Assembly (NCBI GenBank): GCA_013205405.1
Contig: JABMMZ010000015.1
Coordinates: 75,586-139,585, forward strand
DNA: 64,000 nucleotides
Reading direction: 5' to 3'
From: Bacteroidota bacterium
Lineage (GTDB): Bacteria > Bacteroidota > Bacteroidia > NS11-12g > UBA955
Both the position numbers and the translations under genes were made by a program. Positions 1 through 64,000 of this stretch are shown here, in pieces (the stretch's first letter is position 1; each line of letters begins with the position of its first letter). Under the pieces are notes generated by a model. It was given only the letters and a program-made list of their open reading frames with translations. It had not been told where the DNA came from and searched no databases.

Positions 1-2
1 AA

Positions 3-440
3 CCAATACTTTTAAAACGTGGCATGAGCAGTACCTTAGAAGAATGGTTGTTAGCAGCCGAATATATTTTAAGTGGAGGTAACGAAAAAGTAATTCTTTG
101 CGAACGTGGCATACGAACTTTTGAAACCGCTACACGTAATACTTTAGATTTAAGCATTATACCTTTGGTAAAAGCACTAAGCCATTTACCCATTATAGCC
201 GACCCTAGCCAAGGAACGGGTATAAGAGAACTGGTAACACCTATGAGTATGGCCGCTATAGTAGCAGGTGCCGATGGAATAATGGTAGAAGTACACAACC
301 ACCCAGAGGAAGCCCTATCTGATGGCCCACAATCGCTTTATTTTGATCAGTTTGCCCATTTAATGGAAAAGGTAGAACAATCTGCTCACTTTAATAACCG
401 CGCGGTTGATTATGCGGTAGATAGTAGGTTGGTATATTAG
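3..440 (+). CDS. 3-deoxy-7-phosphoheptulonate (DAHP) synthase, type I-beta, C-terminal part; 5' end lies off the left edge
   Basis: The frame is open from the window edge (PILLKRGMS...). Motifs [17 protein letters not shown] and [24 protein letters not shown] are typical of I-beta DAHP synthases. Stop codon at 438-440. Confidence 0.8.
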
Positions 441-688
441 TTTCCATTCCCCATTTTTAGCGATATTTCTTTTATTGAATTATTTTGTATCTGATTAGCT
501 GCCAAACCGAGCCATTTTTTTTTTGGTATTTTACTATTATATAATTGTTAAGTAAAGGTAAATTAATGGGTTAGCGTTGCTTATTGAATAATTTATACTA
601 CCTCATTGACGAGCAAATCCAAAGCAAACTATTTTTAGCTCTTTTTTAAATTCAAATTTTACTTCATTTGGTTGTAATTAGAATATCT

Positions 689-696
689 TACTTTTG
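689..696 (+). promoter_or_regulatory. Bacteroidota-type -7 promoter box (TACTTTTG = TAnnTTTG) upstream of rlmB
   Basis: Exact match to TAnnTTTG. TTG motifs lie at 668-674, about 15-20 bp upstream. The box is 34 nt before the ATG at 730. Confidence 0.4.
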
Positions 697-729
697 CACC
701 ACATTAACTATTGGAGTTAATACTAAAAA

Positions 730-1479
730 ATGAGAGAAGAAAAAACAGATTCAAGTTTAATATTTGGTATTCGTCCTTTAGAAGAAGCACTGACGGCAAA
801 AACCACTTTTTTGAAAGTATATGTGCAAAAAGGTATGGGTGATAGCATTAAACATATTAAACAAATACTGAATAGACATAAGGTTATTTTTACCGAGGTG
901 CCTAAAGAAAAATTAGATAGCCTGAGTAGATTCAACAATCACCAAGGCGTAGTAGCAAAAATATCATCTATAACTTATAGCAATGCGGAAGAGTTGGTAA
1001 AACAGCTGATGGATGATGATAAAAATCCTTTAATTATTGCTTTAGATAGAATTACGGATGTGCGCAATTTTGGTGCTATAGCAAGAACAGCGATGGCTGC
1101 GGGTGCTAGTGCCATAATTATTCCCGAAAAAGGGGCTGCCACTGTTACCGAAGATGCTATTAAAACTTCGGCAGGTACTTTAATGCATATTCCAGTATGC
1201 CGAAGCCAAAATATGTTTCAAACGATTAAGCATTTAAAAGACGAAGGGTTGCAAATAATATGTGCTACTGAAAAAGCCAATAAGGAAATGTATTTTGAAA
1301 AACTGGTAAAACCTTGTGTCATTATAGTAGGTAGCGAAGAAGATGGTATTCAACCAGCATTACTTAAATTAGCCGATAAAATGGTAAAAATACCAATGAA
1401 TTCTGAATTAGACTCCTTGAATGTATCTGTAGCTGCGGCTCTTATTATGTATGAAGTAGTAAGACAGAATATGGAATAA
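730..1479 (+). CDS. rlmB: 23S rRNA (guanosine-2'-O)-methyltransferase RlmB (SpoU/TrmH family)
   Basis: 249 aa. SpoU methylase motifs NFGAIARTA, IIVGSEEDGI and IPMNSELDSLNVSVAAAL, plus the N-terminal substrate-binding domain. Confidence 0.85.
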   Translation: MREEKTDSSLIFGIRPLEEALTAKTTFLKVYVQKGMGDSIKHIKQILNRHKVIFTEVPKEKLDSLSRFNNHQGVVAKISSITYSNAEELVKQLMDDDKNPLIIALDRITDVRNFGAIARTAMAAGASAIIIPEKGAATVTEDAIKTSAGTLMHIPVCRSQNMFQTIKHLKDEGLQIICATEKANKEMYFEKLVKPCVIIVGSEEDGIQPALLKLADKMVKIPMNSELDSLNVSVAAALIMYEVVRQNME

Positions 1480-1935
1480 ATAATTAAATTTATTTTGGGT
1501 TAAGGTAAAAGTTCTGATCAAAGCGTCATTCTGAACTCTTATACTCTAAAAAAATATTCAGTACTATTTTCATGGAGCGGAGCGGAATAATCTAAATAAA
1601 TTTCACATTATTCCTCTTTGCTGAATAAAGTTGTACTGTATAGTTTTGCTAAGCCAAAATTTACAGACCTATTATCACGAAACAAATTAATAACTTTATG
1701 ATTGATTAACCTGAATTGAGTTTACCTATTTGCAATTACATAGCTTCTTATCTATATACACTTTTATTTTTTTCGAAGATTTAAAGATATAAACAACCGC
1801 CTTTAGACCCTTTGTATAAATTTTTGCCATTGGTAGGTGCCACATAGTATTAGCTTTGTCATTAAAGGAGCACTTATGGTCATTAAAAAAGCTAAACAGA
1901 ATACTATTTTTTTTTACTCATTTTTTTAATTTAAA

Positions 1936-4900
1936 TTACCATATTAAATAAACATAACCTTTGATAAACCGCATTGGTGTTTTCTTGCCTTTGTAACTTA
2001 CATAATACACATAGTAATCATTAGGACATAGGTTGCCTTTGTATTTACCATCCCAACCTACTTTATGGTCAGTGCTTTCAAATACTTTTTCGCCCCAGCG
2101 GTTAAATATTTGCATTTTACTTTTGGCTATAGTTGTGGAAACTATTTTGAAGGTTTCGTTTAAATCATCGTCATTTGGCGTAAAGCCTGTTGGTAGAAAA
2201 ATAGCAACTGTATCTAGCACACATACTTCTTGGCTAAAACTATCAATACAACCACCTAAATTGGTAATACGCAATGTAATTTTATACTTATCTGCATCGC
2301 CATCATAAAGGTGAATTGGGTTGGTATTAGGATCGTAACCTAATACTGTTCCATCTCCAAAATCCCAAGTGCCACTGGTTCCACCTTCACTTAAATTGAT
2401 AACTTGCAATTCTGCATTATTGCTATACAAACACTGACCAGAAGGGGAGTATGAGAAATACGCTCTAATGCGCGGATAACCAGGTATGGTAGCCATTGTG
2501 TCATATATACAGCCAGTTGAGGTATTGGTTACTTTTACACGGTAAGAGCTGCTTACAGGAGCATTTATATTAGCAGTGTTTTGCGCTGGTACTGTATTCC
2601 ATAAGTAGGTAAATTTACCTGCACCTATCATGGTTAAATTAATAAAGCCTCTTTCGCCATAACATTTAATAGGGCTAGTAGTTACGTTGCTATAAAGTTG
2701 TGGATGCACATAAACTAATTTTTGAAGAATAACAGAATCACTGCAGCCATCGCTTAGTGAAGCAGTATATAAAGTACTTACTTTAGGCGAAACATAAATG
2801 GCTTGCACATTGTATTGCCCGCTATTCCATCGCAATATATGTGTGCCCGAACCTCCTTTACTGATTGTATTTAAAGCTACTGAATTGCCTATACAAATAG
2901 AATCTTTGGTGCTACTTAAAGTCAATCGCAAAGTATCACCAACTTCTGTTGGTCTTATGATAGAATTAACACATTTGCCAGTTCCTATCTTATAAGTAAT
3001 ATTATGGGTGCCAGTACCAGCTGCTTTTGGGTTAAATGCACTGCCAATTATTCCTTTGCCTGTTAATAATCCTCCTAAAGGATTAAGGGTTAAATTAATA
3101 AGTGTATCTTTAAAACAATAAAAAGGTTTCAGTCCAAGAATATTGGCTGCGGGTAAACTTATAACCGTTATTTTAACAGTATCTATACATTTACCAGGTA
3201 AATTAAAGAGTATTTTATGTACTCCAATACCTGCTACTGAAGGACTAAATATACCAGTTACGCCATTCGTAATTCCTCTGCCACTAAAAGTACCTTTTTT
3301 CTCACCATTGTATAATTTAAAAGGGTCATCAGCTATGCAAAAAGTAGTATCATTTTGTATTTTAGCTTTTGGGTATACTTGTATAATTATAGTGTCTTTG
3401 CAGCCATTTCCATCTCCTATTACTTGGTGAAATCCTGAACCGGCTAGTATTGGACTGAATTTTTGGTAGTAAACAGCACTACCAACTATGCCAGCACTAC
3501 CTGAAAATAATAAATTCCAAGGGTCATTTTGAACATACTGCCATCTTAAAAAGTAAGCGGTATCGTACAAACAGTTTTTAACTGTATCTTTATAAAAACG
3601 GCTATAGCGCAGGTACATTACTTTATCGTCTTTACAGCCTTCTAGGGTAGTGTAGGTTAAATCGACTTGTACAAATGTACTTTTTCCGGGCACTCTAAAA
3701 CTGTCTGCATCAAAAATACCATTGGCAGCATCAAAAATACCTTTTCCACTCCATTTTCCACCAGCGGGCAATCCAGCAGGAAGTGTCCTTTGTCCTGCGT
3801 CAGGACAAGCTACTTCATCCCAACGGGCATCTACATCTTTTATAAATCTTTCTAATGTATCTTTACAGCCATTTATGGAGTAAATGTATCTTTTATTACC
3901 AGCACCAGCCGCATTCGGATTATTATAACCTCTTATGGCATTGGTAACAGATGGGCCAGCCCAGCTACCACCTATGGGTGTAAAAGCAATGGTGTCTATT
4001 GTTTTAGATTTGCATACTGTATCAAATTGTTTGATTACAATGCCATCTATATTGATAGTTTTATTAGCATTACAGCCATTCCAAGTATAAGTTACTACAA
4101 ATGAGCCAGGTGAACTTGGGGGTGTAATAAGTCCTGCTGTGGTAATATTAGGGCCACTCCAAGTACCACCTGGGGGCGAAAAATTATAAACCATAAAATT
4201 GGCTGCACTAGGGCAAGAAGCATTAGGAGCTCCTGCATTTATGGCTCTTACTGTTACCACTACTGTATCAGCACATTTCCCAATAGTATAAGCAATTTTA
4301 AATACACCAGCGCCAGAGGCAGCAGGATTGAAAGTGCCATTTGTAGCATTGGTAATACCTGTGCCACTCCACTTTCCTCCGAGGGTGTAAGATGTTAAAT
4401 TAAAAGCCCCACTGGATTGACAAACAATGGTATCATTTTGCGCCACTGGTGGGGTTACTACTACAATATCAATTGTATCTTTACCAGCTACTGATACGCC
4501 ATCCGCCACTTCTAAAATATAACGTGTATCTACAGTTGGGCAAACATACTTAGGAGGCAAGCCAGACAAACCGCCACTTATCCAAGTGTAAGCATAATTT
4601 GCAGGATTGCCGCCTGTTACAGTAGCTGTTAAGGTGGCACAACTGCCTTTGCAAATAGTATCTTTAGTCGTTCTGAGTATTACTTTTATTGGGCAATCTA
4701 TAATTTTAAAATTTAGCTTAGCATTTATTTTCCAAATACTATCGCACTTATCTTTAAAAGTAGTATTAAAATCGAGGGTATAATTTCCGCTTTTATTAAG
4801 GCCACTTGCAAATGTGATATCAAAAGTGTTGGTTTCGTTTTTACTATCGCAGCCTATAGGTGTTACGCCACTAATAGCGGTAGAAAGAGTGCCACTTAAT

Positions 4901-5490
4901 TTAAAATTTTTAGCTTTTACTGAGTCACAATTTAACTTTTGGTCGAGCACAATTCTAATTTTAGTACTATTACAAGTAGGATTTGAAATGGGGGTAAATT
5001 TAGGAGTAGGAACTGTAGTTATTTTAGCTTCCCAACTCAATTCAAATCCTTCTAGATTATAGTTTTTATCAGAGTGAAAATAAAAAGTCATACAGCTATC
5101 GTTAGCTGTAAAAGTGCCTGTAGGTCTTGTATTACCGCTCCATTTACCAATTTGAGTTCCGGTAGTATCTCTACCTTTGTGTGCTCTTAAAAAGTCGGTT
5201 CCACTTTCTATTTGAAAAGTGCTTGCAAACTTGAAATTAATACTGCTAGCGCCTTTTACACAAATAGTAAAAATATAATCTTCATTGCTAGCGTAATAGG
5301 TTGTATTTACAGTATTTTCCTCACTGTCTGTAAGCTTTCCTCTGCAATCAGAAGAGCCTCCATTGCCCATTTTAAAAGTATTTTGCGCATAAATTGAATT
5401 TAGAAAAATAAAAAACAAGCCTAAAACAACTATTTTTTTATAACTGAATTGGAGTAATTTGATTTTATATTTTAATAATTTTTGAAACAA
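1936..5490 (-). CDS. Giant secreted surface protein: signal peptide, N-terminal CUB-like domain, repeated Ig-like modules, PKD domain, type-B T9SS C-terminal sorting domain
   Basis: 1184 aa. The signal peptide ends ...NSIYAQ. The CUB-like stretch runs from CRGKLTD to GFELSWEA. At least six repeats have the form 'GGxWSGxGI..G.F.P..AG.G'. PKD signature TWDFGDGT. The C-terminus FTPNDDDLNETFKI...IFNRWGEKVFES...WDGKYKG...YYVYYVSY...GYVYLIW matches the gliding-motility-associated (type-B) CTD pattern. Confidence 0.85.
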   Translation of the reverse strand: MFQKLLKYKIKLLQFSYKKIVVLGLFFIFLNSIYAQNTFKMGNGGSSDCRGKLTDSEENTVNTTYYASNEDYIFTICVKGASSINFKFASTFQIESGTDFLRAHKGRDTTGTQIGKWSGNTRPTGTFTANDSCMTFYFHSDKNYNLEGFELSWEAKITTVPTPKFTPISNPTCNSTKIRIVLDQKLNCDSVKAKNFKLSGTLSTAISGVTPIGCDSKNETNTFDITFASGLNKSGNYTLDFNTTFKDKCDSIWKINAKLNFKIIDCPIKVILRTTKDTICKGSCATLTATVTGGNPANYAYTWISGGLSGLPPKYVCPTVDTRYILEVADGVSVAGKDTIDIVVVTPPVAQNDTIVCQSSGAFNLTSYTLGGKWSGTGITNATNGTFNPAASGAGVFKIAYTIGKCADTVVVTVRAINAGAPNASCPSAANFMVYNFSPPGGTWSGPNITTAGLITPPSSPGSFVVTYTWNGCNANKTINIDGIVIKQFDTVCKSKTIDTIAFTPIGGSWAGPSVTNAIRGYNNPNAAGAGNKRYIYSINGCKDTLERFIKDVDARWDEVACPDAGQRTLPAGLPAGGKWSGKGIFDAANGIFDADSFRVPGKSTFVQVDLTYTTLEGCKDDKVMYLRYSRFYKDTVKNCLYDTAYFLRWQYVQNDPWNLLFSGSAGIVGSAVYYQKFSPILAGSGFHQVIGDGNGCKDTIIIQVYPKAKIQNDTTFCIADDPFKLYNGEKKGTFSGRGITNGVTGIFSPSVAGIGVHKILFNLPGKCIDTVKITVISLPAANILGLKPFYCFKDTLINLTLNPLGGLLTGKGIIGSAFNPKAAGTGTHNITYKIGTGKCVNSIIRPTEVGDTLRLTLSSTKDSICIGNSVALNTISKGGSGTHILRWNSGQYNVQAIYVSPKVSTLYTASLSDGCSDSVILQKLVYVHPQLYSNVTTSPIKCYGERGFINLTMIGAGKFTYLWNTVPAQNTANINAPVSSSYRVKVTNTSTGCIYDTMATIPGYPRIRAYFSYSPSGQCLYSNNAELQVINLSEGGTSGTWDFGDGTVLGYDPNTNPIHLYDGDADKYKITLRITNLGGCIDSFSQEVCVLDTVAIFLPTGFTPNDDDLNETFKIVSTTIAKSKMQIFNRWGEKVFESTDHKVGWDGKYKGNLCPNDYYVYYVSYKGKKTPMRFIKGYVYLIW

Positions 5491-5492
5491 GT

Positions 5493-5939
5493 TTATTTAG
5501 TAATTGTAATGTTGGGTGTTAAAATGGTATTACTCCAATTGCCTTTTCTATCTCTTAATTTCAATTCGAATGAGGTAACTTCGGTGTTACTGGTACCCAG
5601 TAGAAATGTGTTTTTTAATTGTACTACCAATTGTCCTTTTATCTTAATTTTACTATCGGGCGGTGCTAAAGGTTTTACAAAATAATAATCTGCTTTGCTT
5701 AAGCGTTTATCTTTTACTTGCAGATTATTTTCATCTGGATTAATATTGCCAATATCGCCATCGCCATCTGTATATTCAAATACAATACTTAGGCTATCTG
5801 TAAATTGTTTAACTGAAGTAGAAGAAATAGAAATTAGTTTAATAACTGGTACTTCACTTGTTGCAGCATCTTTCTTACAAGCAAAAAAACCAATGGCAAT
5901 AGATACAAAACTTAATATTTTAATTGTTAGGTTTTTCAT
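5493..5939 (-). CDS. Small lipoprotein of unknown function (probable Ig-like fold, DGDGDIG motif)
   Basis: I prefer the start at M8 of the tracked ORF (MKNLTIKILSFVSIAIGFFAC-KK lipobox). That start lies 1 nt after the stop of the upstream gene. The stop lies 2 nt before the start of the giant T9SS gene. Confidence 0.65.
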   Translation of the reverse strand: MKNLTIKILSFVSIAIGFFACKKDAATSEVPVIKLISISSTSVKQFTDSLSIVFEYTDGDGDIGNINPDENNLQVKDKRLSKADYYFVKPLAPPDSKIKIKGQLVVQLKNTFLLGTSNTEVTSFELKLRDRKGNWSNTILTPNITITK

Positions 5940-5940
5940 A

Positions 5941-6891
5941 TTAATTAATTCTAAGTGCAAAATAGGTTTTGGCTTTAAAAGAAGCCGTTACATTTGGAAT
6001 TATAGTAAGTCCATTTACATTATCAGTAGTTATAGTTCGTATCCATATTACATTGCCCATTATACCAAGTTGAGATAATGGAATTGTAATGCTGAACCAA
6101 TAATTAACATCGGTACCATTAAATCCTTTTGCTAAAAAAGAAGAGGACTCCTTCGTCATAGTCTTTTCGGTATTGCTATAATTATTGGGGTCTAAAGTAT
6201 AATTGAGGGTGGTAGCTCCAAAATTATTTAAAGGTGTTTTATCATCTGAATAGGCTACCATTAATTTTACGTTAGTAGTTCCACCTGGAATATTTATAGG
6301 AGAATTACCGCTACGACCAAGGGGAGTGCTTGAACCATCTGCAAAAGCTATTAAACCTCCTATTTGTGGAGAAAAATCATAACTGGCTGGGCTAGCACCA
6401 AATTGATCTTTGGCACCTGCATTTATCCAATTGGTAATATTTTGAATATATTCCGCTTGTTTGGCTGTCCAATCGCTATTAGGTTCTAGTGATAATGGCA
6501 TTTTGCCTTGAGAGCCAGGAATAAATACATTTATACGGTGTAGTAACATACTTGCTGCTGAATTGCTAGGCACTACACGTTTGGTTAGCGAGCTATTATT
6601 GGGGTCGGTATTTGTGACTAAACGACCTATCAATGAGTTGTAAGAACTTTCAACACTTCTAAAATCAGGTTCAAAATTTCCGTCATGGCAACCACTATTA
6701 GCGCAAGTAGGTTTAAATATATTTTTATGCAATCCTTGAATAGTATTGGGGTCAATAGTACTATCTTGATTTGCTGGCGCTTTTGTAGTATTACTCCAAT
6801 TATCATAAGGATTTTTATTCTTATTTGATTTTTTACAACCGAACATAAGAACAAGTCCAAAGAGGGTAAAATATATAATTTTTATTTTCAT
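5941..6891 (-). CDS. Lipoprotein with a PSCyt1-like (planctomycete-cytochrome-c-like) domain carrying a CX4CH motif, followed by a beta-rich C-terminal domain
   Basis: 316 aa. Lipobox LMFGC-KK. The stretch FKPTCANSGCHDG...RVVPSNSAASMLLHRI...GKMPL...ITNWINAGAKD parallels the PSCyt1 consensus (C..CHG ... vvPG.peeSlL..ri ... MPp ... l..WI..GA). Confidence 0.6.
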   Translation of the reverse strand: MKIKIIYFTLFGLVLMFGCKKSNKNKNPYDNWSNTTKAPANQDSTIDPNTIQGLHKNIFKPTCANSGCHDGNFEPDFRSVESSYNSLIGRLVTNTDPNNSSLTKRVVPSNSAASMLLHRINVFIPGSQGKMPLSLEPNSDWTAKQAEYIQNITNWINAGAKDQFGASPASYDFSPQIGGLIAFADGSSTPLGRSGNSPINIPGGTTNVKLMVAYSDDKTPLNNFGATTLNYTLDPNNYSNTEKTMTKESSSFLAKGFNGTDVNYWFSITIPLSQLGIMGNVIWIRTITTDNVNGLTIIPNVTASFKAKTYFALRIN

Positions 6892-6895
6892 TCAA

Positions 6896-8224
6896 TTATA
6901 TTCTATCAAATAAACTTCTTGAAGCACCTTCAACAAGGCCTGCGGCTTGCACTTCGCTTTTATAGCCTAGTATTTGTGCAATAGTTAAACTAAAATCTGT
7001 AACTCTACCAATAGGATTGGCTTCGCTACCTACCATTAAATTGCTTTGTACATTTGGTCCTACCATTCCGCCAAATACACGCAATGAATTGGCATCACCA
7101 TGATCGTAACCATACCAATCGTTGGCATCAATAATTGGATTGTTTTTTTGATTTCTACCACATTCAGGCGCAAAGCACATAATAGTTTTACCACTCATTT
7201 CTGGAATTTGTGTTTGAATATAATTCCACAAGAAACCCATAGCGTGATCGGCACGGTGCATGGCTTGCAAATAACCAGTAAAATTACCATGACAACCATC
7301 AATATTACTCATGTTTACAACCAATAATTTTGGTTTAAATACACGCAAAACTTCTGCAGCATAGCCTATAGTAGAACCATCGCCACCGCTTACAGGAGGC
7401 ATTGGCAATTGACCAGCCGCTTGGCGTTCGAAAGTTGCTTTTATAAATTCTTTAATACGGGTACGTTCATCATCTGTATTTTTAATGCCCGGCAAATCGC
7501 CTTTTTTAATATTAAATGAATTATCTAAAAAGTTTTTCATTTTATACATCGGGTCCAATTCCTCTTGAGGATGGTAAATTTTAGCATTAGAAAGTACAGC
7601 CATTCCATCACTACCAAAAGTAATATTTGGTGCAAAAAAATTGGCGCCATATTGTAAACCAAAGTCTGGGTGTTTACTAGAGTTTAATAATGGAGTGCTA
7701 TTGCCTATACCATTGCCAATAAACCAAGTATCGGTTGCTTTATAGCCACCAAATCTTCTAGCATATTCAAATATAGTAGGATTTACAGGGCGAACTTTTA
7801 AGCCTTGTCCAGCCACGCCACTGCCTGTAATCAAAGAATTTAAGCCGCCATAATGTCCTCCAGAAACTGCACGCATTTCTGAAAAAATGGTACCTTGTTT
7901 TTGTATCGTTTGAGACAATAATTTAGGTATTGGAGAGGCTCCATTTACCCCTGTGCCATAAGCTATTTTAGAGGTAGGCGCTTGACCTTCTAATATGTTG
8001 GTTAAAATATTACCTTCAACATTAAATCCTTGGCTATCTGCTAAATAACGCTGTAATATAGAATCTTGCTGACGTAATCCGCCTGCAAAAAGAACATATA
8101 CTACGTGGTCGGCCATAGGTGCATTAGATTGGGCGTATAATCTACCGGATGGTAATATATAGGGTAGCACTATTCCACCTGCGGTAATAGTAGCTGTTTT
8201 CTTTACAAAATCTCTTCTTTTCAT
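6896..8224 (-). CDS. Tat-exported DUF1501-like enzyme (alkaline-phosphatase/sulfatase superfamily-like)
   Basis: 442 aa. Twin-arginine signal MKRRDFVKK...AGG. The motifs VVYVLFAGG, NIDGCHGNF and PECGRNQ...GYDHGD are placed like the conserved metal-site blocks of DUF1501 proteins. Assignment is by eye only. Confidence 0.55.
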   Translation of the reverse strand: MKRRDFVKKTATITAGGIVLPYILPSGRLYAQSNAPMADHVVYVLFAGGLRQQDSILQRYLADSQGFNVEGNILTNILEGQAPTSKIAYGTGVNGASPIPKLLSQTIQKQGTIFSEMRAVSGGHYGGLNSLITGSGVAGQGLKVRPVNPTIFEYARRFGGYKATDTWFIGNGIGNSTPLLNSSKHPDFGLQYGANFFAPNITFGSDGMAVLSNAKIYHPQEELDPMYKMKNFLDNSFNIKKGDLPGIKNTDDERTRIKEFIKATFERQAAGQLPMPPVSGGDGSTIGYAAEVLRVFKPKLLVVNMSNIDGCHGNFTGYLQAMHRADHAMGFLWNYIQTQIPEMSGKTIMCFAPECGRNQKNNPIIDANDWYGYDHGDANSLRVFGGMVGPNVQSNLMVGSEANPIGRVTDFSLTIAQILGYKSEVQAAGLVEGASRSLFDRI

Positions 8225-8237
8225 AATCTTTTAATTT

Positions 8238-8738
8238 TTAATAAAACATATATTCATCGGATGCGGCAAAGGAAGTATAGACTATCTCTGGGCGAAAATT
8301 TGGATTGCTTTTATTTGAATTTATAAAATTAATAAACCAAGTTTTTTCTGCCTCAGTAGGTCTACGAATAAAGAACCTGATATAAGTTTCTTCAATAAAC
8401 TTTTCAGTACTATCTACCATGCGCTGTCTGCTTGGTAATTTTACAGTAGGTGAGTTCATATAATTACTTATAATTACTTCATTAATAAGAGTTTTATCAC
8501 CACAACTTTGAATCACTCTGTCGGTTCTGGTTAGTTCATTTATAGAAGATGGTTTTTGAAATAAATTAGTAGTTAAAATACTGTGAAATTCAATATTTGA
8601 TTTGCTTTTATCCTTATTTAAATTATCGCCATAAGAGGTTGTATCTAAAACGTCATAGCGAGTATTGTCATTCTTTTTGCAACCAAAAAAAACGAGTATC
8701 AATAAGATAGGAATCCATTTAAAAATGTGCGTATTCAT
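8238..8738 (-). CDS. Lipoprotein with one DUF4214-like module, unknown function
   Basis: 166 aa. Lipobox LVFFGC-KK. The C-terminal module is FIEETYIRFFIRRPTEAEKTWF...IVYTSFAASDEYMFY. The start overlaps the upstream gene by 20 nt. Confidence 0.6.
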   Translation of the reverse strand: MNTHIFKWIPILLILVFFGCKKNDNTRYDVLDTTSYGDNLNKDKSKSNIEFHSILTTNLFQKPSSINELTRTDRVIQSCGDKTLINEVIISNYMNSPTVKLPSRQRMVDSTEKFIEETYIRFFIRRPTEAEKTWFINFINSNKSNPNFRPEIVYTSFAASDEYMFY

Positions 8739-9633
8739 CTGTTATGAGTATTTGTGTTTGTATTTTTTGTAAATTTTGGGTAGCGTAAAAATCTTTTACT
8801 AAGTTGAAAGTTTCTTGTGTATTGGGCTCGCGGCCTATGAGAGATAAATAGCACCATTTGATAATACCTTCCGAAAATTCTTTTGAATTAACTAACATAG
8901 CGCAATACTCGGCTTTATTGCCAGCATAACCAGTAAATAAACTGCCCGGTTTACTAGATTCTATTATATCGTAGGCTATTGTAAACTCATCGCGTGTAGG
9001 AAATCTAAAAAACATATCATCAAATGAAGCATTTACAAAGTTTAATGAATTCATATTTATCTGATCATAAATAGGATTGTTCAACATGGCGGCATACATT
9101 TTATTAATGGTTATTTCACCAACTTGGTACCTTCTGCGGCTTCTTGGTACATTTAAACATTTATCTATAGTTTCCATTGCTTGAAAAACACCTATAGAAT
9201 CACCCAACAAACGAGAAGACCTGAGTGCAAAAGCTGCATTACCCGCCTGACCATAAAATTCACCTTCTTCTGCACCTTCTACTAAGCGGGCTTTAGTTAA
9301 ATCGTAAATTCTTTGGTAGTAGGCTCTTTTATATGATGAATCGCCAGGTACAAAAATAGAATCTGTCATTAAGCGTGTAATTAAAAGTTTACGTGTATCA
9401 TAGCTTAAATTACCACCTCTTAAAAAACCTAAATCTCTATCGTTTTCCGTATCTAAAGGTTCTCTGCCAAGTAAATCTATATATAATCTATTGATATAGT
9501 TTTCTACTTTTACAGTAGATACATTTTCATAATTTTTAGGAACATTGCCTGTAACTATTTTCTCGTCCTTTTTAGAGCAAGAAATGATTAAAGTAAATGA
9601 GAAAAATAGAAAAAGGGTAGTTTTTACACTCAT
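8719..9633 (-). CDS. Lipoprotein with three DUF4214/PSCyt2-like 'LLGREP ... SxEF' modules, unknown function
   Basis: 304 aa. Lipobox LIISC-SKK. Modules: YINRLYIDLLGREPLDTE...LITRLMTDS, FVNASFDDMFFRFPTRDEF...AMLVNSKEF and IIKWCYLSLIGREPNTQETF...ILITDEYAHF. Confidence 0.6.
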   Translation of the reverse strand: MSVKTTLFLFFSFTLIISCSKKDEKIVTGNVPKNYENVSTVKVENYINRLYIDLLGREPLDTENDRDLGFLRGGNLSYDTRKLLITRLMTDSIFVPGDSSYKRAYYQRIYDLTKARLVEGAEEGEFYGQAGNAAFALRSSRLLGDSIGVFQAMETIDKCLNVPRSRRRYQVGEITINKMYAAMLNNPIYDQINMNSLNFVNASFDDMFFRFPTRDEFTIAYDIIESSKPGSLFTGYAGNKAEYCAMLVNSKEFSEGIIKWCYLSLIGREPNTQETFNLVKDFYATQNLQKIQTQILITDEYAHF

Positions 9634-9734
9634 AGATACTTATAGTTTTATAAAATGCTAAATTACTAAAAAAAATTTAATTTTCAAAATAAATATTTAA
9701 ATAATTGATATTCAATGCATTAAAATCAATGTAT

Positions 9735-11798
9735 TTAATTTTTAACAGGTAGGTAACTGTAGTTTTTACTGTATCTTAACATTTGGTTTATAAAACTTTC
9801 AGTATAATCTATTTTTAAATCTATAATTTTATCTCCATTCATAATAGGTGTAAGTTTAGGCTGAATAAAACCACGAAAAGCAGCAACATCTAATTCTTTA
9901 GCTGTTTTTAATACTTCATTGTGAATTTCTGTATTTACTTTCACCCCAAAATTTTCTACTAAATTCATAGCTTCGGTAAAATTGCCTGTAGATTTTATGT
10001 CTTGTATTTTATTTAATAAATTACCAAAAAGAACACGCAGTTTTTCATAATTATTAATTACAAAAAAAGTTTTACCATCGCGCATTTTTCTTTCAATTAC
10101 ATTTTCTTTTTTGCCAGCTTCATATATCCACAATGCCACTAATTGCCTATTACGCATGTGGTCTTCTTCCAAGTTTTCGCCCGCTTGAACTCTTCTTAAT
10201 TGCACCATTAAACCATCGCGTATATAACTATCATACTCCGCTTTGCCTACTTCTAAGCTAGGCATTAAACCTAGCTCAACTAATTTTGGATCTAACATAT
10301 AGTATAAAGCCACTAAATCGGCTCTGGCTTCTTCTAAAGTACTGCCATATTGCTTGGTATCGCCTTTGGTAACACCTTTGTTTAGCTGCCCACTGGCATG
10401 TCCTATTACCTCATGCATGGCAGTGTGCATTTTAGCGGCTAGTTGTCCATAGGATTTGCTGCGGTTTACTTGTTCCTCATTCCAACAAAATTCGGTTAAT
10501 AATCCACCTGAGTTTGCTTTGTTATAAGCATCTACAATATTGCCTAAACTTACAGATTTAGAGCCGTGTTTTTCTCTTATCCACTCTGCATTTGGCAAGT
10601 TTACACCAATAGCAGTACTAGGCGACATATCACCACCTTCCATTACGGCATTTACTACATTATAAGTAATGCCTGTTACTTTGGCTTTTTTATATTTGGC
10701 ATCAATAGGAGAGTTAGTTTCAAACCATTGGGCATTTTGAGCTAAGGTTTTCATTCTGTCTGAGGCTTCCATATCTTTAATTTCTACTAAGCTTTCAAAA
10801 TTGGCTCTTCGGCCTTTGGCATCGTGGTATACTTCTATAAAACCATTGATAACATCAATACTACTATTTACATCCTTTACCCAAGCTATATTATAAGCAT
10901 CCCAAGTTTTTAAATTACCTGTTCTATAAAATTCTATAAGTAATTTTAAGGCATCATTTTGTTCCTTAGTTTCAGTTACGGTCAATGCTTTTTCTAACCA
11001 ATACACAATCTTAGAAATAGCCATATTGTACATGCCGCCAACTTTCCAAGTTTTTTCAACAAGTTCAGAATTTTCCATTACCATTTTACTATTCAATCCC
11101 CAACTGATGGGGTCTATGGAATCGGCTGCTTCCTTTGGTCCATAATAGTTTTCTACTTGCTCTTCGCTTACACCTTCGTAAAAATTATTAGCACTTTCTG
11201 CAATTTGGTCTATACCATTAGCCTTATTTACACGCTTGGCTTCTGTTTTAGGATTAAAAATAAAATCGATTAACCAATTGTTAAAGTTTTCGGCAGTTAA
11301 ACCCTGCATTGGCAGTTTTGCTTTAGGCGATTGTTTGATAAGTGCCAATAAATAATTAGATGAAAATTCAGGTGAAATTTTATTTTCTGCATAGTGGTGG
11401 TGTACGCCATTACTGGTCCATATCCGTTTTAAAAATACTTCAAAACGTCTGAAATCTTGAGTGGTTTTATCGCCTTCAAAATTGGTATAAATTTCTTCAA
11501 GGGTTTTTCTAAGTTGTAGGTTATATTTGTTATTCTGATCGTAAATAATATCTCTACCACACAAGGCTGCTTCACTTAAATAATAAACTAAAGTTTTTTG
11601 TTGTAATGAGAGTTTTTCGAAACCGGGCACATCATATCTTAATATTTCAATATCTGCAAAACGGTTATCGTTTTCATACAGTTTGTAAATTATATTAACC
11701 GAATCGGATACATTCGTATTTTTTTTGCTATTTATAGCATTATTACATGAAGACAATAATAATCCACCGACAAAAGTAATTAGCATTAAGTTTTTCAT
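9735..11798 (-). CDS. Dipeptidyl-peptidase III-like zinc metallopeptidase (M49 family), lipoprotein form
   Basis: 687 aa. HEVIGH (HExxGH) and EEARADL zinc-binding motifs of family M49. N-terminal lipobox LLLSSC-NN. Confidence 0.8.
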   Translation of the reverse strand: MKNLMLITFVGGLLLSSCNNAINSKKNTNVSDSVNIIYKLYENDNRFADIEILRYDVPGFEKLSLQQKTLVYYLSEAALCGRDIIYDQNNKYNLQLRKTLEEIYTNFEGDKTTQDFRRFEVFLKRIWTSNGVHHHYAENKISPEFSSNYLLALIKQSPKAKLPMQGLTAENFNNWLIDFIFNPKTEAKRVNKANGIDQIAESANNFYEGVSEEQVENYYGPKEAADSIDPISWGLNSKMVMENSELVEKTWKVGGMYNMAISKIVYWLEKALTVTETKEQNDALKLLIEFYRTGNLKTWDAYNIAWVKDVNSSIDVINGFIEVYHDAKGRRANFESLVEIKDMEASDRMKTLAQNAQWFETNSPIDAKYKKAKVTGITYNVVNAVMEGGDMSPSTAIGVNLPNAEWIREKHGSKSVSLGNIVDAYNKANSGGLLTEFCWNEEQVNRSKSYGQLAAKMHTAMHEVIGHASGQLNKGVTKGDTKQYGSTLEEARADLVALYYMLDPKLVELGLMPSLEVGKAEYDSYIRDGLMVQLRRVQAGENLEEDHMRNRQLVALWIYEAGKKENVIERKMRDGKTFFVINNYEKLRVLFGNLLNKIQDIKSTGNFTEAMNLVENFGVKVNTEIHNEVLKTAKELDVAAFRGFIQPKLTPIMNGDKIIDLKIDYTESFINQMLRYSKNYSYLPVKN

Positions 11799-11877
11799 TT
11801 GGTAAAAATAAAGTAAATTTTAATAGAATAAAATTGTTGTGAAAAAAATTACGGAAACAAAAGCAAAAAATTAAAAG

Positions 11878-11961
11878 TGCCCGCGACAAGACTCGAACTT
11901 GCACAGCCGTAAGGCCACCACCACCTCAAGGTGGCGTGTATACCAATTTCACCACACGGGC
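11878..11961 (-). tRNA. tRNA-Leu (anticodon GAG), 84 nt, long variable arm, no encoded CCA
   Basis: The reverse complement folds by hand. Acceptor GCCCGTG/CGCGGGC with discriminator A. Anticodon stem CCACC/GGTGG with loop TTGAGGT. Variable stem GGCC/GGCT. T-arm GCAAG-TTCGAGT-CTTGT. Confidence 0.9.
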
Positions 11962-11974
11962 ATTTTAACAATTG

Positions 11975-11982
11975 CAAAGTTA
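11975..11982 (-). promoter_or_regulatory. -7 promoter box (TAACTTTG) upstream of tRNA-Leu
   Basis: Exact TAnnTTTG on the minus strand, 14 nt upstream of the mature tRNA 5' end. Confidence 0.4.
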
Positions 11983-11987
11983 ATGAA

Positions 11988-12341
11988 CTATTTTAAAAAA
12001 TAAGGGGTAAAAATAATAACTGCTATGACAGCTGCTACAATACTTATAATTAATACCGCTGCAGCTGCTAAATCTTTAATAATGCCTGCTTTGGGATTGT
12101 GTTCTGGAGATACCATATCAACTATTTTTTCAATAGTGGTATTGAAAACCTCTGCCATTAGAACAATACCAATACATAAAAGAACAATACACCATTCAAT
12201 ATTAGAAATTTTTAAAATGTAAGCCATACTTATAGCTAAAATTGCTGACAAAATATGCAATTTAAAATTGCGTTCTTTCCATACAATGTTTATGCCTTGA
12301 AAGGCATAATAAAATGAATTTAAGACATTTTTATTTTTCAA
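11988..12341 (-). CDS. dgkA: Diacylglycerol kinase / undecaprenol kinase family membrane protein
   Basis: 117 aa with three TM segments. The motif EVFNTTIEKIVDMVSPEHNPKAGIIKDLAAAAV is typical of the DgkA family. Confidence 0.8.
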   Translation of the reverse strand: MKNKNVLNSFYYAFQGINIVWKERNFKLHILSAILAISMAYILKISNIEWCIVLLCIGIVLMAEVFNTTIEKIVDMVSPEHNPKAGIIKDLAAAAVLIISIVAAVIAVIIFTPYFLK

Positions 12342-12382
12342 ATTAGGAATTTAAAACTAGGTTTCAAATCTAAAGAAAAAAA

Positions 12383-13780
12383 CTATTTAAGCACTAAACT
12401 TAGCAAGTAATATAATAAACCAGCTAAAGTAATTGTTACAGGTAAGGTTAAAAGCCAAGCTATGGCTATGGCTTTTATAGTAGCAGGTTGTAAGTTTTTA
12501 ACGCCTTTACTCGCAGTCATAGCACCTGCTACGCCACTACTTAGTACATGAGTTGTTGATACAGGCAAACCAAATTGAGTACTTAAGCCAATGGTGAATG
12601 CCGCAGTAAGCTCAGCACTTGCTCCTTCTGCATAAGTCATGTGACGTTTACCTATTTTTTCGCCAATAGTTACTGCTATGCGTTTCCAACCTATCATAGT
12701 ACCTAAACCTAAACTTAAAGCTATCATTATAGTAACCCAATAAGGTATTGATTCAGTAGATTTTTTTAAATATTTAATTTCTTCTTCTATAGCAGTCACA
12801 TTTTGAGGATTATCTGCAAATGTTTTACTTTTTATATCAGTCTCTAAACGTTTAATTAATTTGGCAATTTTAGTTCTTAAAACAACTGTTTGCTTTTTAA
12901 ATTCTGTAGGCAATTCATTACTATTGGATTTAATGGCGATATAACTATTTACATTTTCTTTTAAATCATTCGTTTTTATAATAAGATCAACTTTATTTTC
13001 TGCTTTCAAGGCATTTTCTATATTAACAACAGAATTCAAACAAACATTGGCATCAAACTTTTCATCCAGTGCAAATTGAATTGGCAAAAAAGTGATTAAA
13101 ATGATTAGCATTAATCCAATACCTTTTTGACCATCATTATTGCCATGAAAAAAACTAACCATGGTACACGTTAATATTAATATACCACGAATCCAACTTG
13201 GTGGTCTTTGACCAAGCTCAGGTTCTTTAAAGATTTCTTTGCGCACTTTTACAACTCTTTTAAGAATGTACATAAGTAAAATAGTAATTGAAAAACCAAT
13301 GAAGGGAGATATTAGTAATGATAAACCTATTTCAGATGCCTTGCCCCAATTAACACCATCTCCCCCATGAAGCCAGTAAAATACAATACCCACCCCTAAA
13401 ATTGAACCTATCATGGTGTGTGAGCTACTGCATGGGATACCAAAATACCAAGTCCCTAAATTCCATAATATGCCAGAAAGCATCATACCTAAAACCAAAC
13501 TAGCACTTTCTCCGGTACTCATCATTACCAAATCGGTAAGTGGGAGCAGATTAACTATACCCATGGCTACTTTAAAACCAAAATAACTGCTAACAAATAA
13601 GCCTAAAAAATTACAAAACCCACTCCAAACCACCGCATAAGTTGGTTTTAAAGAGTTAGTATATATTACCGTAGCTACCGCATTGGCAGTATCGTGAAAG
13701 CCATTGGCAAACTCAAATACACATACCGTAATGACGCATAATAAAAATAAGACCGCTAAATAAGTTTCTAATCCGAACAT
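12383..13780 (-). CDS. Inorganic phosphate transporter, PiT family
   Basis: GFHDTANAVATVIYT and the C-terminal PVSTTHVLSSGVAG PiT signatures, with a large central loop. The tracked ORF begins at a TTG (13789). I prefer the ATG at 13780 (MFGLETY...). Confidence 0.85.
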   Translation of the reverse strand: MFGLETYLAVLFLLCVITVCVFEFANGFHDTANAVATVIYTNSLKPTYAVVWSGFCNFLGLFVSSYFGFKVAMGIVNLLPLTDLVMMSTGESASLVLGMMLSGILWNLGTWYFGIPCSSSHTMIGSILGVGIVFYWLHGGDGVNWGKASEIGLSLLISPFIGFSITILLMYILKRVVKVRKEIFKEPELGQRPPSWIRGILILTCTMVSFFHGNNDGQKGIGLMLIILITFLPIQFALDEKFDANVCLNSVVNIENALKAENKVDLIIKTNDLKENVNSYIAIKSNSNELPTEFKKQTVVLRTKIAKLIKRLETDIKSKTFADNPQNVTAIEEEIKYLKKSTESIPYWVTIMIALSLGLGTMIGWKRIAVTIGEKIGKRHMTYAEGASAELTAAFTIGLSTQFGLPVSTTHVLSSGVAGAMTASKGVKNLQPATIKAIAIAWLLTLPVTITLAGLLYYLLSLVLK

Positions 13781-13838
13781 ATAGGGCAAAGGTGCAATCT
13801 AATTGTTAGAAAATTGTTACTTTAAAAACATCTAATTA

Positions 13839-15185
13839 TTAATTGCCTAAATAGTTGCTGGGCGTAATCTCTAAAAGTCTTGATTTTATTTCGTTTGAAA
13901 CATCTAAACTTTCAATAAAATTTTTTATTTCCTGCTCACCAATATGAGCATTTGTTCTAGTTAAACCTTTTAATGCTTCATAAGGATTTGGATAGCCGGT
14001 GGTTCTTAATACAGTTTGTATAGCCTCGGCTACCACTACCCAATTATTATCTAAATCTTTTTGAATAGCGGATTCATTAATAATTAACTTACCTATCCCC
14101 TTTTGAAGACTGCTGTAAGCTATTAAACAATGGGCAAAAGGAACACCAATATTGCGCAAAACGGTGCTATCTGTTAAATCTCTTTGTAATCTTGAAATAG
14201 GCAATTTAGCCGCCAAATGTTCAAAAATAGCATTGGCCAATCCTAAATTACCTTCCGCATTTTCAAAGTCAATAGGATTAACTTTATGTGGCATAGCACT
14301 GCTGCCAATTTCACCTTCTTTTAGCTTTTGTTTAAAATAATCCATGGCAATATACTGCCATATATCTCTGCTAAAATCAATTAATATTGTATTTAAACGT
14401 TTGAAACAATCACAAAGAGCAGCTAAATTATCATAATGTTCTATTTGTGTGGTTGGATTACTGCGATGCAACCCTAAAACAGTATTGACAAAATTATCTC
14501 CAAACGTTTGCCAACTTATATTTGGAAAAGCCACATTATGTGCATTAAAATTACCGGTAGCACCACCAAATTTAGCTGAAAAGGGGATATGTTTTAAATG
14601 GCCCAATTGCACTGATAAGCGCTGTGCAAACACCATTAGCTCCTTACCCATGCGTGTAGGACTAGCTGCTTGACCATGGGTGCGCGCCAGCATTGGCACT
14701 TCTTTGTACTCTAAAGCCTTATTTTCAATTATCTTAAGCGTTGCTTCTAACTGAGGTAGTATTTCATTATTTAAAGCATCCTTTAAACTTAATGGAATGG
14801 CCGTGTTATTTATATCTTGACTCGTTAATCCAAAATGTACCCATTCTTTAATAGCCGATAGTTGAAGCTTATCTAATTTCTCTTTAATAAAATACTCTAC
14901 TGCTTTAACATCGTGGTTAGTTGTTTTTTCAATTGTTTTAATTTCAGAAGCATCGATTTCTGAAAATAGGGTATAAATAGTTCTTAAATCTTTGATTTGA
15001 CTTTCTGATAAGGGGGTTTCGAAACCATACAATGCTTGTTGGTTTAAAAAAATTACATACTCAATTTCTACTTTTACGCGGTATTGGATTAGGCCAAATT
15101 CAGAAAAATAAGCAGTTAAACTTTCGGTTTTACCTCTGTATCTCCCGTCAATAGGACTTATAGTGGTTAATTCATTTAAATTCAT
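13839..15185 (-). CDS. purB: Adenylosuccinate lyase
   Basis: 448 aa. ISPIDGRYR N-terminus and the fumarate-lyase signature GSSAMPHKVNP. Confidence 0.93.
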   Translation of the reverse strand: MNLNELTTISPIDGRYRGKTESLTAYFSEFGLIQYRVKVEIEYVIFLNQQALYGFETPLSESQIKDLRTIYTLFSEIDASEIKTIEKTTNHDVKAVEYFIKEKLDKLQLSAIKEWVHFGLTSQDINNTAIPLSLKDALNNEILPQLEATLKIIENKALEYKEVPMLARTHGQAASPTRMGKELMVFAQRLSVQLGHLKHIPFSAKFGGATGNFNAHNVAFPNISWQTFGDNFVNTVLGLHRSNPTTQIEHYDNLAALCDCFKRLNTILIDFSRDIWQYIAMDYFKQKLKEGEIGSSAMPHKVNPIDFENAEGNLGLANAIFEHLAAKLPISRLQRDLTDSTVLRNIGVPFAHCLIAYSSLQKGIGKLIINESAIQKDLDNNWVVVAEAIQTVLRTTGYPNPYEALKGLTRTNAHIGEQEIKNFIESLDVSNEIKSRLLEITPSNYLGN

Positions 15186-15192
15186 TATGCTG

Positions 15193-15200
15193 CAAAATTA
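15193..15200 (-). promoter_or_regulatory. -7 promoter box (TAATTTTG) abutting the purB start
   Basis: Exact TAnnTTTG on the minus strand. Its 3' G lies 7 nt before the ATG at 15185, which implies a near-leaderless transcript. Confidence 0.4.
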
Positions 15201-15221
15201 AGGATTTAAAATTTAATTATT

Positions 15222-16403
15222 TTATTTCAATAATAAAGAACTATCGCCATAACTTAAAAAACGGTAGTTTGTATCCAAAGCATGTTGATAAATATGTTTC
15301 CAATTATCGCCTACCAAAGCTGCTATCAAGAGCATTAAGGTACTTTTGGGTTGATGAAAATTAGTAACCAATCCTTTTACGTATTTAAAATGATAGCCAG
15401 GCATTATCATTATGGAAGTATGCCCAGTAATTGTATTTAAATTATTTACTTCTAAATAATTATTTAATACATCAATAGCCTCTTTTGCTGTAGGTAAATT
15501 ATTTTTTAAAGTATAGGGTTGAAGTTGTTCTACCTCAAAAGGATAGGATTTACCTTCCAAAATATTGATAGCACACCAATACAAACTCTCTATCACACGC
15601 AAACTAGTTGTACCCACCGCTATAGGTATTTTAGCATTTTGTAAAGCATTCAGCGTATCTAATGATATCGAAAAAAACTCTTGGTGCATGGGGTGTTCCG
15701 CAGCCTTATTTACTGTTACAGGCAAAAAGGTTCCAGCACTCACATGCAGAGTCATATAATTTAAGCTGATTTCTTTTTCTGCCAAATTTTTAAAAACATT
15801 GTCAGTAAAATGCAAACCTGCCGTTGGAGCGGCTACAGCACCCGATGTTTTAGAGTACACCGTTTGATAACGTTCTGTATCATTTTTTTCGGCTTCGCGT
15901 TTGATATAAGGCGGTAATGGCATAGCGCCCATACTTTCTATTATATCTATAAATTTTATGGCAGTTTGCCAAGTAAATTGTACTACGTTTTGTTCGTAAT
16001 TTAGCCACTCTAATTGAATACTGGAATTTAAAATGGTGTGCTTGAGTATTTCATCGTATTTCCATTTTTTTTTATTGCCTACTAGGCAAGTCCATTGTGC
16101 TGTAGAGGTGGCATTTAAACTGGTAAAGTAATCTGATCGATAGGGATGCAGCAAGAATATTTCAATCCAAGTACCAGTTTCTTTTTGTATTTTAAGTCTA
16201 GCAGGAATTACCTTGGCATCATTTAAAAAAAGGGTAGAATTAGCAGGCAATAAATCAGGTAACTCATAAAAATAGTGGTCGCTAATTTGGCCATTGTAAA
16301 ATAATAATTTTGAACTATCCCTTTGATTTAAAGCTCGTTGAGCTATTTTTTCTGGCGGGAGTTCGTAGTTATAATCTTCTATTTCTATATGATGAATACT
16401 CAT
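15222..16403 (-). CDS. queA: S-adenosylmethionine:tRNA ribosyltransferase-isomerase
   Basis: 393 aa. YNYELPPEKIAQ...RDSSKLL N-terminus and the PLPPYIKR and AAPTAGLHFT motifs. Confidence 0.92.
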   Translation of the reverse strand: MSIHHIEIEDYNYELPPEKIAQRALNQRDSSKLLFYNGQISDHYFYELPDLLPANSTLFLNDAKVIPARLKIQKETGTWIEIFLLHPYRSDYFTSLNATSTAQWTCLVGNKKKWKYDEILKHTILNSSIQLEWLNYEQNVVQFTWQTAIKFIDIIESMGAMPLPPYIKREAEKNDTERYQTVYSKTSGAVAAPTAGLHFTDNVFKNLAEKEISLNYMTLHVSAGTFLPVTVNKAAEHPMHQEFFSISLDTLNALQNAKIPIAVGTTSLRVIESLYWCAINILEGKSYPFEVEQLQPYTLKNNLPTAKEAIDVLNNYLEVNNLNTITGHTSIMIMPGYHFKYVKGLVTNFHQPKSTLMLLIAALVGDNWKHIYQHALDTNYRFLSYGDSSLLLK

Positions 16404-16975
16404 AAGGAAGTTAGGTAATTTATCAATTTTTCTACCGCTAATTTCCTATGGCTCATGCTATTTTTTTGGTCAAGCATCATTTCAGCAAAAGTCATATCGT
16501 GGCCATTAGGAATAAAAATAGGATCATATCCAAAGCCATACAATCCTCTCGGTTTATCGGCTACTGTACCTTTTATTTCACCTTCAAAAAAGAGTTCAGT
16601 TTTTTCTGTTCTATAACAAATTACAGTATTGAAACTTGCATTTCTATTACTTACGTTTTCTAATTCTTTTAATAAAAGTTTTACATTATTTTTATCATTG
16701 GCTGGTTCACCTGCATATCGTGCACTTCGCACACCTGGGTTTCCATTTAAAAAGTCAACCGCCATACCACTGTCATCTGCAAAACACGGTTTGCCTGTTT
16801 TTAGAAATATAGTATTGGCTTTTATAGCCGCATTGGCTTCAAAAGTAGCGCCTGTTTCTTCAATATCATCTGTATAACCTATATCTACCAATCTCAATAA
16901 AACAATATGACTTGGTAATATTTTTTTAATCTCTTCTAGTTTGTGCTTATTATTTGTGGCAAATATTAATTCCAT
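16400..16975 (-). CDS. rdgB: Non-canonical purine NTP pyrophosphatase (dITP/XTP)
   Basis: 191 aa. FATNNKHKLEEI, ADDSGMAVDFLNGNPGVRSARY and GFGYDPIF motifs. Overlaps queA by 4 nt. Confidence 0.92.
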   Translation of the reverse strand: MELIFATNNKHKLEEIKKILPSHIVLLRLVDIGYTDDIEETGATFEANAAIKANTIFLKTGKPCFADDSGMAVDFLNGNPGVRSARYAGEPANDKNNVKLLLKELENVSNRNASFNTVICYRTEKTELFFEGEIKGTVADKPRGLYGFGYDPIFIPNGHDMTFAEMMLDQKNSMSHRKLAVEKLINYLTSL

Positions 16976-16982
16976 ATCCTTC

Positions 16983-17489
16983 TTATTTTTTTATCATTTC
17001 AAACATTCTTTGTACCATGGCCCAAAGTTTTTTCTTCATTTCTAAATTATCCTTTACTATTTCCATACTTTCTACACTTATTATTTTACATCCATTATGC
17101 ATTAAGCCCTTATTTAAATGACATTGAATATTTAAAGTAAAAGGATCTACACCCCAAAAAATACAAAACTTAGGGCTAAATAATTTTTCTAAATTCTGCC
17201 ATGTTAGCCCCGGATAATTGCTAATATTGATAACGGCAAATCCGTCTGCATCCATATTTATGCGCTCATTTTGTATGGCATTTGCCATTTTAAAGAAAAA
17301 ATCTTTGCTTTCGGGCGCAATTATTTCTGTAGCTGTATGCATTACAATATTTAAAAAGCGATACTTATTACCACCCTCACTATCAATACTATCATAGTAC
17401 TTTGGCTCATTAATTAAATAAATTTCATCGCCTAAAAATAAATTTAGAAGTTCTGTTTTTTGTTCGGAAATTATCAATTTTTCGTTCAT
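16983..17489 (-). CDS. Hypothetical cytoplasmic protein (no signal peptide, no motif I can name)
   Basis: 168-aa ORF heading the rdgB-queA transcription unit. The stop lies 7 nt before the rdgB start. Confidence 0.6.
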   Translation of the reverse strand: MNEKLIISEQKTELLNLFLGDEIYLINEPKYYDSIDSEGGNKYRFLNIVMHTATEIIAPESKDFFFKMANAIQNERINMDADGFAVINISNYPGLTWQNLEKLFSPKFCIFWGVDPFTLNIQCHLNKGLMHNGCKIISVESMEIVKDNLEMKKKLWAMVQRMFEMIKK

Positions 17490-17518
17490 TAAAATAAATT
17501 CTGTTTATTTGCAGTTAA

Positions 17519-18598
17519 ATGAGCCTCGAAATTACAATAAAACAAATAGAACATTCAAGAATTTTTTCTTTTGATAGTAAAAATATTATTTTCGGAAAAG
17601 TTTTTACAGATCATATGTTCATCTGCGACTTTCAAAACGGTGAATGGCAAAATTTAAGAATTGAACCATTTGGAAAAATTTCGCTAAGTCCTACCTTGTC
17701 AGCACTGCATTATGGACAAGCTATTTTTGAAGGCATGAAAGCTTTTAAAAATGAAGAAGGCGAAGTGGCTTTTTTCAGACCATTAGAAAATCATAAACGC
17801 TTAAATAAAACGGCAGAAAGAATGTGTATGCCACAATTACCCGAAGAAATTTTTATGGAAGGCTTGCAATTATTGGTAGATTTAGATAAAGATTGGATAC
17901 CATCTTCTGCAGGAAGTTCTCTCTATATCCGTCCATTTATGTTTGCTACCGATGATTTTTTAGGTGTAAAACAAAGCGAAACCTATAGTTTTATGGTGTA
18001 TGCCTGTCCTGTAAATTCGTATTACAGTCATAATTTGAAAGTACGTATAGAAGAAACTTATACCAGAGCATCTAAGGGTGGTGTAGGTGCTGCCAAATGC
18101 GCAGGAAACTATGCTGCCGCTATGTATCCTACTATGTTGGCTCAGCAAGCAGGGTTTGATCAAGTATTATGGACAGATGGCGAAACCCATTCTTTTATAG
18201 AGGAAACAGGAACAAGCAATGTTTTTGTAATAACAAAAGACGCTGTTTATACACCTGAACTGACAGATTCTTTATTAGCAGGGATTACCAGAAAATCAAT
18301 ATTAACGTTATTGGAGGATATGGGGAAACCAATAATTCAAAAACATATTTCAATAACAGAATTAATAGATTGGCATACTAGGGGACAATTAACAGAAATG
18401 TTTGTAAGCGGCACTGCTGCCGTAATTACAAACATTGAATTATTTAGTTATAGAGGCATTAATTATGCTGTTAATGCTTCAGAGAATTTATTGAGTACTG
18501 AATTGAAAAATATGTTCAACGACATAAAAATGCTCCGTATACCAGATAAAAATAATTGGATGACCCACTTAAAAACCTCACAAACCGTCAATTCATAA
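17519..18598 (+). CDS. ilvE: Branched-chain amino acid aminotransferase
   Basis: 359 aa. Class IV aminotransferase motifs (FEGMKAF, GVGAAKCAGNYAA, EETGTSNVF). Confidence 0.92.
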   Translation: MSLEITIKQIEHSRIFSFDSKNIIFGKVFTDHMFICDFQNGEWQNLRIEPFGKISLSPTLSALHYGQAIFEGMKAFKNEEGEVAFFRPLENHKRLNKTAERMCMPQLPEEIFMEGLQLLVDLDKDWIPSSAGSSLYIRPFMFATDDFLGVKQSETYSFMVYACPVNSYYSHNLKVRIEETYTRASKGGVGAAKCAGNYAAAMYPTMLAQQAGFDQVLWTDGETHSFIEETGTSNVFVITKDAVYTPELTDSLLAGITRKSILTLLEDMGKPIIQKHISITELIDWHTRGQLTEMFVSGTAAVITNIELFSYRGINYAVNASENLLSTELKNMFNDIKMLRIPDKNNWMTHLKTSQTVNS

Positions 18599-19347
18599 TG
18601 AAAAAAGTAAATATAATTTTAATTTTAATTGCTGCATTTAACTTAAATGCACAAGTAAAAAAAACGGCATCCGTAATAGCTGCTGCTCCAAGTTTGCATT
18701 TACAAGTATACAGAAATTCATTATCTGCTGGCGATTTAGCAACTGCTATAACATCCTTAAACTATTTAGTAGCTAGCGAAATGAAAACAGGTAAATACCA
18801 AGATAGCTTAGCTATGTTGTATTTTGCTTCTGGCAATTTACAGCAAGCCAACTATTGGAGCAATAAAGTATTATCAACACAGCCTAATAATTTAGTAATG
18901 CTAGATATTAAGGCCAGTGCATTGAAACAAATGAATCAGCCATTACAAGCGATAGAAACATATGAAAAAATGCTGAGCATAGATAATTCCCCAGCTACTT
19001 GTTTTAATTTAACAGAACTACAATACAATGTAAAACGTTTATATGAGTGTGTGGCAAGCACCCAATTAGCAGAAAAAATGCAAATAAGCAAGGACTTAGG
19101 TTTTAGTTATAAAATAAATGAAAAAGAAACAGCTCAAACACCGCTAATAGCTGCCTTTTACAATTACCGTGGACTGGCATTGTATGATTTGGGCGAGAAA
19201 GAAGCATCAAAAATAGCATTTTTAGCGGCCTTGAAAGTAGATCCTAATTTTATTTTAGCCAAAGTAAACCTAGAACAATTGGAAAAAGAAACTGCTGCCG
19301 ATACAACACCTGTGCCAGCTCCCGCTGCACCTATTAAAAAATATTAA
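18598..19347 (+). CDS. Secreted tetratricopeptide-repeat protein
   Basis: I prefer the start at MKKVNIILILIAAFNLNAQ (signal peptide). Its ATG overlaps the ilvE TAA (TAATG). TPR-like helical repeats, with a Pro/Ala-rich tail. Confidence 0.7.
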   Translation: MKKVNIILILIAAFNLNAQVKKTASVIAAAPSLHLQVYRNSLSAGDLATAITSLNYLVASEMKTGKYQDSLAMLYFASGNLQQANYWSNKVLSTQPNNLVMLDIKASALKQMNQPLQAIETYEKMLSIDNSPATCFNLTELQYNVKRLYECVASTQLAEKMQISKDLGFSYKINEKETAQTPLIAAFYNYRGLALYDLGEKEASKIAFLAALKVDPNFILAKVNLEQLEKETAADTTPVPAPAAPIKKY

Positions 19348-19348
19348 A

Positions 19349-19939
19349 ATGTACGAATTTATAGAAGGATCAGTAGAATACGCCAATCCAGCCTTTGTAA
19401 TTATCAATGCCAATGGCATAGGCTATCATTTACAAATAAGCGTAAATACATTTGAGAAACTAAAAACTCTCAAACGAGCCCGCGTTTTAACACACCTTTC
19501 TATTAAAGAAGATGGGCATTCTATTTATGGTTTTTTTGATGAAATAGAGCGATTATTATTCAAGCAACTTATATCGGTGAATGGAGTAGGAACCAATACG
19601 GCTCGTATGATACTAAGTGGGCAATCGCCTACAGAGATAATAAGCGCTATTGCTACTGGCAATATTGCCATGTTAAATTCTGTAAAAGGCGTAGGTCCAA
19701 AAACAGCCCAACGTATTATCTTAGAATTGCAAAGTAAGGTTACTAAAATGGCTACTCCAGCCGAAATGGCTGGTATGCCTACCCAAACAGTGAAGGCTTT
19801 TGATGAAGCATTATTAGCATTACAAGCTTTAGGTTTTCAAAGAGCAGCAGCAGAAAAAGCCTTGCTTAAAATAACCAATAATAATAAGTTGAATTTAGGT
19901 ATTGAAGATATGATTAAACAATGCTTACAAGTTTTGTAA
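19349..19939 (+). CDS. ruvA: Holliday junction DNA helicase subunit RuvA
   Basis: 196 aa. MYEFIEG...GIGY OB-fold N-terminus and two HhH motifs (VNGVGTNTA, VKGVGPKTAQRI). Confidence 0.93.
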   Translation: MYEFIEGSVEYANPAFVIINANGIGYHLQISVNTFEKLKTLKRARVLTHLSIKEDGHSIYGFFDEIERLLFKQLISVNGVGTNTARMILSGQSPTEIISAIATGNIAMLNSVKGVGPKTAQRIILELQSKVTKMATPAEMAGMPTQTVKAFDEALLALQALGFQRAAAEKALLKITNNNKLNLGIEDMIKQCLQVL

Positions 19940-19941
19940 AT

Positions 19942-19980
19942 AAAAAAGCCCTTTTCATTTTAGAACGGGGCTTTTTTATT
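19942..19980. terminator. Bidirectional intrinsic terminator between convergent ruvA and ald
   Basis: AAAAAAGCCCTTTTC-ATTTTA-GAACGGGGCTTTTTT. The stem has GC pairs, one G-U pair and one mismatch. It is flanked by an A-tract and a T-tract, so it reads as a terminator on both strands. Confidence 0.7.
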
Positions 19981-19987
19981 TTTTTAT

Positions 19988-21100
19988 TTACAATACGTCC
20001 TCTACAGGTGTGTAGGGTAAATTAAATGCATCTGATACCCCTTTGTATACTACTTTACCATTTACAACATTTAAGCCTAATAGTAATTCAGAATTGTTGC
20101 TGCAAGCATCTTTCCATCCTTTATTAGCTAATTGCAATGCGTAAGGCAGAGTTGCGTTAGTAAGTGCTAAAGTAGAAGTATAAGGTACAGCCCCTGGCAT
20201 ATTGGCTACGCAGTAATGTATTACTTCATCAATTACATAAGTAGGTTCAGCGTGTGTAGTGGCTTTAGTGGTTTCAAAACATCCACCTTGGTCAACTGCA
20301 ACGTCTACTAATACTGCACCTGGTTTCATCAATTTTAGCATATCTCGGGTAATTAAGTGTGGCGCTTTAGCACCTGGTATCAATACACCACCAATTACTA
20401 AATCGGCTGTTTTAATAGCAGCTTTAATATTGTATCCATTGCTAAACATAGTATCTACATTGGCTGGCATAATATCATCTAATTGGCGTAAACGGGGAAT
20501 AGAAATATCCATAATAGTAACACGAGCACCCAATCCAGCAGCCATTTTAGCCGCTTGAGTACCAACAATACCACCACCTAAAACCAATACATTGGCTGGT
20601 TTAACACCTGGTACACCACCTAAAAGAATACCTCTACCACCCATTGGTTTTTCTAAATATTTAGCACCTTCTTGTATACTCATTCTACCTGCTACCTCAC
20701 TCATTGGTACAAGTAATGGTAGTGAACGATCTGATTTTTCAACCGTCTCATAAGCCAAACATACAGCACCACTGGCTATCATCGCATTGGTTAAAGGCTC
20801 ATAACTAGCAAAGTGAAAGTACGTAAACAACAATTGATCTTTTTTAATCAAGTTATACTCACTTTCAATAGGTTCTTTTACTTTAATAATCATTTCGGCA
20901 ATAGCATATATCTCCTCAATGGTTGGCAATAAGTTGGCACCTGCTTCTTTGTATTCTTCATCAGAAAATCCACTGCCTGTACCTGCTGTTGCTTGTATAT
21001 AAATAGTATGGCCATTTTTTACAAATTCACTCACACCAGCAGGTGTTACTGCTACGCGGTTTTCATTATTTTTAATCTCTTTTGGAACGCCAATAATCAT
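19988..21100 (-). CDS. ald: Alanine dehydrogenase
   Basis: 370 aa. MIIGVPKEIKNNENRVAVTP N-terminus and the NAD-binding motif VLGGGIVG. Confidence 0.93.
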   Translation of the reverse strand: MIIGVPKEIKNNENRVAVTPAGVSEFVKNGHTIYIQATAGTGSGFSDEEYKEAGANLLPTIEEIYAIAEMIIKVKEPIESEYNLIKKDQLLFTYFHFASYEPLTNAMIASGAVCLAYETVEKSDRSLPLLVPMSEVAGRMSIQEGAKYLEKPMGGRGILLGGVPGVKPANVLVLGGGIVGTQAAKMAAGLGARVTIMDISIPRLRQLDDIMPANVDTMFSNGYNIKAAIKTADLVIGGVLIPGAKAPHLITRDMLKLMKPGAVLVDVAVDQGGCFETTKATTHAEPTYVIDEVIHYCVANMPGAVPYTSTLALTNATLPYALQLANKGWKDACSNNSELLLGLNVVNGKVVYKGVSDAFNLPYTPVEDVL

Positions 21101-21132
21101 AATATATATTTTTATTTTAAATTTAAGTGGTG

Positions 21133-21140
21133 CAAAAGTA
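21133..21140 (-). promoter_or_regulatory. -7 promoter box (TACTTTTG) upstream of ald
   Basis: Exact TAnnTTTG on the minus strand, about 32 nt upstream of the ATG at 21100. Confidence 0.4.
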
Positions 21141-21177
21141 GGAATTATTTATGGGTTATAGAAGTACTCTATAAATT

Positions 21178-21546
21178 TTATTCCTTTGCGCCATTGGTTA
21201 GCCATGCAGCAAGCATTTTAAGTTCATCAGCCGATAATTGAGGTTGATTTTTAGGCGGCATATTTTTTATAACCAATACATGTTTATTAATTTCGCCATT
21301 ATCTGCATTTATTTTTACTTGTGCGTAATTATTTAATTTAAGTATGTATTGAGAGTTATGACATTGAATACAGTATTTATCTATCAGAGGTTTTATTTGT
21401 AAATTGTAAGTTAGTAAAGTATCTAAAGCTTTATTATCAGTTGTATGGTTTTCAATTGGTTTTGGAGTAGATACTATATTTGTTGCTTTTTTAGCACAGC
21501 TGTATAAAAGAATAGCTGAAATTAAGATGAAGATTGCAGATTTCAT
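21178..21546 (-). CDS. Small lipoprotein mono-haem cytochrome c-like protein (PSCyt1-like domain, canonical CIQCH)
   Basis: 122 aa. Lipobox LLYSC-AKK. The stretch KPLIDKYCIQCHNS...IKNMPPKNQPQLSADELKMLAAWLTNGAKE follows the PSCyt1 pattern. Confidence 0.7.
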   Translation of the reverse strand: MKSAIFILISAILLYSCAKKATNIVSTPKPIENHTTDNKALDTLLTYNLQIKPLIDKYCIQCHNSQYILKLNNYAQVKINADNGEINKHVLVIKNMPPKNQPQLSADELKMLAAWLTNGAKE

Positions 21547-21651
21547 TTTTCAAAAATAAGGTATTAATGCAAAATACCATACGTGAAAACTAATTACATT
21601 AAACTAAACACTATAGTAATATACTATTTACTTTGCACTAACCACTGTCCC

Positions 21652-22845
21652 CTAAACTTGTTTCAAAGCCAATTCTGCTATGGTTTTACCTATGGACAAT
21701 GAGCTAGTAGCCGCAGGACTTGGCGCATTCAACACATGAATTTGACCAAGTAATTCTGTAATGTAAAAATCGTCTATTAAGCCACCTTCTTTATCGCAAG
21801 CTTGAGCGCGCACGCCTGCTCCACCTTTTTCTAAATCTTCTTTTTGTATCTCGGGCAATAATTTTTTCAGGGCAGTAGTAAAGGCTCCTTTGCTGTAGGA
21901 GCGTTTAATTTCGCCAAATCCAGTTTTCCAATATTTAGCAGCTACTTTTCTAAAGCCTTTCCACATAAAAGTTTCAAATAAATCTCTCAAATTGATTGTA
22001 GATTTAGTATAGCCCTCTCTACTGTATGCCAATACTGCATTAGGCCCTGCTTCTATTTCGCCATCTATTCTGCGGGTAAAGTGTACCCCTAAGAAAGGAA
22101 AATTAGGATCGGGTACAGGGTAAATTAAATTTTTCACCAAATAACGTTTCTCTTTTTTTACTGCATAATATTCGCCTCTAAATGGCACTATTTTTACTTT
22201 TAAATCTGGAATTGTATAAGCTGCTATTTTATCGCTATATAAGCCAGCACAATTGATTAATAGTTGCGTTTCAATAGTATCATTACTTGTTGAAAAAGTG
22301 ATAATTTTACCCTCCGTTTTTACATTAGTTACTTTGGTGTTAAATTTTATTTTGCCACCTAGTTTAACAAAAACTTCAGCATATTTTTGAGCGACAACTT
22401 TGTAATCTACAATACCTGTTTGCGGAACAAAAATACCTTTAATACCTGCCGTATGGGGTTCTATAGCTTTTATTTCGGCTTCGTTGATATACTTTAAACC
22501 CTCCAATCCATTCTCAATCCCTCTTTTATAAATATTATCCAATGCCTCTAACTCATCATTATTTGTAGCTACTATTATTTTACCACATAGGTCATAAGGA
22601 ATATTTTGTGCCTTACAAAAGTCTATCAGCATATGGTAACCATCTATACAATTTTTTGCTTTTAAACTACCTGGTTTATAATAAATTCCACTGTGTATTA
22701 CGCCACTGTTATTGCCAGTTTGGTGGGCAGCTACATGGCTTTCTTTTTCTAAAACTACAATATTTAAAGATGGTTTTAGTTGTTTTAATTGAAGTGCGGT
22801 AGCTAAACCTACTATACCAGCACCAACTATTGTTACATCATACAT
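21652..22845 (-). CDS. lhgO: L-2-hydroxyglutarate oxidase (FAD-dependent)
   Basis: 397 aa. MYDVTIVGAGIVGLATA dinucleotide-binding motif and HQTGNNSGVIHSGIYYKPGSLKA typical of LhgO. Confidence 0.75.
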   Translation of the reverse strand: MYDVTIVGAGIVGLATALQLKQLKPSLNIVVLEKESHVAAHQTGNNSGVIHSGIYYKPGSLKAKNCIDGYHMLIDFCKAQNIPYDLCGKIIVATNNDELEALDNIYKRGIENGLEGLKYINEAEIKAIEPHTAGIKGIFVPQTGIVDYKVVAQKYAEVFVKLGGKIKFNTKVTNVKTEGKIITFSTSNDTIETQLLINCAGLYSDKIAAYTIPDLKVKIVPFRGEYYAVKKEKRYLVKNLIYPVPDPNFPFLGVHFTRRIDGEIEAGPNAVLAYSREGYTKSTINLRDLFETFMWKGFRKVAAKYWKTGFGEIKRSYSKGAFTTALKKLLPEIQKEDLEKGGAGVRAQACDKEGGLIDDFYITELLGQIHVLNAPSPAATSSLSIGKTIAELALKQV

Positions 22846-23123
22846 TATTTTTTTTCTAAAAATTCTATTCTTTCTTGTAATTCTTTAATTAATCTTGTTT
22901 TACGTTTATAATGCTTATAAAGTGGTCCAAGTGCCAGCAATGAGAAAAATAATCCAGCTATAAAACACATTAAAAATAATAGAATAAGAGGTGCATTTGG
23001 CTTCCAAAACCATAAATTAACTATTGTATTGGTATTGTTTTGCAAAGCAAATACTATAATTAAAACTAATAGTACTGTAGCACTTATAATTTTAAAAAGA
23101 CTGTAAGATGGTTTTTCGTTCAT
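22845..23123 (-). CDS. LapA-domain (DUF1049-like) small inner-membrane protein
   Basis: 92 aa with two TM helices followed by a basic coiled tail (KRKTRLIKELQERIEFLEKK). Its stop overlaps the lhgO start. Confidence 0.6.
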   Translation of the reverse strand: MNEKPSYSLFKIISATVLLVLIIVFALQNNTNTIVNLWFWKPNAPLILLFLMCFIAGLFFSLLALGPLYKHYKRKTRLIKELQERIEFLEKK

Positions 23124-23142
23124 TTATAAAAAATTTTTGTGG

Positions 23143-23150
23143 CAAAGGTA
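23143..23150 (-). promoter_or_regulatory. -7 promoter box (TACCTTTG) upstream of the lapA-like/lhgO unit
   Basis: Exact TAnnTTTG on the minus strand, about 20 nt upstream of the ATG at 23123. Confidence 0.4.
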
Positions 23151-23194
23151 ATTCAAAATATTTTAGCCCAAATACTGAACCTAAGCTTTCTATT

Positions 23195-24127
23195 TTAAAA
23201 ACTATATTTTAATTCTAAGCCTGCTACTAATTGCCTAGTTAGCCCATCAGGGCGCACCTTTCTCACAATAATAGGTGTAGCATAGCGGGCAGTTATTGAA
23301 AAATGATCAGTTGTTTTATAAGTTATACCAACATTCACATTTATAGTTAAACCTTTAGAGCCAGAAATGGCAGTTTCTTTCAGTAAATAATTTAAAGCCC
23401 TATCGTGCCCTAAATGATAAATACCAAGTACACCGCCAGTAATACTTAATTTATCTTTTATTTTAAATAGTTTATCTACTCTAAAAATAGCATCTGGTCT
23501 TCTAAATAATTGGTTGGAAGAAAAGTATTTTTTTTCTTCGGCTAAAGTTACCTTGGAAGTATCGAAAGTATTGGCATTAAATTGACGAATGGGTTGCTGA
23601 AAACCAACAGCAAATAACCATTTATTTTTATATTTGAAATCTGCCCCTAATAGTAAATCGTGCGTACCCAAGCTGGTTTGGTAGGGCATTGGCAGAGGAA
23701 TAAGAACGTTAAGTGAATTTCTAACACCAAAATCGGCAGTATTCACACTAATTCTAAAGCCAACATTAGCACCAATAACTAATTTTTTGCGCTCATAAAA
23801 TTTATAACTGCCTATGGCTATTATATCGCCAAATGCACTACCTGTGGCTAAATTACCATTGATAAAAATATACGGAATTTTTACTTGTAAACTACTGTTG
23901 TTTGTTACTCTAATTTTACCTTCTATTTGAAAAGCTGTAGAACGTACATTTTGTTCACCTAGTCCATATTGGGCATTGAAAGTAATACTGCCTTTTTCTA
24001 TTGTTGAATCGTGGCTTTGCATATTGCCAGCATTACAAATACCTGCATCGCTACAGCCTTGAGATTGTAGCGTGTTTTGAAAAAGGGTAACAAAGCAAAT
24101 TGCTAAAATGTATAATTTAAATTTCAT
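23195..24127 (-). CDS. Predicted outer-membrane beta-barrel protein, unknown function
   Basis: 310 aa. Signal peptide, alternating beta-strand pattern and C-terminal aromatic residue (...LELKYSF). Cys pair GCSDAGIC right after the signal peptide. Confidence 0.65.
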   Translation of the reverse strand: MKFKLYILAICFVTLFQNTLQSQGCSDAGICNAGNMQSHDSTIEKGSITFNAQYGLGEQNVRSTAFQIEGKIRVTNNSSLQVKIPYIFINGNLATGSAFGDIIAIGSYKFYERKKLVIGANVGFRISVNTADFGVRNSLNVLIPLPMPYQTSLGTHDLLLGADFKYKNKWLFAVGFQQPIRQFNANTFDTSKVTLAEEKKYFSSNQLFRRPDAIFRVDKLFKIKDKLSITGGVLGIYHLGHDRALNYLLKETAISGSKGLTINVNVGITYKTTDHFSITARYATPIIVRKVRPDGLTRQLVAGLELKYSF

Positions 24128-24243
24128 GTAATTTATGGAATATTTTTTTTCTCAAAAGTAGTCAATAATAAATATGAGTGGTTTACTAATGAATAAATAC
24201 TTTAAATATATTTTCATAAACAAATGAAAATCAATTATATAAC

Positions 24244-24251
24244 TATTTTTG
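24244..24251 (+). promoter_or_regulatory. -7 promoter box (TATTTTTG) of the dcw (mraZ) promoter
   Basis: Exact TAnnTTTG, 86 nt upstream of the mraZ ATG and about 20 nt upstream of the GTGGA repeats. Confidence 0.4.
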
Positions 24252-24270
24252 TTATTTATTTTTCAACAAA

Positions 24271-24297
24271 GTGGAGGAAAGTGGAGAAAAGTGGATT
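24271..24297 (+). promoter_or_regulatory. Putative MraZ operator: three direct GTGGA(G) repeats with exact 10-bp phasing
   Basis: GTGGAGGAAA GTGGAGAAAA GTGGATTTTT at 24271, 24281 and 24291, about 40 nt upstream of mraZ. Same architecture as known MraZ boxes (three short G-rich direct repeats, 10-bp period). Confidence 0.65.
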
Positions 24298-24336
24298 TTT
24301 TAAATTTATCTTTACCGAATTATTTTAAAAAGCTGA

Positions 24337-24828
24337 ATGGCACGTTTTATCGGGGAGTTTGAATGCAAAATTGACAACAAAGGAAGAATTATTCTCCCTG
24401 CTAAATTGCGTGCCCAAATTCCAGACACTGAAGCCAAGGCAATGGTGATTAATCGTGGCTTTGAAAAATGCTTGGTTTTATATACCGAAACCGATTGGTA
24501 TCATGAAACTAATAAACTGCAAGTGTTAAATGATTTTAACCGCAGTGCCCGTAAGTTTATTCGTCAGTTTAATAATGGAGCCAATATGGTTTCGATAGAT
24601 ACGAGCAGTAGAATCAATATTCCCAATGCCTTAATTGAATATGCCGGTTTAAAAGATGAGTTAATAATTTCGTGTTACAATCATAAAATAGAAATATGGC
24701 ACAAAGCGCATTATGAAGAAGAATTGAAATTTGATGACAAAGAATTTGCGCGTATTGCCGAGGAATTAATGGGTAATAGTAATCCAAACACACAAATAGG
24801 TTTTGATGCAAATGGAAAAGACAATTGA
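24337..24828 (+). CDS. mraZ: Transcriptional regulator MraZ
   Basis: 163 aa. Duplicated SpoVT/AbrB-like halves with DNKGRIILPAKLR and a second SSRINIP motif. Confidence 0.92.
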   Translation: MARFIGEFECKIDNKGRIILPAKLRAQIPDTEAKAMVINRGFEKCLVLYTETDWYHETNKLQVLNDFNRSARKFIRQFNNGANMVSIDTSSRINIPNALIEYAGLKDELIISCYNHKIEIWHKAHYEEELKFDDKEFARIAEELMGNSNPNTQIGFDANGKDN

Positions 24829-25726
24829 GGCATACCACATCCCCGCCATGTTGAGCGAATGTATTGAAGGACTCAATATTAAACCAGATGGTATTTATGT
24901 GGACGTAACATTTGGCGGTGGTGGGCACTCTAAAGCCATTTTAGAAAAATTAGGAACCAATGGCCGTTTATATGCTTTTGACCAAGACCACGATGCTGTT
25001 CAGAATTTGCCTGATGATGAACGCATGGTATTTATCAATCATAATTTTAAGTATATCAAAGAGTTTTTGCAATACTTAAAAGCAACACCCGTAGATGGTA
25101 TTTTAGGCGATTTAGGTATTTCTTCTTATCAAATAAATGAAGGAGAAAAAGGCTTTGCTCACAGATTAGAGGGCAACTTAGACATGCGAATGGATAAGCA
25201 AGCTAAGGTATCTGCAGCCAATATTATCAATGAATATTCAGAAAGGCATTTACTTAGAATATTTAACCAATATGGCGAAATAAAAAACGCTTTTAAATTG
25301 GTGAAAACTATTTTAGAACACCGAAAAACGAGACCAATACAAACTATTCAAGACTTTAAACAAGCTATTCAAAATTGTATACCAGGCAAGGAGGAGAGTA
25401 AATATTTATCGCAAGTGTTTCAGGCTCTAAGAATAGAAGTGAATGGTGAAATGCAAGCTTTAGAATTAGTATTACAGAATTGCACTAATTTATTAAAAAA
25501 GAATGGCCGCTTAGTAATACTCAGCTATCATTCATTGGAAGATAGATTAGTTAAAAATTTTATCAATTCGGGCAATACCGAAGGCGAAGTTCAAAAAAAT
25601 GAATTTGGACAAATAAACGTGCCATTTAAGGCAATAACAAAAAAACCAATGGTGCCTAGTGAGAAAGAAGTATTTGAGAATAAACGTGCGCGCAGTGCCA
25701 AACTAAGAATTGCAGAAAAAATTTGA
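24803..25726 (+). CDS. rsmH: 16S rRNA (cytosine1402-N4)-methyltransferase
   Basis: YHIPAML...DVTFGGGGHS SAM motif and C-terminal RARSAKLR. The start is ambiguous (ATGs at 24803, 24806 and 24812). It overlaps the end of mraZ. Confidence 0.92.
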   Translation: MMQMEKTIEAYHIPAMLSECIEGLNIKPDGIYVDVTFGGGGHSKAILEKLGTNGRLYAFDQDHDAVQNLPDDERMVFINHNFKYIKEFLQYLKATPVDGILGDLGISSYQINEGEKGFAHRLEGNLDMRMDKQAKVSAANIINEYSERHLLRIFNQYGEIKNAFKLVKTILEHRKTRPIQTIQDFKQAIQNCIPGKEESKYLSQVFQALRIEVNGEMQALELVLQNCTNLLKKNGRLVILSYHSLEDRLVKNFINSGNTEGEVQKNEFGQINVPFKAITKKPMVPSEKEVFENKRARSAKLRIAEKI

Positions 25727-26109
25727 ATCAATTTAGAAAAAATATAGAAACCGAAACGAACGAAACTAAAGCACCTGTAAATGCAGCAGCAGATGAAGCT
25801 ATAAAAAAAGCTACTGAATTTACATTTTTAGATAAGGAGACTTTAAATAAAGCATTGCCAGCTATAATTTTTTGTGTTGTAATTGCTATCGTTTATATTT
25901 CATTGTCGCATTTTCATGTTAAAAGTTTAAAGAAAAAAGCGGAACTAAAAACAGAACTAAATGAGCTACGATCAGAATATATTACTGTAAAAAGTAGCTT
26001 AATGAAAAAGAGTAGCCAAAGTGAAGTGGCTAAAGATTTAATGCCAGAAGGAGTTAAAGAATTAAGAACACCACCTTTTATTATTTTAAAAGAAAAAAAT
26101 AAAAAATGA
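25723..26109 (+). CDS. ftsL: FtsL-like cell-division protein (single TM helix plus coiled coil)
   Basis: 128 aa. One TM helix (LPAIIFCVVIAIVYISL) followed by a heptad-rich segment. Canonical position between rsmH and ftsI, with 4-nt overlaps on both sides. Confidence 0.7.
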   Translation: MNQFRKNIETETNETKAPVNAAADEAIKKATEFTFLDKETLNKALPAIIFCVVIAIVYISLSHFHVKSLKKKAELKTELNELRSEYITVKSSLMKKSSQSEVAKDLMPEGVKELRTPPFIILKEKNKK

Positions 26110-28208
26110 ATTTAAAAAAAGCCATACTACTGCGAGCTTGGATAGCCTTTATCATGATATTGATATTGGCCATTAGCATTGTATGGCAAATAATTGAATT
26201 GCAATTTACACAAAAGGAAAAGTACATGGCTATAAGCAAAGAGCGTAGTACAAAAATGAGAGAAATTGAAGCTTCGCGAGGTAATATTTATGCAGACGAT
26301 GGCAGCTTATTAGCCACCAGTATTCCAAAATATGAAATAAGAATGGATACCAAAGTGGAATCGGTAACCAATGAATTTTTTAAGGAAAAAGTAGATAGTT
26401 TAGCTTGGAATTTAAGTCAAGCATTTGAAGATAAAACGCAAGCGGAGTGGCGCAGATATTTGATAGAAGCAAGGGCCAGAAAAGATGGGTATTTATTAAT
26501 AAAGAGAGATGTAGACTATGTTTTAGCAAAACAAATGAGTAGGTGGCCAATTTTTAATTTAGGAAAATTTAAAGGCGGTTTTATAAAAATAGAAAAAAAT
26601 AAACGTGAGATTCCCTTCGGGCAATTGGCTGCTAGAACTATAGGTTATACTAATTTGTCAGGAATAAAAATTGGGTTAGAAGGTGCCTATGATTCCTTAT
26701 TAACCGGCACTAGTGGACAAAGGTTAGAGCAACGTATTTATGGTGGTGTTTGGAAACCAGTAGACGATGATGCAGCACTAGAACCACATAATGGCTTTGA
26801 TGTTTTTACCACTATTGATATTCATATTCAGGATGTTGCTGAAAATGCTTTGAAACAATGTTTAATTGTCAATAATGCCGACCACGGATGTGCTATTTTA
26901 ATGGAGGTAAAAACGGGAGCTATTAAAGCCATAGCCAATTTGAAAAAGACTTCTGATGGCGTATATGAGGAAACCGATAATTATGCTATTAACGAATTTT
27001 CAGATCCAGGCTCAACCTTTAAATTGGTCAGTGCTCTAGCATTATTAGAAGACAAATATGTAAAACTAACAGATACAATAGATATTGAATGGGGTAAAAC
27101 TACATTTGGTCCTTTGCAAATGGAAGATGCGCATACTTCGCCTTTCAAAAAAATATCATTTCAACATGTTTTTGAAAACTCAAGTAATGTAGGAATTGCT
27201 AAATCAGTTAATAAATTCTACAAAAATAATCCTGAAAAATATTTGCAATATGCTACTAATTTAGGCTTAAATAAGAGCTTGCCTTTTGATATAAAATCAT
27301 CGCGCAATCCCACTTTGCAAAGTAGTAAAAGTAAAGGGTGGAGTGGTACATCATTGCCTTTTATGAGTATAGGATATGAAATGGCTGTTAGTTCTTTACA
27401 AATACTTTCTGTTTACAATGCAGTGGCTAATAATGGAGAATTGGTAAAACCATATTTGGTAAAAGAAGTAAAAGAATTTGGCAAAATTATTCAAAAAAAT
27501 GAAGTAATAGTTCTAAATAAAAAAATATGCAGTGACGAGACTTTAAAACAATTGCGCATTCTACTTGAAGGTGTTGTAGAGAATGGTACAGCAAGTAGTT
27601 TAAAAGGACTGCCATATAAGGTAGCTGGCAAAACCGGAACGGCACAAATAGCTATGAATAATGGTTTTGATAAAAGTTCGCATAAAGCTTCTTTTGTTGG
27701 TTATTTTCCTGCTGATAATCCGCAATATACCTGCATGGTAGTAATCAATGCACCTAGTAAAGGTGATTACTATGGTGGCGCGGTTGCAGGTCCGGTTTTT
27801 AAAGAAATAGCAGACAAAGTATTTAGTACACGTATGGCACTTCATAAACCGATAAGCTCTATGGCAAAACCTATTGTTCCAAAGGTAAAAAATGGTAAAC
27901 GTGAAGATATTAAAACTGTTTTAAACAAACTGAATGTGCCTAGCAATCAAGTAAAAGGCAATGCAGATGGCGAATGGGTAAAAACAGGATATGATGTTCA
28001 ATCTATCAATTTAAAAGAATTAGAAACAAATAAAAATTTAGTCCCAGATGTAATGGGAATGGGCTTGCGAGATGCCATTTATTTATTAGAAAATAGAGGC
28101 CTGAAAGTAATTTCAGAAGGCTATGGTGCAGTTTCGTCACAATCGATAATAGCAGGTAGCAATATTATTAAAGGTTCTACTATAATTATAAAACTAAGTA
28201 ACGGCTAA
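26106..28208 (+). CDS. ftsI: Peptidoglycan D,D-transpeptidase FtsI (class B PBP) with C-terminal PASTA domain
   Basis: 700 aa. N-terminal TM helix, STFK active-site motif (GSTFKLVSA), SSN and KTGT motifs. PASTA-like tail VPDVMGMGLRDAIYLLENRGLKV. Confidence 0.9.
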   Translation: MNLKKAILLRAWIAFIMILILAISIVWQIIELQFTQKEKYMAISKERSTKMREIEASRGNIYADDGSLLATSIPKYEIRMDTKVESVTNEFFKEKVDSLAWNLSQAFEDKTQAEWRRYLIEARARKDGYLLIKRDVDYVLAKQMSRWPIFNLGKFKGGFIKIEKNKREIPFGQLAARTIGYTNLSGIKIGLEGAYDSLLTGTSGQRLEQRIYGGVWKPVDDDAALEPHNGFDVFTTIDIHIQDVAENALKQCLIVNNADHGCAILMEVKTGAIKAIANLKKTSDGVYEETDNYAINEFSDPGSTFKLVSALALLEDKYVKLTDTIDIEWGKTTFGPLQMEDAHTSPFKKISFQHVFENSSNVGIAKSVNKFYKNNPEKYLQYATNLGLNKSLPFDIKSSRNPTLQSSKSKGWSGTSLPFMSIGYEMAVSSLQILSVYNAVANNGELVKPYLVKEVKEFGKIIQKNEVIVLNKKICSDETLKQLRILLEGVVENGTASSLKGLPYKVAGKTGTAQIAMNNGFDKSSHKASFVGYFPADNPQYTCMVVINAPSKGDYYGGAVAGPVFKEIADKVFSTRMALHKPISSMAKPIVPKVKNGKREDIKTVLNKLNVPSNQVKGNADGEWVKTGYDVQSINLKELETNKNLVPDVMGMGLRDAIYLLENRGLKVISEGYGAVSSQSIIAGSNIIKGSTIIIKLSNG

Positions 28209-28209
28209 T

Positions 28210-29667
28210 ATGTATTTCAAAGATTTAATAAAAAATATAGAGATAATTAATACATACGGTACAGATAATGTATTGGTAAAAAAGCTAGAAATAGATTCTA
28301 GAAAGGTAGAAAAAAATACAATGTTTTTTGCCGTAAAAGGAACAGTTGTAGATGCGCATCAATATATTTCGGGAGTAATTGAAATGGGAGCTTCTGCTAT
28401 TGTATGTAGCGAATTGCCAACAGAAATTAATGCACATGTTGCCTATGTTCTGGTAAAAGATGTTCAGCAAGTTATAGGATATTTCGCTTCTAATTTCTAT
28501 AGTGCACCATCAGAAAAAATGAAGTTGATAGGGGTTACAGGTACCAATGGAAAGACCACCACTACTACTATGTTATATCAGTTATTTACAGCATTAGGAC
28601 ATACTTGTGGTTTAATAAGTACAGTAGAATATATTATTGGAAAAGAAACATTTACAAGCACACACACCACACCTAATCCTATTCGTATTAATGAGCTAAT
28701 GGCTGAAATGGTCGATGCTGGATGCAGTTATTGTTTTATGGAGGTAAGTTCGCATGCTATAGTTCAAGGTAGAATAAATGGACTACAATTTGATGGGGCA
28801 AGTTTCACCAATATTACGCACGATCATTTAGATTATCACATAACCTTTGATAACTACATAAAAGCCAAAAAATTATTCTTTGATAATTTATCTTCAGATG
28901 CATTTGCATTGGTAAATAAAGATGATAAAAATGGAAATATAATGTTGCAGAATACCAAAGCATCAAGATATACTTTTGCTTTAAAATCGAGTGCAGACTT
29001 TCAATGCAAAATAATAGAAAGCGATTTTAATGGCTTGTTATTAAAAGTGGATACTTTAGAAGCATGGTTTGGTATGGTTGGTAAATTTAATGCATACAAC
29101 CTATTGGCAGTATATGGAACAGCTTTTTTATTAGGAGTTTCGCAACAAGAAATAATAACAAAACTAACCTTACAAGGCCGAGTAAATGGCAGATTTGAAG
29201 TATACAAGAGTAGTAAAGGTGTAGTAGGAATTGTAGATTATGCCCACACGCCCGATGCTTTAGTCAATGTATTAGATACTATTAATAATATTAGAACAAA
29301 GAACGAACAACTAATAACCGTATTAGGATGCGGGGGCGATAGAGATAAAACTAAAAGACCAGTAATGGGAAAAGTGGCGACTCAATTAAGTGATAAAGTA
29401 ATATTTACAAGTGATAACCCACGAAGTGAAAATCCAGATAGTATAATAGGAGAAATGTATGATGGTGTGGAAGCTATTAATTATAAAAAAACATTAAAAA
29501 TTGCCGACCGTAAAGAAGCCATAAAAACGGCCATAATGATGAGTAATCCCAAAGATATTATTCTAATAGCAGGCAAAGGTCACGAAACCTACCAAGAAAT
29601 AAATGGGGTAAAATATCCATTTGACGATAGACTCATTTTAACAGAAATATTTAATCAAACTATATAA
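28210..29667 (+). CDS. murE: UDP-N-acetylmuramoyl-L-alanyl-D-glutamate--2,6-diaminopimelate ligase
   Basis: 485 aa. GVTGTNGKTTTT P-loop and the DNPR motif (FTSDNPRSENP) typical of DAP-adding MurE. Confidence 0.92.
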   Translation: MYFKDLIKNIEIINTYGTDNVLVKKLEIDSRKVEKNTMFFAVKGTVVDAHQYISGVIEMGASAIVCSELPTEINAHVAYVLVKDVQQVIGYFASNFYSAPSEKMKLIGVTGTNGKTTTTTMLYQLFTALGHTCGLISTVEYIIGKETFTSTHTTPNPIRINELMAEMVDAGCSYCFMEVSSHAIVQGRINGLQFDGASFTNITHDHLDYHITFDNYIKAKKLFFDNLSSDAFALVNKDDKNGNIMLQNTKASRYTFALKSSADFQCKIIESDFNGLLLKVDTLEAWFGMVGKFNAYNLLAVYGTAFLLGVSQQEIITKLTLQGRVNGRFEVYKSSKGVVGIVDYAHTPDALVNVLDTINNIRTKNEQLITVLGCGGDRDKTKRPVMGKVATQLSDKVIFTSDNPRSENPDSIIGEMYDGVEAINYKKTLKIADRKEAIKTAIMMSNPKDIILIAGKGHETYQEINGVKYPFDDRLILTEIFNQTI

Positions 29668-29670
29668 AAA

Positions 29671-30927
29671 ATGCTATACCATTTATTTACATACTTATAC
29701 GATAAATACCATATTTCGGGTTTTGGTGTTTGGCAATATTTAACTTTTCGCTTTAGTCTAGCGGTTATTTTATCCTTACTTATTTCAGCCGTATTTGGCA
29801 AGCGTTTAATCAATGCCTTGCATCAGTTGCAGGTATCTGAAACTATTCGTGATCTTGGCTTACAAGGCGAAGAAAAGAAACGCGGGACACCTACTATGGG
29901 CGGCTTAATAATTATTGGTGCAATATTGATACCTACCCTTTTGTTAGCAAGACTTACCAATGTTTATGTTTTGCTAATGATAGCGGTTACTGTTTTATGC
30001 GGTATGATTGGTTTTATAGACGATTATATCAAGGTATTTAAAAAAGATAAAGCGGGCCTTTCTGGCAGATATAAAATAATAGGTCAAATAATAGTAGGTT
30101 TACTTGTAGGCTTAACCTTATATTTTAATAAAGCTGTGTTAGTAACAAATCATTATACAGTAAAACAAGCCATAGATTTAAAGTTAGATACCTCGCAATT
30201 AAAAGCCAAAACTATTCAAGGCGAAAGGTTTTTTATGCAAAATGTAAAATCTACCCAAACTACAATTCCATTTTTAAAAACATCCGAATTTGATTATTGT
30301 AGTATTGCTTCTTATTTTGGAGAAACGGCAAGTAAATATTGTTGGGTAGTTTATGTTTTAATCGTTATTTTTATTATAACAGCTGTATCCAATGGGGCAA
30401 ATATTACTGATGGAATTGATGGATTAGCGGCTGGTACATCTAGTATAATTGGGCTCACATTAGGGGTGTTTGCTTTTGTTTCAGGCAATTTTATAATAGC
30501 CAAATATTTAAATATAATGTATATTCCCTTTTTAGGCGAATTGTTCGTTTTTGCTGGTGCATTTGTAGGTGCTTGTATAGGGTTTTTATGGTACAATAGT
30601 TACCCTGCTCAAGTCTTTATGGGCGATACAGGCAGCTTAACATTAGGTGGTATTATAGCTGCATTGGCTATTATAGTTCGTAAAGAGTTATTGATACCTA
30701 TATTATGCGGTATTTTTTTAGTAGAAAATTTAAGTGTTATGATACAAGTAGCCTACTTTAAATACACCAAAAAGAAATGCGGTGAAGGTAGGAGAATTTT
30801 CCTCATGTCGCCCATACATCATCATTATCAAAAGAGAGGATTTCATGAAGCTAAAATTGTAACAAGATTTTGGATTATAGGAATTATACTAGCCATTTTA
30901 ACATTTATTACTTTAAAAATTAGATAA
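29671..30927 (+). CDS. mraY: Phospho-N-acetylmuramoyl-pentapeptide transferase
   Basis: 418 aa polytopic membrane protein. [30 protein letters not shown] and PIHHH motifs. Confidence 0.93.
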
Positions 30928-30930
30928 ATA

Positions 30931-32292
30931 TTGAGTAAAAAAATTATCATATTGGGCGCTGGAGAAAGTGGAACTGGATGTGCTGTATTAGCATTGCAAA
31001 AGGGGTTTACTGTTTTTGTTTCAGATAAAGGAACGATTAAAGAGGAGTATGCACAAGAATTAAATAAAATAGGTGCTAAATATGAAGAAAATCAGCATAC
31101 AGAAAACGAAATATTAAGTGCAGATGAAATCATAAAAAGCCCCGGTATCCCTGATAAAGTAGATATAATAGCAAAAGCAAAAGAAAGAAATATTCCGATA
31201 ATATCAGAAATTGAATTTGCCAATAGATATACCAATGCAAAGCATGTAGGTATAACAGGAACAAACGGCAAAACTACTACTACTTTACTATGCTATCATA
31301 TATTGCAAAAAGCCGGCTATAATGTAGGTCTTGGAGGTAATGTTGGTAAAAGTTATGCCCGTCAGGTTGCAGAAAATAATTTTGATTATTATGTTCTCGA
31401 ATTGAGCAGTTTTCAGTTGGATAACACTTATACTTTTGCCCCCAATATTGCTATACTTTGCAATATTACAACCGACCATTTAGATAGATACAATTATGAT
31501 TTTCAGAATTATATTGATTCTAAATTTCGCATAGCAATGAATCAAACCAAAGATGATTTCTTTATTTATTGCTCCGATGATGAAATTACAGTTGAGAATC
31601 TTTCTACACATAAAATAGACGCACAGAAATTGCCGTTTTCCTATCATACAAAATTAGAAAAAGGAGCATACATAGCCGAAAAAGAACTTCATCTTTTAGA
31701 TAATAACAACCTAACAAAAAACCCTAATAACAACTATTTAACCATGTTTACAAATGATTTCGCCTTAAAAGGCATCCACAACAGTTACAATGGCATGGCA
31801 GCAGCCATTGCCGCCAATGTACTTAACATTAAAAAAGACATTATTCGCGAGAGTTTAATGGATTTTCAAAATGTAGAACACCGACTAGAATTCGTAGCCT
31901 CTGTAGGTGGTGTAGAGTTTATTAACGACAGTAAAGCTACAAATGTTAACTCTACTTGGTATGCGTTAGAAAGTATGGAAAAGCCTATTATTTGGATAGT
32001 AGGCGGTGTAGATAAAGGCAACGAATACGAAACTTTATTACCAATGGTAAAAGAAAAAGTAAAAGTAATTGTATGTCTTGGAAATGATAATACTAAAATT
32101 CATACAGCTTTTGGTAAACATGTCGAATTAATGGTAAATACCAGCAGTGCGCAAGAGGCCGTAAAAGTAGCACAACGTTTTGCAGCAAAAGGCGATGTGG
32201 TGTTACTTTCTCCTGCATGCGCAAGTTTCGATTTATTTGCAAACTACGAAGATAGAGGTTGTCAATTTAAAGCAGCTGTTAAAAATTTGTAA
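30931..32292 (+). CDS. murD: UDP-N-acetylmuramoylalanine--D-glutamate ligase (TTG start)
   Basis: 453 aa. ILGAGESG N-terminus and GITGTNGKTTTT P-loop. The only in-frame initiator giving the conserved N-terminus is TTG at 30931. Confidence 0.92.
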   Translation: MSKKIIILGAGESGTGCAVLALQKGFTVFVSDKGTIKEEYAQELNKIGAKYEENQHTENEILSADEIIKSPGIPDKVDIIAKAKERNIPIISEIEFANRYTNAKHVGITGTNGKTTTTLLCYHILQKAGYNVGLGGNVGKSYARQVAENNFDYYVLELSSFQLDNTYTFAPNIAILCNITTDHLDRYNYDFQNYIDSKFRIAMNQTKDDFFIYCSDDEITVENLSTHKIDAQKLPFSYHTKLEKGAYIAEKELHLLDNNNLTKNPNNNYLTMFTNDFALKGIHNSYNGMAAAIAANVLNIKKDIIRESLMDFQNVEHRLEFVASVGGVEFINDSKATNVNSTWYALESMEKPIIWIVGGVDKGNEYETLLPMVKEKVKVIVCLGNDNTKIHTAFGKHVELMVNTSSAQEAVKVAQRFAAKGDVVLLSPACASFDLFANYEDRGCQFKAAVKNL

Positions 32293-32327
32293 AAATATAA
32301 GATTTTCTTATTCATAATATAAAATGA

Positions 32328-33521
32328 ATGGGGCTAGTAGAAAAAAAAATGAATATTGGAAAGTTAAAATTTAGAGGAGATACTTATATATGGTTTGCAA
32401 TTATTTGCTTATCATTACTAGGATTGATGGCTGTATATAGCGCCACTGGTTCATTAGCTTTTAGAAAACAAGATGGCAATACTGAATACTATTTATTCAA
32501 ACATGCATTGTTTCTTTTTGGAGGTTTTTTTCTCATGTATTTTTTTCATTTATTAGATTATAAATATTTTTCTAGAATTTCTCAATTTGCAGTAATAATA
32601 GCTTTGCCACTATTGTTAGCAACACTTATTTTTGGCAACGACCACAACAATGCAAAACGGACTATTACTCTTCTTGGTATTACCTTTCAAGCCAGTGATT
32701 TTGCAAAATTTGCCATTATCATGTTTATAGCTAGATACCTATCCAAAAAGCAAGAAGAAATGAATTCTTGGAAAGGTTTTGGAGCAATACTCGCTTGGAT
32801 TTGCGGTATTTGTTTTTTAATAATGCCTGAAAATTTAAGTACTTCTTTGGTTTTATTTTTTACTTGTTATCTGTTGCTTTTTATTGGCAATGCAAGGTTA
32901 AAGCATTTGCTTTTATTAGGATGTAGTTTTGCAATTATTGGATTGATAGCATTTTTTACACTCTTAAAAGCACCTGATAGCATGTTGCCAGGCAGAGCAG
33001 CTACTTGGAAAGCACGACTAGAAAATTTTACAGGTAAAGATTCAACCGAAGAATTTCAAACAGTACAATCGAAAATTGCAGTTATAAATGGGGGTTTTTT
33101 TGGAAAAGGTCCTGGTAAAGGTGAGCAAAGTGCTTACTTGCCCGAAGCCTACTCTGACTATATTTTTGCAACTATTATCGAAGAATATGGCCTATTTGGA
33201 GCTATTGTAAGCATATTTTTATATTTGCTTATTCTTTATAGAACCATACGTATAGTATTAAAAAGTCCAAAGGCATTTGGCGCATTATTGGCATTAGGTT
33301 TGGCATTCAGTTTGGTTTTACAAGCCTTAATACACATGGCGGTTGCTACCAGTTTATTCCCTGTTACAGGCCTAACATTACCACTAATTAGCAATGGAGG
33401 TACCAGTTTATTATTTACTACTGCTGCATTTGGAATTTTACTCAGTGTTAGTAGAACAATAGAAGAGCAAGATTTACCACAAAACAATACAGAGAAAGGA
33501 GATAATATTGTTACTGCATAA
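32328..33521 (+). CDS. ftsW: Peptidoglycan glycosyltransferase / lipid II flippase FtsW (SEDS family)
   Basis: 397 aa, about 10 TM helices. SEDS motifs (FQASDFAKF, PEAYSDYIFA, TGLTLPLISNGGTS). An alternative start exists at 32349. Confidence 0.9.
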   Translation: MGLVEKKMNIGKLKFRGDTYIWFAIICLSLLGLMAVYSATGSLAFRKQDGNTEYYLFKHALFLFGGFFLMYFFHLLDYKYFSRISQFAVIIALPLLLATLIFGNDHNNAKRTITLLGITFQASDFAKFAIIMFIARYLSKKQEEMNSWKGFGAILAWICGICFLIMPENLSTSLVLFFTCYLLLFIGNARLKHLLLLGCSFAIIGLIAFFTLLKAPDSMLPGRAATWKARLENFTGKDSTEEFQTVQSKIAVINGGFFGKGPGKGEQSAYLPEAYSDYIFATIIEEYGLFGAIVSIFLYLLILYRTIRIVLKSPKAFGALLALGLAFSLVLQALIHMAVATSLFPVTGLTLPLISNGGTSLLFTTAAFGILLSVSRTIEEQDLPQNNTEKGDNIVTA

Positions 33522-34593
33522 GGTAGTTATATCTGGAGGAGGCACCGGTGGACATATTTTTCCTGCAGTGGCTATTGGTAACGAAATAAAAAAGCGTTAT
33601 CCAAATGCAGATATACTATTTATTGGAGCATTAGGTAGAATGGAAATGGAGAAAGTACCGGCCGCAGGTTTTGAAATTATTGGCTTACCTATTGTGGGTT
33701 TACAAAGAAGATTAACCTTGGCTAATTTTTTAGTGCCTTTTAAATTGATAAAAAGTATTTTTCAAGCGAAGAAAATTATTAAAAACTTTAAACCTCAGGT
33801 AGTAATTGGTGTTGGAGGATATGCAAGCGCAGCCATGCTTTATGCAGCTGCTAGTGCCAATATTCCCTGCCTAATACAAGAGCAAAATTCTTATGCAGGA
33901 ATTACTAATAAATGGCTTAGTAAAAAAGTAAAAACCATTTGTGTGGCTTATGATGGTATGGAAAAATTTTTTCCAAAGGAAAAAATAATTTTAACTGGAA
34001 ATCCTGTGAGAGCAGAAATTGCAAATAACAATAATCTGAATCAAAAAGAAGCAAAAGTAGCCTTAGAATTTGATGAAAATAAGCCATTAATTCTAGCTGT
34101 TGGCGGCAGTTTAGGCGCTAGAACAATTAATAATAGTTTGCAAAAGGGATTGCAAAAAATAGTAGATAATAATTGTCAATTATTATGGCAAACTGGTAAA
34201 AATTTTGAAGCTAATACACAAAATTTAATGGGTGTAAAAGCCCAAGTTTTTATCAATGAGATGTCTATAGCTTATGCTGCTGCTGATATTGTTATTTCAA
34301 GAGCAGGGGCATCTTCAATTAGCGAGTTAACAATAGTTTGTAAACCATTAATTTTAGTACCTTCTCCCAATGTTTCCGAAGACCATCAAACACAAAATGC
34401 AATGGCCTTAGTAACTAAAAATGCAGCTATTTTGGTAACAGATCAGCAAGCTGGCTTAGAGTTAGTTGAAAAAGCTATAGCATTAGCCCAAAACGAAGAC
34501 TTAAAAATAGAGTTAAAAGAAAATATTAAAGAGTTGGCAAAACCAAATGCCTTAATAGATATTGTAAATCAAATTGAAGCTTTAATTATATGA
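33508..34593 (+). CDS. murG: UDP-N-acetylglucosamine--N-acetylmuramyl-(pentapeptide) pyrophosphoryl-undecaprenol GlcNAc transferase
   Basis: 361 aa. SGGGTGGHIFPA motif and C-terminal RAGASSISEL and DHQTQNA motifs. Confidence 0.92.
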   Translation: MLLHKVVISGGGTGGHIFPAVAIGNEIKKRYPNADILFIGALGRMEMEKVPAAGFEIIGLPIVGLQRRLTLANFLVPFKLIKSIFQAKKIIKNFKPQVVIGVGGYASAAMLYAAASANIPCLIQEQNSYAGITNKWLSKKVKTICVAYDGMEKFFPKEKIILTGNPVRAEIANNNNLNQKEAKVALEFDENKPLILAVGGSLGARTINNSLQKGLQKIVDNNCQLLWQTGKNFEANTQNLMGVKAQVFINEMSIAYAAADIVISRAGASSISELTIVCKPLILVPSPNVSEDHQTQNAMALVTKNAAILVTDQQAGLELVEKAIALAQNEDLKIELKENIKELAKPNALIDIVNQIEALII

Positions 34594-35963
34594 ACTTAAA
34601 CAATATTAAAATAGCATATTTTATAGGTATTGGCGGCATAGGAATGAGTGCCATAGCTAGATATTTTAAAGCAATAGGAATAGAAATTTTTGGGTATGAT
34701 AAAACTGAAAATGATTTTACAAAAGTATTAAGTTCAGAAGGGTTTAAAATTCATTATTATGAGGATATCAGTGCAATTCCAAAAGAAATAGTAGAACAAC
34801 CTGAGAGCACAGTTGTTATTTTTACACCTGCTATTCCAAAGGATAATACAGAGTTAGTTTATTTAAAAAACAAAGGTATTAAGCTGCATAAACGAGCGGA
34901 AATTTTAGGTGCAATTTCTAGAAATTCTTACACTATAGCCGTAGCAGGTACACACGGAAAAACTACTACTAGCGCCATGATTGCGCATATTTTAAATGAA
35001 TGTGGCGTAAATTTTACAGCATTTTTAGGAGGTATTAGTACAAATATTAATAGTAATTATATACATAAAATAGATGGGTTAGAAATATTCGATTTGCCAA
35101 TAACAGTAGTAGAAGCAGATGAATATGACCATTCATTTTTGCAACTATCTCCCAATATTTCAATAGTAACATCTGCAGATGCCGACCATTTAGATATTTA
35201 TGGCGAGGCAGATGAAGTAAAAAAATCATTTCAAGATTTTGTAAATTGCACAAATAGCAATGGATTAGCAATTGTACAAGAAAGTTTAGATTTAAAATTT
35301 AAGGGTAAAAGAATCCTTTATGGCAAAGCCAATTCTACAGAGGCCAATTACTCAAACATTTGCATAGTTAACCATCAATTTGTCTTTGATTTTAAATTTA
35401 ATAATATACATCAAATTGTAATCAATGGTATTCCTGGGTTTCATAATATTGAAAATTCTACAGCAGCTATCATCGCTTGCTTACAGTGCAATGTTCCAAT
35501 GCAAAATATTGCAACTGCTTTAAACAATTTTAAGGGCGTAAAGCGAAGATTTGAGTACGTTGTAAATACAGATAAATATGTGGTTATAGATGACTATGCG
35601 CATCATCCAACAGAACTTACTGCCTGTATAAATTCAGTAAAAAAACTATATCCTGATAAGAAATTGATAGGTGTGTTTCAGCCACATTTATATAGCCGTA
35701 CACGCGATTTTGTAGATGATTTTGCAATTGCTTTAGATCTGTTAGATGAATGTTGGTTGTTAGATATTTATCCGGCACGCGAGCAGCCCATAGAAGGCAT
35801 CAATTCTGAATATTTAGCTATTAAAATGAATAGCAAAGTTAGATTAATGAGCAAGCCCAATGTATTAACAAATATTGAAGAAGAAAAGCCAGAATTGTTA
35901 CTTATATTGGGAGCAGGAGATATTGATCAATTAATTAAGCCAATAAGAAATTTGTATGCGTAG
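34590..35963 (+). CDS. murC: UDP-N-acetylmuramate--L-alanine ligase
   Basis: 457 aa. FIGIGGIGMSAIA N-terminus and GTHGKTTT P-loop. Confidence 0.92.
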   Translation: MNLNNIKIAYFIGIGGIGMSAIARYFKAIGIEIFGYDKTENDFTKVLSSEGFKIHYYEDISAIPKEIVEQPESTVVIFTPAIPKDNTELVYLKNKGIKLHKRAEILGAISRNSYTIAVAGTHGKTTTSAMIAHILNECGVNFTAFLGGISTNINSNYIHKIDGLEIFDLPITVVEADEYDHSFLQLSPNISIVTSADADHLDIYGEADEVKKSFQDFVNCTNSNGLAIVQESLDLKFKGKRILYGKANSTEANYSNICIVNHQFVFDFKFNNIHQIVINGIPGFHNIENSTAAIIACLQCNVPMQNIATALNNFKGVKRRFEYVVNTDKYVVIDDYAHHPTELTACINSVKKLYPDKKLIGVFQPHLYSRTRDFVDDFAIALDLLDECWLLDIYPAREQPIEGINSEYLAIKMNSKVRLMSKPNVLTNIEEEKPELLLILGAGDIDQLIKPIRNLYA

Positions 35964-36792
35964 AATAGCGGCTTTTATTAAACAAAATAAAAAATGGAAT
36001 ATAGCATTATGGGTATGTATTACTCTGTTTTTATTAGTTTCATTAATAGCACTAAATAGTAAAGAAAAAAATCTAAAAGTTAAAAGAATAACCGTTAAAA
36101 TATTTCCTGAAAATGAACTTTATTTTTTGGATAGTGCGGCCATTTTAGAAATAATGAAAGGAATAGAACCAAATATGATGATAGTAGGCGGTAAAATTGG
36201 TTTTTTAAAAATTGATGAAATGGAAGCAGATTTAGAAGCAAATCCCTTTGTAGAACAAGCAGATATTTCTGTAGACGTAGCTGGTAATATGCGTGTAAAA
36301 ATATTACAACGTAGTCCTGTATTAAGAGTTTTTAATAATAAGGCACAAAGTTATTATGTAGCAAAAAATGGATATAAAATTCCGGTAAATTCTGCCTTTA
36401 CAGCAAGGGTAATAGTAGCTACCGGAAATATCAATGAAAACCTTTCTGACAGTGCATTTCCGAAGACAATGGTATTAAGAGATTTGTACCAAGTAGCAGC
36501 ATATTGCAATGACAATGAATTTTGGAATGCACAAATTGAACAATTATATGTAGATAATTATAATGATATAATATTGGTTCCTAAAGTAGGAAATCATACT
36601 ATTGTAGTAGGTTCGGCAAATAATATGGAGGAAAAATTTGCACACCTGAAAGATTTTTATACTAAAGGGCTGAATAATTTGGGATGGGATAAGTACAAAC
36701 TGATAAACTTAAAATATAAAAATCAGATAGTAGCTGAAAAATTTGGGAATTGGATACCGAGATTAGATTCATTAAGGATAAATAAAAAGTAA
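35956..36792 (+). CDS. ftsQ: Cell division protein FtsQ (POTRA-containing)
   Basis: 278 aa. One N-terminal TM helix followed by a POTRA-like domain. Canonical position between murC and ftsA. Confidence 0.8.
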   Translation: MRRIAAFIKQNKKWNIALWVCITLFLLVSLIALNSKEKNLKVKRITVKIFPENELYFLDSAAILEIMKGIEPNMMIVGGKIGFLKIDEMEADLEANPFVEQADISVDVAGNMRVKILQRSPVLRVFNNKAQSYYVAKNGYKIPVNSAFTARVIVATGNINENLSDSAFPKTMVLRDLYQVAAYCNDNEFWNAQIEQLYVDNYNDIILVPKVGNHTIVVGSANNMEEKFAHLKDFYTKGLNNLGWDKYKLINLKYKNQIVAEKFGNWIPRLDSLRINKK

Positions 36793-36809
36793 AAGAAAAA
36801 TAAAGTAAT

Positions 36810-38099
36810 ATGTCAAATAAACTGATAGTAGGATTAGATATTGGAACAACAAAAGTTTGTGCAATAGTTGGCCAAAAAAACGAAAACGGAAAAATTAATA
36901 TTCTAGGCGTAGGATCAGAGCCATCATTAGGAGGCGTTATGCGTGGAGAAGTGGCCAATATTTCAAAAACCGTAGATGCCATAAAAGGAGCGATAGCCAA
37001 AGCCTCTAAAATTTCAAATGTAGACATAGCAGCTGTGTATGTTGGCATAGCAGGCGAACATATCAAGAGCTTTCAACAAACTGGTGTAAGAATTAGAGAA
37101 AATTCAGAAACTGGTATTACAAAAGCAGAGCTTTTAGAAATGAATACAGAACAATATAGAATAGCTGTAGAACCAGGCTCTAAAATACTACATGCATTAG
37201 CGCAAGAATATACTATTGATAACAGATTTAATTCTAAAGAACCCGAAGGAATGCCTGGAACCAAATTAGAATGCAAGTACCATGTAGTAACAGGTCGAAT
37301 AAGCGCTGCAAGAACCATTCAACAATGTGTAGAAACATCCGGATTGATAGCAACAGATATTATTGTTGAGCCTATTGCATCTGCATTAGCGGTTCTAAGT
37401 ACCGAAGAATTAGAAGCTGGCATAGCCATTTTAGATATTGGAGGAGGTACTACAGATTTAGCCATTTTTCATAATGGAAAAATAAGACACACAGCAGTTA
37501 TTCCATTTGGTGGCGAAATAATTACGGCAGATATAGCCGAAGCTTTTGGTATTTTACCAAAACAAGCAGAAATGATAAAAGTAAAACATGGCCACGCCTT
37601 AGTTGAAGGAACCAAAAGTAACGAAGTAATTATTGTACCAGGTATAAATGATAGAAAGCCAAAACAAATAATGGTGCGTAATTTAGCACATGTAATTCAT
37701 GCCAGAATGAACGAAATCATTGAAATGGTAAGTGATGAAATTGATATTTCTGGGTATAAAAATAAGTTGAATTTAGGAATAGTTTTAACAGGTGGTGGTG
37801 CACAATTAAATGACCTTTCGCAATTGGTAGAATATATTACCCACTGCGATGTTAAAATAGGCCTACCTGATCCTCACTTAGGAAAAGGATTAATAGAAGA
37901 AGTGCGTAGTCCGATGTTTGCAACCTGTATTGGTTTGGTGTTAAAAGGGTTTGAAGATATGGAGCCTAATAATGAGAAAACCAATAATCCTAAAGAAAAA
38001 GTTAAAACAAAAAACAATAGCGGTGGATTATTAAGTGGATTCCTTGGTGGATTTAAAAAATGGATGGATGACGATTCAGCAATGGACGATTTTAAATAG
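36810..38099 (+). CDS. ftsA: Cell division protein FtsA
   Basis: 429 aa. Actin-fold motifs (VGLDIGTTKVCA, ILDIGGGTTDLA) and a C-terminal amphipathic tail. Confidence 0.93.
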   Translation: MSNKLIVGLDIGTTKVCAIVGQKNENGKINILGVGSEPSLGGVMRGEVANISKTVDAIKGAIAKASKISNVDIAAVYVGIAGEHIKSFQQTGVRIRENSETGITKAELLEMNTEQYRIAVEPGSKILHALAQEYTIDNRFNSKEPEGMPGTKLECKYHVVTGRISAARTIQQCVETSGLIATDIIVEPIASALAVLSTEELEAGIAILDIGGGTTDLAIFHNGKIRHTAVIPFGGEIITADIAEAFGILPKQAEMIKVKHGHALVEGTKSNEVIIVPGINDRKPKQIMVRNLAHVIHARMNEIIEMVSDEIDISGYKNKLNLGIVLTGGGAQLNDLSQLVEYITHCDVKIGLPDPHLGKGLIEEVRSPMFATCIGLVLKGFEDMEPNNEKTNNPKEKVKTKNNSGGLLSGFLGGFKKWMDDDSAMDDFK

Positions 38100-38108
38100 A
38101 AAACAAAA

Positions 38109-39428
38109 ATGAATTATTTTAAAGTAGAATTACCAAAAGACGCATCATCCATTATAAAAGTAATGGGTGTAGGCGGTGGCGGCAGCAATGCTGTTAATTA
38201 TATGCACAGTAAAGGAATAGTGGGCGTTGATTTCTTTTTGTGCAATACCGATGCGCAGCATTTAGAACGCAGTCCAGTATTAAATAAAATACAATTGGGC
38301 AGCAAACTTACAGAAGGATTAGGAGCAGGCGGAGATCCAGAATTTGGTAAACGTTGCGCCATGGAAAGTTTAGATCAAATAGAAGAAGCGCTACGTCACA
38401 ATACCAAAATGTTATTTATAACAGCAGGTATGGGTGGTGGAACTGGTACCGGTGCAGCTCCAATTATTGCTCAAAAGGCACGTCAAATGGGTATTTTAAC
38501 TATTGGAATAGTAACACGTCCATTTATCAGTGAAGGTCCTCAAAAGGCTGAAAAAGCAGAAATGGGTATTGCCGATTTGAAACCACATGTAGATGCTCTT
38601 TTAGTAATTAGCAATGAGCGCATTTGGCAAATGTTTCCAAATACTAAATATTCAGAAGGATTAAGTAAAGTAGATGATATATTATTTACTGCTTCAAGAG
38701 GTATTGCTGAAATAATAACCAAAGAAGGTTACATGAATGTGGATTTTAGAGATGTAAAAACAGCCATGGAAAACAGTGGAAGAGCTTTAATGGGTTCGGG
38801 AATGGCGGTTGGTGATGATAGAGCAATGATAGCTGCTCAGCAAGCACTAGATTCTCCTTTATTAGATGACAATAGTATTGAAGGGGCTAAACATATTTTA
38901 GTAAATATAAGTTTTGGTAATGACGAGCCGTTTACCAACGAGGTTAATATGATTATCGTTTTTTTCCAGCAGCAAGCTGGTTTAAAAGCGAATTTAAAAT
39001 TTGGATTGACCCATAATGAAAATCTAGACAAAGAATTAGCCATTACATTGGTAGCTACTGGATTTGAAAATAATGCCGAATTATTTGAAAAAAGTGTTTT
39101 AGATGAAAATGATGGTGTTATTGAAATTGACTTTATGAATGCGGAAACAATTGTTTTACCTATAGAAAATCAGGTATCAATCATACAACCTATTTTTGAA
39201 CCAATGCTGCGTCCGTTAAGAGATAATAACAAAGAATCAATAGAAAAACCTAATAGAGATGCTGGCAATTCAATGGATACACCTGCCTATAAACGTTACA
39301 ATATTGAACTTGAAGAACTGCAACAAGGAGTAGAGGTTTCTAAGGTATTTTTAGAAGAAGAAAAAGAAAATAAAACAGCTAGGTTTAAAGAAGGTGGCAA
39401 TAAATATTTGCATGATAATGTAGATTAA
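38109..39428 (+). CDS. ftsZ: Cell division GTPase FtsZ
   Basis: 439 aa. Tubulin signature GGGTGTGAAP and NTDAQ motif, with a long variable C-terminal linker. Confidence 0.95.
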   Translation: MNYFKVELPKDASSIIKVMGVGGGGSNAVNYMHSKGIVGVDFFLCNTDAQHLERSPVLNKIQLGSKLTEGLGAGGDPEFGKRCAMESLDQIEEALRHNTKMLFITAGMGGGTGTGAAPIIAQKARQMGILTIGIVTRPFISEGPQKAEKAEMGIADLKPHVDALLVISNERIWQMFPNTKYSEGLSKVDDILFTASRGIAEIITKEGYMNVDFRDVKTAMENSGRALMGSGMAVGDDRAMIAAQQALDSPLLDDNSIEGAKHILVNISFGNDEPFTNEVNMIIVFFQQQAGLKANLKFGLTHNENLDKELAITLVATGFENNAELFEKSVLDENDGVIEIDFMNAETIVLPIENQVSIIQPIFEPMLRPLRDNNKESIEKPNRDAGNSMDTPAYKRYNIELEELQQGVEVSKVFLEEEKENKTARFKEGGNKYLHDNVD

Positions 39429-39525
39429 AATTATACCTTAATTTCGATTAATAAGATAATATTTTATTTTTAGTTTACACTTTTTATTTCTTTTCCTCTT
39501 TTCTGCCTTATTTTCGCAGCAATAA

Positions 39526-40626
39526 ATGCTAACGGTAAACAATATTTTAGAAACTATTGAAGCAGTAGCTCCGCTTGTTTATCAAGAAGATTATGATAAT
39601 GCCGGGCTTATAACAGGCAATAGAGAGCAGCTTGTAACAGGTGTTATGTTAAGTTTAGACACCACAGAAGAGGTTGTGGAGGAAGCCATTGCGAATAATT
39701 GTAATTTAATAATAGCCCATCATCCAATAGTATTCAAGGGTTTAAAAAAAATTAATGGTTCTAATTATGTAGAAAAAACGATCATAAAAGCCATTAAAAA
39801 TGATATTGCAATATATGCTGCTCATACCAATTTAGACAATGTTTTGCAAAATGGTGTTAATCAAAAATTGGCAGAAGTAATTGGTCTTCATAATATTTCA
39901 ATTTTAGCTCCTAAGTCCGAATTACTTCAAAAATTGTCCATATTTATTCCTCATGAGAATTTAGAACAATTAAAAAATGCATTGTTTGAAATAGGAGCAG
40001 GAAATATTGCAAACTATAGCGAATGCAGTTTTAGTACCCAAGGAATAGGAACTTTTAAACCTACTTTAAATGCTCAACCAATAAAGGGTACACAAGGAAT
40101 TTCTGAATCAGTAAATGAGGTTAAATTAGAAGTAATATTGCCAGGCTACTTAAGTCAAAAAGCAATACAAGTGGCAAAAAAAATACATCCGTATGAAGAA
40201 ATGGCCTACGATTTGGTGCCATTAGCTAATGCAAACCAAGCAATAGGCGCAGGTGCTATTGGTGAGTTGGAACATGAAATGGAGAGCCAAGATTTTCTAA
40301 AATTGTTAAAAGAAAAATTAAATTTATCGGTAGTAAAACATACCGAGTTCAATAATAGAATAAAAAAGGTAGCAGTTTGCGGAGGTGTTGGTAGTTTTTT
40401 AATTCATAAGGCTAAAGACGCTAAAGCTGATGCCTATGTTACTTCCGACCTTAAATACCACGAATATTTTGATGCCGAAAATCATATACTGCTCTGCGAT
40501 GTAGGGCATTATGAATCAGAAATTTACACTTTAGATATTTTTTACGAGCTAATTAAAGAAAAATTCCCTACTTTTGCAGTCGTTTTTTGCAAAAAAAAGA
40601 CAAACCCAATTCAATATTTTAAATAA
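39526..40626 (+). CDS. Nif3-like dinuclear metal centre protein (GTP cyclohydrolase 1 type 2 homologue)
   Basis: 366 aa. DYDNAGL, IIAHHP and YAAHTNLD motifs, with an inserted PII-like domain. Confidence 0.85.
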   Translation: MLTVNNILETIEAVAPLVYQEDYDNAGLITGNREQLVTGVMLSLDTTEEVVEEAIANNCNLIIAHHPIVFKGLKKINGSNYVEKTIIKAIKNDIAIYAAHTNLDNVLQNGVNQKLAEVIGLHNISILAPKSELLQKLSIFIPHENLEQLKNALFEIGAGNIANYSECSFSTQGIGTFKPTLNAQPIKGTQGISESVNEVKLEVILPGYLSQKAIQVAKKIHPYEEMAYDLVPLANANQAIGAGAIGELEHEMESQDFLKLLKEKLNLSVVKHTEFNNRIKKVAVCGGVGSFLIHKAKDAKADAYVTSDLKYHEYFDAENHILLCDVGHYESEIYTLDIFYELIKEKFPTFAVVFCKKKTNPIQYFK

Positions 40627-40630
40627 AAAA

Positions 40631-41431
40631 ATGGTAGACATATCAATAGAAAAAAAGCTTAAAGCCTTGTGGGAACTACAAGAAATTGATTCTAAAATAG
40701 ATCAATTAAACCTTTTAAAAGGTGAATTACCAATAGAAGTAGCCGATTTGGAAGATGATATAGTAGGATACGAAACGCGCACAGAAAACATAAAAGCAGA
40801 CATAAAAGGCTACGAAACTGAAATTGCGAACTACAAAACCAATATCAAACAATTTCAAGATTTACAAAAAAAATACAAAACTCAATTAGATTCAGTTAAA
40901 AATAACAGAGAGTTTGAAGCTTTGAATAAAGAAATTGAAATTTCTGGCTTAGAAGTTTTAGCTGCTGAGAAAAGAATTAAAGAAACTCAGTTTCATATTG
41001 TTGCTAAAACAGAAAGTTTAGATAAAGTAAACGAAGAAATTGAAAGCAGAAAAAAAGACTTAGAGTTTAAGAAAAAAGAACTTAAAACTATTGTTGCAGA
41101 TACTGAAAGCGAAGAAAAAGATTTAAACAAAGAGCGTGTAGGCATTGAAAAACTAGTAGACGAAAGACTTTTAAAAGCCTTCAATAGAATTAGAAAAAAT
41201 GTAAAAAATGGTATTGCCATAGCATCAATTATGCGTGGAAGTTGTGGTGGTTGTTTTTCTAAAATTCCACCTCAAAGACAAAGCGATATCAAACAGCATT
41301 TTAAAGTAATAGACTGCGAACATTGCGGTAGAATACTTGTGGACAATGCTGTAACAGGCATAGTGAGTATATTAGAAACAGAGGAAGAAAAACCGAAACG
41401 CAGAGTGCGCTCACTAAAAGCAACTAAATAA
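40631..41431 (+). CDS. Coiled-coil protein with C-terminal C4 zinc ribbon (COG1579-type)
   Basis: I prefer the start at MVDISIEKK (40631), 4 nt after the nif3-like stop. The longer tracked ORF (40574) overlaps nif3. Long coiled coil followed by CGGC...CEHCGR. Confidence 0.8.
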   Translation: MVDISIEKKLKALWELQEIDSKIDQLNLLKGELPIEVADLEDDIVGYETRTENIKADIKGYETEIANYKTNIKQFQDLQKKYKTQLDSVKNNREFEALNKEIEISGLEVLAAEKRIKETQFHIVAKTESLDKVNEEIESRKKDLEFKKKELKTIVADTESEEKDLNKERVGIEKLVDERLLKAFNRIRKNVKNGIAIASIMRGSCGGCFSKIPPQRQSDIKQHFKVIDCEHCGRILVDNAVTGIVSILETEEEKPKRRVRSLKATK

Positions 41432-41451
41432 TTTAAAACCAAAGCTACTGT

Positions 41452-42972
41452 ATGCTTGGTTTTAAAATATTAAAAAGGAGTAAAAAGTTTTGTATTCCTT
41501 TTTTTATACTTTTTGCAAGTTTCAGTACTTATAGCAAAGCAAGTTTTACTTTTTCGCCCAATATTTTAAAAGCGCAAAATTTAATTTTTGATTTAAAACT
41601 TGATGAGGCTGAAAAGATTCTAGTCACTGAAGCAGCAATTACAAAAGATAATTTAGCTATCCCATGGCTTCAAGAGTATGTGCTTTTTTACAAAAATTTT
41701 ATACTTGAAGAGGAAATACTTTATAATAATTCACTCAAGGTCTGGGATAATTGCATAGCCTCAGCCGAAAAAATTAAGACAAATGATGCCTGGCACAGGT
41801 TCGTGCTGTCAGATATGTATTTGCACAGAGCATTAGTGAAATTAAAAATGGAAGCTAATATTTCTGCTGGCAATGATTTAAAAAAAGCCTACACCTTGTT
41901 AAAAGAGAATGAGAAATTATTTTACTCATTTTTACCCGATAATAAAAATTTTGGATTGATTCAAGCCGCTATCAGTTCGGTACCTAAAAGCTATTCCTGG
42001 CTAACTAACCTTATGGGTTTTGAAGGCAATTTGATTGAGGGCTCAAAAAAAATTGAAGCGTATCTAAACAGTGAGCAAAAAGCAGTTGAGCATATTAATT
42101 TAAAAATAGAAACGGCCTTTATTTTTGCATTACTGCAGCATCATTTACAAAAAAATGCCAATGCCGCTTGGAAAACGATTACACCTTATACTATGGGCTA
42201 TAAAACCAGTATGTTGCAAAATTATATGCGTGCTACTATTGCTAACTATGCGGGTAAAAATGATGAAGTAATAAATATTATTTCACAAAAACCAAGTTAT
42301 AGCAGTACTTTTCCTTTTTATTTTATGGATTATTTATTAGGATGTGCCAAATTGAAAAAATTAGATACACAAGCCGATATACATTTCAAAATTTATACAA
42401 TTAAATTTAAAGGCAAGCAATATAAGAAATCTGCTTATCGCTACTTGGCATGGAGTTGTATTCTGCAAAATGATTTGCCAACAGCAGATATCTATTATAC
42501 CTTATGTTCAAAAAATGGCAGTAATTTGCAAGAAGAAGATAACCAAGCCCAAAAAGAGGCTAAGGAAATAATAAAATGGCCAGCTATTTTGCTAAAACCA
42601 CGTTTATTATTTGATGGCAAGTACTATGGTCAATCCTTAACCTTATTGAATTCTATTAAGGAAAATGACTTAATTCATTTAAAGTGTAAGCTTGAACTAT
42701 TGTATAGAAAAGCACGTGTTTATCACGAAACAAATGATTATGCGAATGCACTATTATTGTATGATAAAGTTATAAAAGAAGGTACTAACGAAAGTTACTA
42801 TTATGCTGCTTACGCTACCCTGCAAATGGGCTTTATTTATGAATTTCAAAAGAAAAACGCCTTAGCAATTCAATATTATAAAAAGGCAAAAAATGACTTT
42901 TCTAAAAATTTAGAATATCGCAATTCTATTGAACAAAAAGCAAAAGCTGGGATCAAAAGATTAGGTAGTTAA
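41452..42972 (+). CDS. Secreted TPR-like helical repeat protein, unknown function
   Basis: 506 aa. N-terminal hydrophobic signal, all-helical repeat character, and TPR-like repeats near the C-terminus (YANALLLYDKVIKEG..., ALAIQYYKKAKNDF). Confidence 0.65.
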   Translation: MLGFKILKRSKKFCIPFFILFASFSTYSKASFTFSPNILKAQNLIFDLKLDEAEKILVTEAAITKDNLAIPWLQEYVLFYKNFILEEEILYNNSLKVWDNCIASAEKIKTNDAWHRFVLSDMYLHRALVKLKMEANISAGNDLKKAYTLLKENEKLFYSFLPDNKNFGLIQAAISSVPKSYSWLTNLMGFEGNLIEGSKKIEAYLNSEQKAVEHINLKIETAFIFALLQHHLQKNANAAWKTITPYTMGYKTSMLQNYMRATIANYAGKNDEVINIISQKPSYSSTFPFYFMDYLLGCAKLKKLDTQADIHFKIYTIKFKGKQYKKSAYRYLAWSCILQNDLPTADIYYTLCSKNGSNLQEEDNQAQKEAKEIIKWPAILLKPRLLFDGKYYGQSLTLLNSIKENDLIHLKCKLELLYRKARVYHETNDYANALLLYDKVIKEGTNESYYYAAYATLQMGFIYEFQKKNALAIQYYKKAKNDFSKNLEYRNSIEQKAKAGIKRLGS

Positions 42973-43093
42973 AGCTATATTTATTAGCAGTAATTGGTAT
43001 AAAAGTTGAAAAAACAATACCTATTCCAACATAATAACGGAACACAGCAGCAACCACTATAACCCATACAGTATTTTTTTTATTTAAAATACT

Positions 43094-43101
43094 TACTTTT
43101 G
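43094..43101 (+). promoter_or_regulatory. -7 promoter box (TACTTTTG) abutting the SDR gene start
   Basis: Exact TAnnTTTG. Its 3' G lies 4 nt before the ATG at 43106, which implies a leaderless mRNA. Confidence 0.4.
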
Positions 43102-43105
43102 CATT

Positions 43106-43891
43106 ATGATTATCAATTTGCAAGGAAAAAATGCAGTTGTATGCGGCAGCACACAAGGAATAGGGAAGGCAATAGCTTTGCAGTTAGCCTTATCAGGAGC
43201 CTCTGTTATTTTGGTAGCAAGAAATGAAGAAAAATTAGTGGGGACAATATCTGAACTAGATACGACTCAAAATCAAAAACACACTTATTATATAGCAGAT
43301 TATAGCAATGTAAATGAGGTAAAACAAATAGCCGACAAAATAGCGGCAAATCACTCAATACATATACTTGTTAATAATACAGGTGGTCCTCCTTCTGGAA
43401 AAGCCATAGATGCAAAGGTGGATGAATTTTTAACCGCTTTTAACAATCATTTAATTAATAATCATCAAATGGTGCAAGCGTTTGTACCTAGCATGAAAAA
43501 TGAAAAATATGGTAGAATTATTAATATTATTTCTACTTCTGTAAAAATTCCATTGCATAATTTAGGGGTAAGCAATACTATTAGAGGGGCGGTTGGCAAT
43601 TGGGCAAAAACATTGGCCAATGAACTCGCCCAATTTAACATAACAGTTAATAATATTTTACCAGGTGCCACAGAAACAGAAAGACTAAGCACCATTATTA
43701 CCAGTAAATCGAATCAACAAAATGTAGCCTTAGAAAATGTAAAAAATGATATGCTGCACGAAATACCTATGGGTCGTTTTGGAAAGCCAGAGGAGGTAGC
43801 CTATGCGGCAGCATTTTTAGCTTCTAGCATGGCAGCCTATATTACAGGTACTAGTGTGGTGGTAGATGGAGGGCGAACGGCATGCCTATAA
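43106..43891 (+). CDS. Short-chain dehydrogenase/reductase (FabG-like)
   Basis: 261 aa. GSTQGIGKAIA cofactor motif and NNTGG. Classical SDR length. Confidence 0.85.
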   Translation: MIINLQGKNAVVCGSTQGIGKAIALQLALSGASVILVARNEEKLVGTISELDTTQNQKHTYYIADYSNVNEVKQIADKIAANHSIHILVNNTGGPPSGKAIDAKVDEFLTAFNNHLINNHQMVQAFVPSMKNEKYGRIINIISTSVKIPLHNLGVSNTIRGAVGNWAKTLANELAQFNITVNNILPGATETERLSTIITSKSNQQNVALENVKNDMLHEIPMGRFGKPEEVAYAAAFLASSMAAYITGTSVVVDGGRTACL

Positions 43892-44787
43892 AAGTATGGA
43901 TAAAAGCAGCAAGACTGCGCACATTACCATTGGCGATAGCTGGAGCAATATCAGGCAATTTAATGGCATTAGCAGAAAAAAAATCACTCCATCTTACTAT
44001 TTTTATTTTAAGTGTTCTTACAGCAGTTGCATTGCAAGTGCTCAGTAATTATGCAAATGATTATGGCGATTTTAAAAATGGTGCCGATACCAGTGAGCGA
44101 AAAGATAGGGTAATGGCAAATGGCGAAATATCTGAAATAGCAATGGCAAAAGGCATTAAATATTTAGTGATAATTTGCCTCATTTTAGGCACTACATTAT
44201 TAACTGTTTCTATAAAAAATATTGGTGTTAGTTCTATTTTTTTATTCTTATTTGGTATTTTAGGTATTGCTGCCGCTTATTTTTATACTGCTGGCAAAAA
44301 GCCATATGGATACATAGGCTTGGGCGATTTAGCTGTATTCTTATTTTTTGGATACCTAGCCGTAATGGGTACATATTTCTTACAAACAAGTACTTTAAAC
44401 TCTCACATTTGGTGGGTGGCATCTGCTATTGGTTTATTAAGTGTAGGGGTTTTAAATGTCAATAATATAAGAGATATAGAAACGGATAAACTAAAAAATA
44501 AAATAACTATCCCTGTTAATATTGGCCATAATAACGCCATAAAATACCATGTTTTTTTAATGGCCTCAGCTTGTATTTGTTTTCTTGTGTATGTTTACTA
44601 TCAGTATAATCATCCATTGCAAATGTCTTTTTTACTCATTTTGCCATTATTCTTAAAACATATTATGGCATTAAGAAAAGCTAAAAAAGAAGAAAGAATA
44701 AGTTATAACATGCAACTCAAAAAACTCTCAATTTTAACACTCTTTGTAAGTTTAATATTCTCTATTAGTCAAATTTATTTTTCGTAA
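43882..44787 (+). CDS. menA: 1,4-dihydroxy-2-naphthoate polyprenyltransferase
   Basis: 301 aa UbiA-family membrane protein. ARLRTLPLA N-terminus and NDYGD and NNIRDIETD Asp-rich motifs. Confidence 0.88.
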   Translation: MPIKVWIKAARLRTLPLAIAGAISGNLMALAEKKSLHLTIFILSVLTAVALQVLSNYANDYGDFKNGADTSERKDRVMANGEISEIAMAKGIKYLVIICLILGTTLLTVSIKNIGVSSIFLFLFGILGIAAAYFYTAGKKPYGYIGLGDLAVFLFFGYLAVMGTYFLQTSTLNSHIWWVASAIGLLSVGVLNVNNIRDIETDKLKNKITIPVNIGHNNAIKYHVFLMASACICFLVYVYYQYNHPLQMSFLLILPLFLKHIMALRKAKKEERISYNMQLKKLSILTLFVSLIFSISQIYFS

Positions 44788-44794
44788 AATAGCA

Positions 44795-45862
44795 ATGGGA
44801 TTGCAAGCTAAAATACAGAAGCATACTTTAGTTTTTAAAAAAGCTGCCACCACTAGTAGAGGAGAATATAAGGAACGTATTATTTATTTATTAGAGATTT
44901 GGAATGCAGTAAATCCTGAAATAATAGGAACAGGAGAGTGCGCACCCTTGGCAGGATTGAGTATAGATGATGTGCCAGAATACGAATCTGTATTGCAAAC
45001 TTTAGTAAAACAAATAAATAACAATAAATCTACTGATAGTATCGATTTTAATGCATTTCCAAGTATTAAGTTTGGATTAGAAACAGCCTTGCTCGATTTA
45101 AAATTCGGTGGAAACAAAATAATATTTCAAAATTTTTATGCTATTGGAAAGCAAGGCGTTCCTATTAATGGCCTAATATGGATGAATGAAATTGACAAAA
45201 TGCGCGATGAGTTAATTCAGAAAATAGCGCAAGGTTTTGAATGTATTAAAATAAAAATTGGGTCTTTAGATTTTGATGAAGAATGTAAATTATTAGAATT
45301 CGTAAGGCAACAAAAAGGAGGCGAAAAATTAATATTGAGAACTGATGCCAATGGTGCGTTTACAAATGATGATGCCTTAAGGAAATTAAAAGAACTAAGA
45401 CGGTATAATTTGCATAGTATTGAACAACCAATAAAAAAAGGCAATACTGATTTTATGGCGGAATTGGTGGCTAAATCACCTGTGTCTATTGCTTTAGACG
45501 AAGAATTGATAGGCACTTTTAATAAAAAAGATATTTTTAATTTGTTAAAAAATATCAATCCCGCATTTATTGTTTTAAAGCCCAATTTATTAGGTGGTTT
45601 TATTCAAACAGACACTTGGATAAAAACAGCACAAGAATTAAATATAGGGTATTGGATAACTTCGGCCTTAGAGAGTAATATTGGCTTAAATGCTATAGCA
45701 CAATATACTGCAAATTTGAATATTGGCGGTTATCAAGGTTTAGGTACTGGGCATTTGTATGTCAATAATTTTAAACCCAATACCAGTATTAAACATGGCT
45801 ATATTTGGTGTGATATGGGTAACGAAGTTTCAGATAATTCTGAATATCCATATAATGAATAA
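44795..45862 (+). CDS. menC: o-Succinylbenzoate synthase (enolase superfamily)
   Basis: 355 aa. Enolase-superfamily layout (KIKIG, LRTDANGAF, IEQP, ALDEEL). Lies directly after menA. Confidence 0.75.
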   Translation: MGLQAKIQKHTLVFKKAATTSRGEYKERIIYLLEIWNAVNPEIIGTGECAPLAGLSIDDVPEYESVLQTLVKQINNNKSTDSIDFNAFPSIKFGLETALLDLKFGGNKIIFQNFYAIGKQGVPINGLIWMNEIDKMRDELIQKIAQGFECIKIKIGSLDFDEECKLLEFVRQQKGGEKLILRTDANGAFTNDDALRKLKELRRYNLHSIEQPIKKGNTDFMAELVAKSPVSIALDEELIGTFNKKDIFNLLKNINPAFIVLKPNLLGGFIQTDTWIKTAQELNIGYWITSALESNIGLNAIAQYTANLNIGGYQGLGTGHLYVNNFKPNTSIKHGYIWCDMGNEVSDNSEYPYNE

Positions 45863-45870
45863 TCAATAAA

Positions 45871-47091
45871 ATGATAAAAAATAGTTTCATATTTAGTTTG
45901 ATATTTTTTTTACTAAATGTACATGCCCAAAAAAAAGGTTGTACCGATTTGCAAGCTGCTAACTACGACCCTACAGCCATTCAAAATGATGGTTCGTGTG
46001 TGTATAATACCACTAATTATATACCCCAAATAATTTGCAGCAAATTAAGCGATTCCTTAAAAGAAAGCAGTGGTTTATTGAATTATAATAATTGGTTTTG
46101 GTCGCAGGGAGATAGTGGCAATGAACCTACACTGTATGCTTTTGATAGTATTACGGGAAAGATAATTCATCAAACTTTTATAAAAAATTATGCCAATAAA
46201 GATTGGGAGGATATAACCCAAGACTCGTTGCATTTTTATATTGGCGACTTTGGCAATAATGATGGCAATAGAACAGATTTGCTAATTCTTATAGTGAATA
46301 AAGCTGATTTAAAGTTAAACCAAAAGAGAGATAGCTTAGATGCAGCACTTATTAAATTTAGTTTTGCTGACCAAACGAGTTTTGTAACAAGGAGTCAAAA
46401 TCATAATTTTGATATGGAGGCTATGTCTTTTTATAAGGATAGTCTCCATTTATTTAGTAAAAATTGGGTAGATAACAACACAAGGCACTATATATTACCA
46501 GCTATAGCGGGTACTTATAGTTTATCGCCATTAGAAACCTTGGTCGTAGACGGGCAGGTAACAGGTGCTTGCATCAATGCTAAACAAGATAAAATAATAT
46601 TAACGGGTTATAATAAAAGCACGGGTGTGTGTTTTATGCATATGCTCTCAAAGTATCATAATGGGGCTGTATTTAATGGCAATAAACGCAGAATTGGTTT
46701 AGGAAATGCTTTGTCCTTTGGGCAAAATGAAGCAGTTTGTTTTAAGGGTAATACCTTGTATTTTACTAACGAAGAAAAATTTACTTCGGCCAGTTTAAGA
46801 AGGGTAGAAATAGGCCAATGGTTTACAGAGAAGGTAAAGGATACCAATGGATTAAATTTATTGCATATTGAAAGAAATAAGTTTAAGGTATATCAATTAA
46901 AAAGTAATTTAATTATAGAAGGTGAGCCCAGTGCCATTAAGCAGGAGGTTGTTTTGCTGAATACAGAGGGCAAGATAGTACTCAGTAAAATCATGGATAC
47001 TCCCATTGAATATCTGGATATTAAACTACTGCCCAAAGGAATTTATATATTGCGAATAGGCACCTTTTGGCAGAAAGTATGGATAGAGTAG
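45871..47091 (+). CDS. Secreted protein with type-A T9SS C-terminal sorting domain, unknown function
   Basis: 406 aa. Signal peptide. N-terminal GCTDLQAANYDPTAIQNDGSCVY motif. The C-terminal ~80 aa end in LLPKGIYILRIGTFWQKVWIE, typical of Por/T9SS type-A CTDs. Confidence 0.75.
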   Translation: MIKNSFIFSLIFFLLNVHAQKKGCTDLQAANYDPTAIQNDGSCVYNTTNYIPQIICSKLSDSLKESSGLLNYNNWFWSQGDSGNEPTLYAFDSITGKIIHQTFIKNYANKDWEDITQDSLHFYIGDFGNNDGNRTDLLILIVNKADLKLNQKRDSLDAALIKFSFADQTSFVTRSQNHNFDMEAMSFYKDSLHLFSKNWVDNNTRHYILPAIAGTYSLSPLETLVVDGQVTGACINAKQDKIILTGYNKSTGVCFMHMLSKYHNGAVFNGNKRRIGLGNALSFGQNEAVCFKGNTLYFTNEEKFTSASLRRVEIGQWFTEKVKDTNGLNLLHIERNKFKVYQLKSNLIIEGEPSAIKQEVVLLNTEGKIVLSKIMDTPIEYLDIKLLPKGIYILRIGTFWQKVWIE

Positions 47092-47124
47092 AAAGCGTGT
47101 TAAATTTTACCACGCTTTTTTTAT
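47092..47124. terminator. Hairpin terminator shared by the convergent T9SS-cargo gene and nusA
   Basis: AAAGCGTG-(11 nt loop)-CACGCTTT followed by TTTTAT. It starts 1 nt after the plus-strand stop and lies 20 nt from the nusA stop. Confidence 0.65.
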
Positions 47125-47143
47125 GATATGATAACTTATAAAA

Positions 47144-48421
47144 CTATTCGAACTCTGCTTGTAGTATTTTTTTGATTTCTACTACAGTTTCTTCTTCTAG
47201 TTCGGTTCTGCGAACTAGGTCGTCATTGGTGCAGCTTAGAACAGATTTAGCGGTATCTAAGCCTATGTTTTTAAGCTCATCTATTATCCAGCTATCTATT
47301 TCGTCAGCAAATTCTTCTAAGTCGATATCTGAATCATCAAATTCTACATCTTCTCTGTACACCTCTATATCGTAACCTACTAAGCGGCTGGCTAAACGGA
47401 TATTAAAACCGCCTTTACCAATGGCTAAGCTCACTTGGTCGGGGTGTAAAAATACGTTGGCTTTTTTGGTATTTTCATCTAATGTAATGGATGAAATTTT
47501 AGCTGGATTAAGAGCTCTTTGAATAAATAAGGTGCTATTGGTAGTAAAGTTGATAACGTCTATATTTTCGTTTCTCAGCTCGCGCACTATGCTATGTATT
47601 CTGCTACCTTTCATACCCACGCAAGCGCCTACAGGATCTATTCTGTCATCGTAGCTTTCTACGGCTATTTTAGCTCTTTCTCCTGGCTCTCTTACTATTT
47701 TTTTGATAGTTATTAAACCATCTAAAATTTCTGGTACCTCTAGTTCCATTAATTTTTCTAAGAATATAGGAGAGGTACGAGATAATAATATTTTAGGTGT
47801 ACCGTTTAGCATCGTAACTTCGTGAACAATGGCTTTCAAAGTTTCGCCTTTTTTGTAAAAATCTTCGCCTATCATTTCGGTTTTTGGTAATAATAGTTCA
47901 TTGCCATCATCGTCTAATACCATTATTTCTTTTTTCCATATTTGGTATACTTCACCTGTTATTATTTCGCCTACTTTATCGCTGTATTTACGGAACAATT
48001 CGTCTTTCTCTAATTCCATAATTTTGGTCATTAAAGTTTGACGGGCGGCTAATATATTTCTTCTTCCAAAGAAATCCATTGGCACTTGGTCTATAGCATC
48101 TTCACCTAATTGATAATCGGCCTCTAGTTTTCTAGCTTCTGATAGGCTTATTTGTATGTTTTCATCTTCTACTTCGCCTTCGTCTACAATTAAGCGGTTT
48201 CTAAAAATTTCTAAATCACCTTGTTCGGTATTGATGATAACGTCAAAATTTTGATCATCGCCATAACGTTTTTTCAACATATTACGAAATACTTCTTCCA
48301 GCACACGCATAAGCGTTGCACGGTCTATGTTTTTAAATTCTTTAAACTCAGAGAAGGAATCTACCAATCCTCTTACGGTCATTACTTGTGCTGACGGTGC
48401 AGCGGTTGCTTTTTTACTCAT
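47144..48421 (-). CDS. nusA: Transcription termination/antitermination factor NusA
   Basis: 425 aa with S1 and two KH domains (GACVGMKGSRI, AIGKGGFNIRLAS). Acidic C-terminal extension. Confidence 0.95.
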   Translation of the reverse strand: MSKKATAAPSAQVMTVRGLVDSFSEFKEFKNIDRATLMRVLEEVFRNMLKKRYGDDQNFDVIINTEQGDLEIFRNRLIVDEGEVEDENIQISLSEARKLEADYQLGEDAIDQVPMDFFGRRNILAARQTLMTKIMELEKDELFRKYSDKVGEIITGEVYQIWKKEIMVLDDDGNELLLPKTEMIGEDFYKKGETLKAIVHEVTMLNGTPKILLSRTSPIFLEKLMELEVPEILDGLITIKKIVREPGERAKIAVESYDDRIDPVGACVGMKGSRIHSIVRELRNENIDVINFTTNSTLFIQRALNPAKISSITLDENTKKANVFLHPDQVSLAIGKGGFNIRLASRLVGYDIEVYREDVEFDDSDIDLEEFADEIDSWIIDELKNIGLDTAKSVLSCTNDDLVRRTELEEETVVEIKKILQAEFE

Positions 48422-48882
48422 TTGAATGATAAAATTATGTTAGCTTGTTTTATTTGATTGAATTGAATTACACGTTTTATTGGTAATTCTGTTTTTTTAG
48501 GTTTAGGGTTTTCAAAGTATTGAAAAGTAAGATCAGTGGCTTCTATTTTTAATAATTTACCGACTATTTCTGTATCGTCTTCAAGTTTTAATTGAAAAGT
48601 TCTTCCGATATGTTTAGGGTATTGTCTAATGTTTTTAAGGGCACTATCGGCACCCGGTGTAGCCACATCAATGCTGTAATTTTCTTCTTCCGGTATTTGT
48701 TCTTCGGCTCTTTTGTTCAATTGACGACTAACACTGGATATTTGGGCTATACCCAATGGGGCATCTCCATCCAATATAAATTCATGAAAATTTAGATTGT
48801 GTTTTTCTTCAATCAAAAACATATCTGGATACTGACTAAGTACCTCATGAAAAAGCTGCGATAATTTACTGTTCAAACTCAT
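48418..48882 (-). CDS. rimP: Ribosome maturation factor RimP
   Basis: I prefer the start at MSLNSKL (48882). The first 11 codons of the tracked ORF (to 48915) coincide with a GC-rich hairpin. Overlaps nusA by 4 nt. Confidence 0.85.
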   Translation of the reverse strand: MSLNSKLSQLFHEVLSQYPDMFLIEEKHNLNFHEFILDGDAPLGIAQISSVSRQLNKRAEEQIPEEENYSIDVATPGADSALKNIRQYPKHIGRTFQLKLEDDTEIVGKLLKIEATDLTFQYFENPKPKKTELPIKRVIQFNQIKQANIILSFK

Positions 48883-48892
48883 ATAGAAACAA

Positions 48893-48915
48893 GTGAGGGG
48901 CTTAAAGCCCCTCAC
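48893..48915 (-). terminator. GC-rich hairpin: terminator of the upstream gene and/or leader attenuator of rimP-nusA
   Basis: GTGAGGGGC-TTAAA-GCCCCTCAC, a perfect 9-bp stem. On the minus strand it is followed by TTGTTTCTAT and then the rimP ATG. Confidence 0.6.
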
Positions 48916-48935
48916 TCAATTTTTTTAATACACTA

Positions 48936-48943
48936 CAAAATTA
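48936..48943 (-). promoter_or_regulatory. -7 promoter box (TAATTTTG) upstream of the rimP leader hairpin
   Basis: Exact TAnnTTTG on the minus strand. A TTG lies about 19 nt further upstream. This would place the hairpin inside a ~50-nt leader. Confidence 0.35.
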
Positions 48944-48985
48944 ATACTTTTTTATAAAAAAGCAAGTTTTTTTTGAAAAAACGGA

Positions 48986-51900
48986 TTACCTTATCCTAGT
49001 ACTTTCATTGCCAGATGTGGCAGGTACAGCACTTCTAGTAGAGGTGGCAGTGGTACCTGAGCCAGAGTTGCCAGAGTTTTCAGTAGGTTTTGTAGTTCCG
49101 CTAGTGGAATTAGTTCTTTCTTTTGTTTCTGGTTTAGGTGTGCTACTTGGTGTAGAGGAAGGTTGGTTTCTATTGGTTGTAGTTTGTGATAATATTTTAA
49201 GGATTCCAACTCCTAATTTTATTGCGTTACCTACTTTTTCTATTTTTTCAGCACTGCTATAAACTTCATCATCGCTAGTGTTGCTGCATCCATTTGGTCC
49301 ACTGCCTCCATTTTGATGTGGTTGGCCTTCGCTACCATGTTTTGAAAGTCCTCTAATACAAGTGTCTAATTGTTTGCTACATAATTGATTTTTAGCATTT
49401 AAAAAATTGTATTCGGTTAGCAATTGGTTAAATTGAGCAGTAAGTGAAGATACTTTATTTTGCAATGTAGAATTTTGATTATTCAATTCTTGGATAGTTG
49501 CATTTTTGTCTTCAATTTGTTTTTTATACTCATCGCAATTCGTTTCTGTTTGCTTGGCTTTTAAATCGGCAACTTGGTCTTCCAAGTCTGTTTTTTGTTT
49601 ACGTAGTGCATTGGTTACAGCTTCCATACTGTCTAAAGATTTAGTGTATGCTTTAGCAGCATTTTTAAGTACTATTACCTCAGCATTTAAAGCATCTTTG
49701 GCATCATTACAAGCTTTTAATAATTGGTCGTTGTTGCCACCATTATTGTCTTTGCTGTCATTGCATTTTTTAAGTTGAAGTATTAGGCTATCTATTTTAT
49801 TAGTCATGCCATTGATACGTGTATTTTTTTCACCTAAAATTTTTACCATTGCTGCCATTTCAATACTGCAATTTTCTTTTTCATTTTTACATTTTGCTAA
49901 TTGAGCAATGTATGTATCGCAGTTAGTAGTACTTTTTTTGCAATTTTCTAAATCTACAATTGTAGCATTTAATATATTTTGCAAGCTATCCGCTTTTTTG
50001 GCAGCCCATTTAGCATTATTCTCTGCTTTTTCTTTCTCAGTTTTAGCTTTTAATATTTCAGCATCATTTTGGGTGCCGTTGCCTTTTTTGCAATTTTCTA
50101 ACTCTGTATTTCTTTGAACTAAAATAATATTTAAACTATCGGCTGTTTTTTTAGCTTGCACGGTTTCAGCTTTTGCTTTTATTATTTCAGCATTATTGAT
50201 AGTGCCATTCGTTTTTTTGCATTTATCTAATTCACTGTTTAAAACTATTAAAACGCTATTCAGACTATCAATTTTCTTATTGGCTTTTACTAATTTATCC
50301 GCATCATTTCCTTTTATAACTTGTCCGTCTGTTTTTACGTTTTCACTTTTTCTTAAATCTATAATTTCAGTTTTCAAGCGTTCTATTTCAGCTAGGTTTA
50401 ATGCTTTTTCGGTTTCACATTGTTTGCGTTTAGCTAGTTCTCTTTCATACAATTGGCAAGGTGTTAATGGTTTTCCTGTAGCTTCGTCATATTTTATAAC
50501 ATCGTTGCATTTTTTCAAAGATAATATTTCGGCATCTTGCTGTGTTTTATTTCTTTTTAATTCGTCTATTTGTTTTTGGAGAATTAATATTTCGTCTGTT
50601 TGCGTAATAACTTTATTTCTTAAAATAACATTATCAGAGTTTAAAACAGTATTTTGATTTTTACAAATTTTAATAGCTTCAGTTTCGTTGTAAGTTCCTT
50701 TTTCTTTTTCTAAAATTTCTTTTTCACGTTGCTCAAGCTGTTTTTGTTTGGTATTTAAATCTATCTCCTTTTGTTTTAATTCTTTTTCTTTGGTATTGTC
50801 TACTGTCGTTTTAATTATTTTTTCAATGTACACCGTATCGTGTTTAATCACCGTTTTTACTTCTCCTTTTTTTAAATAAACGGTATCACGTTTTATGATT
50901 CTAATAGTATCTTTTTGTACTATCTTAACCGTATCTTTTTGTTTTACAGTATCCTGATATACTGGGTCTACTTTATCCTCGCCCCAAGTTCTATTGCAAT
51001 GGCCAATGCCAAAAGAAATACCACCATAAATATCTGCCCCTCTAAAGTTAGAATTAGAAGATACATTTAATAAACCTCCTAAATTATCAGAACCAAAAAA
51101 TACTGGCCCAACTCTTACATAAGTGCCAATATATACATTTTTATAATTTTCTGATAATGTAATTGGCATGCTAAATTCAAAGCCACGAGATTCAACTCTA
51201 GGTATAATAGATAGCATAGAAGTACTCCGCATACCTGTTGAATTTATGCCTTTTAAACTTTGATTCCAGTACACAGATGTGTAAATATTTTTAGCTAATC
51301 TAAAATCTGCTTGAATGTTTAATGCAGTTGGCAAGCTTGTAGAAAAACCGCTGCTTTTATTGGCGCCCATTTGACCAAATACATTTTTACCTATGGTGTC
51401 TAATGCATTTTGCGTTGGTTGGTTAAATCCGTTTAAAATATTTTTAGAAACACCGATACCACTGTTCGCAGCATTGAATGTGTATTTAGTACTATTTCTA
51501 TTGTATTTTACACCACCAAGGTCATTGATACCCATTGCCAATTTAAAATCATAATCGTTTCTTAAATTATTGTTATTACAGGCTTTGTTTGTTGCATATT
51601 TGCCTTTTTGTGAAGTATAAGAATAGGTTAAACCTAAATCTAATCCGGCACCTGCGCCTTTAGATTGAAGTGTAAAAAGACCATACGGTTTATTGAATGG
51701 TGCCACCACACTTTTATCGTTTGTGTATGCATAATCTAAGCCATTGCTGCCAATAGTTGCAGAATTATTGCCATTAATAGTTAAGTCTAAATTATCGCCT
51801 TTTAAATAGGTAGCGCCTAATCCTCTTATGAATTTAACAGTAAGACCACCATTCCATTGGTGATGTTCAGATTTACTAATGATACCTGCATAGGTAAAAC

Positions 51901-52495
51901 TTAATTCTTGATAACTCTGTGCATTGGAGCCAAATTTTCCATTGCTGTATTTGGTATTGCGTTTTAATGCATCGCTACTACTGTAAATGCCGCCACTACT
52001 ATCTAATCCATTAAATGCCATTCTAGCAAAAGGCTCGCTTATGCCAAATAGTTGCAAACTGCTTCTTTGACGGGTATTGATACTCATACTCGCTTTTTTT
52101 CCTACTGGAAAAAGAAAAGATGGTCCCCAAATATCTTGATTAAAACTAAATTGTTTGTCTTTGCCATTCAAATCTTCTAAAAGCCAATTCTTTTTATAAT
52201 CTGCTTTGCCGTCTATACGGGTATATTGTTGATCGAAATAACTACCATTAGCCCATTCATTTAATTTAATAGGCGCATTGTATTCTAAATAATTATTATA
52301 GAAATTAATACCTCTACCCCAAAAATTAAAGTAATATTTATACTTTGAATCTGCAATAGAAGCTGCGTTATTGTAAACACCATAAGTGCCATTGTAATTG
52401 CCGGTGGTTCTTCCAAGCCATTGCTGTGCATTTGCGTTTGCTGAAATTAGCAATAATACAATGACTAAATTTTGTTTTGTAATGATTTTGAGCAT
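48986..52495 (-). CDS. Large exported chimeric protein: N-terminal beta-barrel-like (DUF5723-like) domain, DTV octad repeats, ~500-aa Cys-studded coiled coil, Ser/Thr/Pro/Gly-rich tail
   Basis: 1169 aa. Signal peptide ...ISANANAQQ. The first ~510 aa are rich in G/Y/N/S beta-strand pattern. Then comes (K/Q)DT(V/I) x5, then heptad-rich K/E/N/L sequence, then a tail PSSTPSSTPKPETKE...SGNSGSGTTATS. No OmpA or T9SS CTD seen. Confidence 0.8.
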   Translation of the reverse strand: MLKIITKQNLVIVLLLISANANAQQWLGRTTGNYNGTYGVYNNAASIADSKYKYYFNFWGRGINFYNNYLEYNAPIKLNEWANGSYFDQQYTRIDGKADYKKNWLLEDLNGKDKQFSFNQDIWGPSFLFPVGKKASMSINTRQRSSLQLFGISEPFARMAFNGLDSSGGIYSSSDALKRNTKYSNGKFGSNAQSYQELSFTYAGIISKSEHHQWNGGLTVKFIRGLGATYLKGDNLDLTINGNNSATIGSNGLDYAYTNDKSVVAPFNKPYGLFTLQSKGAGAGLDLGLTYSYTSQKGKYATNKACNNNNLRNDYDFKLAMGINDLGGVKYNRNSTKYTFNAANSGIGVSKNILNGFNQPTQNALDTIGKNVFGQMGANKSSGFSTSLPTALNIQADFRLAKNIYTSVYWNQSLKGINSTGMRSTSMLSIIPRVESRGFEFSMPITLSENYKNVYIGTYVRVGPVFFGSDNLGGLLNVSSNSNFRGADIYGGISFGIGHCNRTWGEDKVDPVYQDTVKQKDTVKIVQKDTIRIIKRDTVYLKKGEVKTVIKHDTVYIEKIIKTTVDNTKEKELKQKEIDLNTKQKQLEQREKEILEKEKGTYNETEAIKICKNQNTVLNSDNVILRNKVITQTDEILILQKQIDELKRNKTQQDAEILSLKKCNDVIKYDEATGKPLTPCQLYERELAKRKQCETEKALNLAEIERLKTEIIDLRKSENVKTDGQVIKGNDADKLVKANKKIDSLNSVLIVLNSELDKCKKTNGTINNAEIIKAKAETVQAKKTADSLNIILVQRNTELENCKKGNGTQNDAEILKAKTEKEKAENNAKWAAKKADSLQNILNATIVDLENCKKSTTNCDTYIAQLAKCKNEKENCSIEMAAMVKILGEKNTRINGMTNKIDSLILQLKKCNDSKDNNGGNNDQLLKACNDAKDALNAEVIVLKNAAKAYTKSLDSMEAVTNALRKQKTDLEDQVADLKAKQTETNCDEYKKQIEDKNATIQELNNQNSTLQNKVSSLTAQFNQLLTEYNFLNAKNQLCSKQLDTCIRGLSKHGSEGQPHQNGGSGPNGCSNTSDDEVYSSAEKIEKVGNAIKLGVGILKILSQTTTNRNQPSSTPSSTPKPETKERTNSTSGTTKPTENSGNSGSGTTATSTRSAVPATSGNESTRIR
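49915..50280 (-). repeat. Three diverged tandem coding repeats (~43-49 aa) inside the coiled coil
   Basis: KIDSLNSVLIVLNSELDKCKKTNGTINNAEIIKAK / TADSLNIILVQRNTELENCKKGNGTQNDAEILKAK / KADSLQNILNATIVDLENCKKSTTNCD. The matching DNA motif TTTTTTGCA(A/T)TT recurs at about 130-150 nt spacing. Confidence 0.6.
50825..50960 (-). repeat. Five short 'DTV/DTI' coding repeats (mostly 8 aa apart)
   Basis: QDTVKQK-DTVKIVQK-DTIRIIKR-DTVYLKK...KH-DTVYIEK. On the plus strand, (A/C)(C/A)(C/G/T)GTATC recurs about every 24 nt. Confidence 0.6.
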
Positions 52496-52668
52496 AATAA
52501 TTAATTGTCTTTAAAATGGTTAATGTTTTAAAGAAGGTGCAAAGCACATCTTCTTTTTTGTATAATTCAAGTATTATGCCAAAAATTAGACACAGCAGTT
52601 AAACCCTTGTAGTACTTAGCAATTTTTAATTATTTAAAGTAATATAAAAATATTAATATTGTAAAGTT

Positions 52669-52687
52669 TAGCAATAAATGATTGCTA
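52669..52687. promoter_or_regulatory. Perfect palindrome TAGCAAT-N5-ATTGCTA, candidate operator upstream of the TonB-dependent receptor gene
   Basis: 7-bp inverted repeat arms with a 5-nt spacer, about 105 nt upstream of the ATG at 52792, in a 296-bp divergent intergenic region. Confidence 0.3.
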
Positions 52688-52791
52688 TTTATAAAAGTGA
52701 AAGAAATTTTTTTTGCCATAATATTATTTTTTCTTTGGGTTTTTTAACTCAATTTTTATGTTACATGTTTTCAATTGGCTAAATATAATTA

Positions 52792-55236
52792 ATGAAAAAA
52801 GTACTCACTATATTGGTATTTATAGCTTGTTTGCAATCGTATGCACAAACTATTGTTGTAAAAGATAAGATTACACTGCAACCATTAGCTAATGTGCGAA
52901 TATTAAAATCGGGGATATATGATGCTGTCTCAAATAGAAAGATAGTATTCGATAGTACAAATGCCAAAGGGGAATTTAAATTTATAATACAATTTAATCC
53001 ATTAGAGACTTTTAAATTTTTGTTCGAAGATTATTACACAGAAATATATACAGGTGAAGCATTAGAAAAAATGAATTTTTTAATTTTTCTAACAGAAAAT
53101 ATTGTCACATTGAATCAAGCAGTGGTTTCGGCCTCTCGTTTTGAAGAAAAAGTAGAAGATGTAGACAAGCAAATTGTGGTGATTAATAAAAAGGAAATGG
53201 CGTTTATAAACCAATCGACTACTGCCGATTTATTGCAACAAAGTGGAAAAGTGTTTGTGCAAAAAAGTCAGATGGGTGGAGGCAGTATTGTAATGAGAGG
53301 TTTTGAGGCAAACAAGGTATTGATGGTGGTAGATGGTATACGCATGAATAATGCTATTTACAGAGGAGGGCATTTGCAAAATTCTATTTCGGTAGATAAT
53401 AATATGTTAGATAAAACAGAATTGTTATTTGGCGCTGGTTCTGTAATGTATGGTAGCGATGCACTTGGTGGAGTTGTTAGTTTTTACACTAATAATCCTT
53501 CGCTTTCTAATGTCGCTAAACCATTCATAAAAACAAATGCATTTTTGAGATATGGCACCGCTATGTCTGAAAAAACAGGACATATAGATTTTAATTTTGG
53601 CTTAAGAAAAATAGCATTTTTAAGTTCATTTACCTTTAGCGATTTTAATGACATGACTATAGGAAAAAGAGGTACTAAAAATTATGAAAACTGGGGTAGA
53701 AGAACATTTTATATAGATAGAATTAACAATAAAGATTCAATGGTTTTAAACAAAGATTCTTTTAAACAAATTCCAACAGGATATAAGCAGTATGATGTAA
53801 TGCAGAAAATTTTATTTAAGCAAAACAAATATCTAACACACACTTTTAATTTTCAATATTCTACAACCTCTAATATTCCAAGATATGATAGATTAACTGA
53901 ATTGCAAAGCAATGGAAAGCCTGAGCAAGCAGAATGGTATTACGGGCCGCAAACCAGACTTTTAACTTATTATAAATTAGCAATCGAAAAAGCCACTATT
54001 GGATTTAATAAGGCCAATATTCTTTTAGCGTATCAGGATTTAAAAGAAAGCAGGAATAACAGAGGTTTTGGAAGTAATTTTAAATCCAAAAGAGTAGAAA
54101 ATATCAAAGTTCTTTCGTTAAATGCTGACTGTGAAAAACGCATATTTGAAAAATCTGAATTAAGATACGGTGCCGAGTTTACAACAAATGATGTAGTTTC
54201 TACTGCCACCAGAGAGAATATATTAAACGGTAATATAACACCTCAAACTACACGCTATCCCGATGGCGGTTCTATAATGCGGACTTATGCATTGTATGCC
54301 AGTCAAACCATTTACTTATCTAAAAATTGGTTGTTGAATTCTGGTTTGCGTTTTACAAATACCTATTTAAAGTCTAATTTTAATGATAAAAGTTTTTTCC
54401 CGTTTTTGAAAAACCAAATAGAACAAACCAATCAAAACACAAGTGGTAATATTGGATTAGTGTATTTATTAAAAAATAATTTAAAAATGTTTGCGAGTAT
54501 AGCCACAGGCTTCAGAGCGCCCAATGTAGATGATATTGCAAAAGTATTTGAAAGCAATGCAGGCAGAGTTATTATTCCAAATGCCAATTTAAAGCCAGAG
54601 CAAACCACCACCATAGACTTTGGTATAAATAAATCGTTTAACAAAAAACTAAATATTGAATTAAACGGATTTTATAACAATTATAGCAGCGCTTTAACAA
54701 TTGGCAGAAGCCAGTTGAATGGAAATGACACCATCACGTTCAATGGTGTTTTAAGCAATATTTATACAACTCAAAATGCGCAAAATGCTTTTATTTATGG
54801 TTATTATTCAGGCATTGACTATGCATTCAATAAAAAATGGAACTTAAATGCTTCTTTAAATTATACTTATGGAAGAATAAAAACTGATACTACCGATTAT
54901 CCTTTAGATCATATATCACCAGTATTTGGAAGAGTATCCGCCATGTATAAAACCAAGCAATTAAAAGTAGAATTGTTTTCTATATTTAATGGTGCAAAAA
55001 AAACCACGGATTATAATTTGGTAGGAGAGGATAATCCAATTTATTCTGCAGATGCTATCAAAGGCTTTAACCCAGCTTTTTTTACCCTCAATATAAGAGG
55101 TTCTTATCAACTGAATAAAATTATTCAATTTCAACTAGCCGTTGAAAATATTTTAGATCAGCATTACCGTACATTTTCTTCAGGCTACAGTGGAGCAGGC
55201 AGAAATTTAATGGCTACAGTAAGAGGAAGTTTCTAA
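52792..55236 (+). CDS. TonB-dependent outer-membrane receptor with N-terminal carboxypeptidase-regulatory-like domain
   Basis: 814 aa. Signal peptide and plug-domain motifs (VMRGFE, VDGIRMNN). GFRAPNV and PNANLKPE barrel motifs. C-terminal ...VRGSF. Confidence 0.88.
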   Translation: MKKVLTILVFIACLQSYAQTIVVKDKITLQPLANVRILKSGIYDAVSNRKIVFDSTNAKGEFKFIIQFNPLETFKFLFEDYYTEIYTGEALEKMNFLIFLTENIVTLNQAVVSASRFEEKVEDVDKQIVVINKKEMAFINQSTTADLLQQSGKVFVQKSQMGGGSIVMRGFEANKVLMVVDGIRMNNAIYRGGHLQNSISVDNNMLDKTELLFGAGSVMYGSDALGGVVSFYTNNPSLSNVAKPFIKTNAFLRYGTAMSEKTGHIDFNFGLRKIAFLSSFTFSDFNDMTIGKRGTKNYENWGRRTFYIDRINNKDSMVLNKDSFKQIPTGYKQYDVMQKILFKQNKYLTHTFNFQYSTTSNIPRYDRLTELQSNGKPEQAEWYYGPQTRLLTYYKLAIEKATIGFNKANILLAYQDLKESRNNRGFGSNFKSKRVENIKVLSLNADCEKRIFEKSELRYGAEFTTNDVVSTATRENILNGNITPQTTRYPDGGSIMRTYALYASQTIYLSKNWLLNSGLRFTNTYLKSNFNDKSFFPFLKNQIEQTNQNTSGNIGLVYLLKNNLKMFASIATGFRAPNVDDIAKVFESNAGRVIIPNANLKPEQTTTIDFGINKSFNKKLNIELNGFYNNYSSALTIGRSQLNGNDTITFNGVLSNIYTTQNAQNAFIYGYYSGIDYAFNKKWNLNASLNYTYGRIKTDTTDYPLDHISPVFGRVSAMYKTKQLKVELFSIFNGAKKTTDYNLVGEDNPIYSADAIKGFNPAFFTLNIRGSYQLNKIIQFQLAVENILDQHYRTFSSGYSGAGRNLMATVRGSF

Positions 55237-55253
55237 GCAGTAAAAATTCTATT

Positions 55254-55721
55254 TTATCTATTTAAATACCAAATGCTAATATTTAAAAAGGTAGCAAAAC
55301 ATACCCAAAGTAAATACGGAATTTGGAGTTTAGCAGATAATGGTGAGATTTTATGATAACTTTTTAACATTAATATGATAACAAAAAGAAGCAATAAAAT
55401 GTCTATAGCAGCCATAGCAGGCGAATGAAAATAAAAGAAGAAAATAGACCATAAAAAATTAAGAACTAATTGAATGGCAAAATAGGTGTAAGCATCTTTT
55501 TTTTCTCTGTTTTTAGTAGATTCAATTACTAAGTACAATGAAATACCCATTAGTATATAAAGAATGGTCCATATCGGTCCAAAAAAATAGTTTGGCACAT
55601 TAAAACTTGGTTTGATAATGGTAGTATACCAATCTGTAATTGAAGAAATAGTAAACAAACTAGAAATACTTCCAATTGTTAATGGTATTAAAATACAAAT
55701 GATGAGTTTAAGCGTTTTCAT
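55254..55721 (-). CDS. tspO: TspO/MBR family tryptophan-rich sensory protein
   Basis: 155 aa with five TM helices. FGPIWTILYILMG and LNFLWSIFFF motifs. Confidence 0.85.
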   Translation of the reverse strand: MKTLKLIICILIPLTIGSISSLFTISSITDWYTTIIKPSFNVPNYFFGPIWTILYILMGISLYLVIESTKNREKKDAYTYFAIQLVLNFLWSIFFFYFHSPAMAAIDILLLLFVIILMLKSYHKISPLSAKLQIPYLLWVCFATFLNISIWYLNR

Positions 55722-55774
55722 TGTTTTGTTTTAATGGTTCAAACCTCACTATTTTTTTCCAATTCTAAAATCTA

Positions 55775-56878
55775 TTAATTAAAAGTGCGTTTTACTAATA
55801 ATTCTGCGGCTCTTTGGCTTGCGCCTGGTCCACCCACTTTTATTCTTAGTGCTGCATAGCCTATCAACATTTCTTTTCGTGCGGGGCCATCTAAAATTTT
55901 TAATAATTCATTTTTAATATGTCTAGTTGTTAATTCATGTTGAATAATTTCTTTAACCAAAAGTTTATCCAATATCAGATTTACCAATGAAATATACTTT
56001 ACCTTAATTACCATTTTACCTATTTTGTAACTTAAATTGCTAAATTTATAACAGACCACTTGTGGGCAATTTAGCAAGGCGGCTTCTAAGGTTGCTGTAC
56101 CGCTGCATACTAAAGTAGCATGCGCATTGGCAAGTACATCATATGTTTTTCCTTTTATAAGTTTAATATTCCCGTCACCGATGTATTGGCTGTAAATATC
56201 ATCGCTGATATGACTAGCTCCAGCCAATACAAAATCATAATTTGGAAACTCCTTTATAACGCTTAACATGGCAGGTAATACATGTTTAAGTTCACCCATT
56301 CTGCTACCTGGAAGTAAGGCTATTATTGGTTTTTTAATTTCAAATTCTGTTTTAAAATTGGGATTAAATGTGTATTGCGCTATGGCATCACAAATAGGAT
56401 TACCAACATAATCTAACTTTACTTTATAGGGTTTGAAAAAGTCAGTTTCAAAGGGTAAAATAGTGTACAAATAATCTACATATTTTTTTATTTTAAAAGC
56501 ACGTTTAGTATTCCATGCCCATACCTTAGGACTAATATAATAATGGGTTTTAAAGCCATTCTCTTTGGTAAATTTAGCTATGCGCATATTAAAGCCAGGA
56601 TAATCAATAAGCACAACTGCATCTGGATTGAAATCTAAAATATCTTTTTTGCATTCTTTAATAAATGAAAAAATCTTACCTAAGTTTTTAATAATTTCTG
56701 TAATACCCATTATAGCTGTTTCGCGGTAATGCTTTACCATTGTTCCACCTTCTTTTTGCATTAAATCGCCACCCCAAAATCTAAATTCTGCAGAATTGTC
56801 TATCTTTTTAATGTGTATCATTAAATTGGATCCGTGCAAATCGCCACTGGCTTCGCCTGCAATAATATAATATTTCAT
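55775..56878 (-). CDS. lpxB: Lipid-A-disaccharide synthase
   Basis: 367 aa. MKYYIIAGEASGDLHG N-terminus and LLPGSR and SGTATLEAAL motifs. Confidence 0.92.
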   Translation of the reverse strand: MKYYIIAGEASGDLHGSNLMIHIKKIDNSAEFRFWGGDLMQKEGGTMVKHYRETAIMGITEIIKNLGKIFSFIKECKKDILDFNPDAVVLIDYPGFNMRIAKFTKENGFKTHYYISPKVWAWNTKRAFKIKKYVDYLYTILPFETDFFKPYKVKLDYVGNPICDAIAQYTFNPNFKTEFEIKKPIIALLPGSRMGELKHVLPAMLSVIKEFPNYDFVLAGASHISDDIYSQYIGDGNIKLIKGKTYDVLANAHATLVCSGTATLEAALLNCPQVVCYKFSNLSYKIGKMVIKVKYISLVNLILDKLLVKEIIQHELTTRHIKNELLKILDGPARKEMLIGYAALRIKVGGPGASQRAAELLVKRTFN

Positions 56879-56902
56879 TAAAATTTAAAAGCTAACTGGT
56901 TG

Positions 56903-56910
56903 CAAAGGTA
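56903..56910 (-). promoter_or_regulatory. -7 promoter box (TACCTTTG) upstream of lpxB
   Basis: Exact TAnnTTTG on the minus strand, about 24 nt upstream of the ATG at 56878. Confidence 0.4.
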
Positions 56911-56940
56911 GGTTACAAGAATTGAATAAAAATATTACTT

Positions 56941-57645
56941 TTATTTGCATTCATTGTTTGTGCATACGTTACCCTTAGAAATCTCTATATCTTTTAGAGG
57001 ATTTAACAAATGCCATTCATCAAATGCTTTTTGCAAGGTGTTGATAAATACAGAATCATCTTGCGCACCAGAAATTGCGTACTTTCTATCAAATACAAAA
57101 TAAGGCACACCACTTATATTCATTTTTCTTGCTTCTTCTATATCATCTTGAACTTCTTTTAAATATGTTTGATTTAATAAGTCATCTTTCAATTTTGAAG
57201 TGTCTAAATTTAATAAAGTTGCAATTAATGAAAAAGTTTCGATGTCATCTACATTCAATCCATTAATAAAATAAGCTTCAAAGAGCATTTCTTTGGCTTC
57301 AGATTGTTTGCCATAGTGGGCGGCAAAATGCAAAAACTGGTGCGCCCTTAAAGTATTGGCAGGTATGGTTTTATCAAAATTAAAAGCTATACCGTTAGCA
57401 TGGCCCATTTCTAAAACACCTGCTGTCATTTGTTTTGCATAACTCAAGGTAATTCCTTTACTTTCAGCAAGCGATTGATAAATACTTTTTGTAGTATCTG
57501 TTTTTAAATTGAGGTCTAATTGATAGCTTTTCCAGACTATTTCAATTTGATTAGAATTTGCAAAATTGGTTAATGCCTTATCTAATTTATGTTTGCCGAT
57601 GTAGCAAAAAGGACAAGCGATATCGCTCCATATTTCTATTTTCAT
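56941..57645 (-). CDS. DsbA-family (FrnE-like) thiol:disulfide oxidoreductase
   Basis: I prefer the start at MKIEIWSDIACPFCYIGK (CPFC active site close to the N-terminus, as in FrnE-like proteins). The tracked ORF extends 21 codons further, to 57708. Confidence 0.8.
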   Translation of the reverse strand: MKIEIWSDIACPFCYIGKHKLDKALTNFANSNQIEIVWKSYQLDLNLKTDTTKSIYQSLAESKGITLSYAKQMTAGVLEMGHANGIAFNFDKTIPANTLRAHQFLHFAAHYGKQSEAKEMLFEAYFINGLNVDDIETFSLIATLLNLDTSKLKDDLLNQTYLKEVQDDIEEARKMNISGVPYFVFDRKYAISGAQDDSVFINTLQKAFDEWHLLNPLKDIEISKGNVCTNNECK

Positions 57646-57858
57646 TTTATTTAATGTTGTATCTTTTATAGTCATTTTTGTTTTAATGGAATCCTTTGAA
57701 TTTTCCACTCAGGCTTAGCCAATAAATACTTGTAATAATAATATTAAATAAATCGATTTCATAATTCTTGTGTGCAATAATAGAAAAAATGTAAATCATG
57801 TTAGTTTTATAATCAAATTACAATAAAATAGAGCCTATTTAATTTCCAGTAATTCCCT

Positions 57859-57866
57859 TAAATTTG
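57859..57866 (+). promoter_or_regulatory. -7 promoter box (TAAATTTG) upstream of the thiolase gene
   Basis: Exact TAnnTTTG, 20 nt before the ATG at 57887. Confidence 0.4.
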
Positions 57867-57886
57867 CCCCACAATATTTAAAAAGT

Positions 57887-59068
57887 ATGACAAAAGAAGT
57901 ATATATCGTAGCCGCTGTGCGCACAGCAATGGGAAGCTTTATGGGCACTTTGGCGGGAGTGCCTGCCACTAAACTGGGTGCAGCTGCTATCAAAGGCGCA
58001 TTAGAAAAAATAAATTTAAATCCTAACGAAGTGCAAGAGGTTTACTTTGGTTCTGTTTTACAAGCAGGTCTTGGACAAGCCCCAGCAAGACAAGCAGCCA
58101 AGTATGCAGGTTTACCCAATACTTTTCAATGTACTACTATTAATAAAGTATGTGCGAGTGGTATGAAAGCCATTTCATTAGGTGCTCAACAAATCTTAAC
58201 AGGAGTAGCCGATGTAGTAGTAGCAGGTGGTATGGAGAATATGAGCGCTGTGCCACATTACTTAATGGGTAGTCGTTCAGGTTTTAAATATGGTAATATA
58301 CCAATGTTAGATGGTCTTTCAAACGATGGTTTGTTAGATGCATACAATAATCAAATGATGGGCTGGTGTGCCGACTTATGCGCCACTGAATATAAATTTA
58401 CGAGAGAGCAGCAAGATGAGTTTGCTATCAATTCTTACAAAAAAGCTGCTCAAGCATGGGCCGATGGCAAATTTAATGATGAAATAGTACCGGTAGAAAT
58501 AACAGACAAAAAAGGCAATATTTCTGTATTTAATCATGATGAAGAATACAAAGCAGTTAATTTCGATAAAATACCTGGTTTAAGAGCAGTATTTAGTAAA
58601 GAAGGCACTGTTACTGCAGCCAATGCAAGTACTATGAATGATGGTGCAGCAGCCGTTATATTAATGAGCAAAGAAAAAGCAGAAGCATTAGGTATAAAAC
58701 CAATTGCAAAAATTACAGGTTTTGCAGATGCAGAGCATGAGCCAGAATGGTTTACAACAGCACCAAGCAAGGCTATGCCTAAAGCAGCAGCTATGGCAGG
58801 AAAACAAATTTCTGAAATAGATTATTTTGAATTTAACGAAGCATTTTCAGTAGTAGGTTTGGTGAATAACCAATTATTAAATATAGATAGCCAAAAAGTA
58901 AATGTAAATGGCGGTGCGGTGGCATTAGGACATCCTCTAGGTGCCAGCGGTGCACGTATTATTGTTACCTTACTGAATGTATTGAAACAAAATGGTGGCA
59001 AAGTGGGTGGAGCAGCAATATGCAATGGTGGCGGTGGTGCCAGTGCCATGGTTGTAGAGTTGGTTTAA
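57887..59068 (+). CDS. Acetyl-CoA C-acetyltransferase (thiolase II)
   Basis: 393 aa. Active-site Cys (NKVCASGMKA) and C-terminal motifs NVNGGAVALGHPLGASG and CNGGGGA. Confidence 0.93.
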   Translation: MTKEVYIVAAVRTAMGSFMGTLAGVPATKLGAAAIKGALEKINLNPNEVQEVYFGSVLQAGLGQAPARQAAKYAGLPNTFQCTTINKVCASGMKAISLGAQQILTGVADVVVAGGMENMSAVPHYLMGSRSGFKYGNIPMLDGLSNDGLLDAYNNQMMGWCADLCATEYKFTREQQDEFAINSYKKAAQAWADGKFNDEIVPVEITDKKGNISVFNHDEEYKAVNFDKIPGLRAVFSKEGTVTAANASTMNDGAAAVILMSKEKAEALGIKPIAKITGFADAEHEPEWFTTAPSKAMPKAAAMAGKQISEIDYFEFNEAFSVVGLVNNQLLNIDSQKVNVNGGAVALGHPLGASGARIIVTLLNVLKQNGGKVGGAAICNGGGGASAMVVELV

Positions 59069-59170
59069 GTACTCGTGTTTGGTATTGCTTGCCCAAAGGT
59101 TTTTTGGCAAAAACAGTCAGTTTTTTGTTTTTATAAAGTAAGTGAAAATTAAAAGTTATTAATTGGGGTT

Positions 59171-59848
59171 TTATTGTATTATGTTATATCTGATAAGTTT
59201 CCAAACGGAGCCATTTTTTAATTGGTATTTTACCAAGCCTATATTTTTTGCATAGTAGGCGTATTTGTATATATCTTCTATACTATTTGGGTAGTATAGC
59301 AATAGGCAATTATTGTATGTTTTATTATTTAACGTTACCTGTTTTAATATTTGAATTTTACCTGAATGCTGATTGGTACTATCGTAGTAATTAAAGTATG
59401 AATTAAAGCGATAATATGTATTTGATTTATTTGTTTTTAATAGATTATAAGTAATATCGAAATACATTGAAGCAGTATCTTGAATTTTATCACTAACATT
59501 ATTGGGTATAATCCAAACTAAAAAAGAATCTTTATAATAATCTGTTACTAATCTGTAATAACGATAATCATAACAAATATCGCCTCCATATCCATTTGGT
59601 GTATGTGTTTCTAATCTTGCATTTCGAACCCAAGCACTGTCTATATTGCCAGTTGCGCTATCTTGATATACCCAATAAGTGCCATTTTTAAAATAAAATC
59701 TGTCGAGGGCATCTTGTGGAAATTTTACAGTATTGGCTGCCGTACATTCTGTTTTTTTTTGCACCATTTCTTCTGGTTTGCAGTTTGACAAACTTAGTAT
59801 TACTATGCTACATACTACTAATGAGATGATAGTTGTTGTTTTTATCAT
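59171..59848 (-). CDS. Lipoprotein of unknown function (Tyr/Asn-rich)
   Basis: 225 aa. Lipobox LSLSNC-KPE. No recognisable catalytic motif. Confidence 0.6.
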   Translation of the reverse strand: MIKTTTIISLVVCSIVILSLSNCKPEEMVQKKTECTAANTVKFPQDALDRFYFKNGTYWVYQDSATGNIDSAWVRNARLETHTPNGYGGDICYDYRYYRLVTDYYKDSFLVWIIPNNVSDKIQDTASMYFDITYNLLKTNKSNTYYRFNSYFNYYDSTNQHSGKIQILKQVTLNNKTYNNCLLLYYPNSIEDIYKYAYYAKNIGLVKYQLKNGSVWKLIRYNIIQ

Positions 59849-59970
59849 TTAATAATTATTTATTCTAGTCTTTGGGGATTTGTGTTATCTATGCGGTATT
59901 TTTAACAACTCAAATTTCAACTATTTATTTTACAATATTACAATTTATACCAATGCTCATTTCAAAATAG

Positions 59971-60010
59971 TACAAAAAAACTTTGCCTCTTTGCGTGCTA
60001 TTAAATTCTA
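59971..60010 (+). repeat. Copy 1 of a ~40-bp intergenic direct repeat (TACAAAAAAACTTTGCCTCTTTGCGTGCTA...)
   Basis: Matches copy 2 over 30/31 nt apart from one extra A, then 7/10 over the next 10 nt. Contains an internal CTTTGC-N2-CTTTGC. Confidence 0.8.
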
Positions 60011-60116
60011 GTTCCCTTTCTAACAAATAACTTATAAGCAAGTATCTATTCAATAACCTCATTTATCTTTTTCAGTCTAGTTGTCTTGCAGCCAATATCT
60101 TATCAAAAAATTAGCT

Positions 60117-60157
60117 TACAAAAAAAACTTTGCCTCTTTGCGTGCTACTAACTTCTG
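60117..60157 (+). repeat. Copy 2 of the ~40-bp intergenic direct repeat
   Basis: TACAAAAAAAACTTTGCCTCTTTGCGTGCTACTAACTTCT, 146 nt downstream of copy 1 and about 90 nt upstream of recJ. Confidence 0.8.
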
Positions 60158-60229
60158 TCTCCAAAACTCCTAACCCCACTTTATCCTTTTAATAGTCAAA
60201 ATCCCATTTTCCTACTGAAAAAAAATAGT

Positions 60230-60237
60230 TATATTTG
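60230..60237 (+). promoter_or_regulatory. -7 promoter box (TATATTTG) abutting the recJ start
   Basis: Exact TAnnTTTG. Its 3' G lies 8 nt before the ATG at 60246, which implies a near-leaderless mRNA. Confidence 0.4.
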
Positions 60238-60245
60238 CGAAGTAT

Positions 60246-61940
60246 ATGTATTATCGCTGGACACCTTCCCCTAAATTGAATGACCGCAAGGTTGAAAGTC
60301 TAGCACAAAGTATTAATGTATCTACCCAAATTGCTAATTTACTGATGCAACGAGGCGTTGAAACATTTGATGAAGCTAAACGTTTTTTTCGCCCACAACT
60401 AACAGATTTATATGATCCATTTTTAATGATGGATATGGACAAAGCCATTCAACGTATTCAAATAGCAATTGCCAATAATGAACGTATTATAGTTTATGGT
60501 GATTACGATGTAGATGGCACTACCGCTGTTTCTACTGTTTATTCCTTCTTTAGAAAATTAACCCATAATATTGAATATTATATTCCCGATAGGTACAAAG
60601 AAGGGTATGGTATATCTAAAATAGGCATAGATTACGCTAAAGATACTGATGTAAAACTTATTATAGCCTTAGATTGTGGGACACGCTCAGTAGATTTAAT
60701 AGCCTATGCCAAAGAACTAGGTATAGATTTTATTGTTTGCGACCATCACTTACCTGGTGATGAAATTCCAAAAGCTATAGCGCTTTTAAATCCTAAAAGA
60801 AAAGATTGCGCGTATCCATACAAGGAGCTTTCTGGCTGCGGTATTGGTTTTAAGTTAATTCAAGCGTATGCCCAGGCTTTCGATATGCCGTTTGAAGAGG
60901 TTTGTAAATACTTAGATTTAGTAGCCGTAAGCACTTGCAGTGATATTGTAGATATGCGCGATGAAAACCGTGTGCTGGTTTATTACGGACTAAAAAGATT
61001 GAATGAAGAACCATGTATTGGTTTACAAGCCTTATTACAAAGTTATCAGTTAAAAAAACACTATGAGGTTAATGATATAGTGTTTGGTATAGGCCCCAGA
61101 ATAAATGCTGCAGGAAGAATAGGCGATGCCAAATCATCGGTTAAATTACTAATTGAGCAAGATTTTCACCAAGCCATGTTGTTTTCTAAAACCTTAATTG
61201 ATAATAATACCGAACGCAGAGATTTAGACACAGACATAACGCGCGAAGCAATGGAAATGCTGCATGAAAGTGCAGAACATAGTGTAAAAAAGAGCACCGT
61301 ATTGTTCAGTGATACTTGGCACAAAGGCGTAATTGGTATAGTAGCCTCACGTTTAATAGAAACTTATTACAAGCCCACCATTATTTTTAGCGAAGTAAAT
61401 GGAATGCTAACAGGTAGTGCCAGAAGTGTTAAAGAATTTGATGTACACGAGGCCATTGGGGCTTGTGGCGAATTGGTGCAGCAATTTGGTGGACATAAAT
61501 ATGCAGCAGGTCTTACTATTAAAAAAGAAGACTTTAAAGCATTTTCAGCCAAATTTGAAGAAGTAGTAAGCAGTGGCACCACAGCCGAGTTGCTAACACC
61601 AGAAATAGCGTACGATTTAGAAATAGATTTTAACGAAATAACACCTAGTTTTTTTAATTTATTAGAACAACTAAAACCCCATGGACCAGGTAATATGTCG
61701 CCCATATTTAGAACCAATGGAATAGTAGACAGTGGCGCTAGCAAAATAGTAAAAGAAAAGCACCTAAAGCTACAGGCTAAGCAAAAGGGCATAAAGTTTG
61801 ATGGTATAGGTTTCGGACTAGGTGAATTATACCAACATATTTCTAAAGGCAATCCTTTTGATTTGTGTTATTCCTTAGAACTAAATGAATATAAAGGACA
61901 AAAGAACATACAACTTAAAGTGCGCGATGTACGCGTGTAA
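60246..61940 (+). CDS. recJ: Single-stranded-DNA-specific 5'-3' exonuclease RecJ
   Basis: 564 aa. DHH motifs (YGDYDVDGTT, LDCG, DHH) and DHHA1 (GGHKYAAG). Confidence 0.93.
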   Translation: MYYRWTPSPKLNDRKVESLAQSINVSTQIANLLMQRGVETFDEAKRFFRPQLTDLYDPFLMMDMDKAIQRIQIAIANNERIIVYGDYDVDGTTAVSTVYSFFRKLTHNIEYYIPDRYKEGYGISKIGIDYAKDTDVKLIIALDCGTRSVDLIAYAKELGIDFIVCDHHLPGDEIPKAIALLNPKRKDCAYPYKELSGCGIGFKLIQAYAQAFDMPFEEVCKYLDLVAVSTCSDIVDMRDENRVLVYYGLKRLNEEPCIGLQALLQSYQLKKHYEVNDIVFGIGPRINAAGRIGDAKSSVKLLIEQDFHQAMLFSKTLIDNNTERRDLDTDITREAMEMLHESAEHSVKKSTVLFSDTWHKGVIGIVASRLIETYYKPTIIFSEVNGMLTGSARSVKEFDVHEAIGACGELVQQFGGHKYAAGLTIKKEDFKAFSAKFEEVVSSGTTAELLTPEIAYDLEIDFNEITPSFFNLLEQLKPHGPGNMSPIFRTNGIVDSGASKIVKEKHLKLQAKQKGIKFDGIGFGLGELYQHISKGNPFDLCYSLELNEYKGQKNIQLKVRDVRV

Positions 61941-61946
61941 AAAAAT

Positions 61947-62696
61947 ATGATATTACGCTCGGATAATTTAGTAAAACAATATAAACAAAAGCGCGTTGTA
62001 AACGATGTTTCCATCTATTTAGAACAAGGAGAAATTGTTGGCTTATTAGGCCCAAATGGAGCTGGTAAAACGACTTCGTTTTATATGACTGTAGGGTTGG
62101 TAAAGCCAGACGAAGGACATATTTATTTAGATGATGTAGAAATAACTAAATTGCCAATGTACAAAAGGGCGCAAAAAGGGGTTGGCTACTTACCGCAAGA
62201 AGCTTCTGTTTACAGAGATTTAACAGTAGAGGATAATATTAAAGCAGTACTCGAATTAACTAAATTATCTAAAAAAGAACAGGCAGATAAATTAGAGAGT
62301 TTGTTAGATGAGTTCAGTCTACATCGCGTAAGAAAAAACCTAGGTAAGGTACTTAGTGGTGGCGAAAGAAGACGAACAGAAATAGCGCGTGCATTGGCTA
62401 CCGATCCTAAATTTATTTTATTAGATGAGCCCTTTGCAGGAGTAGATCCTATTGCTGTAGAAGATATTCAAGGTATCATATACAAACTTAAAAAAAAGAA
62501 TATAGGCATATTGATTACCGACCATAATGTGCAAGAAACCTTGAGTATTACCGATAGAGCCTATTTGCTTTTTGAAGGTAAACTTTTAAAACAAGGCACT
62601 GCAGAAGAGTTGGCCGAAGATGAATTGGTACGTAAAGTATATTTGGGTAGAAACTTTATATTAAGACGTGCCAACGATATTATTGAAGAAAACTAA
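61947..62696 (+). CDS. lptB: LPS export ABC transporter ATP-binding protein
   Basis: 249 aa. Walker [10 protein letters not shown], signature LSGGERRR, Walker [12 protein letters not shown], and the LptB-type C-terminal extension. Confidence 0.9.
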
Positions 62697-62711
62697 ACTG
62701 AAAGCTAAGCA

Positions 62712-63272
62712 ATGAAATACCTTATAGCAGGCTTAGGAAATATTGGACCAGAGTATAATCAAACACGCCATAATATTGGCTTTGATGTTATAGATTGTTT
62801 GGCTAAGGAATTAAACGCTGAATTTTCATTGCAAAAATTAGCCATTGTTTCGGAAGTAAGATTAAAAAACAAACAATTGGTAATTATAAAACCTACAACC
62901 TTTATGAACTTGAGTGGTAAGGCAGTTCGCTATTATTTGGAATTGCATAAAATACCATTAGAGAATCTTTTAGTTGTAACAGATGATTTAGCTTTAGATG
63001 TTGGTGTCATTCGCATTCGCCAAAAAGGCTCGCATGGTGGGCATAATGGATTGCGCAATATTGAAGAAATAATGCAAACACAACAATATTCCAGAATGCG
63101 ATTTGGCATTGGCAATCAGTTTCATAAATCGCAGCAAATAGACTTTGTATTGGGTAAGTGGAAAGCAGATGAAGAGATAGCAGTAAACAATCAAATAATA
63201 AAAGCATCGCAAGCTATACAAGCTTTTGTTTTAGAAGGTGCCAGTAAAGCCATGACCAGTTATAATGGATAA
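62712..63272 (+). CDS. pth: Peptidyl-tRNA hydrolase
   Basis: 186 aa. GLGNIGPEYNQTRHNIGF N-terminus and GSHGGHNGL motif. Confidence 0.93.
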   Translation: MKYLIAGLGNIGPEYNQTRHNIGFDVIDCLAKELNAEFSLQKLAIVSEVRLKNKQLVIIKPTTFMNLSGKAVRYYLELHKIPLENLLVVTDDLALDVGVIRIRQKGSHGGHNGLRNIEEIMQTQQYSRMRFGIGNQFHKSQQIDFVLGKWKADEEIAVNNQIIKASQAIQAFVLEGASKAMTSYNG

Positions 63273-63672
63273 TATAAATTACACATACCAATTGCCCTTT
63301 ACAGTGCGCGATTATGAATTAGACCTTCAAGGGATTGTAAACAATGCAGTTTATCAAAATTATTTAGAACATGCACGCCATGAGTATTTAAAAGAAAATG
63401 GTTTAAACTTTCAACAATTGCATAATGATGGATTTGATGCTGTGGTAATTAGAGCTGAAATAGATTATAAAAAATCATTAATTAGCAACGATCAATTTAT
63501 TGTAAAAATTGGCATAGAAAGAGAGGGCAGATTACGCTTGATATTTAATCAAGTAATTATTAGAACAAGCGATGACGCTATTATTGTAAAAGCAAAAATT
63601 ATAGTAGCTTGTGTGGTTAACAACAGACCAGTTGAGCCCATTATAGTATTAGAAAAATTAGGGTTAGTGTAA
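63265..63672 (+). CDS. Acyl-CoA thioesterase, 4HBT/YbgC-like hotdog fold
   Basis: 135 aa. VRDYELDLQGIVNNAVYQNYLEHAR matches the hotdog thioesterase N-terminal catalytic region. Overlaps pth by 8 nt. Confidence 0.8.
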   Translation: MDNINYTYQLPFTVRDYELDLQGIVNNAVYQNYLEHARHEYLKENGLNFQQLHNDGFDAVVIRAEIDYKKSLISNDQFIVKIGIEREGRLRLIFNQVIIRTSDDAIIVKAKIIVACVVNNRPVEPIIVLEKLGLV

Positions 63673-63706
63673 GGTTAAAATTCTAAGTAAAAGAATTTAT
63701 TCTTAA

Positions 63707-64000
63707 CTAAACCAATTTTCTAGCGATACTTACCTCTTCGTATATTTCAAAATTATCACCATTTTGAATATCGCTAAAGTTTTTTATAGATATACCACAT
63801 TCAAAGCCTTTCATTACGTCTTTAACATCGTCTTTAAATCGTTTTAAAGCCTCAATAGAACCTTGGTGAACCACTACGCCATCGCGTATAATTCTAACTT
63901 TAGATTGTCTTGTAACTTTACCATCTGTAACCATACAACCAGCCACAACACCTATTTTAGTAATTTTAAATACTTCACGCACTTCTACGTTGCCTATCAC
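63707..64000 (-). CDS. infB: Translation initiation factor IF-2, C-terminal end only (gene continues off the right edge)
   Basis: The sequence [23 protein letters not shown]...[34 protein letters not shown] is the conserved IF-2 C2 beta-barrel domain. Stop codon at 63707-63709. Confidence 0.9.

Follow-up and report, generated by a model that had tools for sequence, protein, structure and literature searches.

What is encoded by six genes, packed closely together in an uncultured member of the Bacteroidota, five of which (A-E) reached the threshold of no model in Pfam or NCBIfam searches, with only the last (F) being recognised? The genes lie on the minus strand at 1936-9633 of the window, the whole 64,000-nt stretch of DNA that was analysed, and comprise the following elements:

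9634..9734, minus strand: AT-rich gap of 101 nt upstream of A (DNA sequence)
8719..9633, minus strand: gene A, 304-aa lipoprotein, lipobox Cys19 (ORF, alignment)
8238..8738, minus strand: gene B, 166-aa lipoprotein, lipobox Cys20 (ORF)
6896..8224, minus strand: gene C, 442 aa, Tat-type, predicted alkaline-phosphatase (AP) superfamily (ORF, model, profiles)
5941..6891, minus strand: gene D, 316-aa lipoprotein, lipobox Cys19 (ORF, alignment)
5493..5939, minus strand: gene E, 148-aa Asp-rich lipoprotein (from ATG), Cys21 (ORF)
1936..5490, minus strand: gene F, 1184-aa secreted surface protein, TTG start (ORF, Pfam)

The original prediction of six packed genes agrees with the DNA in both the coordinates of the ORFs and the junctions from A to F (-20, +13, +4, +1 and +2 nt), the first 20 nt of B lying within the end of A. 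All four lipobox cysteines (C19 in A and D, C20 in B, C21 in E) are conserved. No convincing terminator was found inside the operon. Because no other intergenic gap is sizeable, the one at 9634-9734 is the likely promoter region, although motif scans identified no promoter: the gap contains no exact Bacteroidota-type TAnnTTTG box, and a sigma-70 scan found 27 sites where 40 were expected, showing no enrichment.

A neighbourhood survey bears out the proposal that the genes form a conserved unit. With only loci that have sufficient sequence on the side concerned as the denominator, related Bacteroidota loci contain A in 71 of 73 cases, B in 78 of 79, D in 77 of 77, E in 72 of 74 and F in 57 of 58. 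All 67 loci that hold A-F complete are colinear and on one strand, with differing flanking genes. This operon-like arrangement is far beyond chance, and A-F are a widely conserved, unannotated cell-envelope cassette. The cassette is not specific to Bacteroidota, since the core A-B-C-D-E recurs in the same order in a soil lineage with 63-72% GC. We think it somewhat probable that A-F constitute one operon for a cell-envelope module with a conserved core of five proteins.

The elements of gene C that bear on its function are as follows:

8201-8221, minus strand: Tat motif KRRDFVK (sequence)
8063-8083, minus strand: GGLRQQD (sequence)
7853-7855, minus strand: His124 (sequence)
7289-7300, minus strand: D309xxH312 (sequence)
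7154-7168, minus strand: PECGR (sequence)
7100-7105, minus strand: D374-H375 (sequence)

The N-terminus of C (MKRRDFVKK) is of the Tat type, with a sub-threshold match to TIGR01409, and TAT_signal is matched by 3 of 28 homologues. There are 1045 homologues of C, and none of the 120 listed has a Pfam domain. The AF2 model (pLDDT 77.6, pTM 0.82) places C in the AP superfamily by fold: Foldseek retrieved sulfatases, alkaline phosphatases and LTA synthase (E 6e-9 to 1e-5), and profiles of C relatives matched NPP (6e-12) and sulfatases (5e-9) in the PDB. An acidic residue, the DxxH pair, an E-C/H pair ('PECGR') and the DH pair are conserved. In the mapping onto NPP, the first metal Asp corresponds to Gly and the nucleophile Thr to an invariant His, and the predicted active site is unlike that of a classical hydrolase.

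The proposed resemblance of C to DUF1501 stands in profile-profile comparison and in unusual motifs, but the Pfam DUF1501 HMM does not match C. Against nine genuine DUF1501 proteins, hhalign gave E 7.6e-5 for the close-family profile, and the extended profile reached E 2.7e-13 (probability 98%). Without signal peptides, the extended profile retained E 7.3e-9 (95.8%) and the close-family profile E 2e-3, the latter in the C-terminal third only; reversed and shuffled controls scored far lower. In a motif census, the C family and DUF1501 had in common the unusual GG...[D/E] and ExGR...DH motifs, and both have the Tat signal. Among 62 distant relatives of C, Phosphodiest was matched by 22, Sulfatase by 18, Metalloenzyme by 13 and DUF1501 by 8. 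Because DUF1501 was matched less often than the other three families, the description 'closest to DUF1501' rests on motifs and hhalign, which support the assignment of C to a DUF1501-related clade.

Gene D adjoins C and is predicted to encode two domains:

about 6412-6744, minus strand: PSCyt1-like cytochrome c domain, N-terminal (hhalign)
6685-6705, minus strand: CX4CH, C63-H69 (alignment)
6499-6501 (Met), minus strand: Met131-Pro132 (alignment)
about 5944-6366, minus strand: Ig-like β-sandwich, C-terminal (AF2 model)

The AF2 model of D (pLDDT 85.6) contains helices at 51-63, 80-85, 115-121 and 141-157 and strands from 176 to 315. A Foldseek search with the whole chain returned no cytochromes, only weak Ig/C2-like matches. 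In hhalign, D matched PSCyt1 with a probability of 92.6% (E 4.5e-7) in a first comparison, 94% (E 1.2e-7) in a further one and 97% (E 4.8e-11) at best, over 86 columns including Cys...Cys-His; the Cys, Cys-His and Met-Pro of D align with their PSCyt1 counterparts. D homologues of the high-GC lineage match the PSCyt1 HMM directly (1e-4 to 1e-7). These remote homologies support a cytochrome c domain of the PSCyt1 type, which in the model precedes the Ig-like domain. The PSCyt1 pattern originally proposed for D is thus upheld, but the putative haem motif is non-canonical: it is C-ANSG-CH, that is CX4CH instead of CXXCH, and becomes CX6CH in the high-GC soil lineage. CX4CH is invariant in a 30-sequence alignment, and its conservation is 90% or higher in a set of 76 homologues. 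Widened c-type haem motifs occur as CX3CH/CX4CH in Desulfovibrio cytochrome c3 and as CX11-17CH in MccA/SirA-type proteins; such cytochromes are multihaem, and those with long spacers need dedicated lyases. D likewise combines a pair of Cys, spaced by more than two residues, with a His, but is predicted to be mono-haem.

C and D could also be read as nutrient-scavenging machinery, in which C would be a phospho- or sulfo-esterase that frees phosphate or sulfate from surface-captured substrates and the Cys pair of D would form a disulfide or metal site and transfer no electrons. Such a site is possible because the Cys spacing varies (X4/X6) and is unusual for haem attachment. The relatives of C by fold and sequence, which are NPP, sulfatases, PafA and PMH, fit this reading, as does a PHO4 phosphate transporter gene located two protein-coding genes upstream of A, past an M49 peptidase gene and tRNA-Leu; the PHO4 neighbour, however, is not conserved at other loci. 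C has the same fold as NPP (PF01663) and sulfatases (PF00884) and keeps the DxxH and acidic/His metal-ligand positions. In contrast to these enzymes, it has Gly at the canonical first Asp, the invariant His instead of Ser, Thr or Cys at the nucleophile position, predicted Tat export, which suggests cofactor loading in the cytoplasm, and no FGly (CxPxR) motif. In D, His69, Met131-Pro132 and both Cys are conserved together in two very distant lineages and aligned with the PSCyt1 haem ligands. We therefore regard the esterase reading as possible but rather unlikely. Most likely, C is a lipoprotein-anchored extracytoplasmic metalloenzyme that works with D as a small haem protein.

Genes A and B contain modules of a common type:

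about 9340-9516, 8884-9051 and 8722-8880, minus strand: three helical modules of gene A, ~55 residues each (alignment)
about 8241-8426, minus strand: single C-terminal module of gene B, A type (sequence comparison)

The counts of three modules in A and one in B are as originally described. The A-family alignment follows the pattern 'NRLFIDLLGREP / FDDLFxRFPT / TLLxRxPxTxE', and its members match DUF4214 (15 of 22), PBS_linker (12), PSCyt2 (8) and PSD1 (2); the window's own A stays below the DUF4214 threshold (16.3 versus 23.2 bits). The PSCyt2 N-terminal module was matched by the extended A profile (probability 95.6%, E 1.2e-8; 73% and E 3e-5 for a second module) and weakly by B (E 6e-4). In a joint alignment of 18 B and 18 E sequences, 10 of 36 members matched DUF4214, presumably all of them B, because the first E member had no match. 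With 32.9 bits, a high-GC homologue of B (L104:6317-6871) scores above the Pfam threshold for DUF4214. The ~55-residue module is common to DUF4214, PBS linkers, the PSCyt2 N-terminus and the PSD1 C-terminus, and the similarity of A and B to PSCyt2 is confined to its first ~55 residues. Hence the suggestion that PSCyt2/PSD parts occur here as separate lipoproteins is valid for this module but not for the PSCyt2 and PSD1 cores, which are absent from A and B. The modules match both the DUF4214 (PF13946) and phycobilisome linker (PF00427) models, but A and B are lipoproteins inside an enzyme/cytochrome operon. To our knowledge, DUF4214 itself has no known function.

The remaining genes, E and F, have the following features:

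5754-5768, minus strand: YTDGDGD motif of E (sequence)
5035-5346, minus strand: CUB-like domain of F (Pfam 4e-8)
2230-2451, minus strand: PKD of F (Pfam)
1945-2196, minus strand: type-B T9SS C-terminal sorting domain of F (CHU_C 1.2e-17, TIGR04131)

The anticipated DGDGD motif is present in E, for which the mechanical ORF list gives an alternative TTG start at 5960. Residues D48, Y56, D58, G61, D62, G64, D69, D77 and D84 are conserved; E matched nothing in Pfam, nor D, F, PSCyt, PSD or DUF1501 by hhalign, and its relatives are recognisable only within the cassette. F is the CUB-like/PKD/type-B-CTD protein that had been described, with CUB, Big_5, PKD and CHU_C matches in Pfam, Ig-like repeats and a TIGR04131 score of 55.7 bits (cutoff 35).

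Cargo proteins with a type-B CTD frequently depend on dedicated partners, and A-E might accordingly be accessory machinery that modifies, anchors or helps to export F, in the manner of SprB-type partners. F begins 2 nt past E and is present in nearly all of the Bacteroidota loci surveyed. With its signal peptide, Ig-like repeats and type-B CTD, it resembles SprB-like cargo, but it is much smaller than SprB, has a CUB-like N-domain, lacks an adjacent PorP/SprF-like gene and is joined to an enzyme/cytochrome cassette; the profile search detected neither PorP/SprF-like nor Gld families. C is far more conserved than F (median identity across loci 63% versus 42%). E follows D in both lineages, whereas no F homologue was found after E in the high-GC loci. 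F, which had been taken as an integral part, is therefore a Bacteroidota-only add-on outside the core, and an accessory role of A-E is improbable. Fortuitous clustering of unrelated hypothetical genes, for which nothing speaks except the missing annotation, is effectively refuted, because more than 100 loci from two lineages that diverged deeply keep the gene order and strand while their flanks are unrelated. In a GC-rich run-through ORF (P0360), modules resembling those of A are joined to a domain resembling C and to CXXCH motifs, which speaks for the explanation given next.

We lean towards an explanation in which one operon encodes AP-fold C, the putative cytochrome D, the probable organisers A and B, and E, with F added. 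C would be exported through Tat and carry the metal centre of a DUF1501-related AP-superfamily clade. D would bind a single haem through its widened CX4CH attachment, with Met-Pro as the likely sixth ligand. The helical DUF4214/PSCyt2-N-type lipoproteins A and B probably anchor the complex to a membrane or organise it there, E is possibly calcium-binding, and F, secreted through the T9SS, probably serves on the cell surface to present a substrate that is polymeric or particulate. The metal centre of C would then act on a substrate outside the cytoplasm, and one-electron transfer via the haem of D would be coupled to this step.

The pairing of DUF1501 (PF07394) with PSCyt1-PSCyt2-PSD1 (PF07635/PF07583/PF07587) is found in Planctomycetota and Verrucomicrobiota and in some Bacteroidota and Proteobacteria, and its function is still unknown (PMC3542564, PMC5615132). 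Loci L085-L093 show this pairing, in agreement with the original statement. Canonical pairs already exist in Haliscomenobacter and Chondrinema, both Bacteroidota, and the cassette is thus not 'the' Bacteroidota counterpart. The view that it is a distant, split, lipoprotein-based relative of the pair is partly supported by the sequence comparisons. The cassette falls below Pfam thresholds, splits the PSCyt partner into separate lipoproteins, lacks both the PSD1 core and the PSCyt2 core, which has a CxxCH-like motif itself, has CX4CH or CX6CH as its putative haem motif, and adds lipoprotein E and, in Bacteroidota, F. Compared with DUF1501, C has Arg (GGVR) in place of the invariant Ser (GGPS) and Cys or His in place of Phe in the ExGR motif. 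In both systems, an AP-fold protein that has a Tat signal and the GG...[D/E], ExGR and DH motifs is encoded next to a PSCyt1-type cytochrome-domain gene in tight linkage, the ~55-residue 'LDLxGRxPxxxE' module is present, and Ig- or CBM-like domains often occur on both partners.

The six genes of the cassette, A to F, were read from the DNA at the following positions of the window:

8719-9633, minus strand: gene A, ORF with a lipoprotein-type signal peptide
8238-8738, minus strand: gene B, ORF with a lipoprotein-type signal peptide
6896-8224, minus strand: gene C, ORF whose N-terminus, MKRRDFVKK, is a twin-arginine (Tat) motif
5941-6891, minus strand: gene D, ORF with a lipoprotein-type signal peptide and the motif C-ANSG-C-H
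5493-5939, minus strand: gene E, ORF from an ATG start, with a lipoprotein-type signal peptide
1936-5490, minus strand: gene F, ORF with CUB-like, Big_5 and PKD domains and a type-B T9SS sorting domain

The junctions A/B, B/C, C/D, D/E and E/F measure -20, +13, +4, +1 and +2 nt, respectively; the placement and spacing of the six ORFs are those of the original prediction. The lipoprotein cysteine of A, B, D and E is kept across homologues. No exact TAnnTTTG was found upstream of A, and promoter and terminator scans gave no informative signal. Upstream of the cassette, the minus strand carries an M49-family peptidase lipoprotein (9735-11798), a tRNA-Leu(GAG) (11877-11961) and a PHO4-family phosphate transporter (12383-13789). 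Elsewhere the cassette is accompanied neither by these three genes nor by a further neighbour, a SpoU methylase gene, so its surroundings offer no clue to function. Farther along, the plus-strand stretch 26106-39428 resembles a division/cell-wall (dcw) cluster; its ends, a PASTA-domain PBP (26106-28208) and FtsZ (38109-39428), are verified, and the genes between them were judged by size and order only. A 1169-aa DUF5723-family protein (48986-52495, minus strand) is divergent from a TonB-dependent receptor (52792-55236, plus strand).

At the cluster level, C has 1045 and D has 634 homologues, all 'hypothetical' and from uncultured Bacteroidota, with no Pfam domain among the matches listed. A scan in which each GTDB species was represented by one genome located relatives of C in 475 stretches, the best 80 of which are all metagenome-assembled Bacteroidota. 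Neighbours were counted in these top 80 loci and four from assemblies, using only contigs long enough on the relevant side; C is accompanied by A in 71/73, B in 78/79, D in 77/77, E in 72/74 and F in 57/58 cases. In this gene-order survey, which had been proposed as a check, the six genes proved colinear and on a single strand in 67/67 complete Bacteroidota loci, with flanking genes that vary between loci. C displays the highest median identity (63%), and F and D the lowest (42-43%).

A metagenome scan was seeded with distant C relatives through a 4-sequence alignment, a 19-sequence alignment (A8) being too divergent. It returned 80 loci, including 18 from marine Bacteroidota that carry the complete cassette. 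The majority of the others have 63-72% GC (hereafter the high-GC lineage), and many of their contig names also occur in soil/rhizosphere data sets. In these high-GC loci, family HMMs identified A-like (to 1e-18), B-like (to 1e-12), C-like (1e-34 to 1e-44), D-like (to 1e-16) and E-like (to 1e-7) ORFs in the same gene order, and the high-GC A homologues match PSCyt2 (Pfam, 7.5e-6). The cassette thus appears to be older and wider than Bacteroidota. No F homologue was found after E in the high-GC loci, which leaves A-E as the core and makes F an addition of Bacteroidota; the original prediction had tied the other parts to F. In approximately 6/24 high-GC loci, an ORF of ~490 aa without a Pfam match follows E on the same strand (L110:9810-11285, L111:3670-5127, L105:2894-4501) and may be a lineage-specific sixth gene in place of F. 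Other arrangements were also observed. The library protein P0360 (997 aa, a GC-rich run-through ORF) combines A-like modules of the 'LLGRVPSDDE' type with a C-like domain (VVLIAFAGGVRTRE...PEFGRD) and ends in four CXXCH motifs, which hints that the C family is linked to multihaem cytochromes in some lineages. Locus L170 (38% GC; 1-1470, 6545-7474, 9133-10740) combines a fragment resembling F (E 4e-38 with the F HMM) with a distant C relative and with an ORF weakly matching the DUF1501 profile (2e-5); related parts may be arranged here in yet another way.

Pfam and NCBIfam scans of the six proteins, their family members and consensus sequences recognised only F, with sub-threshold DUF4214 and PBS-linker matches in A. 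Five protein families (A-E), each conserved in hundreds of metagenome-derived sequences, are unannotated in current domain databases. The description of F as a CUB-like/PKD/type-B-CTD protein was borne out: Pfam detects the CUB-like domain (E 4e-8), Big_5 and PKD, and residues 1099-1182 form a type-B T9SS CTD that exceeds both cutoffs (PF13585, 64.3 bits, cutoff 27; TIGR04131, 55.7 bits, cutoff 35). A ~55-residue module occurs three times in A and once in B. Among 22 members of the A family, 15 match DUF4214 (scored at E<=0.1), 12 PBS-linker, 8 PSCyt2 (best 1.2e-4) and 2 PSD1. The A protein of the window reaches 16.3 bits on DUF4214 (PF13946), below the gathering score of 23.2 bits, and a high-GC B homologue lies above this threshold (32.9 bits). 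Ten members of the mixed B-and-E alignment A7, which includes 18 B homologues, also match DUF4214 and are presumably B; the best E-values among A homologues and A7 members are about 2e-5. In profile-profile comparisons, the A modules align with PSCyt2 at positions ~28-84 (95.6% probability, E 1.2e-8; second module 73%) and, at a weak level, with the module that ends PSD1 (last ~50 positions). Full-length PSCyt2 (PF07583) and PSD1 (PF07587) span 209 and 244 model positions, of which the modules of A and B cover only these stretches; the cores are absent. The PSCyt2/PSD1 parts expected in the cassette are present as ~55-residue modules but not as full-length domains. A profile match between A and B (88% probability) was rejected, as the signal peptides alone account for it. 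E exhibits conserved Asp and Gly positions (YTDGDGD...); no relatives were detected for it outside the cassette, and it shows no similarity to profiles of the D beta domain, F, PSCyt, PSD or DUF1501.

The proposed resemblance of C to DUF1501 is supported by profile-profile comparison and, in part, by motifs, but not by the Pfam HMM. PF07394 (gathering score, 27 bits) matched neither the C of the window nor 28 family members nor the family consensus, even at E<=10, and by Pfam's criterion C is not a DUF1501 member. Pfam and NCBIfam models gave only weak Sulfatase and Phosphodiest matches to C, its homologues and the consensus, and phmmer and hmmsearch runs of C and D against PDB sequences returned nothing useful. 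Nine annotated genuine DUF1501 proteins from plasmids served as the reference set in hhalign. The close-family profile, built from near homologues of C, aligns with them end-to-end (393 columns, E 7.6e-5); this score owes much to the Tat signal because without signal peptides E is a marginal 2.2e-3. The extended family, which includes distant relatives, aligns over 347 columns with 98% probability (E 2.7e-13), and with 95.8% (E 7.3e-9) without signal peptides. Reversed or column-shuffled targets score ~24 or less, compared with 44 for the real target. An exhaustive profile search collected 840 C relatives at 50% clustering, and among 62 distant full-length relatives, matches were seen to Phosphodiest in 22, to Sulfatase in 18, to Metalloenzyme in 13 and to DUF1501 in 8 (best E 1.1e-6). 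C carries the Tat motif, GG..[D/E], ExGR and DH, but agrees only in part with the characteristic DUF1501 motifs GGxSxxD and EFGR...GRDH: it has Arg for the Ser, and Cys or His for the Phe; PEFGR occurs in 11 distant relatives. D, next to C, encodes a PSCyt1-like domain and A encodes a PSCyt2-N-like module, whereas PSCyt2 and PSD1 cores are absent. Directly after the RR of the Tat motif, nominally within the signal peptide, residues 21-31 of C (PYILPSGRLYA; window 8132-8164) are (near-)invariant in the family and also kept in the intermediate relatives P0241-P0258. Signal-peptide h-regions are usually far less conserved; the mature protein may keep this segment, or a partner or chaperone may recognise it.

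The AlphaFold model of C (28 homologues; pLDDT 77.6, pTM 0.82) matches sulfatases, alkaline phosphatases, phosphonate monoester hydrolases (PMH) and LTA synthase (LtaS) with a Foldseek probability of 1.00 (E 6e-9 to 1e-5). The profile of C relatives aligns with Xanthomonas NPP at E 6e-12, motifs included. The core alpha/beta fold of the alkaline phosphatase (AP) superfamily and its metal-binding DxxH and D/E-H positions are present in C; D309/H312 correspond to D210/H214 of NPP, and E354-C355 to D257-H258. The Ser/Thr/formylglycine nucleophile and the strand-1 Asp are absent: 'GGVR' falls on 'DGLR' of NPP, and the invariant His124 occupies the nucleophile position. Several features set C and DUF1501 jointly apart from NPP and sulfatases: the strand-1 Asp gives way to 'GG', with an acidic residue four to five positions further on; a strand ends in 'ExGR', and 'DH' comes ~17 residues after it; and both carry a Tat signal. 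C is thus a predicted metalloprotein with the AP fold that belongs to a DUF1501-related clade and whose active site is non-classical.

D was predicted to follow the PSCyt1 pattern, and homology was found at the profile level. The PF07635 HMM (PSCyt1; Pfam cutoff, 22 bits) matched neither D nor 30 homologues, the consensus or the high-GC homologues. For comparison, 120 genuine PSCyt1 proteins were fetched with a pseudo-consensus scoring 83 bits on PF07635, and a second set comprised the domains of six PSCyt1-PSCyt2-PSD1 fusions. In hhalign, the D family aligns with the stand-alone set at E 1.5e-3, the fusion set at E 4.5e-7 (92.6% probability) and the merged set at E 5.4e-6 (85.8%); with the high-GC homologues added, E reaches 4.8e-11 (97%, 86 columns). 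Off-target comparisons gave E 0.03-0.8. The first Cys, the Cys-His, the 'VPG..S' helix, Met-Pro (MP(P)) and the 'WI..GA' helix are matched, and the extra residues between the D cysteines form an insertion. An HMM of the 120 genuine proteins matches high-GC D homologues at 1e-4 to 1e-7 and, with A, B, D and E as decoys, ranks D-family members only. The haem motif ascribed to D held in part: Cys...Cys-His is present, but C-ANSG-C-H is CX4CH, not CXXCH. CX4CH is invariant in the Bacteroidota alignment A2 and occurs in at least 90% of 76 homologues. High-GC homologues (loci L094-L131 and L148-L164; e.g. L104:8266-9270, L112:3774-4760) carry C-SGQPGL-CH in its place, with CX6CH in 10/10 inspected sequences and a spacing of 2-5 in 0/46 scanned. 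Such lineage-dependent Cys spacing is unusual in a haem-type motif. The His and Met-Pro are conserved in both forms. In the D model (pLDDT 85.6), the N-domain is helical (51-63, 80-85, 115-121, 141-157) and the C-terminal domain is a beta-sandwich; whole-chain Foldseek returned only weak Ig/C2-like matches, from the C-terminal domain. The model puts Cys...Cys-His where helix 1 ends and Met131 in the loop that precedes the last helix, a placement compatible with class I cytochrome c topology.

We tentatively propose, with low confidence, that A-E constitute an unrecognised, phylogenetically widespread extracytoplasmic redox metalloenzyme system: an AP-fold protein converted to non-hydrolytic chemistry (a His where the nucleophile would sit, a Cys/His metal ligand, Tat export), fed by a lipoprotein cytochrome c with an unusual CX4CH/CX6CH haem site, in a minimal split form of the DUF1501/PSCyt systems. 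The favoured reading, of moderate confidence, is an extracytoplasmic complex in which chemistry would occur at the metal centre of C, D would give or take single electrons via a His/Met-ligated haem, A and B would act as membrane-tethered scaffolds, and F, displayed by T9SS, would capture substrate in Bacteroidota. The main rival is that C is an ordinary scavenging hydrolase and D a non-haem protein; the replacement of the hydrolytic nucleophile and first Asp of C, its export by Tat and its obligatory putative cytochrome partner argue against a simple esterase role. A cassette that serves purely to service F is unlikely because A-E occur without F. If the proposed redox system is real, the chemistry of A-E would give function to thousands of DUF1501/PSCyt genes of Planctomycetota and Verrucomicrobiota. 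The cassette also brings out which features are genuinely conserved: the His in the nucleophile position, the ExGR...DH motifs, and Cys...Cys-His together with Met-Pro.

The DUF1501/PSCyt pair is among the most expanded modules of unknown function in Planctomycetota and Verrucomicrobiota and, to our knowledge, has been without an assigned function since its description in 2004-2012. We found no functional characterisation of DUF1501, DUF1549, DUF1553 or PSCyt in the literature, including after 2017. The module was described by Kamneva et al. (2012; PMC3542564), who suggested a role in membrane-targeted electron transport; according to He et al. (2017; PMC5615132), nothing is known of its function, in agreement with the original prediction. 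The habitual pairing was likewise seen in loci L085-L093, where DUF1501 genes adjoin PSCyt1-PSCyt2-PSD1 genes, often with Laminin_G or CBM6 inserts. The plasmid loci among them (L087, L091, L092 and L093; Bacteroidota, Alteromonadaceae) carry canonical DUF1501/DUF1553 pairs, often accompanied by a '6-bladed beta-propeller' gene and by a 'c-type cytochrome domain-containing protein' of ~450-500 aa whose N-terminus has a membrane region; a SUMF1/EgtB-family gene lies near the Haliscomenobacter pair. Canonical loci include two Bacteroidota, Haliscomenobacter hydrossis and Chondrinema litorale, and the cassette is thus not the module's only counterpart in Bacteroidota. Overall, the cassette itself was confirmed and its interpretation in part: the relatedness of C and D stands, but a sole-counterpart role and F as part of the core do not. 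The cassette is best regarded as a remote, split variant of the DUF1501/PSCyt module. Abundant freshwater and marine Bacteroidota, as well as a soil lineage, encode its parts, an AP-fold Tat protein, a predicted PSCyt1-type cytochrome and an 'LLGRxP' helical module, as individual small proteins. For biochemistry this is an easier system than the 800-1100-aa fusions, whose place is taken by single-domain lipoproteins.
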